DNA of 35,772 bases from Candidatus Saccharimonadota bacterium. Lineage in GTDB: Bacteria > Patescibacteriota > Saccharimonadia > Saccharimonadales > AWTP1-31. The notes below the pieces were generated by a model. The model searched no databases, was not told the origin of the DNA, and saw only the letters and a program-made list of their open reading frames with translations. The position numbers and the translations under genes were made by a program. The DNA is taken from contig JAGQMX010000029.1 of NCBI GenBank assembly GCA_020428425.1, forward strand, positions 1-35,772. Reading direction: 5' to 3'. Below are positions 1-35,772 of the stretch, piece after piece. Each line of letters starts with the position of its first letter. The stretch's first letter is position 1.

Positions 1-1
1 T

Positions 2-130
2 ATTACTGCAACATTAAAAAATCTAGGCAACGCATTTGGTCCTACTGAGAAGAAAAGTAGTTCTGACTTAACTTACGGTAATAGTACCTACGGTGGAGGC
101 GGAGCAAGTAATAAGCCAAGGATTTTGTAA
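2..130 (+). CDS. 3' end of an upstream ORF cut by the window edge (unknown function, Gly-rich C-terminus)
   Basis: Frame 2 is open from the window edge to TAA at 128-130 (...LTYGNSTYGGGGASNKPRIL*). The stop overlaps the next start as TAATG, which suggests translational coupling to the collagen-like gene. Confidence 0.4.
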   Translation: MTATLKNLGNAFGPTEKKSSSDLTYGNSTYGGGGASNKPRIL

Positions 131-498
131 TGGCTAGGCTACCAATACCAGGCCAAGATGGCGGTACTTGGGGAGCTATACTCAATGAATTTTTAGAGAC
201 ATCACACAATAGTGATGGGACTATTAAAAGCAGTTCAATACCTACAGTTTCAGGGGCTACTGGTCCCCAAGGACCAACTGGGGCCGCTGGAGCTACTGGA
301 CCAGCGGGTGCAACCGGAAGTAACGGTTCTGATGGTGCAACTGGTCCACAAGGAGATGACGGGACATCTAGAGTTTGGTTTTATGATGGAGCAGATTATA
401 TTGAAAAACCTGCGGCTAGAATATTTATAGGTGATACCGATCCAAGTACAGAAGGCTTTACGCTAGTCGATGGTGATATTTGGGAAAATACAGCATAA
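130..498 (+). CDS. Short collagen-like (G-X-Y repeat) protein, tail-fibre-like N-terminal cassette
   Basis: 122-aa ORF with AAGGA upstream. It has 12 uninterrupted G-X-Y triplets (GATGPQGPTGAAGATGPAGATGSNGSDGATGPQGDDG). The N-terminal 30 aa ([30 protein letters not shown]) are 29/30 identical to ORF 3790-4608. The C-terminal motif is DGDIWENTA. No signal peptide. Confidence 0.8.
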   Translation: MARLPIPGQDGGTWGAILNEFLETSHNSDGTIKSSSIPTVSGATGPQGPTGAAGATGPAGATGSNGSDGATGPQGDDGTSRVWFYDGADYIEKPAARIFIGDTDPSTEGFTLVDGDIWENTA

Positions 499-501
499 CA
501 A

Positions 502-1311
502 ATGAGTAGAAAAGTTTGGCAGACTAATCAATGGATAGATATTGGTGTTACAACAACATCAGATATTCAAGAGTTTACTTCTTCGGGAATCTGGAATAAA
601 CCAGCAGGATCTTTTACTTCCGTAACCATAATTGCTGTTGGTGGTGGAGGCGGCGGAGGTGGAGGTGTCCAGCGAAATGATGCAGCTGCTTATGGCTCCG
701 GTGGCGGCGGTTGCGGAGGGCTAGAGATGGTAGTTGTTGACTTTAATGACATGGGCGCTACAGAAACAATCACTGTTGGGTCTGGTGGTTCTGGAGGACC
801 ACCTGCTACTCACTGGTCTATAGGTTCTGGTATCGCTGGTGGAGCTAGTTCTTGTACTGTAACAAATGGATCAACAGTTACTGCCCCTGGTGGGGGCGGT
901 GGAGGACATGGTTATCCATCTGGGCCTGGTAATGCAGGAGGAGCATCCGGAGGTGGAACAGGCTCTGGTGGTACTGGAGGATCAAGCGGAAATGGAGTTG
1001 ACGGTGCTACAGGAGGAGGTGGAGAACCGGGTAGTGCTGGAGGGGCTGGTCACGGCGTCCCGGCTGGTCCAGTACCTGGCTTTGGTGAAGACGGTGCCGA
1101 TGGTGGTAATTGTCCGGCAATATACGGTGTAGGTGCTGGAGGACGTGGTGGCGATGGTCTAGCTTATAATCCAACGCCGGCTGGTAATGGAGGTGCAGGG
1201 GGCTTCCCTGGTGGTGGGGGTGGTGGAGGTGGACACCATAGGTATACTATTTCGGACTCCGGATCAGGAGGTGCTGGAGCTAATGGACGCGTGGTAATAA
1301 TCTGCACCTAA
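502..1311 (+). CDS. Glycine-rich domain protein (phage tail-fibre-type glycine-rich family)
   Basis: 269-aa ORF starting 3 nt after the previous stop and in the same frame. The N-terminus MSRKVWQTNQWIDIG is shared with ORF 1365. The motif FTSSGIWNKPAG...VTIIAVGGGGGGGGG is followed by many G3-G9 runs separated by short variable segments, and the protein ends ...GRVVIICT. No signal peptide. Confidence 0.8.
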   Translation: MSRKVWQTNQWIDIGVTTTSDIQEFTSSGIWNKPAGSFTSVTIIAVGGGGGGGGGVQRNDAAAYGSGGGGCGGLEMVVVDFNDMGATETITVGSGGSGGPPATHWSIGSGIAGGASSCTVTNGSTVTAPGGGGGGHGYPSGPGNAGGASGGGTGSGGTGGSSGNGVDGATGGGGEPGSAGGAGHGVPAGPVPGFGEDGADGGNCPAIYGVGAGGRGGDGLAYNPTPAGNGGAGGFPGGGGGGGGHHRYTISDSGSGGAGANGRVVIICT

Positions 1312-1364
1312 CTAAAATCAGAAAAATGCACATGCTATAATTCTTATGAAAACAGGTAGTAATT

Positions 1365-2411
1365 ATGAGTAGAAAAGTTTGGCAGAATGGACAATGGGTA
1401 GACGTAGGTAATAGCGTGCCGGAATCTATCCATTCAATTACTCAAGCTGACTTCGATGCCCTTAATTCACCAGACCCGAGCATAATATACGGTATTGTTT
1501 CCTCTGGGACAGAAACAACTGCTGACTCGGTGCGAATTAATCAAAAGCTTGTTACTAAGCTCTATGTCGGAAATACCGAACTTTGGACTCCAACTTTATT
1601 TGCTACAGGTGGCACAGTTAGCGATGTTGCTATGGCTGGTGTGATGTGGCGATTTCACACGTTCACTTCGTCTGGCCAGTTTGAGGTTTTGCAAGATAAT
1701 TTGGAAGTTGAGTACCTACTCGTTGCTGGCGGCGGCGCAGGCGGTGGAAATGTTGTTGATTCACTTTTATCTGCCGGCGGTGGTGGTGGCGCAGGAGGCG
1801 TGCTATCAGGAGCACTGTTATCGGATGTTGGAGTGTATGATCTAGAAGTCGGAGCAGGCGGAGTTGGATCTCAAGGTGCAGCAGGTGGTAATGGTGAAGA
1901 TAGTACTGGGTTCGACTTGATTGCTATCGGTGGCGGTGGTGGTGGCGCTAAAAGTAATGGCGTGGCTAAGTTGGGTGGCTCGGGTGGAGGTGGCAACTCT
2001 CAAGTAAATGAAAGCGGGGCTGCGGGAACTATCGGACAGGGCTATGCAGGTGGTAATGGGTTAAGTAGTTACGGTTCTCGTCCTGCCGGTGGCGGTGGTG
2101 GTGGCGGTGGCATAGGATTGAATGGTTATAGCTATGCAAGTAACGCTGTTGGCGGCGCAGGAGGAATCGGGATCGAGTGGCCACTTAGTTCTGGTGAATA
2201 CTACGCCGGTGGTGGCGGTGGCGCTAGTGCGGGTAATACTGGAACGGTAGGGTCTGCCACTCATGGTGGTGGAGACGGTGGCTTAGCTGACGGCAATGCG
2301 GGAACAGCCAATACTGGCGGTGGTGGTGGCGGTGGCGCAGGTGGCTATGACGGCGCGATAGGCGGAGATGGTGGCTCAGGAATAATAATTATTCGTTACC
2401 AAATTGGATAA
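1365..2411 (+). CDS. Glycine-rich domain protein, paralogue of 502-1311 with a longer N-terminal region
   Basis: 348-aa ORF. The first 22 nt are identical to ORF 502 (MSRKVWQ..QW.D.G). The motif FHTFTSSGQFEV...VEYLLVAGGGAGGG is followed by multiple poly-Gly runs, and the protein ends GSGIIIIRYQIG, as is typical for this glycine-rich family. Confidence 0.8.
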   Translation: MSRKVWQNGQWVDVGNSVPESIHSITQADFDALNSPDPSIIYGIVSSGTETTADSVRINQKLVTKLYVGNTELWTPTLFATGGTVSDVAMAGVMWRFHTFTSSGQFEVLQDNLEVEYLLVAGGGAGGGNVVDSLLSAGGGGGAGGVLSGALLSDVGVYDLEVGAGGVGSQGAAGGNGEDSTGFDLIAIGGGGGGAKSNGVAKLGGSGGGGNSQVNESGAAGTIGQGYAGGNGLSSYGSRPAGGGGGGGGIGLNGYSYASNAVGGAGGIGIEWPLSSGEYYAGGGGGASAGNTGTVGSATHGGGDGGLADGNAGTANTGGGGGGGAGGYDGAIGGDGGSGIIIIRYQIG

Positions 2412-2527
2412 ATAGGAGAAATAAATGTTACTAAATGGGAAGTGGCAGGCTAGTATGATGTGTCCAATAATACTATAGCTATATGTAGGGTCACAGATTA
2501 TAAAAAAGCTATGTTAGGATAGAACAT

Positions 2528-3709
2528 ATGAAGGACAACATGATCTCAACAGTTAACCAAAAAATGACCTTCCATGTTATAGCTCTACCACATACCCAAA
2601 CAACACTAGAATACGAAGCCTGTGCATACACCTCTAAAGTGCGCAAGTTCTGTAACATGATGAAATCACTTGGTCACACCGTTTATTTATATGCCTCGGA
2701 AGATAACCAAGCTGATTGCGACGAACTTATAACAATTGCCTCAAAAGCTGATCAAGAAAGATGGTTCGGAAAAAACGACTTTAAGAAAAACTTTTTTAAT
2801 CTAGATTGGGATGCCTCAAAAATTCATTGGCAAGAAACCAACAAAAGAGCAATTAAACAACTTAAGAAACGCCTGAAACAACAAGACTTTATCTGTCTAA
2901 TAGGTGGTGTTTGCCAAAAACCAATTGCTGATGCTTACCCGCAAACTATGTCAGTTGAATTTGGGATAGGGTACGAAGGTGTATTTGCGCCATTTAGAGT
3001 CTATGAGTCATACGCTCATATGCATTATGTACATGGCAAACTCGGTGATGATAATGGGCATTTCTTTGATAGTGTCATACCTAACTACTTCGAACCAGAA
3101 TATTTTCCTTACTCAGCCGAAAAAGATGATTACTACTTATTCCTAGGTCGTATGGTTAAACGCAAAGGCCCAGAGATTGCCGTAGAAGTAACCAAACGTA
3201 TTGGTGCTAAGTTAGTCATGGCTGGCCAAGGTGTAACTAAAAAAACTGGAAATAAAATATACAGTAAAGAAATAACCCTAGAGGGTAACCATATCACCCA
3301 CGTAGGTCATGCCGATGTTAATAAACGAGCAGAATTATTAAGCAGAGCAAAAGCAGTATTCGTACCAACAACCTACATGGAGCCATTTGGTGGAGTGTCT
3401 GTTGAAGCCCTGCTATGTGGCACTCCAGTAATAGCAACAGATTTTGGTGCTTTCCCAGAAAATGTTCAGCACGGTATACATGGCTATAGGTTTAGGACAA
3501 TCGGAGAGGCAGTCTGGGCAGCAAAAAACTTAGATAAATTGAACAACAAAAAGATTCACGAATATGCAGTCGACAACTTCTCTGTAGATAGAGTCAGGTA
3601 TCTTTACCAGGCATACTTCGAACAACTACTCACCTTATGGGAGGATGGTTTTTATTCTAAATGGCATGACGGGGTATCTAAATATAATCGATACACACGA
3701 AGTAAATAG
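2528..3709 (+). CDS. Glycosyltransferase, GT-B fold (GT4/GT1-like)
   Basis: 393-aa ORF. The C-terminal half carries the classic GT-B retaining-GT signature (VFVPTTYMEPFGGVSVEALLCGTPVIATDFGAFPENVQHGIHGY, an E-x7-E type motif). AGGA lies upstream of the ATG. Confidence 0.85.
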   Translation: MKDNMISTVNQKMTFHVIALPHTQTTLEYEACAYTSKVRKFCNMMKSLGHTVYLYASEDNQADCDELITIASKADQERWFGKNDFKKNFFNLDWDASKIHWQETNKRAIKQLKKRLKQQDFICLIGGVCQKPIADAYPQTMSVEFGIGYEGVFAPFRVYESYAHMHYVHGKLGDDNGHFFDSVIPNYFEPEYFPYSAEKDDYYLFLGRMVKRKGPEIAVEVTKRIGAKLVMAGQGVTKKTGNKIYSKEITLEGNHITHVGHADVNKRAELLSRAKAVFVPTTYMEPFGGVSVEALLCGTPVIATDFGAFPENVQHGIHGYRFRTIGEAVWAAKNLDKLNNKKIHEYAVDNFSVDRVRYLYQAYFEQLLTLWEDGFYSKWHDGVSKYNRYTRSK

Positions 3710-3789
3710 TTTAACACTCAATCTCTGTCGGATTTGAACCACCCATACGCTTATGTTAAACTAAAAAGTAATTATGTTAGGTTCTTGTA

Positions 3790-4608
3790 GTGGCTAGACT
3801 ACCAATACCAGGTCAAGATGGAGGAACTTGGGGAGATATACTCAATGAATTCTTAGAGACATCACATAATAGTGATGGATCCATAAAGACTAGTGCTGTA
3901 CCTCCATCTTCTGGCGCTACTGGGCCAGCAGGTCCTACGGGAGCAACCGGTCCGCAGGGTGAGGCTGGAGCTACGGGAGCAGGAACAACAGGTGCAACTG
4001 GTGCTACTGGGCCACAAGGTAATACAGGAGATGATGGGTCAGAAGGTGCAACTGGTGCTACTGGGCCACAAGGTAATACAGGAGATGATGGGGCTACTGG
4101 AGCACAAGGTAGTGATGGTGCAACAGGAGCTACTGGTCCGGCTGGTGATTCTTATGTACCAGATCCTACAGCTGAGTCAGACGGGAAAGTTTTAACTACA
4201 TCTAGTGGATCTGCAGTATGGGGGGATGCGGTTGGTTTCATAAGAACTACTGCAGAATATAATGTAGCTGATCTTGACAATGATGCTCACGACAGTGGCA
4301 CAATTACTATGGCACCTGCCTGGCGAATACTTAAAGTTGAATCTAATGTTGCTGCTAGGGTTAGACTTTATGCGAATACTAGCTACCGTGACGCAGATGT
4401 GAATCGAACAATTGGTGATGACCCTACCGGTGATCATGGGTTACTTATGGACTTTGTTACTACCTCTGGTCAACTAAGTTGGGTACTATCTCCATTAATT
4501 GACGGTTATACGACTGATTCTTCTGATGATGTAGCAATTACTGTGACAAACAAGAGTGGTGGTCAAAGTGATACTAATGTAACGATAACATGGCTGAGAT
4601 GTGAATAA
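3790..4608 (+). CDS. Collagen-like repeat protein with a globular C-terminal domain (tail-fibre-like)
   Basis: 272-aa ORF with a GTG start. The start is supported because conservation with ORF 130 begins at codon 1 ([30 protein letters not shown]). About 26 G-X-Y triplets with one phase interruption (GAT-GA-GTT). These are followed by [14 protein letters not shown] and a roughly 130-aa non-repetitive C-terminal domain. No signal peptide. Confidence 0.8.
3991..4092 (+). repeat. Tandem duplication inside the collagen-like region (54-bp period, 48 nt identical)
   Basis: ggtgcaactggtgctactgggccacaaggtaatacaggagatgatggg occurs at 3991-4038 and again at 4045-4092, separated by tcagaa. It encodes [16 protein letters not shown] twice. 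Confidence 0.95.
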
Positions 4609-4633
4609 ATGATTAATTTTAAAAGGAGAGAGT

Positions 4634-5560
4634 ATGGCATATAGTTCTGGCACGGAGACATCCGATGGAGCAGCTACAGCAACACTGGTAGGTAAGATTG
4701 AAGATGCACTTACGGCACACGCTGCATGGGAATATGTAGAAGAAGTGACCGAGGGTGGATACACTACAAGAGTATGGAAAAACAAAGGAACAGAGAATGA
4801 CTTCGGAAGTGATTGGTATCTAGCACTTATGCGGACTTCTGATACATCTGATCTAATGTTTAAGGCAGCTGAAGATTGGGATGGAAGCAACGCGATTAGA
4901 GGATGTTTAAATCCAGGCAGTGAGAGCTACGTTGAATCGACCTATCGCTCTAGGTATGGCGATACCGGATACCCGTGGTCAGATAGTAAATGGAATTCAT
5001 ACGTAAATATAGCCACACACACATCAAGTTTTTCTTGGATAATTCATGTAAACAACAAAAGATTAGTGGTTCAGACCAGTATTTCTGGCTCATTACAGGG
5101 TATTAAGTATATAGGTCTATTTGACAAAGTTGAACCCTTTACATCTGCAGCATGGAATTCATATAACTTTCCTTTAGTGCTCGCCCCTTTTGACAACACG
5201 GCATACGATACCGATGGGGCTGGCTCGTCTTCAAGACGACCGATGAGTACCGATAATACCAGCGATGCGTATGCTATAAACAGCTACTTCGCTACGGGAT
5301 CTTCCATTTATTTTGTAAATACCTTCGTAGGAGACGTCGGCACACTAATAGATCACCCATACGTTGGATCCCGTGGATATGTTTTCCATACTTCCGGCAA
5401 TACCACGAATGGTAATTACAGAGGAGTATATAACGACTTATTATTCTTTAAAGGAGCTGCGCCATCGCCAGTTGGCGGTGACACTATTTCGGTAAATGGT
5501 GATAGCTGGATTTCCTTGGGTCGCATCGGTAGCTACATAGTCTGGGTACCAAATGACTGA
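4634..5560 (+). CDS. Hypothetical protein (candidate distal fibre or receptor-binding component)
   Basis: 308-aa ORF with a strong SD (AAAGGAGAG) 5 nt upstream. Aromatic/Ser/Thr/Gly-rich, with no TM segment or signal peptide. No family recognised with certainty. Confidence 0.7.
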   Translation: MAYSSGTETSDGAATATLVGKIEDALTAHAAWEYVEEVTEGGYTTRVWKNKGTENDFGSDWYLALMRTSDTSDLMFKAAEDWDGSNAIRGCLNPGSESYVESTYRSRYGDTGYPWSDSKWNSYVNIATHTSSFSWIIHVNNKRLVVQTSISGSLQGIKYIGLFDKVEPFTSAAWNSYNFPLVLAPFDNTAYDTDGAGSSSRRPMSTDNTSDAYAINSYFATGSSIYFVNTFVGDVGTLIDHPYVGSRGYVFHTSGNTTNGNYRGVYNDLLFFKGAAPSPVGGDTISVNGDSWISLGRIGSYIVWVPND

Positions 5561-5738
5561 TTATAACGACGGTTACTTATACGATGACACAAATCTCGGC
5601 TCAGATTGGATAGTAGCTAATATTGACTTTGGGCAAGGCGTAGATGAGGTTGAGGATACTGAATCTTCCGGGTCTACACCACAAGTACCAACCGAAGGTC
5701 AACTATGGCCAAGGGGTAATCAATCGAATAATTCATAA
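5553..5738 (+). CDS. Small acidic hypothetical protein
   Basis: 61-aa ORF overlapping the previous gene by 8 nt (ATGACTGA), which suggests translational coupling. Asp/Glu-rich. No recognisable domain. Confidence 0.45.
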   Translation: MTDYNDGYLYDDTNLGSDWIVANIDFGQGVDEVEDTESSGSTPQVPTEGQLWPRGNQSNNS

Positions 5739-5752
5739 TTAATATAGAATTT

Positions 5753-6013
5753 TTATTTATGACTTCGATGTATACACCCCGCCCAACAACAAGGCCGCCG
5801 TTTTCCTTCAAGTAATTCTGATACGGTCCGTTCAATATGCTTTTTTCTAGTTTCTGGTTTTTTTGTAGTAATATTCCAACAAATCCATTCATTCCTAGCT
5901 AGTGGTGTTAAATCTTCCCATCGTTCAAGTGCACTTTCATCAGACAACAAGGCAGATTGTAAGTCTTTTGGTACTTCATGAACAACGCCTGTAGCAATTT
6001 GTTTTGTCTTCAT
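5753..6013 (-). CDS. YdeI/OmpD-associated (OmdA) family protein
   Basis: 86-aa ORF. The segment PKDLQSALLSDESALERWEDLTPLARNEWICWNITTKKPETRKKHIERTVSELLEGKRRPCCWAGCIHR matches the pattern of the small YdeI/OmdA family as I remember it. Confidence 0.7.
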   Translation of the reverse strand: MKTKQIATGVVHEVPKDLQSALLSDESALERWEDLTPLARNEWICWNITTKKPETRKKHIERTVSELLEGKRRPCCWAGCIHRSHK

Positions 6014-6086
6014 ATTCTCATACTAACCCAAGGATAACTTACAGTAAAGATGCTAGTGTAATATAATAAATAACGGTAAGGAAAAT

Positions 6087-6347
6087 ATGAATAGAATAAT
6101 TATAGACGTCAGAGAACCTGAAGAGTATGCCACTGGACATGTCAAAGGAGCTATTAATATACCTCCAGCACAACTAATGCAAGGCGCTAAACAGCTGGAT
6201 GGTATACCGAAAAATACCGAACTTATACTTTACTGTGTATCTGGTAGTAGGTCTAATGTATCAATAAATATCCTAAAACAAATGGGCTATACTAACCTGA
6301 CTAACGGTATCAACAAGAATCACGTAGAAGCTAACTTGAAAAATTAA
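6087..6347 (+). CDS. Single-domain rhodanese-like sulfurtransferase
   Basis: 86-aa ORF with AAGGA as SD. IIDVREPEEYATGHVKGAINIP plus the active-site loop LYCVSGSRS. Confidence 0.8.
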   Translation: MNRIIIDVREPEEYATGHVKGAINIPPAQLMQGAKQLDGIPKNTELILYCVSGSRSNVSINILKQMGYTNLTNGINKNHVEANLKN

Positions 6348-6415
6348 TCCAATAGTATTAAATTTTCAAATATCAAATCCCTAGGAATACATATTCTGCA
6401 TGCTAGACTGAGCTT

Positions 6416-6826
6416 ATGAAAATAATAGCCAAAGTATTACTGTATGGACCGAAAAATCAGATTTTACTTCTACAGCGTAGCAATAGCCACCCATACTATG
6501 CTTTACAGCCCGATATACCTGGTGGTGAAGTAGAAAGAGGTGAAACAAATAATGTAGCTGTGGCTAGAGAGTTAGAAGAAGAAACGGGAGTATCATTACC
6601 ACCTAGTAATTTCACGCAAGTTCACGAGCAACAAGTTACACAACAGAAAAAATACTTAATATTTCAAGCAGCTATAAAAGAATTTCCAAAGATTACCTTA
6701 AGCTGGGAACATATTAATTACAGCTGGGGTTTAGTAGAAGATATGTTGTCTGTTGAATTACCAAAGGACATCGATAACTATTACGAAATGGTAATAAAAT
6801 ATCTCAGCCAAACACAATCCCAATAA
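6416..6826 (+). CDS. NUDIX hydrolase
   Basis: 136-aa ORF with a Nudix box: GGEVERGETNNVAVARELEEETGV. Confidence 0.8.
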   Translation: MKIIAKVLLYGPKNQILLLQRSNSHPYYALQPDIPGGEVERGETNNVAVARELEEETGVSLPPSNFTQVHEQQVTQQKKYLIFQAAIKEFPKITLSWEHINYSWGLVEDMLSVELPKDIDNYYEMVIKYLSQTQSQ

Positions 6827-6897
6827 ACCAAAAGCTAAGAAAGCTATCTGATCGACTATGATGTTATACTATAAATATTAATATAAGGAGGAGCTCT

Positions 6898-7467
6898 ATG
6901 TTAAATCTATTATCTCAAGTAGTAAATGGTGTTAAAGGTGGGGTTACATCAACTCTGAGTGGTGTCGGAGATATTGCTGGATCAGTGGTTGGTGCCGTTA
7001 AAGACGTAACGGTGACTACCTTGAAAGAATCAGGGGATTTCGTAAAACAAGGTGTTGAAGTACCGGCATCAATCGTAAAAGGATCATTGGAAGGAATAGC
7101 CAGTATTGGTACAGCCTCGGTTGGAGCTGTTAAGGGCGTAGTAGACGGGACTGTCCAAGGTTTCATCGAAGGTGGCGGGAAACAGGACGACGCGGTAAAC
7201 GGTGCAGTTGCACAAGCAATTATTAGTTCTAAAGACCTAGGGGAAGATGTAACAGATACTGCCGTATCAGCGGTGAAAGGTGCTGTCGAAGCCGTTGGAT
7301 CTGTTGGTGGAGATACAGCATCTGCAACCAAAGAAGCTGTCCAGACTGCATTTACAACTGCTACTGAAGTAGGTGGTGCATCTGTAGACAGTGTCACTGA
7401 AGCGTTAAAATCGGGTGTTGATGGTGCCGGAGATATTCTGGAATCAATGAAAAAACCTCGAACTTAA
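6898..7467 (+). CDS. G/A/V/T-rich repetitive hypothetical protein (LEA/apolipoprotein-like low complexity)
   Basis: 189-aa ORF with a very strong SD (AAGGAGGAG). It has recurring (S/A)VGAVKG.V, SAVKGAVEAVGSVGG and similar units. It has no Cys, Trp, Tyr or His and a single Pro within the repeat body, no TM segment and no signal peptide. Confidence 0.7.
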   Translation: MLNLLSQVVNGVKGGVTSTLSGVGDIAGSVVGAVKDVTVTTLKESGDFVKQGVEVPASIVKGSLEGIASIGTASVGAVKGVVDGTVQGFIEGGGKQDDAVNGAVAQAIISSKDLGEDVTDTAVSAVKGAVEAVGSVGGDTASATKEAVQTAFTTATEVGGASVDSVTEALKSGVDGAGDILESMKKPRT

Positions 7468-7504
7468 AGAAAATTAATGAATATTAGTAATTACAGGAGT
7501 CTAT

Positions 7505-8086
7505 ATGAATAAAAAGATGATGGTTATAGCTGGCATAATACTAGCAGTTGTATTAGTTACGGTTGGGGTACTAGTTTTCAACACATCAGACGAAGATGAA
7601 AATGCGAGTGTCACCAACTCCACATCAACTGATACATCTGACACTACTGCACAGAGTAGTAGCATACAAGAATCAACCCTAGCAAATTTATTAGCTAATG
7701 ATAAAACTATTACTTGTACATTTAGCTACAGTAATGAAGAATCAAATTTTAATGGAACTGGTTATTTTGCAAACGGTGAAAATATGAGAGTTAATTATAG
7801 TGGCCAAGTAAATGGCAAGGATACAAATTTCTCAACAATTGTTACTGGTGGTACCAGTTATTTCTGGAATAACGAAACTAATAAAGGATTTAAATCTAGC
7901 GTCGATCCCGCGACCCTGCAACCCACAAATGATAGTTCTAGCGATAACCAAGGAATAGATCCAGACAAGAATATTAAATTCGATTGTAGTGATTGGCAAG
8001 TAGATACCGCTATGTTTAGCCCACCGTCAAATGTTGACTTCACCGACCTATCTAACATACAAATCCCAACCATACCCAATCAATAG
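7505..8086 (+). CDS. Membrane-anchored or secreted hypothetical protein
   Basis: 193-aa ORF with AGGAG as SD. An N-terminal hydrophobic segment (MMVIAGIILAVVLVTVGVLVF) is followed by a Ser/Thr/Asp-rich linker and a globular part with two Cys. Confidence 0.7.
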   Translation: MNKKMMVIAGIILAVVLVTVGVLVFNTSDEDENASVTNSTSTDTSDTTAQSSSIQESTLANLLANDKTITCTFSYSNEESNFNGTGYFANGENMRVNYSGQVNGKDTNFSTIVTGGTSYFWNNETNKGFKSSVDPATLQPTNDSSSDNQGIDPDKNIKFDCSDWQVDTAMFSPPSNVDFTDLSNIQIPTIPNQ

Positions 8087-8130
8087 AATAGTTTCACTTC
8101 GAAGCTGTTTACGCTTATACTGGAGTTTAT

Positions 8131-10644
8131 ATGATTTGGTATAAACAACCCATTGACGACGTATATACCGAATTGAATAGTACTATTAATGGGTTAAGCA
8201 GTGATAATTTAACAGCCAGACAGATCAAATATGGAGCCAACCGATTAGTCCTAAAGGGAGACCCCTTCTGGAAAGTAGTTGTAGAACCATTTAAAAGCGT
8301 ATTTGTCGCTGTTTTATTAGCAGCTGCAGGTATAAGCTACATTAGTAATGAGTACCTAGATGGAACGATAGTACTAATTATCGTTTTTATTAATGCTGTT
8401 ATCTATTGGAGTCAACAATATGCGACAGACCGGGTACTTAGAAGCTTGCGTAATCAAGATAAGCAGATAGTTACCGTCAAGCGGGATGGACGAGATGTTC
8501 ATATTGACAGCGAAGAATTACTACCCGGTGATATATTCTATATCGATGAGGGGATTAAAATTCCAGCAGATGCCCGGATTATTAGTCAATCAAACCTACT
8601 AATAGATGAAGCCTCACTAACTGGAGAATCTCGTCCAGTCAGTAAACATAATGGTGTACTGAGTTCCGAAAAACAAGTATACGAGAGATCAAACATGCTT
8701 TTCCAGGGGACTTATGTCACTAAAGGTGCCGCCGAAGCAATAGTAGTTAATATTGGTAATCTAACAGAATTCGGTAAAATTGCCGATTTATCTATTGGAG
8801 AAACCACAAAAAGCCCCGTACAGGACAAAATAGATAAGCTAGTCACCTTAATGATAAAAATCATAGCCGTACTGGCAGGAATAACTTTTATTCTGTCATT
8901 AGTTAGAGGGATACCGACTGATGAAGCGATTAGGTTCGTTCTTGCTTTTGCAGTATCAGCTGTTCCAGAAGGGCTACCAGTTGCCCTAACTGTAATAATT
9001 GTTCTAGGTATGCGTCGATTAGCCAAGAAAAAAGCTCTAGTCAGATCATTTAAGGCAGTAGAAGATATTGGCTTGGTAACAGCAATAGCAACTGATAAAA
9101 CAGGGACTCTTACTAAAAATAAATTAAGCGTCAATGAAGAATGGTCATTGAACAACGAAAGTCTAAAAAAAATACTTGGGTTAACTCTAGGGCCATCTTC
9201 TACTTTGGATGATTCGTTGGATATCGCCATTGCTGAATACACTAATACTAAACATAAGAAAGTAGATAAATATTACCCATTCGATCTAAGCATAAAAATG
9301 AGTGGAGTCTACCAAAAAGCAACTGGTGAAATATACATAAAAGGAGCACCAGAGCATTTATTATCTAGGTCTAATGTTTCTAGCGCTCAGAAAAAATTAG
9401 CAGAGTCTAAACTCCATGAACTTGCTTCCAAAGGTCATAGGGTGATAGCCATTGCCAGCTATAAAACAAAGAACCCACCGGAAGATTTGACAAAATTGAC
9501 AAAAAAAATACACTTTATTGGTTTAATTGGACTTGCCGATGAACTGCGCGTTGAAGCTGCTGAATCAATTCGTCTAGCCCAGCAAGCCGGTATTAAAGTT
9601 AGCATGATAACCGGAGATCACTATGAAACTGCCTTCAATATTGCTAAGACACTAGGACTAGCTAACCACACCAACCAGATTATTCAAGGTACTGATTTAC
9701 CTAAAAACCAGTCTGCACTTGCTAGAGCTATTAAAGATAAAACAGTATTTGCCCGGATTATTCCTGAAGATAAATTTAGAATCTTAAAAGCGCTAAAAGA
9801 AAAAGAAATTACTGCTATGACGGGCGATGGGGTTAACGACGTACCGGCCATATCAAATGCCCACGTAGGAATTGCCATGGGTTCTGGTAGCGATATAGCG
9901 AAGGACTCCAGCGGGATAATTCTTTTAGATGATAATTTTACTACTATTGTAAAAGCCATCAAAGAGGGAAGAACTATTTTTGAGAATATACGCAAAATGC
10001 TGTTTTACCTAATAGCTACTTCTATAGGGGAAGTATTCTCGATGATGGGGGCTTTAATTATTGGATTACCTTTGCCGGTGACCGCTATACAAGTACTCTG
10101 GTTAAACATTGTCACCGATAGTACTATGGTTTTACCGGTTGGGTTGGAACCAGCCGAAGATGACATCATGAATAAACGTCCCAGGCATCCTAAGCAACCG
10201 ATCTTAGATAGGGTAATTATCACCCGCATGTTTCTAGTCGCACTGGCGATGGCCGCGGTTACAATTATTACAGTCATAATTCTCAAAAACCAAGACCATC
10301 AAGTTGAATATATTCGTACTGTTGCATTCATCGGACTGGCTGTAGGGCAGTGGGTTAATGCATTCAATGCTCGGTCCGAAACAAAATCAATTTTCAGTCG
10401 GAACTATAAAAAAAATAACGGGCTGTTAGTCGGTTTAGCAGTATCAATAGTTCTGCAACTGCTAATCATGGTCGGACCATTACGGCATGTATTTGATATT
10501 GCTGACGTACCAGTGCTAACTATGTTGTATAGTGCAGTTGCTATGTCAGTAGCCGTTTTAGGGATATCTGAAATTCATAAGTTATACACCAAACACTCCA
10601 GGACTTACCCAAAACATAAATCTGAAGTTACTCCAATCGCTTAG
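8131..10644 (+). CDS. P-type cation-transporting ATPase (P2-type, Ca2+/Mg2+-like)
   Basis: 837-aa ORF with the TGES actuator motif, PEGLPVALTV in TM4, the phosphorylation site DKTGTLTKN and the hinge TGDGVNDVPAI. Confidence 0.9.
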   Translation: MIWYKQPIDDVYTELNSTINGLSSDNLTARQIKYGANRLVLKGDPFWKVVVEPFKSVFVAVLLAAAGISYISNEYLDGTIVLIIVFINAVIYWSQQYATDRVLRSLRNQDKQIVTVKRDGRDVHIDSEELLPGDIFYIDEGIKIPADARIISQSNLLIDEASLTGESRPVSKHNGVLSSEKQVYERSNMLFQGTYVTKGAAEAIVVNIGNLTEFGKIADLSIGETTKSPVQDKIDKLVTLMIKIIAVLAGITFILSLVRGIPTDEAIRFVLAFAVSAVPEGLPVALTVIIVLGMRRLAKKKALVRSFKAVEDIGLVTAIATDKTGTLTKNKLSVNEEWSLNNESLKKILGLTLGPSSTLDDSLDIAIAEYTNTKHKKVDKYYPFDLSIKMSGVYQKATGEIYIKGAPEHLLSRSNVSSAQKKLAESKLHELASKGHRVIAIASYKTKNPPEDLTKLTKKIHFIGLIGLADELRVEAAESIRLAQQAGIKVSMITGDHYETAFNIAKTLGLANHTNQIIQGTDLPKNQSALARAIKDKTVFARIIPEDKFRILKALKEKEITAMTGDGVNDVPAISNAHVGIAMGSGSDIAKDSSGIILLDDNFTTIVKAIKEGRTIFENIRKMLFYLIATSIGEVFSMMGALIIGLPLPVTAIQVLWLNIVTDSTMVLPVGLEPAEDDIMNKRPRHPKQPILDRVIITRMFLVALAMAAVTIITVIILKNQDHQVEYIRTVAFIGLAVGQWVNAFNARSETKSIFSRNYKKNNGLLVGLAVSIVLQLLIMVGPLRHVFDIADVPVLTMLYSAVAMSVAVLGISEIHKLYTKHSRTYPKHKSEVTPIA

Positions 10645-10715
10645 GTATCAGGTTGAATCCTGGGGGTATGTTATGCTTATTACTATAAATACTGAACGAA
10701 CTGGAGGGTAGATTC

Positions 10716-11237
10716 ATGAAAAAGAACCATCTGATTATTATAATAGCCGGGTTCTTTTTGATCGGTGGAATAATGTTTGTGGCTAATATTACTAGCGACT
10801 CAAACAGCAACTCTACTTCATCACAAGAATTATCCGAAGAGGAACAAATCAAGTTAAGCACCGAGAATAAGGACGCTGTAGAGAAACAGCAAGCAGATGG
10901 AAGTAACAATAGCCTTTTCAATGCAGATAGATTCATTACCTTGGAGGATTACCAGAAAAATAATCAAGACTATCCAGTGAATACTATAGTATATTTCTTT
11001 CACGCTAGCTGGTGTCCGATATGTGTTTCTATAGAAAAAGAAATCAATAAAGATCCCAGCCAGATACCTGAAGGTGTAACATACGTAAAAGCTGATTTCG
11101 ATAGCTCGACCGACCTAAGAAAAAAATATGGCGTAACAACACAGTATACTTTTGTCCAAGTAGACAATAATGGAAATGAAGTAAAGAAATGGTCATCAAC
11201 TAATCTAGCTTCGTCAGTGGCTAATATTCAATTATAA
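10716..11237 (+). CDS. Membrane-anchored thioredoxin-fold protein (WCPIC active site)
   Basis: 173-aa ORF with GGAGGG as SD. It has an N-terminal TM segment and a thioredoxin-like motif, YFFHASWCPICVSIEKEI. Confidence 0.8.
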   Translation: MKKNHLIIIIAGFFLIGGIMFVANITSDSNSNSTSSQELSEEEQIKLSTENKDAVEKQQADGSNNSLFNADRFITLEDYQKNNQDYPVNTIVYFFHASWCPICVSIEKEINKDPSQIPEGVTYVKADFDSSTDLRKKYGVTTQYTFVQVDNNGNEVKKWSSTNLASSVANIQL

Positions 11238-11250
11238 CGAAATACAACCA

Positions 11251-11997
11251 ATGCTATTAACTATTATTCTTTCATATGTAGCTGGACTAATTACGGTATT
11301 GGCTCCTTGTATACTGCCTCTATTGCCAATTATCTTAGGTGGTTCCATCGAAAACCAGGGAAAAGACCGGCAGCAAAATCTCAGGCCATATATTATTACA
11401 GCCAGCCTAGTAGTCTCTTTAATTATTTTTACCCTGTTACTACGAGCAAGCACAGCTCTTATTGGCGTTGATCCAAATGTATGGAGACTAATTTCAGGTG
11501 GCATCGTAATTATCCTTGGTGTTTTTATGTTAGCGCCATTACTTTGGGCAAGGTTTATAGGAAGTTTAGGAATAGAGTCAAAATCCCAGGGACTATTGAA
11601 TAAGGCATTTTCTAATAAAAATCACACCCTGTCGGCTATTTTGACTGGGGCTGCTCTAGGGCCGGTTTTTAGCAGTTGTAGCCCAACTTATGCATGGGTG
11701 CTAGCAACTGTCCTACCTACTAATGCCTTACAAGGACTAATTTACTTAACTATCTACTGTCTGGGGGTAGCCACCTCATTACTTGCGATAGCTTTACTGG
11801 GCCGAAAGCTACTAAGCAAAGTAGGCTGGGCAACCGATCCAAAAGGTTGGTTCCAAAGAGTTATCGCTATAATATTCATAGCTGTTGGAATATTCATAAT
11901 TACTGGGTGGGATAAACAAGTCCAAAGCTGGTTGGTAGAAAAGGATTATTTAAACTTAATTCAAATCGAAACACAGCTGGTTCCCGATCAGAATTAA
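11251..11997 (+). CDS. ccdA: Cytochrome c biogenesis CcdA/DsbD-family thiol-disulfide electron transporter
   Basis: 248-aa polytopic membrane ORF with LAPCILPLLPIILGG in the first TM and a second Cys motif (FSSCSPTY). It lies directly downstream of the thioredoxin-like gene. Confidence 0.8.
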   Translation: MLLTIILSYVAGLITVLAPCILPLLPIILGGSIENQGKDRQQNLRPYIITASLVVSLIIFTLLLRASTALIGVDPNVWRLISGGIVIILGVFMLAPLLWARFIGSLGIESKSQGLLNKAFSNKNHTLSAILTGAALGPVFSSCSPTYAWVLATVLPTNALQGLIYLTIYCLGVATSLLAIALLGRKLLSKVGWATDPKGWFQRVIAIIFIAVGIFIITGWDKQVQSWLVEKDYLNLIQIETQLVPDQN

Positions 11998-12033
11998 GCT
12001 TATTTATTCCTAGATATTTGTTATTATTAAATA

Positions 12034-12927
12034 ATGTCACAGTCAAAAAATGCAAACCTAATTGAAAACAATATTAACCGAATAGACAAGTACCAACGTA
12101 GCAGCCGAAATGTCGGTTTTATCGTTGCAGTCGTAAAAAGATTTGGAGATGAGAAAGTAGGCTACCTTGGGGCCCTGATAACTTACTATGGCTTCTTGTC
12201 ATTATTCCCATTACTGTTAATTCTTACCTCCGTTTTAGATATAGTAGCCAGCGGAAATCCAGAGATTAAAGTGAAAATACTAGAATACGCTAGCAGCTAT
12301 GTACCAATATTAGGAGATCAACTGCAAAGCAATATACCAGGTTCTTCCAAATCGGGAGTAGCTCTATTCGTTGGTCTACTTTTCTTATTTTACGGGGCAA
12401 GGGGAGTAGCCGATGCTTTCCGGCATGCGGTCAATAGTATCTGGCATACACCAAAAGGACAACTGCAAACATTTCCGCAGAATTACTTAAGTAGTGTTTA
12501 CATAATCTTATTAGGAGGTTGTGGTCTGATAGCCTCTGCCGGGCTAGCTACCTATGCATCAGGGCTTGGTGATTTTTTCTTATTTAAAATACTATCTGTT
12601 GCCCTAGGGTCAATACTGCTAATAGCCACTTTTTATGGATTATTCCGGATAGCAGTTACAAAAACTGAGGTCAGCCATGGAGATCTAGTACTAGGCGCCG
12701 TATTATCTGGACTCGGGATACTGCTACTCCAGCTAGTTGGAGGCTTCATACTTGCCAACCAACTTAAAAATTTAAGAAATCTTTATGGTACCTTCGCCTT
12801 AGTGCTTGGCTTATTATTCTGGATCTATCTACAGGTTAGGGTAGTACTATTCGCCGTTATGATAAATGTCGTGCATAAATATAGATATTGGCCTGTATGC
12901 ATATCTGCTGATGAAAAAATAACGTAA
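12034..12927 (+). CDS. YihY/BrkB family membrane protein
   Basis: 297-aa polytopic ORF. YLGALITYYGFLSLFPLLLILTSVL and the overall layout are typical of YihY (formerly called RNase BN). Confidence 0.75.
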   Translation: MSQSKNANLIENNINRIDKYQRSSRNVGFIVAVVKRFGDEKVGYLGALITYYGFLSLFPLLLILTSVLDIVASGNPEIKVKILEYASSYVPILGDQLQSNIPGSSKSGVALFVGLLFLFYGARGVADAFRHAVNSIWHTPKGQLQTFPQNYLSSVYIILLGGCGLIASAGLATYASGLGDFFLFKILSVALGSILLIATFYGLFRIAVTKTEVSHGDLVLGAVLSGLGILLLQLVGGFILANQLKNLRNLYGTFALVLGLLFWIYLQVRVVLFAVMINVVHKYRYWPVCISADEKIT

Positions 12928-12932
12928 TAAAT

Positions 12933-12962
12933 TTGAAGATTTTAGTGCATAAGCGCTATACT
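12933..12962 (+). promoter_or_regulatory. Sigma70-like promoter candidate (TTGAAG-18 nt-TATACT)
   Basis: TTGAAG lies at 12933-12938 and TATACT at 12957-12962 with an 18-nt spacer, just after the yihY stop. This would give a leader of about 250 nt before the ATG at 13217. Confidence 0.4.
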
Positions 12963-13216
12963 ATATGTAGCAATATGAGTGCTGGGAAACTTTCTTACTC
13001 GTAGGCTTTAAACTCTCGGAGTCCATACACACTGTCGATAGATAAGCGTCACTGAATAACTCCTAACTATTAGCTCATAGGTCAAAATGAAAATGCATAG
13101 ATCGGTTGCATGATCAGACTTATATAGCTCCAACTAATAAAACCCGTTCATCTCTACACTGAAGATAATTCAGATAGGGTATATCTCTTTTAATATTTAT
13201 AATCTGGAGCAAAGCA

Positions 13217-13486
13217 ATGACAACTAAACAATTTATCAATCAAGAAGTATCGGTAACCTCATACAACTTCCAAGGTACAAATAACCTAAGAACTGTACCA
13301 AAACAAATATCTTATAATAACCAACGAGTTACATTCATCGATTCTGGTATGCGCTATATATTGAAAAAAGGGCAGGAGATAACTGAGCTATTCGATATGT
13401 GCGACGGACAAAATAACTATCGGCTGAAAATCGATGAAACTAATCTTCGATGCACTCTACTACGTATATCACCAGTTACGAGTTAA
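13217..13486 (+). CDS. Small hypothetical protein
   Basis: 89-aa ORF with GGAG 8 nt upstream. No recognisable domain. It ends 4 nt from the stop of the convergent kinase gene. Confidence 0.55.
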   Translation: MTTKQFINQEVSVTSYNFQGTNNLRTVPKQISYNNQRVTFIDSGMRYILKKGQEITELFDMCDGQNNYRLKIDETNLRCTLLRISPVTS

Positions 13487-13490
13487 CCTA

Positions 13491-14519
13491 CTAATTGGAT
13501 GTATCATTCTTTTTTAAAGGAAGTTTTATACAGAAAGTCGAACCCTTACTAGGTGAGCTTTTTTCTAGGCTAATTTCTCCATGATGCTGATCAATAATCT
13601 GCTTAGCAATAGCTAATCCTAGACCATTGCCATTAGCTGATGTAGCCCCTTCAGTATTTTTACCCCTGAAAAATCTATCAAAAATCTTAGCTTTCTCCTC
13701 ACTCACAATACCGATACCCTTATCAGCAATTTTTATCTTAGCGCTACTCCTACTCTTTGATAGTGTGATAGAAATTTCCGGCTTGTTGCCAGTTTTAGTA
13801 TATTTAATAGCGTTATCTAATATTATTCCGATAGCCTGGCGTAGCAGAGTACTGTCAGCTTGGATTACTACATCCTTTGCTAGATTCAATTCAATATCTG
13901 CCTGGCTGGTCTTTTTATACAATTCGGACTCAGGTTTAATGATTTTTACTAGATCAACGGCTTTAAAGTTTTTACTGTCTCCACCAATTTTCGTTAAGTT
14001 CAGCAGCTGACTAGTAATATTCTGCAACCTAGATACCTCTTCTAAGTTCGATGAGATGGTATCTTTGGCAACAGCTAGGGTTAACTTCTTATTCCTAAGA
14101 GTTACTTCAGATTGGGCTTGTATGACGGCCAGAGGGGTACGAAGTTCATGACTAGCATTAGCCGTAAAATCTTTCTGGAGTTTATGAGCCTCCTGAATTG
14201 GCCGAAGCGTTTGTTTAGCAAACAGATAACTAAGGTAGCCGCCAATAGCGATAATACTTAGATTCACGATTATTAGACTACTAAGCAGTTGAGCCCGGTC
14301 TTCAGATAACTGTTCTTCACGAATCTGAACTAACTCTGGAAAACTAGCAGGCGGTTTTCCTGGTCTTATAGCCTTCCTGATATATTCAGCCTGTCGTTCA
14401 GCGCCTGTACGTAGCCGATTACTAGTTAGGTTATATACTGGAATACTAAACATTAAACAAATTAAGGCAATAGCTGCAACATATCCAATAGTTAATCTTA
14501 TTACGGCGGACTTAAACAT
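13491..14519 (-). CDS. Sensor histidine kinase (two TM segments, no HAMP or PAS domain)
   Basis: 342-aa ORF with H-box ANASHELRTPL, N-box ILDNAIKYT, G1 IADKGIGI, F-box IFDRFFRG and G2 GNGLGLAIAK. Two TM segments flank a loop of about 50 aa, and the DHp domain starts right after TM2. Confidence 0.9.
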   Translation of the reverse strand: MFKSAVIRLTIGYVAAIALICLMFSIPVYNLTSNRLRTGAERQAEYIRKAIRPGKPPASFPELVQIREEQLSEDRAQLLSSLIIVNLSIIAIGGYLSYLFAKQTLRPIQEAHKLQKDFTANASHELRTPLAVIQAQSEVTLRNKKLTLAVAKDTISSNLEEVSRLQNITSQLLNLTKIGGDSKNFKAVDLVKIIKPESELYKKTSQADIELNLAKDVVIQADSTLLRQAIGIILDNAIKYTKTGNKPEISITLSKSRSSAKIKIADKGIGIVSEEKAKIFDRFFRGKNTEGATSANGNGLGLAIAKQIIDQHHGEISLEKSSPSKGSTFCIKLPLKKNDTSN

Positions 14520-15216
14520 TTACCACTCTCATCCGATAACCAAAACCCCTGACTGTTTCAATCAGTGAATCACTACCTGGTTCATCAATTTTCTTGCGTA
14601 TCGATTTAATAAATACCTCAACTGTATTCGGTAATACGTCTGAATCAAAATCCCATACGTGGCTTAATATTTGTTCCTTACTAGCTATCGTTCCTTTATT
14701 AACCGCGAGATACTCAAGCACTGCGAATTCTTTTTTACTCAGTTTAATGGGAGTCTGTTTTGTTGTAAGTTTATTGGAAGAGAACCTGCTGACTTCCTTG
14801 TTGGTAGTATTAATTTGAAGATTTCCAAATTTGATCACTTTCTCGACAACATTTTTAGGGCGTCGCTTCAGGGCCCGCAAACGGGCCAATAACTCGTCAA
14901 ATTTAAATGGTTTGGTTAAGTAATCATCTGCACCTTCGTCCAAGCCTTGAATTATATCTTCCGTCTCTCCCATCGCAGTCAGCATAATTACTGGAGTAGT
15001 TATACCTTTACGTCTTATAAGACTACATATATCACTACCGTCCTTTCCGCCAGGCAACATTCTGTCTAGAATAATAAAGTCATAATCTTCAGTGGTGGCG
15101 TAAGCTAATCCGTCATCGTAGTTCGTATTTAAGTCGACTGCGTAGCCGTCTTGTTCAAGGCCGGTCTTAATCGCTTTCGCTAACTTAACTTCATCTTCAA
15201 CTAATAGAACTTTCAT
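14512..15216 (-). CDS. OmpR/PhoB-family response regulator
   Basis: 234-aa ORF. It has a receiver domain (MKVLLVEDE...FIILDRMLPG...LTAMG...ADDYLTKPF) and a winged-helix output (LSKKEFAVLEYL...ETVRGFGYRM). It overlaps the kinase gene by 8 nt. Confidence 0.9.
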   Translation of the reverse strand: MKVLLVEDEVKLAKAIKTGLEQDGYAVDLNTNYDDGLAYATTEDYDFIILDRMLPGGKDGSDICSLIRRKGITTPVIMLTAMGETEDIIQGLDEGADDYLTKPFKFDELLARLRALKRRPKNVVEKVIKFGNLQINTTNKEVSRFSSNKLTTKQTPIKLSKKEFAVLEYLAVNKGTIASKEQILSHVWDFDSDVLPNTVEVFIKSIRKKIDEPGSDSLIETVRGFGYRMRVVNV

Positions 15217-15263
15217 TGGTAGACATTATACTATCATTAACTGAATAATCACTGAGCAACTGA

Positions 15264-16622
15264 TTGAACAATTACAAACAGAATAATGCTATAGTTTTAA
15301 GTATGGATTTTATTAATCAGTTCCATATCCAAATATGGATAGCCCTGGGCATTCTGCCGGTAATAAGTTTGATCATATTGCTTCAACAACTAGCTAATGC
15401 CAAAAAACATAAACAACTAATCGCTTACTATAGTAAATTCATATCTACCCGGCAGGCTACTAATGACCTGATTGAGGTAATTATCTATAACATCTACAAC
15501 TGCAAGAACTTCTTCATACATGCTAGAGATATTGTAAAGTCATTCCAGAAAAGTCCGGACAATCAACAGCAGAGCCTAGACCAGGCAGTCAATGACTTCA
15601 ATAATCTGAGTATTCAATTAGACAAAGACAACAAAATGTCGGTTGATCGGTCTTACACCAACGACATACCAAAACATGCACCGAGTGATAGCCCCTTTAA
15701 ATCAATATGGTTTTGGCTTCCAGTCTTAGTCTCATATTCGCTGCTGTTATTTGTAAACTATAAATACAACGGAGCAAACAACGGTATTATGCTGGCTGTA
15801 TTTTTTGTAGTGATATTATTGGAAATAATTATCCTATATTTCACTCTTAACAACTTCAACAGAATAAAACGCCTTAAGCAATACACTGAGGACCAGTTAC
15901 TCACGATAATAAATTTGCTCGACATCCGTAGAATATTCGTAAAAGATAGCGCTCAAAAACTAACACAGCAGTACAACCAACTAAGGACTTATGAACAACT
16001 TTGTAATTCAATACCACAAGCTAAAGAATATTTAAAAGGGCTAGAAATATTAAAGAGAAATATAGCTGTTCTAGAGCAAACATATCGAGTTTCTGACATC
16101 AACGTAGCAACACCTCTGATAGCCGTTGGATCCCTACTGCAGAAAGCCGTAAAGGAAAAATATAACCCGGAAGCAAAAAGCCAAAACCTGAAATTTATTA
16201 ATAACATACAACCTGGGCTATCACTCTACATTTCCCAAGAGAAATTATCACTGCTAATCGATCCACTAATCCAGAATGCAATAAATTCTAGCCAACCCGA
16301 CCAGTCAGTGACTATCAAGGGAATACCTAAATCCAATAAAATAGAACTAGAAATAATCGATCAAGGAAACTCGATTACCGAAAAAGACCTACCCAGTATC
16401 TTTAGATTTGATCCAAAGCATATCACCACACCTGAAGCTGGGTATATCAGCTTAAGCCTAAGACTTGCTAGATTAATAGTTAGTACGCTAGGTGGTGAAA
16501 TTAAAGTATCTAGCAGTCAAAAAGCTGGCACTATTATTAAGTTAATAATTCCCAAAACAAGAGGACAAAATATAATCACAACTACTCCAAAAATAAGTAA
16601 AGTAACTACACCATTAAGCTAA
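15264..16622 (+). CDS. Histidine-kinase-like membrane protein with a degenerate HATPase_c domain and no phospho-acceptor His
   Basis: 452-aa ORF from TTG at 15264; an alternative ATG start lies at 15303 (MDFINQ...). It has three hydrophobic segments and a coiled-coil-like region. The C-terminal part has an N-box-like LIQNAINSS, a G1-like IIDQGNSI, an F-like IFRFD and a degenerate G2 (EAGYISLSLRLA). No His occurs between the last TM segment and the N-box. Confidence 0.65.
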   Translation: MNNYKQNNAIVLSMDFINQFHIQIWIALGILPVISLIILLQQLANAKKHKQLIAYYSKFISTRQATNDLIEVIIYNIYNCKNFFIHARDIVKSFQKSPDNQQQSLDQAVNDFNNLSIQLDKDNKMSVDRSYTNDIPKHAPSDSPFKSIWFWLPVLVSYSLLLFVNYKYNGANNGIMLAVFFVVILLEIIILYFTLNNFNRIKRLKQYTEDQLLTIINLLDIRRIFVKDSAQKLTQQYNQLRTYEQLCNSIPQAKEYLKGLEILKRNIAVLEQTYRVSDINVATPLIAVGSLLQKAVKEKYNPEAKSQNLKFINNIQPGLSLYISQEKLSLLIDPLIQNAINSSQPDQSVTIKGIPKSNKIELEIIDQGNSITEKDLPSIFRFDPKHITTPEAGYISLSLRLARLIVSTLGGEIKVSSSQKAGTIIKLIIPKTRGQNIITTTPKISKVTTPLS

Positions 16623-16668
16623 TCATTAACGTCGCAGCTCTAAGACAAATAACTGCTACAATAGCTGT

Positions 16669-17271
16669 ATGAAATTTGATCTATTTAGTGAAAAACTGGA
16701 ATATTGGATAGTAAATGACGATACTAAAACACTTGGTGAACTAATCGACGTATTCGGTGAAAAAAGTTTTGGAGTTTTCTTTTTAATTATGCTCACAGTA
16801 CCTTCATTACCATTTCCAACCGGTGGGGTAACTACATTTATCTTACTACCTGCTGTAGTCATTGCTGCTCTACAAATGGCTATCGGAAGAAAAACACTTT
16901 GGCTACCAAATAAGTTACGTGATCAATCAATTAGAGGGAAGTTAGCTACCAAATCTCTACCTTTTATTTTAGACCGAGTTAAAGATGTTGAGAAAATATC
17001 TAGACCTCGCATGAGAGGATTTCTTAACACTAAAGCCACCAAGACAACAATCGGGCTACTTATTGCGATTTTAGCGGTAGCTGCTCTTATTGCTCCACCA
17101 TTTACCGGATTAGATACATTGCCATCACTTGGAGGAGTATTTATCTCTCTAGCCATAATATTCGAAGATTTAGTATTAGCTCTAATTGGTTTCATAGTTG
17201 GATTAGTCGGAATTGGTATACTTATTGCTGCTAGTAGTGCAGTGTTATTATTTATTCAAACAATATTCTAA
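16669..17271 (+). CDS. ExoD (exopolysaccharide synthesis) family membrane protein
   Basis: 200-aa ORF. TLGELIDVFGEKSFGVFFLIMLTVPSLPFPTGGVTTFILLPAVVIAALQMAIGRKTLWLPNKL matches the ExoD family pattern. Confidence 0.75.
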   Translation: MKFDLFSEKLEYWIVNDDTKTLGELIDVFGEKSFGVFFLIMLTVPSLPFPTGGVTTFILLPAVVIAALQMAIGRKTLWLPNKLRDQSIRGKLATKSLPFILDRVKDVEKISRPRMRGFLNTKATKTTIGLLIAILAVAALIAPPFTGLDTLPSLGGVFISLAIIFEDLVLALIGFIVGLVGIGILIAASSAVLLFIQTIF

Positions 17272-17343
17272 TAAGATATTACAAATAGCGGCACTATTTA
17301 TATCAAACACCAAACTAATAAAAGTATGTAGTCACACAGATTT

Positions 17344-17856
17344 TCACGCAGAGTCTATAGATTTCGGTTTGGCCGAATACTGGTATATAAACCAGCTTTT
17401 ACCTTTTTTTATAGGCTTCCGACCCTGAATAGCAAAAATATAGCTTATAAATATTGCGTTTGATTTCAATTCGGATCTTAACTTAGAATCTAATCTAGGC
17501 AGTGTTCGCGGTGTCATGAACGCCATAACAACATCAACCTTACTTAAATCAACAGCCCATAAATTTATGAATTTTATTTTAGCATTATTAATGCCAAAGT
17601 TATTTACCCAGGCAATAAAGAACAGTACCGGATTTAACTCATAGCCAACGGCTCTATAGCCTCTCTTAGCAGCTGCTTTAACAACCCGACCATCTCCACA
17701 GCCAAGTTCCACAAATAGATTACCAGGACGTAACTTCGCATCATCCAGTAATTTATTGACATCAACCTTACGAGTCGGTAACCATGGGGCTGCCGAAATG
17801 CTGGTGTAGGCTGCTAGTATTAAGAGAACTAGGACTGCAAGGTATAGATATAGCAT
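17344..17856 (-). CDS. Membrane-anchored class I (seven-beta-strand) SAM-dependent methyltransferase
   Basis: 170-aa ORF with an N-terminal TM segment (LYLYLAVLVLLILAAYT). This is followed by APWLPT and SAM-binding motif I, VELGCGDGRVVKAAAKRGYRAVGYELNP. Confidence 0.75.
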   Translation of the reverse strand: MLYLYLAVLVLLILAAYTSISAAPWLPTRKVDVNKLLDDAKLRPGNLFVELGCGDGRVVKAAAKRGYRAVGYELNPVLFFIAWVNNFGINNAKIKFINLWAVDLSKVDVVMAFMTPRTLPRLDSKLRSELKSNAIFISYIFAIQGRKPIKKGKSWFIYQYSAKPKSIDSA

Positions 17857-17990
17857 TACCTTAGAATAGCTAGATACTCTATAATATTCAAACTAACTGA
17901 CTTTGAACCATAGCCTCGATATCTTCGTACTAAAGATTAATACACTTTTCTAGATCAGCAAATCGAGATATACTTGGCAGAGGTTCTTAC

Positions 17991-19259
17991 ATGAAATTAA
18001 ATACAAAACTTCCAAACATAAATCCAATATCCTATGCTGACATGTTATTTCGCAAAGATAAGCGTAAGGATCTGTTCCTAGAACTAACTCAAGAAGACCG
18101 TCTAAAATTTCTAGGTTCAGCAACCAAAAGCGTTAAGATTGACCTACTAAACAAACTTAGCGATGAAGATATTGTTAGCATCCTACAAAGCCTAGATCCA
18201 GATGAAGCTACCGATATTTTGCAGCTTCTAACCAAAGCAAAACGCGAAAAAGTAATGTTGCTTCTTAGCCAAGAACTTAAAGATGCATTGTCTACGCTAC
18301 TAGCTTTTGATCCAGATACTGCCGCAGGTTTAATGACCTTGGATTATATAGAAGTCGATGAAAAGGACAACATAGAGGCAGTAGCCAAAAAGTTTAGAGC
18401 CCATGAAGCAAAAACTGGTCGACCACCGGTAATCTTGACTCTAAAAGAAGGGCAATTAGCAGGTTTTCTGCCTGGCCACGAATTAGGACTAGCAGCTAAA
18501 AGCGAAGTAATAGGGAAATATATCAAAAAGATTCCCTCGATCTCCTATGCAGCGACTCACCGTGATGTAGTAAAGCAATTCCAGAACCACCCACACAGCA
18601 AAGTTGTAGTATTAAACGACAAAAAAGAAGTTGTCGGAATTATCTATTCCGACGATATGTTAAATTTATTATCCGAATCTAGTGCATCCTCTTTGTATAA
18701 CTTCGCAGGTATCCACCAAGAGGAAAGTATTACTGACTCCGCAACTAGTAAGGTGAAAAACCGCTATCGTTGGCTAATAATAAACCTTGGTACTACCTTT
18801 CTAGCTGCTTTCACGATTAGTATGTTCCAAGATACCTTGGATAAATACGTACTGCTTGCAATCTACATGCCGATTGTTGCTGGAATGGGAGGAAATGCTG
18901 CTACTCAAACTCTTGCTGTACAAGTAAGAGGTATTTCTCTACAACAAATAAATATGAAAACTGCCTGGAGAACTTTAAAGAATGAATTAGGCGCAGGGTT
19001 CATAAACGGATTAATCAACGGACTGCTTGTCGCGATAATCGTTATGATTTTCAATCAGGATATTAAGATAGCTGTCATATTAGCCCTGGCTATGATAATC
19101 AACTTACTAGTAGCCAGCATATTTGGTACAATCGTGCCACTGATTATGAAAAAACTAGGCAAAGATCCGGCCACTTCAGCGACAATATTCATTACTACCG
19201 CAACCGATGTGCTTGGATTCTTGGCTTTCCTCGGCCTAGCTACATTAATTTTAAATTAG
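17991..19259 (+). CDS. mgtE: Magnesium transporter MgtE
   Basis: 422-aa ORF with an MgtE N-domain, a CBS pair and a TM domain carrying PIVAGMGGNAATQT and TTATDVLGF. Confidence 0.9.
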   Translation: MKLNTKLPNINPISYADMLFRKDKRKDLFLELTQEDRLKFLGSATKSVKIDLLNKLSDEDIVSILQSLDPDEATDILQLLTKAKREKVMLLLSQELKDALSTLLAFDPDTAAGLMTLDYIEVDEKDNIEAVAKKFRAHEAKTGRPPVILTLKEGQLAGFLPGHELGLAAKSEVIGKYIKKIPSISYAATHRDVVKQFQNHPHSKVVVLNDKKEVVGIIYSDDMLNLLSESSASSLYNFAGIHQEESITDSATSKVKNRYRWLIINLGTTFLAAFTISMFQDTLDKYVLLAIYMPIVAGMGGNAATQTLAVQVRGISLQQINMKTAWRTLKNELGAGFINGLINGLLVAIIVMIFNQDIKIAVILALAMIINLLVASIFGTIVPLIMKKLGKDPATSATIFITTATDVLGFLAFLGLATLILN

Positions 19260-21373
19260 TTACTGATTCTAAGCGAATCAATTGGATTTTTTCTTGCTGC
19301 TTTTATAGCCGGAATTGTTCCAAAAATTATACCTTCCACTATGGCTACGACAGAAGCTATAACAATAATTTCGATAGTAATTACAGGTTTAAGTTCGGTA
19401 GTAATCCGAATAAAATAGTTTGCTACATAGGATAGTACAATACCCCAAAAGCCACCAATTAATCCTAGCATTGTAGCCTCAGCCATAAATTGATTTCGAA
19501 TTTGTCTATTTGTAGCACCAATCGCTTTACGAATTCCAATCTCATGAGTCCGCTCACTAACCGACACTAACATAATGTTCATTATCCCGATTCCGCCAAC
19601 CAATAGGGAAATACCAGCGATGCCCGCTATAAGAGTAGTTAGTTTTGTTAGAATATCTCCAGTAACTTGAATATTTTCTTCTTGGCGAATAACAGCAAAA
19701 TCCTTTTGTCCTCCATGAAGTTTGGTTATTTTGATATTTAGATCATTCACTAATTTTGTAGTATTCTTGGGCTCATCGGGCCGAACCAATACCCGAACTA
19801 TCTGGGTAGACTCAGGAGCTACTTCAGCAAGCCTAGTCCGAGGAGTATATATTCCTGTATTCAAATCTATACCTTGGCCAAATAAGCCGCTATTAAATTC
19901 TTCAAATACTCCTCGTACGATAAACTCTTGCCCACGTATAGTTAAAGATTGACCGATTGGAACATTTTCTTTAAATAATTGTTCGGCCACCCGTTTTCCA
20001 ATAACTGCCACCTGTCGACTTTCTTCGCCTTTAGTGAAGTAACTGCCAAATTCTACTTTTTGATTAATAATATCTGGAAAATTGATATCTGTTCCTAAGA
20101 TAAAGCCATTATCGTAAGTAACGTCACCACTACTCGCTCCACTATTTAATAGGCTAGCTGCACTGAATTGTCCAACATGTTTGGCACCTACAACAGCTTC
20201 TACGTCACTTTCATTTAACGAGCCACTTCCAAAGCCATAGGCATAATTAGGATTTACACTTACAATATCTCCATCTTTATCCCTAGTTACCACATTCCCA
20301 GGCCTTACAGTAACCAAATCATTTCCTAATTGGTTCACTTGCTTAACTATCTGTTGTTTAATGCCTTGACCAAGGCTAACAATAGTGACTACTGATACAA
20401 TTCCGGCAATTATTCCGAACATTGTAAAAAAACTTTGCCATTTGGATCGCCGAATTACCCGAAGCGCTAAAGCATAATTACCGTTTAACATTGATTTTTT
20501 CTCCTTAGTTCGGCTATTCTTCATTTTGGCCCGACTTTTTTTGGGTTTCTTGCGTTTAGTTTTCTTTGGATCACTAGAGTCTTTCTGAGGTAATAACTCC
20601 ATAATTGCTGATACTCCAGCTAAATCATCCTCTTCACTACGTCTAGGAAATAGATACATGGTCTTTTTAGCTAACTGTGGTATTTGACCCTTTGCCGTGC
20701 GCTGATCATGCACAATACTGCCGTCGTGCATATATACTGCCCGATCAGCATAGCGCGTTAGTTCTGGGTTATGAGTAACCATTAACACAGTATTGCCGGT
20801 CTTATTCAGCTCACTAAGTAATTCCATGACCACCAGACTAGATACACTATCTAAATTACCGGTTGGTTCATCAGCAATTATTATCTGCGGGTCGTTAACT
20901 AGTGCCCGGGCAATTGCCGCTCTCTGAATCTGCCCACCACTAAGTGCCCCTGGCATGAAATACTGTCGATCTTCTAGTCCAACTCGTTCTAATAAATCTG
21001 CTGCTCTCTTAAGCCTACGTACTGGGGTTACTCCTTTATAGGCCAAGGGCAGGGCAACATTGTCTATAACATTTAACTTAGGTAGTAAATTAAAAGATTG
21101 GAATACAAAGCCAATCCGATCGCGCCGAGCCTTCGCTCTCTGATTAGGACGTAATCTCTCAACCGAACGATTACTCAGCTTATATTGTCCATGAGTTGGA
21201 CGATCAAGCAATCCAATTACATTCATGAGTGTCGTTTTACCCGAACCACTCGGTCCCATAACCGCTACAAATTCTCCAGCTTCAATCTCTAAATTGACTT
21301 CGTCTAATGCTACAGTAGTAGCGTCGCCGAAGCCGTACAGTTTACTGACGTCTTTTAGTGATATTATTGGCAT
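19256..21373 (-). CDS. Fused ABC transporter ATPase + FtsX-type permease (MacB family)
   Basis: 705-aa ORF with Walker A GPSGSGKTT, signature LSGGQIQR and Walker B IIIADEPTGNLD. A very basic linker (KKTKRKKPKKSRAKMKNSRTKEKK) follows. The permease part has a TM segment, a large extracytoplasmic domain and three C-terminal TM segments (RTHEIGIRKAIGAT). Confidence 0.9.
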   Translation of the reverse strand: MPIISLKDVSKLYGFGDATTVALDEVNLEIEAGEFVAVMGPSGSGKTTLMNVIGLLDRPTHGQYKLSNRSVERLRPNQRAKARRDRIGFVFQSFNLLPKLNVIDNVALPLAYKGVTPVRRLKRAADLLERVGLEDRQYFMPGALSGGQIQRAAIARALVNDPQIIIADEPTGNLDSVSSLVVMELLSELNKTGNTVLMVTHNPELTRYADRAVYMHDGSIVHDQRTAKGQIPQLAKKTMYLFPRRSEEDDLAGVSAIMELLPQKDSSDPKKTKRKKPKKSRAKMKNSRTKEKKSMLNGNYALALRVIRRSKWQSFFTMFGIIAGIVSVVTIVSLGQGIKQQIVKQVNQLGNDLVTVRPGNVVTRDKDGDIVSVNPNYAYGFGSGSLNESDVEAVVGAKHVGQFSAASLLNSGASSGDVTYDNGFILGTDINFPDIINQKVEFGSYFTKGEESRQVAVIGKRVAEQLFKENVPIGQSLTIRGQEFIVRGVFEEFNSGLFGQGIDLNTGIYTPRTRLAEVAPESTQIVRVLVRPDEPKNTTKLVNDLNIKITKLHGGQKDFAVIRQEENIQVTGDILTKLTTLIAGIAGISLLVGGIGIMNIMLVSVSERTHEIGIRKAIGATNRQIRNQFMAEATMLGLIGGFWGIVLSYVANYFIRITTELKPVITIEIIVIASVVAIVEGIIFGTIPAIKAARKNPIDSLRISN

Positions 21374-21558
21374 GAGTGAGGCTTTTATTAAAACGATTTT
21401 CGATAATGACTCTACACTTATTCTACGCTTAAATTTGCCTAGTCGACAAGTAGTTAATGTAGTAAAATTTTATGCTAGAGTAATTTGTTATAATTAACTA
21501 GTTCTAGATCGGCCCAATATATCTACAAGATTGAGTAATTATTAGAGTATTTACACCT

Positions 21559-21648
21559 GGAGGGGTGTCCGAGTGGTCGAAGGAGCACGCTTGGAAAGCG
21601 TGTGTGCGGGCAACCGTACCGTGGGTTCGAATCCCATCCCCTCCGCCA
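21559..21648 (+). tRNA. tRNA-Ser (anticodon GGA), CCA encoded
   Basis: Acceptor stem GGAGGGG/CCCCTCC. Anticodon stem CACGC/GCGTG with loop TTGGAAA. Long variable arm, T-arm GGTTCGAATCC, discriminator G followed by CCA. Confidence 0.9.
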
Positions 21649-21684
21649 AAAATAATACTTAGTTATTTGAATAAATACACAGAG

Positions 21685-22398
21685 TTAAGAGATAATAGTA
21701 CCAATTTTTTCGTTGCGTACAACTTTAAGTAGATTGTCTTCCTTCATTGCATCAAAGATCACAACTGGCATCTCATGCTCCATCGCTAACCCCAGAGCGG
21801 CTTTATCCATAACGGTTATCTTAGGATTCTCGACAGCCATTTGGAAATTCAAGTTGTTAATTCTTACTGCATCCTTATGTTTTACAGGGTCTTTATCATA
21901 TACTCCATCAACTTTTGTAGCTTTGAGTACCACATTGCAATCTAGCTCTAAGGCTAGGCTTACTGCTGCAGTATCGGTAGTTAAATATGGTCGGCCAATA
22001 CCACCAGCGGTGACTACCACCCTATTTTTTTGGAGATGTTTGTTGGCTAATCTAAAAACAAAAGGCTCGGCAACTTGCTCAGCATAAATGTTACTCAGAC
22101 ATCTAGTCTGTATTTCATTGGCTTCAAATATGTCTGTTAGGGCCAGGGCGTTTATCATAGTGGCTAACATCCCCATATGGTCACCAGTTACTCGCTGAAT
22201 CCCATGTCCAGCAATTTGAGCTCCGCGAACAAAGTTACCACCACCAACCATTATTATGACTTGGATGCCTTCATCAACTACTTTTTTCACTTCCTGGGCT
22301 AACCAGTCAATTAGATTTGGGTCAATGCCACTGTCATATTTACCAGCCAATTGCTCACCAGATAGCTTTAGCAAGATTCTCGAGTAATTTTGTTTCAT
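21685..22398 (-). CDS. pyrH: UMP kinase
   Basis: 237-aa ORF with ILLKLSGE, VGGGNFVRG and TTDTAAVSLALEL motifs and a typical PyrH length. Confidence 0.92.
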   Translation of the reverse strand: MKQNYSRILLKLSGEQLAGKYDSGIDPNLIDWLAQEVKKVVDEGIQVIIMVGGGNFVRGAQIAGHGIQRVTGDHMGMLATMINALALTDIFEANEIQTRCLSNIYAEQVAEPFVFRLANKHLQKNRVVVTAGGIGRPYLTTDTAAVSLALELDCNVVLKATKVDGVYDKDPVKHKDAVRINNLNFQMAVENPKITVMDKAALGLAMEHEMPVVIFDAMKEDNLLKVVRNEKIGTIIS

Positions 22399-22429
22399 TA
22401 ATATTCAGTCTAACAGATTATTAAAAAAA

Positions 22430-22458
22430 TTAAGTAATATTTATTATCCAGGTATACT
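22430..22458 (+). promoter_or_regulatory. Sigma70-like promoter candidate for xth (TTAAGT-17 nt-TATACT)
   Basis: TTAAGT lies at 22430-22435 and TATACT at 22453-22458 with a 17-nt spacer. The -10 element ends 7 nt before the ATG at 22466. Confidence 0.35.
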
Positions 22459-22465
22459 TATAGGT

Positions 22466-23266
22466 ATGAAACTATTCAGCTGGAATGTAAATGGGATAAG
22501 GGCAGTTATTAATAAAGGTCAATTTGACAAGTTCATAAAACAATACGATCCAGATATCTTGTGTATCCAAGAGACTAAAGCGCACCGCGAACAAGTGGAA
22601 ATAAATTTACCTGAGTATAGTGAATACTGGAACTCAGCAGAAAAAAAGGGCTACAGTGGTACCGCAATTTTCAGTAAAACTAAACCACTAACTATTATCA
22701 AAGACATTCCCGAGGATATCGTAGCTAAACATTCTTTAGCAAAAGATGACTACGGGCATCCCAATAATGAGGGTCGGGTTCTCGCTGTCGAATTCGACAG
22801 TTTTTTTGTCGTAACCGTCTACACCCCCAATAGTAAGGGCGACCTCAGTCGACTAGATCTTAGGCATAAATTTTGGGATCCAGCATTCCTAGACTATGTA
22901 AATAAACTGCAGCAATCCAAACCGGTAGTATTTTCTGGAGATTTAAACGTTGCTCACCAGGAAATAGATTTAGCTAATCCAAAAGCCAATGTCGGAAAAC
23001 ACGGCTTTACCAATGAAGAACGAGAAGGCTTTGACAATATTCTTGGTATTGGATTCGTCGATAGCTTCCGTTTGCTACACCCCGATCAAAAAGATGCCTA
23101 TTCTTGGTGGACGCATTGGGCCAATGCTCGGGCTAGGAATGTTGGTTGGCGAATAGATTATTGGCTAGTTTCTAAACAATTAAAAGATAAGGTTAAATCA
23201 GCTGCAATTCATCCCGAACAAATGGGCTCAGATCACTGTCCTGTTAGTATTGAATTAGATCTATGA
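22466..23266 (+). CDS. xth: Exodeoxyribonuclease III (AP endonuclease)
   Basis: 266-aa ORF with MKLFSWNVNGIRA, LCIQETK, GDLNVAH and SDHCPV motifs. Confidence 0.92.
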   Translation: MKLFSWNVNGIRAVINKGQFDKFIKQYDPDILCIQETKAHREQVEINLPEYSEYWNSAEKKGYSGTAIFSKTKPLTIIKDIPEDIVAKHSLAKDDYGHPNNEGRVLAVEFDSFFVVTVYTPNSKGDLSRLDLRHKFWDPAFLDYVNKLQQSKPVVFSGDLNVAHQEIDLANPKANVGKHGFTNEEREGFDNILGIGFVDSFRLLHPDQKDAYSWWTHWANARARNVGWRIDYWLVSKQLKDKVKSAAIHPEQMGSDHCPVSIELDL

Positions 23267-23751
23267 AAAACTTGCAACTAACCCTCCTGTATCTTTGCGA
23301 AAATGACAATATCCTTCTAGCCATGAAGAAAAGGGGATTCGGGAGGGATATGTACAACGGTGTTGGAGGTAAGGTTGATCCTGGAGAAACAATAGAACAA
23401 GCTATGGTCAGAGAATGTCAGGAAGAAATTGGAGCAACACCGACTAAATATACCAAAGTAGGATATCTAGTGTTTGATGAACATCATGAAAATGTACGAA
23501 AACTGATGCATATCCATGTTTTCATAGCAACTGATTGGACAGGAGACGTTGTCGAAACCGAAGAGATGCAGCCAAAATGGTTCAATGAAAAATCTATACC
23601 ATTTTCCAAAATGTGGCCAGCGGATAAGCTATGGTTGCCTAGCGTACTTGCAGGTAAACAAATTACTGGGGAGTTTTCACTCAACGAAGACAATAGCGTA
23701 GATAAATTCGACTTCAGGGAAGTAGCTAATCTTCTCGATAGGGGGAAGTAG
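23263..23751 (+). CDS. NUDIX hydrolase, MTH1/NUDT1-like 8-oxo-dGTP diphosphatase
   Basis: 162-aa ORF overlapping xth by 4 nt (ATGA). LLAMKKRGFGRDMYNGVGGKVDPGETIEQAMVRECQEEIGA and MWPADKLWLP closely parallel the MTH1 pattern ([21 protein letters not shown]...MWPDDSYWFP). Confidence 0.85.
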   Translation: MKNLQLTLLYLCENDNILLAMKKRGFGRDMYNGVGGKVDPGETIEQAMVRECQEEIGATPTKYTKVGYLVFDEHHENVRKLMHIHVFIATDWTGDVVETEEMQPKWFNEKSIPFSKMWPADKLWLPSVLAGKQITGEFSLNEDNSVDKFDFREVANLLDRGK

Positions 23752-23759
23752 CGTTTATC

Positions 23760-24575
23760 ATGAATTTAAATTATTGGTATAAACAAGATGTAGAACCCTG
23801 CTTCCCGGATCTCGCTTGGAGTAGACCTGAGAATAGGTTGCAGGCCGGAAAACTATTAATTATTGGGGGGAACGTGCACGAATTTAATGCTCCAGCACAA
23901 GCCTTTGCAGTTGCCTTAGAGGCTGGAATAGGAACGTCACGAGTACTGATGCCGATAGCCGTAAAAAAACAACTGGCTAAATTTCCAAGCCCTAATCTAG
24001 AGATTGAATACACCGCCAGCACTCCAAGCGGCAGTTTTGCCAGCAAATCACTTGCTGACTTCCTTGACCATAGTTCTTGGTCAGATGGAGTGCTGCTAGC
24101 GGGTAACTTAGGTCATAACAGTGAAACAGCTATATTGTTAGAAAAATATATTAAGCACTACAGCGGAATTCTACTATTGACCAAAGATTCTGTAGACTAT
24201 TTTGTGCAACACCCCACTGAAATAGTTATGCGACCTAACACTTGCCTTGTTCTTACCATTGCTCAATTACAAAAAATTGGAACAAATTTGAAGTTTAAAA
24301 CAGTATTCAAGTTTGACAATAATATATTGGAACTTGTCCAATCACTTCACGAATTTACCAAAGAATATCAAATAAATATAATCCTTAAACACTTGAATAT
24401 TTTATATGTAGCAAGTAATGGAAAGGTAAGCACTACAAAACTAACTCCTGACCGAGAAGTCTGGCGGGTGGATACTGGTACTAAAGCAGTAGTGTGGTGG
24501 ATACAAAATCCAACAGAAACCTTTAAAGCAATCACCGCCTCGATTGCCGATCTTACCAACAAAAACATAGAATAG
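23760..24575 (+). CDS. YjeF C-terminal (NAD(P)HX dehydratase/carbohydrate kinase) family-like protein, diverged
   Basis: 271-aa ORF. GKLLIIGGNVHEFNAPAQAFAVALEAGIGTSRVLMP, LLAGNLGHNSET and ILLLTKDSVDYF parallel the YjeF_C layout. The C-terminal GSGDxLxG-type motif is not evident. Confidence 0.45.
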   Translation: MNLNYWYKQDVEPCFPDLAWSRPENRLQAGKLLIIGGNVHEFNAPAQAFAVALEAGIGTSRVLMPIAVKKQLAKFPSPNLEIEYTASTPSGSFASKSLADFLDHSSWSDGVLLAGNLGHNSETAILLEKYIKHYSGILLLTKDSVDYFVQHPTEIVMRPNTCLVLTIAQLQKIGTNLKFKTVFKFDNNILELVQSLHEFTKEYQINIILKHLNILYVASNGKVSTTKLTPDREVWRVDTGTKAVVWWIQNPTETFKAITASIADLTNKNIE

Positions 24576-24637
24576 TTACAGAAAGTATTATGTTATATAA
24601 CCTTATTGATAATATGTATATGAAATGGTAAAATAAA

Positions 24638-25648
24638 ATGATGAAAGATCACTCTCCTAGTAGAACTCACTTTAGTAGTGTCATGCAAAACGTTGGCCTC
24701 AACCAAATTCAACGCCTCCATAATGATTATCGCGGTATTATCAACGGCGAATATGATCATGTTCCAGATAGAATATTTCGAATAATAGAAGAAGGCAACG
24801 AAAACGGCCACATGCGAGCAAGCTACATGGTAGGTGCGATGGCTGTCGAATCTGCCGCAAAATTAACTATAATGCCTGATGAACAAGTTGATCTATTAGC
24901 TAAGGCTAGTGATAGCTGGAGATCGATAATTACTGCCAGCGAGAGATTTTCTTCTCCTAATATTTATACACTCCAAGCAAAGCTTGGTCTTGCAACGCTA
25001 CCAGCAGAAATGAGCTTAGCTTTAACCGATAAATTGCCTGCCGAATGCTTTCAACAAGAAATGTTTGATAATTTACTTGAATTGGCCTCATTTAGTAAAG
25101 AGTACAGCAGATACATATACGAAAATCCAAACACATCTGATCGGGTAAAACGAAACGCTTTTAGCGAACTATCTGGCTTCAATTCAGAACTAGCCGTTCT
25201 ACTGATTCATCAACGTTTTAGTCTAAACGCCCGAACACTCGGACAACTAGCTCTACCTGCTTATTATTCCGAGGATCATGGGATGATCGCCGGAAGAGGC
25301 AGCAGTAAATCACATGCCTGGGACATTAATCTTTATGAAGAAGACGAAGACGGGGTAGATGTTTTGGCAAAAATACAAGTAAAATCGCGAGCGAGTGCCC
25401 TGCGAAAACACCGAAAAAATTACGCAAGTGATATTCTAACTATTTGCGTAGCCGAGGATCTAGCTAGACATGATCAAGTAAAAGATTTCAAAGCAACATG
25501 GGTATTAAATGATATAGAAAATGAATATAATGGTCAGCGAGTAGACCAAATTACACCGATGATTAATAGGAGAATGAATAAATCTTCAAGTAGGCTTGAA
25601 GTTATGACCGATAAATTACTCAACGTTATTGAAGATCATCTGGACTAG
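24638..25648 (+). CDS. Hypothetical protein with a C-terminal Mrr-like PD-(D/E)xK nuclease-fold signature
   Basis: 336-aa ORF. The order SELAVLLIH (helix with Glu), AWDINLY (strand with Asp), LAKIQVKS (strand with Q-x-K) and ILTICVAEDL fits the restriction-endonuclease-like core. The helical N-terminal half is unrecognised. Confidence 0.35.
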   Translation: MMKDHSPSRTHFSSVMQNVGLNQIQRLHNDYRGIINGEYDHVPDRIFRIIEEGNENGHMRASYMVGAMAVESAAKLTIMPDEQVDLLAKASDSWRSIITASERFSSPNIYTLQAKLGLATLPAEMSLALTDKLPAECFQQEMFDNLLELASFSKEYSRYIYENPNTSDRVKRNAFSELSGFNSELAVLLIHQRFSLNARTLGQLALPAYYSEDHGMIAGRGSSKSHAWDINLYEEDEDGVDVLAKIQVKSRASALRKHRKNYASDILTICVAEDLARHDQVKDFKATWVLNDIENEYNGQRVDQITPMINRRMNKSSSRLEVMTDKLLNVIEDHLD

Positions 25649-25663
25649 ATATTTCGTAAAAAA

Positions 25664-25750
25664 TGGTGCCGCAGGACGGACTTGAACCGTCACGGAGTTG
25701 CCTCCACAGGATTTTGAGTCCGGCGTGTCTACCAATTCCACCACTGCGGC
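25664..25750 (-). tRNA. tRNA-Leu (anticodon CAA), CCA encoded
   Basis: The reverse complement reads GCCGCAG TG GTGGAATTGGTAGACAC...CTCAAAA (anticodon CAA), then a long variable arm, GGTTCAAGTCC and CTGCGGC A CCA. There is one mismatch in the anticodon stem. Confidence 0.85.
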
Positions 25751-25909
25751 ATCTACGGGAAATTCCCAGTGTAAGTATAACCCGAGACAGGCTATAATAA
25801 CAGAGTAAGTATACAGATGTTCTAACTACTCAAAGAATTATTGCCATAAAGCTAGTTGACTCTATCTAGGCGTAGTTGTAGAAAATATCGTATACTTTAA
25901 TCAATACTT

Positions 25910-27112
25910 ATGGCTAATAACCCCGATACTACTAATCCTGACTCACAAACCGGCAACCAAGCCGCTGATTTGGTACGCAAAAAAATCAACAAAATATACA
26001 ATAAAGAACCGGACACCAAAGAAGAAATTATTGAGGTAGTTGAGCTACAAAAACCAAGATCCAAGCATCAAGAATACATGATGTCCCTAACCGAATCCGG
26101 CAGGTCGCTAGCCGAAATTCAGACCGCTTGGCACAATTATTATCTAGGATTAACCGACTCCGAAAAACATGCAGTGTGGCAAGAGTTTTACGCCAATCAT
26201 GATAAACAAACCGAAAAAGATAACCAACCCAAAGACAATGACCTGAATACTGAGTCACCTACCGGAGCAGCGACTATACAGTCAAACAATACCAAAACTC
26301 TTAAACATAATGTCGCCAAAAGCTCCAAGACACGATCGGTCTCCGACATTAAACAGCAGCTAACAAAAAAGGCTAATAAGTCTGCGAACCGTAAACTTAA
26401 AACTAAACAACATTTCCAGTCGCTTCTTTTTGGTGTTGGTCTAGGGTTGGTCGTAGTACTTATAATGCTGTTTGGATTTTTTAATGATAGATTTATCGCC
26501 CCATTTATTACTCCAAGTAAATCTGTCAGCGCAACACCAATAATAATTGATGGCTCTTCGACTGTGGCCGACGGCAGCTCAAAAGTAATTATTCCTAAAA
26601 TCAATGTCGAAATTCCGGTTGTCTACGATGAGCCCTCTATAGAAGAAGATGCCATACAAAAAGCCTTAGAAAGGGGTGTAGTCCACTACGCTACTACTCC
26701 TGACCCTGGCCAAAAGGGAAACGCAGTTATTTTTGGTCACTCAAGTAATAACATTCTTAATAGCGGTAAATATAAATTTGCATTTGTACTTTTAAGTAAG
26801 TTGGAAGAAGGTGATGTTTTTTATCTCACCAAGGACAAAGTGCGCTATGGCTATAAAGTCTATAAAAAAGAAATTGTTGCGCCGACAGATTTAGGAGTAT
26901 TAGGCGCTAACGATAAGACCGCTACAGCCACCTTGATAACCTGTGACCCACCAGGAACATCCTTGAACAGATTAATAGTAGTAGGCGAGCAAATATCCCC
27001 AGACCCTACTAAAAACGCTGCAAACCCCAATAAAAACAAAAAAACTGACCAGCTAGAAATAATCCCTAGTAACGCGCCTAGTCTCTGGCAGAGAATATTG
27101 AATGTCTTCTGA
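25910..27112 (+). CDS. Sortase (transpeptidase) with a long N-terminal cytoplasmic extension
   Basis: 400-aa ORF with a TM segment (LLFGVGLGLVVVLIMLFGFF). The catalytic residues are His (VIFGHSSN), Cys in TLITCDPPG and Arg (NRLIVVG). Confidence 0.85.
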   Translation: MANNPDTTNPDSQTGNQAADLVRKKINKIYNKEPDTKEEIIEVVELQKPRSKHQEYMMSLTESGRSLAEIQTAWHNYYLGLTDSEKHAVWQEFYANHDKQTEKDNQPKDNDLNTESPTGAATIQSNNTKTLKHNVAKSSKTRSVSDIKQQLTKKANKSANRKLKTKQHFQSLLFGVGLGLVVVLIMLFGFFNDRFIAPFITPSKSVSATPIIIDGSSTVADGSSKVIIPKINVEIPVVYDEPSIEEDAIQKALERGVVHYATTPDPGQKGNAVIFGHSSNNILNSGKYKFAFVLLSKLEEGDVFYLTKDKVRYGYKVYKKEIVAPTDLGVLGANDKTATATLITCDPPGTSLNRLIVVGEQISPDPTKNAANPNKNKKTDQLEIIPSNAPSLWQRILNVF

Positions 27113-27165
27113 TATTTCTAATTGCTGCATGATATAATTGAAGCACTGCAAAGCAAATACAAAAT

Positions 27166-28644
27166 ATGGATTTTCTAGACCCAAACAAGAAACGCAAACA
27201 CATCCGTAGAATTTACCTCGGCTATATTTTAATTGGCATCGGAATATTGTTATCAGCATTTATCCTGGTCTATATTTCCTATGGCTATAAATTAGATAGT
27301 CAAACTGGCAACATTGTCAAAAACGGCCTGATATTCATAAATTCTGCACCTGAATCGGCATCGATATATCTGAATGGCAAGGAAAACGGAAACACCGAAA
27401 AACGCCTTACTGTACCAGAAGGCCAATACTATATTGAACTTCGACGCAAAGGCTATACAACCTGGAAGAAAACCATCAAACTAGCTGGAAGTAGTATTGA
27501 AAGACTAGTCTATCCGGTACTATTTCCCGAAAAACTCGAGCCAAAGGCAATAAAATCTTACTCTGCAAACCCACAGTTTTCTACGCAGAGTCTGGACCGT
27601 AAATGGATCATTATTAGTACACCTGGATCAATAACAAATTTTGAGATATACGATACATCTAAACCACAAGACCCGGCAAAAACTTTTTCGGTACCTGCGA
27701 ACATATACTCTCCTGCAATAAAACCTGTGACCAGTGATATTAAACTTGTTGAGTGGTCATCAGACAATAAAAACTTCCTAGTTAAACATAGCTACGATGG
27801 TAAATATGAATACATCTTAATCAACAGGGAAACGCCTTCAACCAGTGTTAACCTTAATAACTTCTTTGGAATTGCTCCTAAAGAGATAGCTTTACGGGAT
27901 AAAAAAGCCGACCAGTTCTATATACTGCAGACTGATCTATCCTTAAGTTCAGCAACTAGCAAAAGTAAAACACTAACTCCAGTACTTGCTAACGTCTCTT
28001 CTTTCAAGTCACATCAAAAAGAAATAATTATATATGCAACCAACGATCCGGCAACCCCGGAAGTTACAACTCTAATGATTAGAGATAACAACAAAAACTA
28101 CAAAATTAAAGATTTCGCTAAATCTCCGTTGTTGCTAGATATTGTACAATTCGATGATCATTGGTACGCCGCAGCAACCTCAACAAAAGAAGGAGGATTA
28201 TATATCTACCAAGACCCAGTCCAAAAGATAGATCGTAAATTAAAAAACGCTCTTATTCCATACAACATTTTGAAAATAACTAAGCCTGTCAAATTAAACT
28301 TTTCTGCTAACGCACGATTCGTAATGGCTCAAAATAAAAAAGGTGTAGCCGTATATGACTTTGAGGATGAAGATCGCTATAACTATGATTTTACCAAAGA
28401 ACTGCCTGCTGGCCAGTTCGCAACTTGGATGGATGGACACCGGATACTAACTACTATCGATAAAACTAGTGAGGTATTTGAATTCGACAACCAGAATAAA
28501 CGAATTCTTGTACCAATAACAACCAACAGTTTGCCGTATTTTGACAGAAATTACGAAAGATTATTCACACTAGCAGAATCTACAACTACTCCAAAAAGTG
28601 TCGATCTAAATAAAACAATTCTTAAAATTGGCCTCAAAGATTAG
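27166..28644 (+). CDS. PEGA domain-containing membrane-anchored protein
   Basis: 492-aa ORF with an N-terminal TM segment and a PEGA domain (INSAPESASIYLNGKENGNTEKRLTVPEGQYYIELRRKGYTTWKKTI). A beta-rich extracytoplasmic region of about 370 aa follows. Confidence 0.8.
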   Translation: MDFLDPNKKRKHIRRIYLGYILIGIGILLSAFILVYISYGYKLDSQTGNIVKNGLIFINSAPESASIYLNGKENGNTEKRLTVPEGQYYIELRRKGYTTWKKTIKLAGSSIERLVYPVLFPEKLEPKAIKSYSANPQFSTQSLDRKWIIISTPGSITNFEIYDTSKPQDPAKTFSVPANIYSPAIKPVTSDIKLVEWSSDNKNFLVKHSYDGKYEYILINRETPSTSVNLNNFFGIAPKEIALRDKKADQFYILQTDLSLSSATSKSKTLTPVLANVSSFKSHQKEIIIYATNDPATPEVTTLMIRDNNKNYKIKDFAKSPLLLDIVQFDDHWYAAATSTKEGGLYIYQDPVQKIDRKLKNALIPYNILKITKPVKLNFSANARFVMAQNKKGVAVYDFEDEDRYNYDFTKELPAGQFATWMDGHRILTTIDKTSEVFEFDNQNKRILVPITTNSLPYFDRNYERLFTLAESTTTPKSVDLNKTILKIGLKD

Positions 28645-28727
28645 TGATATCAGACAATCTTACTCTTGTTTAAAAGGGTACCGATAGCGTAATATAGTTA
28701 CATAAGCGCCATAATCGAAGGGTAACT

Positions 28728-29906
28728 GTGGGCAAACTGAAGAATACAATAACAATCAACGGAAAAGTATACGACGTCAACAATGGACAGGTGGTAGATA
28801 ACGTCAGCTCAGCTCATCACTCTGCCGCTGAACGTACTTCTCAGCATCCTAAGCACACCAAGCACCCCAAACACATCAAGCCTCGTCATCAAGTATCAGA
28901 CATTATTAGACCTACCCAGTCTCTGAAAGCAAAGCATAGCAGTCAGAACTCGTCAAAAACAGAGACAGTAGCAGTTGAACTAGCTAAACCTGACGAGAAG
29001 AAGTCTAAACACCAGACTAAATCACCAGCGCAGGTTAATCCTGCAAAACGTGGCGTAAAAAAAGCAAAAACTCTTGCTCGAAATTACGTAAAGAAACCGA
29101 CAATAAAACCAACGGCTAAAAAAGAAGCAAAAGCTCCAGAAGTAATCGCCTTACATAGTTCAGTAAATTCAGAACGACTAAACCGAGCTAAAAATACCCG
29201 TCAAAGCCACAATGTAAGTCGATTTGGGAATACTTCGGATATAACTGTAACAAAAAAAGTTAATCACATATCCGTTGTACCAGAACCAAAGAAACATAAG
29301 AAACCATACGATATTTCCGATATCCCCCCACAACTTCCGTCAAATAAGGCTAAGGCTCATCTACCTAAATCTAAAGACTTATTCGAATCTGCCTTGTCGG
29401 CTTCCAAAAGTCACCATCAATCATATAAGCCAAAGAAGTCTGCTAAGCGGAAATCACGAAAGTTGAGCATATTAGCTGGGTCAGGAACAGTAATATTATT
29501 ACTAGCTTTCTTCGTCTACCAGAATGTGCCAACTATAGCTCTATACACAACCTCTTCAAAGGTTGGTTTCCAAGTAACCAAGCCCAGCTACCAACCAGCC
29601 GGGTATGGACTAAAGGGACCCTTGGAGTACAAGCAGGGTAGCGTAGTCCTAGATTTCCGATCAAACTCCGACGATAAACAATATAGCATCCAGCAAACTA
29701 AGACTGATCTAGATAGCGCCTCGCTACTAAATAACTATCTTGCTGCTGAGAATAAAGATTACTCGACCGAATTTGCAAACGGCCGAACAGTTTACATTTA
29801 CGGGGACAATAATGCTACTTGGGTGGACGGTGGTATCTGGTACAACCTAACTAATGATGCAAATCTAAATAATGAACAGCTTTTAAAAATAGTGTCTAGT
29901 ATATAA
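28728..29906 (+). CDS. Lys-rich membrane protein with an extracytoplasmic C-terminal domain (possibly DUF4367-like)
   Basis: 392-aa ORF with a GTG start preceded by GAAGGG. The cytoplasmic part is highly basic, K/H/S-rich and low complexity. One TM segment (LSILAGSGTVILLLAFFVY) precedes a C-terminal domain of about 130 aa ending NATWVDGGIWYNL...EQLLKIVSSI. Confidence 0.65.
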   Translation: MGKLKNTITINGKVYDVNNGQVVDNVSSAHHSAAERTSQHPKHTKHPKHIKPRHQVSDIIRPTQSLKAKHSSQNSSKTETVAVELAKPDEKKSKHQTKSPAQVNPAKRGVKKAKTLARNYVKKPTIKPTAKKEAKAPEVIALHSSVNSERLNRAKNTRQSHNVSRFGNTSDITVTKKVNHISVVPEPKKHKKPYDISDIPPQLPSNKAKAHLPKSKDLFESALSASKSHHQSYKPKKSAKRKSRKLSILAGSGTVILLLAFFVYQNVPTIALYTTSSKVGFQVTKPSYQPAGYGLKGPLEYKQGSVVLDFRSNSDDKQYSIQQTKTDLDSASLLNNYLAAENKDYSTEFANGRTVYIYGDNNATWVDGGIWYNLTNDANLNNEQLLKIVSSI

Positions 29907-29949
29907 GTAGCCCTTTTGGCATTCTGTTTTTTACCGTACAATAACAGAT

Positions 29950-31401
29950 ATGAATTCAGCAAAAGTAGTCAGAACTCGATTTGCCCCTAGTCCAACAGGT
30001 TTCTTGCATGTTGGCGGCATACGAACTGCTCTATATGCTTGGTTACTTGCAAGGCAAAACGATGGCAAATTTATTCTACGCATAGAAGACACCGACAAAG
30101 CCCGAGAGGTAGCTAACTCTGACCAACATATTATTGATAGTCTTAATGCGCTCGGCCTTAATTATGACGAAGGCCCAGACATTTCCGGGGACTACGGGCC
30201 CTACCGCCAAAGTGAGAGAATAGATATCTATAAACGGTGGGCAAAAAAACTTCTTGATAGTGGTCGTGCCTACGCCGATCCGTACTCACCAGCTGAAGTC
30301 CAAAAGTTCCGTGAAACTGCCCAGAAAAATAAACAACCGTTCCTATACCGAAATCACCGGCCAAATAACCCTCCAGAGTGGGATGGCAGCCAACCTCTAC
30401 GTTTTAAATCTGAACCGAAAGGCTATACTTGGAGTGATGCGGTTATGGGCAATCTATCTACTGGGCCCGAAGTTATTGACGACTTTATTATATTAAAATC
30501 TGATGGTTACCCAACCTACAACTTTGCTCACATTGTCGATGACTACGAAATGAAAATCAGCCATATTATCCGCGGCCAAGAATTCCTGGCCTCTACGCCA
30601 AATTATCTGAACATGTACGAAGCGCTAGGCATAGAACGACCAATTCTAGCAACCATGCCCCACATATTGGGCCCAACTGGCAATAAAAAACTATCCAAAC
30701 GTGATGGCGCCAAAGATGTACTAGACTACTTAGCAGATGGTATTCTTCCCACTACGCTTGTAAACTTCATAGCTTCACTCGGTTGGAATGATGGCAGTGA
30801 ACAAGAAGTATTCTCAGTACCAGAACTTATTGAGAAATTCAGCCTAGATCGAGTTCAAAAAAGTGGAGCCCGCTTTGATGAAAAAAGACTAACTTGGATG
30901 AACGGGGTAGAAATAAGGTCAATGGATATCGATAAACTCTATGAGCTAACGAAAGACTACCTTCCGGAAGAAAGTAACAATTATGACAATGAATATAACA
31001 AAGCCGTAGTAAAGATCACACAAGAAAGATTAAAATACTTCAAAGAATTACCCGAACTTACACAATTCTTTTTTAAAGAACCACAGTCAAAAGAAGTTCT
31101 AAATCTTTTTCAAGATCCAAAAAACAAGCAACTAAAGAAACTCGATCGCAAACAAATAAATGACTTACTTCATGCCACAATTAATACATTGGAAAAGTCC
31201 TCATTTGATAAGGCGGACCTAGAATCAAAGCTAAATCAACTATTAGTCGATAAACAATCAAAACCAGGTATATTATTCAGTATTATCCGAATTGCAGTTA
31301 GTGGTGCACCGGCCTCACCCCAACTCTTCGACACCCTTCAAGTACTAGGAAAAGATAAATCCATGGAGAGACTACGAAAAGCCACAGAGTTACTAAACTA
31401 G
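29950..31401 (+). CDS. gltX: Glutamate--tRNA ligase
   Basis: 483-aa ORF with RFAPSPTGFLHVGGIRTALY (HIGH region), KLSKR (KMSKS) and a class I GluRS layout. Confidence 0.92.
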   Translation: MNSAKVVRTRFAPSPTGFLHVGGIRTALYAWLLARQNDGKFILRIEDTDKAREVANSDQHIIDSLNALGLNYDEGPDISGDYGPYRQSERIDIYKRWAKKLLDSGRAYADPYSPAEVQKFRETAQKNKQPFLYRNHRPNNPPEWDGSQPLRFKSEPKGYTWSDAVMGNLSTGPEVIDDFIILKSDGYPTYNFAHIVDDYEMKISHIIRGQEFLASTPNYLNMYEALGIERPILATMPHILGPTGNKKLSKRDGAKDVLDYLADGILPTTLVNFIASLGWNDGSEQEVFSVPELIEKFSLDRVQKSGARFDEKRLTWMNGVEIRSMDIDKLYELTKDYLPEESNNYDNEYNKAVVKITQERLKYFKELPELTQFFFKEPQSKEVLNLFQDPKNKQLKKLDRKQINDLLHATINTLEKSSFDKADLESKLNQLLVDKQSKPGILFSIIRIAVSGAPASPQLFDTLQVLGKDKSMERLRKATELLN

Positions 31402-31434
31402 AGAAAAGCATTAGCGTTTGATACAATAGCATTC

Positions 31435-32712
31435 ATGAATGATGACATAAACATAAAAACTACAAAACCAAAATCACCACAACCAAAAGTCAAACCAATA
31501 CCGACAGCCGATGAACCTCTTGATTTGGCTTCTCATCCAGATGCTATCCAGGCCGGTCTAGGCAATAAAACATCTACTCCTCCAGACTCAGTTGGCGCAA
31601 GCACCAACGATAGCTCCTTATCTGAGCCAGTGGGAGGAAAAAGGACTAAGAAGCCGCGAAGAAGTCCCAAACAATGGTTTAAAGACTTATCTAAAAAACA
31701 AAAGATATTACTAATTACAGCAATTCTACTGTTGCTAATAGGGGGAAGTGTATCGGCATATTATTTGACTAAGAGTGAACCAGCACCTGCACCCCAAGCT
31801 GTACAACCTGAACCGCCAAAACCTACAACTGAAGCTAGTAAGCTTACTGGCGTACAAGTAAAACCTGAGATGAATAAACGCTCGATAACCGCCGTTATGA
31901 TAGAAAATAGCACTGATGCCCGACCACAGTCTGGTCTAGCAGATGCAGGAGTAGTTTTTGAGGCAATAGCCGAGGGAGGCATTACCCGTTTCTTAACTCT
32001 ATTCCAAGAATCTCAACCAAAAAATCTAGGACCAGTTAGAAGCGTACGACCATACTATATCGATTGGTTACAAGGCTTTGATGCGGCAGTTGCTCACGCT
32101 GGTGGAAGTGCCGATGGACTAGCGAAAATACGCAATGAAGGTGTTAAGGATCTCGATCAGTTCGCAAATCCTGGGGCCTACAGGAGAGAAGCAAGTCGAG
32201 TGTCTCCCCACAATTTATACACTTCAACGGCTGAATTAGATAAATTAAAGACGCAAAAGAAATTCAATACAACCGACTTTAAAGGATTTGCCAGAAAAGA
32301 AGAAAAGGCCAGTAAAACGCCAACTGCAAAATCGATAGATTTCAATATTTCTGGGTTCAACTTTAATCCTCATTATGACTACGTTGCAAAAACCAACAGT
32401 TACTCAAGAAGCCTGGCTGGTGTGCCACATACCGATCTAAATACCAAGAAACAAATTAAAGTAAAAGTAGTAATTGCCATGATCATGAACTACGGTATTG
32501 CAGCTAATGGCGTAAATAGCTCATACAATTCGATTGGTAGTGGGAAAGTATATGTTTTCCAAGATGGAACTGTTACTGAAGGAACATGGGAAAAAACAGG
32601 CTCTAAGAAACAAGTGGTATTTAAAGACAAGAACAAAAAAGTTATTAAACTCAATCCTGGAAATACTTGGATCAGTGCTGTTGGATCTGCTACTGGTGTA
32701 ACCTATAAATAA
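31435..32712 (+). CDS. DUF3048 domain-containing membrane-anchored protein
   Basis: 425-aa ORF with a TM segment (ILLITAILLLLIGGSV) and a Pro-rich linker. The DUF3048 signature is VMIENSTDARPQSGLADAGVVFEAIAEGGITRFLTLF...VRSVRPYY. Confidence 0.8.
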   Translation: MNDDINIKTTKPKSPQPKVKPIPTADEPLDLASHPDAIQAGLGNKTSTPPDSVGASTNDSSLSEPVGGKRTKKPRRSPKQWFKDLSKKQKILLITAILLLLIGGSVSAYYLTKSEPAPAPQAVQPEPPKPTTEASKLTGVQVKPEMNKRSITAVMIENSTDARPQSGLADAGVVFEAIAEGGITRFLTLFQESQPKNLGPVRSVRPYYIDWLQGFDAAVAHAGGSADGLAKIRNEGVKDLDQFANPGAYRREASRVSPHNLYTSTAELDKLKTQKKFNTTDFKGFARKEEKASKTPTAKSIDFNISGFNFNPHYDYVAKTNSYSRSLAGVPHTDLNTKKQIKVKVVIAMIMNYGIAANGVNSSYNSIGSGKVYVFQDGTVTEGTWEKTGSKKQVVFKDKNKKVIKLNPGNTWISAVGSATGVTYK

Positions 32713-32717
32713 GAACC

Positions 32718-33740
32718 ATGACCAAAACGACCACTCTTAGTATTTTTCAAAAAGCTACAAGAAAATATTCCGGCCGGATATTCATAATACTGTTTGCTAT
32801 AGTTGGCATACTTATCATCTTATCAGCTAAAGCAAGCACATTTTCTATAGCAATAGAACCAGAATCAGGTGTTCCACAAGGAGACGCCAGAATAATATCT
32901 GATGCATCTACCTCTGGACAAAAAGCAATTAAATTTGTAAAATCTACCCCTCCAGTAAATGAAAGTCAACCAAATGAATCAAACACTGGTCCTCGTTTTT
33001 CTTTGGCAAATTTATCTGTTGGTCAATTTTTAAGCTCTAGGACATGTAATAGACAACGAATAAATGAAGACGTAATAATATCTGATAATTCCCTCAAAGG
33101 AAAAACCTTCAATATAACCGACTGCGAAATTAGGCGACTGGTTGTAGGTTTCGGCAATCAATCTCCATTACCTGAGAATGACATACCAATAATAAATATA
33201 GATTATTCATATTTTCCTACAGAATTTATCACTGGAAGTGCCGCTAAGATGACAGTGAATCACAGTTGGGTTAATAAAGGTGCATCACAGTTCAAGTTAA
33301 CGGATAACTGGGCTTCTCCATCATCAGGTAGCTATCCCTTGATAATTAAAAATTCGGTACTAATAGCCGACTATATAACACAACCAGCCCATAGCGAGGC
33401 ATTACAGACTCCGGATGATGTCTCTGTATCAGGCATGCAATTTATAAATACAGTTTTTGCAGTTCGTGCTGGTCCACTGGATAATACTGGTATAACAGCT
33501 ACAATTAACTTTAAAGGAAGGAACAGTACTTTCGACGGCTGTTATTTCCTCTGGGAGGGTGATCCGCCGGTACCGGCTTGGTATTCTGTAGAGATTGGTG
33601 GTCCAAATAATGTCGTTAAAAATAGCTGGTTCGAAAAAGGCGTTGCTGGCTACGACACAAATGGAAAACCAGATCTTGATAGTGCCTCATATATAAATAA
33701 TAAAGATTATAATACTGGGCAAGTATTGTCCGATCATTAA
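32718..33740 (+). CDS. Secreted or membrane-anchored hypothetical protein (possible beta-helix)
   Basis: 340-aa ORF with an N-terminal TM or signal segment (IFIILFAIVGILIILSA). The motif IEPESGVPQGDARIISDASTSGQKAIKF follows. The remaining region is Asn/Ser/Ile-rich with recurring short beta-strand-like segments. Confidence 0.6.
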   Translation: MTKTTTLSIFQKATRKYSGRIFIILFAIVGILIILSAKASTFSIAIEPESGVPQGDARIISDASTSGQKAIKFVKSTPPVNESQPNESNTGPRFSLANLSVGQFLSSRTCNRQRINEDVIISDNSLKGKTFNITDCEIRRLVVGFGNQSPLPENDIPIINIDYSYFPTEFITGSAAKMTVNHSWVNKGASQFKLTDNWASPSSGSYPLIIKNSVLIADYITQPAHSEALQTPDDVSVSGMQFINTVFAVRAGPLDNTGITATINFKGRNSTFDGCYFLWEGDPPVPAWYSVEIGGPNNVVKNSWFEKGVAGYDTNGKPDLDSASYINNKDYNTGQVLSDH

Positions 33741-33772
33741 TTTAAAATAGTAATAAATATCAAATAATAACT

Positions 33773-33848
33773 GGTGACCCCGGCGGGATTCGAACCCGCG
33801 ATCTTCTGGATGAGAACCAGATATCCTGAACCGCTAGACGACGGGGCC
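33773..33848 (-). tRNA. tRNA-Glu (anticodon CTC), CCA encoded
   Basis: The reverse complement reads GGCCCCG TC GTCTAGCGGTTCAGGAT A TCTGG TTCTCAT CCAGA ... GCGGGTTCGAATCCCGC CGGGGTC A CCA. Confidence 0.9.
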
Positions 33849-33951
33849 ATAGCAATTGATTATTATACCCTATATCTATTAATTTACCGTAGTGTAGTTA
33901 TCTTGTTTATGTTAACATTACAGTAGTAAATACAATAACTATAGGGACTAA

Positions 33952-35244
33952 ATGATCGTTTGGATAATTATTATTGGTGGGTTAATAAGTATCTCGGCTG
34001 TTTCGTATTTTAAATTCCAAGCTGCCCAAAAAGATATACAGACCCCTGATAAGCCTAATAATTCTCAACAGTCTAGTTCTTCTAGCATCTTAGAGGCGGT
34101 CTCTGATGGAGTAGTAATCTTAGATGAAAAGGGGACCATTAAACTAATTAATCCGGCGGCTTGTGCGTTGTCAGGATGGCAGCAAAAAGATGCCTTAAAT
34201 ATTGATCATCATTCTGTTTTTCAACTTAGCGATGAAAAAGGAAATCCCTACGATGATACAAACAACCCATTTAGCCTAACTATTTCTGACGGAAAAATAC
34301 ACCGAGATAACAATGCAGTATTGACAGAAAACGGTAGTAAAAAACGAATAATCCTTAGTATGAGTGTATCTCCGTTATATAATAATGATCAAGAATTTAA
34401 TGGTGCCGTGGGAATTCTTAGAGACATTAGTGAAGAACGTAAAGCTGAAAATCAACGAGCAGAATTTATTAGTACTGCATCGCATGAAATGCGAACTCCA
34501 GTAGCCTCGATTGAAGGATACTTAGCCCTAGCTATGAACCCTAAGGTCAGCCAGATAGATGACAAAGCGAGAAGCTACTTAACTAAAGCTCACGCCTCTA
34601 CTCAACACTTAGGCAGTCTTTTCCAGGATCTACTCACTAGCGCGAAAGTTGAAGACGGGAGACTAGCAACCCACCCTCAGGTAGTAGAGATGAGTAGCCT
34701 GCTGACTAACCTAACTGAAGATCTCAAATTTGTTATAAAGAAAAATATTTCTGTAGAATTCGTAGTAGGCAACAATGGTGCTTTAATTAATGCTGAAGAA
34801 GATACAGGAAGTGTCCGAGTCGTTCAACCCATATACAACGTATACGCTGACCCAGAAAGAATACGTGAAGTTGTAACCAACCTATTCGATAACGCAGTTA
34901 AATATACCGATACTGGAAAGATAACTATTGGATTAACCGGGGATAATCACATTGTGCAATTGTACATTAAAGATACTGGTAAAGGTATCCCAAGTGATGA
35001 CATTCCTCATCTATTCCAGAAATTTTATCGAGTAGATTCCAGCGATACCCGTACCGAAGGCGGTACTGGCCTTGGCTTGTTTATTACCAGAAAAATAGTA
35101 GAAATGTATAACGGAAGAGTCTGGGTAGAAAGCACCGTCGGCAAAGGTAGTACGTTCTATATTAATATACCTAGATTAAGTAACCAGCAAGCAGCTGAGT
35201 TAAGCGGGAAATCTTCTACAACTATCACACCCACAAGAAATTAA
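33952..35244 (+). CDS. PAS-domain sensor histidine kinase
   Basis: 430-aa ORF with an N-terminal TM segment and a PAS-like region (ILEAVSDGVVILDEKGTIKLINPAA...). It has H-box STASHEMRTPV, N-box LFDNAVKYT, G1 IKDTGKGI, F-box FQKFYRVD and G2 GTGLGLFITRKI. Confidence 0.9.
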   Translation: MIVWIIIIGGLISISAVSYFKFQAAQKDIQTPDKPNNSQQSSSSSILEAVSDGVVILDEKGTIKLINPAACALSGWQQKDALNIDHHSVFQLSDEKGNPYDDTNNPFSLTISDGKIHRDNNAVLTENGSKKRIILSMSVSPLYNNDQEFNGAVGILRDISEERKAENQRAEFISTASHEMRTPVASIEGYLALAMNPKVSQIDDKARSYLTKAHASTQHLGSLFQDLLTSAKVEDGRLATHPQVVEMSSLLTNLTEDLKFVIKKNISVEFVVGNNGALINAEEDTGSVRVVQPIYNVYADPERIREVVTNLFDNAVKYTDTGKITIGLTGDNHIVQLYIKDTGKGIPSDDIPHLFQKFYRVDSSDTRTEGGTGLGLFITRKIVEMYNGRVWVESTVGKGSTFYINIPRLSNQQAAELSGKSSTTITPTRN

Positions 35245-35324
35245 GCCGCTATTAGCCTATTTGATTCAGCGACAAACATGATACAATATGTAAAACATTA
35301 AGCATAAGTAGGAACAGGAATACA

Positions 35325-35772
35325 ATGGCCAAAATCATGCTAGTTGAAGATGATAACAACCTAAGAGAAATCTATGGTGCTAGGTTATTAGCTGAAGGTT
35401 ATGAAATTGTATCTGCAAAGGACGGTGAAGAAGCTCTTGCAATGGCAGTAAAGGAAAAGCCAGACCTAATTATTAGCGATATAATGATGCCCAAAATTAG
35501 CGGATTTGATATGCTAGATATTCTAAGAAGCACAGCCGAAACAAAAAATACCAAGGTAATAATGATGACAGCATTAAGTCAATCTGAAGATAAAGACCGT
35601 GCTGGTAAATTAGGGGCCGATAGATATCTGGTAAAATCTCAAGTTACTCTTGAGGACGTGGCAAAAGCTGCACAAGAAGTACTAGGTGGATTACCTCCAA
35701 CTCCTCCTGAACAAGCAGCAGAATCAGCACCAGCACCAGCAGCCACTCCAGCTCCTACGCCTACAGCTGAGC
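35325..35772 (+). CDS. Response regulator receiver protein with a Pro/Ala-rich tail (3' end beyond the window)
   Basis: The ATG at 35325 is preceded by AGGAACAGGA. The frame is open to the window edge. MAKIMLVEDDNNLREIY...DLIISDIMMPKISGFD...IMMTAL...YLVKS is a CheY-like receiver, followed by PPTPPEQAAESAPAPAATPAPTPTAE. Confidence 0.8.
   Translation, partial: MAKIMLVEDDNNLREIYGARLLAEGYEIVSAKDGEEALAMAVKEKPDLIISDIMMPKISGFDMLDILRSTAETKNTKVIMMTALSQSEDKDRAGKLGADRYLVKSQVTLEDVAKAAQEVLGGLPPTPPEQAAESAPAPAATPAPTPTAE

Follow-up and report, generated by a model that had tools for sequence, protein, structure and literature searches.

The locus at the left end of the window, that is, of the whole 35,772-nt stretch of DNA analysed here, raises the question whether its tail-fibre-like genes belong to a phage or serve the bacterium that carries them. 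As the original prediction described, they form a co-directional fibre-like module, with seven complete genes on the + strand (130-5738) following the partial ORF0 (Table 1), and encode two collagen-like and two Gly_rich_2 proteins, a GT4 glycosyltransferase (GT), and proteins of 308 aa and 61 aa. The stop of ORF0 overlaps the start of ORF1, the successive spacings from ORF0 through ORF7 are -1, 3, 53, 116, 80, 25 and -8 nt, and, again as described, the module ends 14 nt from a convergent ydeI-like gene, which is the first ordinary cellular gene to its right. The left junction is identical in the independent assemblies L001 and L004, and the right junction in L001, L002, L003, L005, L009 and L010, so that the junctions are real and not assembly artefacts. 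A literature search found no publication on this locus.

Table 1. Positions of the module genes, repeats and bordering genes in the window
Feature	Positions	Strand	Evidence or remark
ORF0 3' end (73 aa in full)	2-130	+	full sequence from L001 5276-5497
ORF1, 122 aa, short collagen-like stalk	130-498	+	PF01391; phage tail-fibre PHROG collagen regions
ORF2, 269 aa, Gly_rich_2 protein	502-1311	+	PF21722; phrog_863, phrog_2683, phrog_356
ORF3, 348 aa, second Gly_rich_2 protein, ORF2 paralogue	1365-2411	+	PF21722; phrog_2295
ORF4, 393 aa, GT4-family (GT-B) glycosyltransferase	2528-3709	+	PF00534; phrog_3408; EX7E motif
ORF5, 272 aa, GTG start, collagen-like fibre	3790-4608	+	PF01391; phrog_15343
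ORF6, 308 aa, predicted fold like JBD30 baseplate chains	4634-5560	+	AF2 model; Foldseek; 187 relatives
ORF7, 61 aa, acidic, conserved C-terminal PTEGQLWPRGN	5553-5738	+	homologues in L012, L013; 8-nt overlap with ORF6
179-nt direct repeat, first copy	106-284	.	79% identity to second copy 3766-3944 (family D3)
54-nt perfect tandem duplication, 1.9 copies, in ORF5 collagen region	3990-4092	+	
ydeI/OmdA gene, convergent, right-hand module boundary	5753-6013	-	PF13376 E 6e-18

Counting Pfam matches only above the curated cut-offs, ORF1 barely qualifies for Collagen (28.1 bits, cut-off 27.2), while ORF5 reaches 44.1 bits. In ORF1, a 33-aa adaptor at the N-terminus is followed by 13 GXY triplets and ~40 aa of C-terminal end (…DGDIWENTA), and its matches lie in the collagen regions of phage tail-fibre PHROGs; ORF5 has the adaptor, 8 + 18 GXY triplets of which half are G-X-Thr, a linker containing a 14-residue motif, and then a ~125-aa C-terminal domain of phage-fibre type (aa 139-271 against phrog_15343, E 1e-12). 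The adaptor is common to ORF1, ORF5 and viral proteins, and it is present in 33 IMG/VR viral contigs (GC 34-70%), in most of them at the N-terminus of proteins. As for ORF2 and ORF3, both carry the Gly_rich_2 domain (E 2e-11, 44.7 bits and E 1e-21, 78.4 bits, respectively) and begin with a common N-terminus, MSRKVWQxxQW, and a 45-nt repeat in ORF2 recurs at the start of ORF3. ORF2 matches phrog_863 (E 8e-11) as well as phrog_2683 and phrog_356, 'minor tail protein', and ORF3 matches phrog_2295 (E 9e-51) and has at least 1374 homologues; among the matches listed, the nearest with a name comes from a Candidatus Saccharibacteria MAG. Gly_rich_2 is very common in cellular surface proteins and is elsewhere fused to prepilin N-termini and T9SS sorting domains; in another MAG, a set of the ORF1-ORF3 type is located between comEC/ruvC and dnaJ.

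ORF6 and ORF7 had been labelled orphans, a label which has to be given up. An exhaustive HMMER search (E<=1e-3) finds 187 cluster representatives related to ORF6, and each ORF6 homologue is followed by a recognisable partner of ORF7: homologues of ORF7 are found in L012 and L013, a 42-69-aa ORF lies 3' of the ORF6 homologues in L050, L052, L087, L089 and L090, and the 67-aa ORF of L050 has a similar motif. The AF2 model of ORF6 (pLDDT 92.7, pTM 0.92) has as its only significant PDB matches in Foldseek two baseplate chains of Pseudomonas phage JBD30 (8rk3 chains K and G, E 5e-7 and 3e-6, TM 0.55), and the 18 significant matches in BFVD are all phage proteins. The model spans the full length of the 305- and 317-residue chains, although sequence identity is just 12-14%. 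By their size and similar folds, and not as read from the entry, we take the two chains to be gp47 and gp48, so that the proteins matched by ORF6 are probably fibre proteins. In JBD30, gp47 and gp48 are a pair with similar folds and form lateral fibres that bind the type IV pilus (PDB 8rk3; PMC11445458). Unlike this heterodimer, ORF6 is present here in one copy, and it follows a collagen-like stalk with no tail or baseplate encoded nearby.

The gene order around ORF6 also resembles siphophage tail-tip cassettes. In phage-like contigs the ORF6 homologue is always 3' of a fibre gene, and the succession of fibre gene, ORF6-like gene and small ORF makes up the end of the tail module. For example, the 128-kb viral contig L053 encodes a tape measure, tail proteins, an 862-aa fibre whose C-terminal domain is of the ORF5 type (47% identical to that of ORF5) and an ORF6 homologue, after which the replication genes follow. 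ORF6 is likely a distal binding subunit docking on ORF5, and ORF7 is its constant small partner, perhaps a chaperone or adaptor.

ORF4 matches Glycos_transf_1 (E 2e-21, 77 bits), has its EX7E motif at 285-293, and finds its top profile match in a phage GT family (phrog_3408, E 2e-91). In T4-like cyanophages (S-CAM7 and the ACG-2014 phages) the GT is 42-44% identical over >90% of its length, with 44% for gp016 of Synechococcus phage S-CAM7, where the gene sits between a baseplate hub and a tail-fibre gene; the ends of cyanophage 'tail fiber' proteins are 28-38% identical to the C-terminal domain of ORF5. However, their genes belong to complete 190-225-kb myophage genomes, whereas the module here lies in a bacterial chromosome and has a host-like codon composition. 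The actinobacteriophage motifs which had been pointed out are found in part: collagen-repeat proteins of Streptomyces phages BRock, pSt2308 and GiJojo carry an N-terminal motif with 58% identity to the adaptor motif here, and ORF1 and ORF5 match PHROG families annotated as 'collagen like minor tail', ORF2 those annotated as 'minor tail protein'. Yet in BRock the adaptor-type gene lies in a tRNA region and not in the tail module, ORF3 has no match among GenBank phages by tblastn, and an exclusive link to actinophages is not supported, since the closest GenBank phage matches of the GT and of the ORF5 C-terminal domain are Synechococcus myophages. Altogether the profile, structure and gene-order matches support a module composed of parts of phage tail fibres, and this phage relationship is real.

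The module is not a prophage, since tat and surface-protein genes lie upstream, phage hallmark genes are missing nearby, and the third-codon GC is host-like. An independent 77-kb contig has tatC, tatA and surface-protein genes upstream of the module: in L001, which carries the sequence 5.4 kb left of the window (10 kb upstream of ORF6), the leftward extension that had been proposed shows a 90-aa ORF, tatA, tatC and two Ig/FN3 (Big_13/FN3) surface-protein genes and no tail genes or prophage. This does not support the receptor-binding end of an uncharacterised CPR prophage, one of the two readings first offered. Phage hallmark genes are absent within -10/+30 kb of the module, and so are lysin, holin and integrase genes, as had been noted; the 30 kb on the right hold cellular genes and gave no hallmark matches in a PHROG search, and GC3 is 0.20-0.37 in the module genes against 0.29-0.36 in the other genes of the window. 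Signal peptides and transmembrane segments had been reported missing, which holds for ORF1-7, where a sequence scan found no LPXTG motif, N-terminal RR, Sec/Tat signal or TM segment and the top Kyte-Doolittle 19-residue mean is at most 1.25, i.e. without any hydrophobic segment, but not for ORF0, which has a hydrophobic segment (KD19 maximum 1.99). Judged from its sequence, ORF0 is part of the tat locus and not of the fibre set, because it bears a twin-arginine-type signal (TRREFL) and matches NCBIfam NF038009 'Tat system-associated protein' over its full length (E 6e-13, below the curated cut-off). Moreover, it reaches 17.0 bits for TIGR01409 (cut-off 16.7), has a conserved C-terminal YGxSxYGG, and has seven homologues, which adjoin tatC or the GT.

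The assignment to Saccharibacteria, already suspected, is supported by GT relatives at 48-75% identity in ~25 'Candidatus Saccharibacteria' MAGs. The GT family was located by two exact peptide patterns at 35 genomic loci, 28 of them of Saccharibacteria type, with no named cultivated strain among the matches of these patterns. The flanks include hrcA, grpE, dnaK, ribosomal-protein-like genes, truB and tatC, the last no more than 4 kb away from the GT at 9 of the 28 loci, in varied gene orders. Of the 28 loci, 18 have a collagen gene with the adaptor, which at 13 of them lies within 300 nt of the GT, on either side; the GT-fibre pair is thus widely kept among housekeeping genes in Saccharibacteria chromosomes, down to ~50% GT identity, and ORF4 is the conserved gene that anchors the locus. 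The tips of the GT-adjacent fibre genes vary in type (esterase, CotH, phosphodiesterase, glucanases), and the partners and tips in relatives, comprising BD-FAE esterase, CotH+Fn3, GDPD, GH64, GH81, CBM5/12 and Laminin_G_3, are of extracellular type. The cassettes are patchy, and truncated adaptor-only ORFs remain beside the GT in L012 (7899-8051) and L016 (2643-2879), which indicates that individual sets are dispensable.

The explanation which fits these comparative data best, and which we hold with moderate confidence, is a modular fibre locus of phage origin that a Saccharibacterium has retained in its chromosome; it agrees with the domesticated fibre set of the original prediction, while surface location, export and host attachment are what we infer. 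Two fibre sets would be built around the one conserved GT4 glycosyltransferase. In set A, the ORF1 stalk would go with the paralogues ORF2 and ORF3 and their Gly_rich_2 adhesin-type domains, whose common N-terminus probably docks on the ORF1 C-terminus; in set B, the longer ORF5 stalk would bear ORF6 and ORF7, most likely seated on its phage-fibre C-terminal domain. Since they have the 33-residue adaptor in common, both stalks should dock on the same base, for which no conserved candidate partner was found nearby except the tat genes. The stalks would trimerise, the GT would add sugars to them, possibly at the G-X-Thr triplets, and the fibres would reach the cell exterior, where exchangeable tips would bind the envelope of other bacteria, for example the epibiont's host; in relatives, the tips would attack such envelopes enzymatically. 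That ORF1-7 have no Sec/Tat signal, TM segment or sortase motif counts against surface display. The Tat system moves folded proteins, and the recurrent neighbouring one is a candidate export route only. Since related genomes carry variants of the set, its retention probably serves the cells themselves, perhaps by letting them grip other bacteria.

Among known surface fibres, the collagen-like glycoprotein fibres of BclA type in the Bacillus exosporium resemble the module: they too lack a classical signal peptide, have a short conserved targeting segment at the N-terminus, G-X-Thr-rich collagen repeats that vary in length and a globular domain at the C-terminus, and are encoded near a glycosyltransferase gene. 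However, the N-terminal motif differs and no sequence relationship was found; moreover, Saccharibacteria are not known to sporulate, so that a BclA-like assembly without export would lack its mother-cell compartment here. The LPXTG-anchored streptococcal Scl1/Scl2 share collagen-like repeats, and their NCBIfam models match ORF5 (E 1e-14, far below the cut-offs), but this similarity is limited to the repeat, and ORF5 has neither signal peptide nor LPXTG motif.

It is unlikely that the fibres are instead supplied in trans to a phage-like particle or a phage encoded elsewhere (a tailocin, a gene-transfer-agent-like particle, a prophage at another site or an infecting phage), being put together in the cytoplasm and set free when the cell lyses. 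The missing export signals would fit such assembly, several parts have virion homologues, and the strict conservation of the adaptor implies that its docking partner, the virion in the case of phages, is conserved as well; however, the -10/+30 kb around the module contain no tail, baseplate, capsid, terminase or lysis genes, none was seen in the screened flanks of relatives, and the locus stands beside housekeeping genes in many species. The very small genomes of the Saccharibacteria group also count against it, as do the viral contigs, where no close copy of the GT turned up in a scan and the closest ORF6 relative is only 38% identical, with 65% GC.

None of the seven ORFs is disrupted, and they are closely packed, with stops that overlap starts, which makes it quite unlikely that the module is what remains of an old prophage in decay or a dumping ground of phage genes without present function. 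On 23 contigs, which come from many samples, ORF6 is identical, the module ORFs recur at unchanged length at each of the ten loci shown, orthologues at 53-75% identity are full length (those of ORF6 at 67% and 53% are intact), GC3 is fully host-like, and the GT and adaptor-fibre pair persists as described above, all of which outweighs what a remnant would account for, namely the lack of other phage genes and of export signals, the truncated ORFs in L012 and L016, and the cassette content varying by genome. Finally, it is highly doubtful that the GT is an ordinary cell-envelope enzyme acting on wall polysaccharide or glycolipid, with the fibre genes as mere neighbours in a variable region, for although the acceptors of GT4 enzymes are mostly not proteins, the nearest solved structure belongs to a small-molecule glucosyltransferase (glucosylsucrose synthase, matched over the donor-binding half only) and ~10 GT loci have no adaptor gene within the sequence fetched, the direct adjacency in 13/28 loci, the phage GT family as top profile, the tail-fibre surroundings of the cyanophage homologue and a 130-kb viral contig with an adaptor gene and a GT homologue 3.7 kb downstream all speak against it.

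As for the repeats in the module, the 179-nt repeat spans the leader and the N-terminal adaptor of both ORF1 and ORF5 and could be a substrate for cassette exchange, and the 54-nt duplication in ORF5 has recently made the stalk 18 residues longer, in frame.

The locus is best read as a set of phage-derived fibre or adhesin genes kept by the bacterium. Seven complete genes (ORF1-ORF7, with ORF4 as the glycosyltransferase, GT) follow the end of a partial one (ORF0), as listed in the table below, and the successive gaps along ORF0-ORF7 are -1, 3, 53, 116, 80, 25 and -8 nt. The collagen repeats comprise 13 uninterrupted G-X-Y triplets in ORF1 (PF01391, 28.1 bits against a cut-off of 27.2) and 8 + 18 triplets in ORF5 (44.1 bits, above the Pfam gathering score), and G-X-Thr makes up 38-50% of the collagen triplets in these stalks; the Gly_rich_2 domain (PF21722, gathering score 24.3) is found at 44.7 bits in ORF2 and 78.4 bits in ORF3. 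All of ORF1-7 are acidic, and they bear no hydrophobic segment, no LPXTG-like motif and no twin-arginine motif; not even an RR pair, as expected of a Tat substrate, occurs in the first 40 residues of any of these fibre-locus proteins. A scan for promoters and terminators stayed at chance level, with 17 promoter-like sites against 14 expected and 0 terminators.

Features of the fibre locus and its immediate neighbours (window coordinates unless a scaffold is named)
Feature	Position	Orientation or placement	Content	Basis
tat locus	L001 3584-5497; window 2-130	directly upstream of fibre genes	tatC, tatA, 90-aa ORF (other strand), 73-aa NF038009-like protein	
ORF0 3' end, then ORF1-ORF7	1-5738	co-directional		ORF calling
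ORF1	130-498		collagen repeats	Pfam
ORF2	502-1311		Gly_rich_2	Pfam
ORF3	1365-2411		Gly_rich_2	Pfam
ORF4 (GT)	2528-3709		GT4 glycosyltransferase	Pfam + EX7E motif at residues 285-293
ORF5	3790-4608		collagen repeats	Pfam
ORF6	4634-5560		without Pfam match	
ORF7	5553-5738		without Pfam match	
ydeI/OmdA	14 nt past ORF7	convergent		Pfam

The design of the locus is modular, with a common N-terminal adaptor and paired N-termini. The first 33 residues of ORF1 and ORF5 (the adaptor) are nearly identical and the 24 nt 5' of the start are also alike, as part of a 179-nt direct repeat with 79% identity (106-284 at ORF1 and 3766-3944 at ORF5) which covers the leader and the N-terminal coding part; likewise a 45-nt direct repeat with 82% identity (502-546 in ORF2 and 1365-1409 in ORF3) makes the first 15 residues of ORF2 and ORF3 alike. 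Both pairs of repeats could serve as recombination substrates between fibre cassettes. Moreover, the collagen region of ORF5 contains a perfect 54-nt tandem duplication at 3990-4092, adding 18 residues in frame, which suggests that the length of the stalk is still varying. The original prediction had thus described this layout accurately.

As for the origin of these genes, the similarity to virion fibre proteins extends beyond low-complexity repeats in both the adaptor and the C-terminal domain of ORF5. The adaptor, conserved across 21 proteins, shows 58% identity with the N-terminal segments of collagen-repeat proteins from the Streptomyces phages BRock, pSt2308 and GiJojo, and matches 33 IMG/VR contigs with a GC content from 34 to 70%, in most of which it lies at the very start of the protein. 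The C-terminal domain of ORF5 matches phrog_15343 and the C-terminal ends of proteins from cyanophages (several carry a tail-fibre annotation), and has 47% identity to a tail protein of the viral contig L053; searches of the PDB by sequence with this domain, ORF2 and ORF3 returned nothing meaningful. The GT (PF00534, 77 bits), in which both glutamates of E285-x7-E293 are invariant between the window and L012, the locus of a relative, matches phrog_3408 (E 2e-91) and is 42-44% identical to the GT of Synechococcus myophages; in S-CAM7 the homologue has the baseplate hub on one side and a tail-fibre gene on the other. Among enzymes of known structure, the closest one acts on sucrose, and a scan of viral contigs with the GT alignment gave no match. 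The link between GT and fibre genes is probably older than the transfer, since one viral contig, L075 (IMGVR_UViG_3300043331_000441, 130 kb), joins an adaptor gene and a GT homologue with 37% identity. There, at 10001-15215, a 137-aa adaptor protein, a 932-aa and a 316-aa protein and the GT homologue are encoded co-directionally, and a 1858-aa collagen-repeat protein is encoded upstream of this run.

ORF6 had been labelled an orphan in the original prediction, a label that falls with an exhaustive HMMER search, which found 187 cluster representatives, nearly all of them close to 300 aa long and aligned over their whole length. The scarcity of relatives in word-index searches (3 matches for ORF6, and a single match for a 51-aa N-terminal query) was an artefact of the method; tblastn of ORF6 against GenBank phages gave no match. 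With the alignment deepened from 3 to 102 sequences, the AlphaFold2 model of ORF6 improved from pLDDT 40 to pLDDT 92.7 (pTM 0.92), and a Foldseek search with this model tied it to phage baseplate or fibre proteins. In fact the only two significant matches in the PDB are chains K and G of 8rk3, the baseplate of phage JBD30 (E 5e-7 and 3e-6, probability 1.00, TM 0.55 over the full length), and all 18 matches in BFVD at E<=1e-3 are phage proteins, the best with TM 0.74. From size and similarity we take these two chains to be gp47 and gp48, a similarly folded pair which forms the lateral fibres of JBD30 and binds the type IV pilus (PMC11445458).

The gene order of phages also bears on ORF6 and its neighbours. 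In L053 (128 kb, 65% GC), the tape measure and tail proteins are followed by a tail protein of 862 aa, whose end is formed by collagen repeats and a phrog_15343 domain, then by an ORF6 homologue and by replication genes (helicase, DnaB, thymidylate synthase). The order of a fibre gene, an ORF6-like gene and a small ORF is also found in L050, L052, L087 and L090, and the C-terminal motif of ORF7 is conserved; by this order and motif, the ORF5 C-terminus, ORF6 and ORF7 represent the cassette found at the end of a phage tail module. The same ORF5-6-7 cassette occurs in L012 with 62-75% identity, immediately after truB. Metagenome scans for empty sites with an exact 30-mer from ydeI, and with the ORF6 alignment, gave no match.

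Phage ancestry of the parts does not make the locus a prophage, and our results revealed that it is not one, intact or defective. The original prediction had offered the receptor-binding end of a prophage as one reading, to be checked by extending the contig to the left. Such an extension is provided by L001, an independent 77-kb metagenome scaffold (ERZ28655656 scaffold_107), which is identical to the window over their common 15.6 kb and reaches further left, through the 90-aa ORF, tatA and tatC to a 742-aa Big_13 protein and an FN3 protein. On the right, 30 kb of sequence encodes a P-type ATPase, thioredoxin/DsbD, two-component systems, MgtE, an ABC transporter, GluRS, a sortase and three tRNAs, the one nearest to the locus at 21.5 kb. 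Neither the left flank in L001 nor the 30-kb right flank holds tape-measure, distal-tail, baseplate, capsid, portal or terminase genes, the PHROG screen of unannotated window ORFs found no hallmark match, and integrase, holin and lysin genes are absent from the window and from L001. A tailocin would have tube, sheath or tape-measure, and baseplate genes in a cluster, and none lies within -10/+30 kb. With cellular genes on both sides, no hallmark PHROG and host-like GC3, the prophage reading has to be abandoned. The sole match to a tail family is that of a 189-aa G/A/V-rich protein without Pfam domain (6898-7467) to a tape-measure PHROG (E 6e-5), which is probably compositional.

Nor are the genes recent arrivals. 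Gly and Ala codons account for the higher overall GC content of the module, whose genes have a GC3 of 0.20-0.37, against 0.29-0.36 in eight other window genes; since GC3 matches that of the other genes, the raised GC does not come from foreign DNA, and a recent horizontal arrival is ruled out. An assembly chimera is also ruled out, as both junctions of the module were found again in independent assemblies.

The immediate left neighbourhood belongs to the Tat system. ORF0, complete in L001 with 73 aa, combines a TRREFL motif and a hydrophobic stretch with a C-terminal YGxSxYGG that is conserved, and matches over its full length NCBIfam NF038009, 'twin-arginine translocation system-associated protein', with E 6e-13, below the curated cut-off; on this match we dropped it from the fibre set and assigned it to the tat locus. 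Of the 28 Saccharibacteria-type GT loci compared, nine have tatC no more than 4 kb away from the GT, in several gene orders, and seven have an ORF0-like gene. Tat was known from only one Saccharibacterium at the time of a 2018 report, and together with the recurrent tat neighbourhood this makes Tat-dependent piggy-back export worth testing.

The association of GT and adaptor is conserved across Saccharibacteria. A scan with the GT alignment, using one genome per species, recovered 35 loci, about 25 of them labelled Candidatus Saccharibacteria (48-75% identity), four Acidimicrobiia and one Acidobacteriota. An adaptor-bearing gene is present in 18 of the 28 Saccharibacteria-type loci and lies at most 300 nt from the GT in 13, and the pair recurs amid housekeeping genes; other neighbours include hrcA, grpE, dnaK, truB and ribosomal-protein-like genes. 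No structural phage genes turned up in those flanks of relatives that were screened with PHROGs. What varies is the material attached: the adaptor-collagen proteins of relatives differ in their C-terminal parts (Fn3, DUF4082, CBM5/12 and DUF5907 among them), and the partners encoded after them are varied and signal-less. For example, seven MAGs (L015, L018, L020, L021, L023, L025 and L026; in L020 at 11240-15000) carry an alternative cassette adjoining the GT, composed of a short adaptor-collagen protein, a 151-aa protein without family match (absent from the gene calls of L021) and a BD-FAE/alpha-beta-hydrolase esterase of about 930 aa, with no signal peptide in its proteins. Other cassettes beside the adaptor-collagen gene or the GT (L030 1130-10492, L031 11162-14173, L037 11672-17611) bring a GDPD phosphodiesterase (phrog_17803, E 9e-76), a GH64 beta-1,3-glucanase, a CotH kinase-like+Fn3 protein (phrog_6813, E 4e-88) or two GH81 glucanases. 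Moreover, a 50-aa piece of an upstream adaptor gene adjoins the GT in L012 (7899-8051) and a 78-aa piece lies downstream of it in L016 (2643-2879); these adaptor-only ORFs look like remnants of lost fibre genes. Taken with the variety of cassettes, they indicate that cassettes come, go and are exchanged while the GT stays in place.

The set formed by ORF1, ORF2 and ORF3 (set A) is less phage-specific than the other parts. ORF3 matches phrog_2295 (E 9e-51) and ORF2 matches PHROG families named 'minor tail protein'; tblastn against GenBank phages gave no match with ORF3, in full length or with residues 1-191. At least 1374 homologues of ORF3 exist, and among the matches listed 120 of 120 carry PF21722. 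Elsewhere Gly_rich_2 occurs in fusions with prepilin N-termini, Laminin_G_3, Fn3 and T9SS sorting domains, and from the size of the family and such fusions in other organisms we regard it as a general extracellular domain of adhesin type. In three proteins of other organisms (P0161, P0203 and P0257) its fusion partner is a prepilin-type N-terminal methylation domain, which makes its display on type IV pilus-like fibres possible. The three-gene arrangement of set A, with one short collagen gene and two Gly-rich genes, is found in three other Saccharibacteria MAGs: in L016 and L017 it adjoins the GT, and in L093 it lies between comEC/ruvC and dnaJ, with the GT of that MAG on another contig.

How such proteins would work may be outlined from their parts. 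The collagen stalks of ORF1 and ORF5 would trimerise, with ORF2 and ORF3 docking on ORF1, and ORF6 and ORF7 on the C-terminal domain of ORF5; the GT, to judge from gene linkage, may glycosylate the G-X-Thr-rich stalks, and the fibres would work extracellularly, on other bacteria. For Saccharibacteria in culture, the known hosts are Actinobacteria. A far-reaching reading, which we put forward as rather improbable, is that of a lineage-wide, chromosomally inherited fibre system of Saccharibacteria, derived from phage tail fibres and deciding which hosts the epibiont can grip. Such a system would combine a 33-residue adaptor used in common, a collagen-like stalk bearing sugars and exchangeable tips, among them Gly_rich_2 adhesins, subunits like the pilus-binding ones of JBD30, and envelope-degrading enzymes; its proteins would fold in the cytoplasm and leave the cell through the neighbouring Tat, carried piggy-back by a partner with a signal, or along some other unconventional path.

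The most serious alternative to use by the cell has the fibres serving a particle or phage whose genes lie elsewhere, and this would explain both the missing signals and the conserved adaptor. It is unlikely that the locus is a functionless remnant, since the ORFs are intact and tightly packed, their codon composition is host-like and their conservation is deep. Equally the adjacency statistics and the phage parallels make an envelope glycosyltransferase unlinked to the fibres an unlikely role for the GT.

Among known systems, phage tail-fibre cassettes are the closest by homology. The glycosylated collagen-like fibres of BclA type are the closest by analogy only, with no homology to the locus found, and the layout here is analogous in its conserved N-terminal 33 aa, its 38-50% of G-X-Thr triplets and its adjacent GT. 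The sortase-anchored adhesins Scl1/Scl2 have a signal peptide and LPXTG, whereas ORF1-7 have neither, and the NCBIfam matches to them are far below cut-offs and cover repeats only.

We found no description of the locus in the literature searched on Saccharibacteria, including the Southlakia transposon-sequencing paper, and the papers checked suggest type IV pili, a type IV secretion system and unnamed adhesins as the means by which ultrasmall epibionts recognise and hold their hosts. The locus offers concrete, testable candidates for host recognition by epibiotic Patescibacteria, namely modular receptor-binding proteins of phage type, with envelope-active enzymes in relatives, kept across many Saccharibacteria chromosomes. 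If used by the cell, they would be a clear reuse of phage host-recognition hardware by a bacterium that has to dock on other bacteria much as a phage does, raising the question how signal-less, probably trimeric and glycosylated proteins exit a monoderm cell; if they serve a particle encoded elsewhere, they would point to an unrecognised phage-like element in Saccharibacteria.

Two further observations concern other surface genes. At 25910-29906 the window has what is apparently a separate surface-protein locus, with a sortase (400 aa), a PEGA-domain protein (492 aa) and a DUF4367 protein (392 aa); the fibre proteins bear no sortase motif. Finally in Acidimicrobiia (L039, L042 and L044, MAG contigs of 0.25-0.9 Mb), GT homologues with 48-51% identity have long collagen-repeat proteins a few kb off, and the collagen protein in L044 has a signal-like N-terminus.
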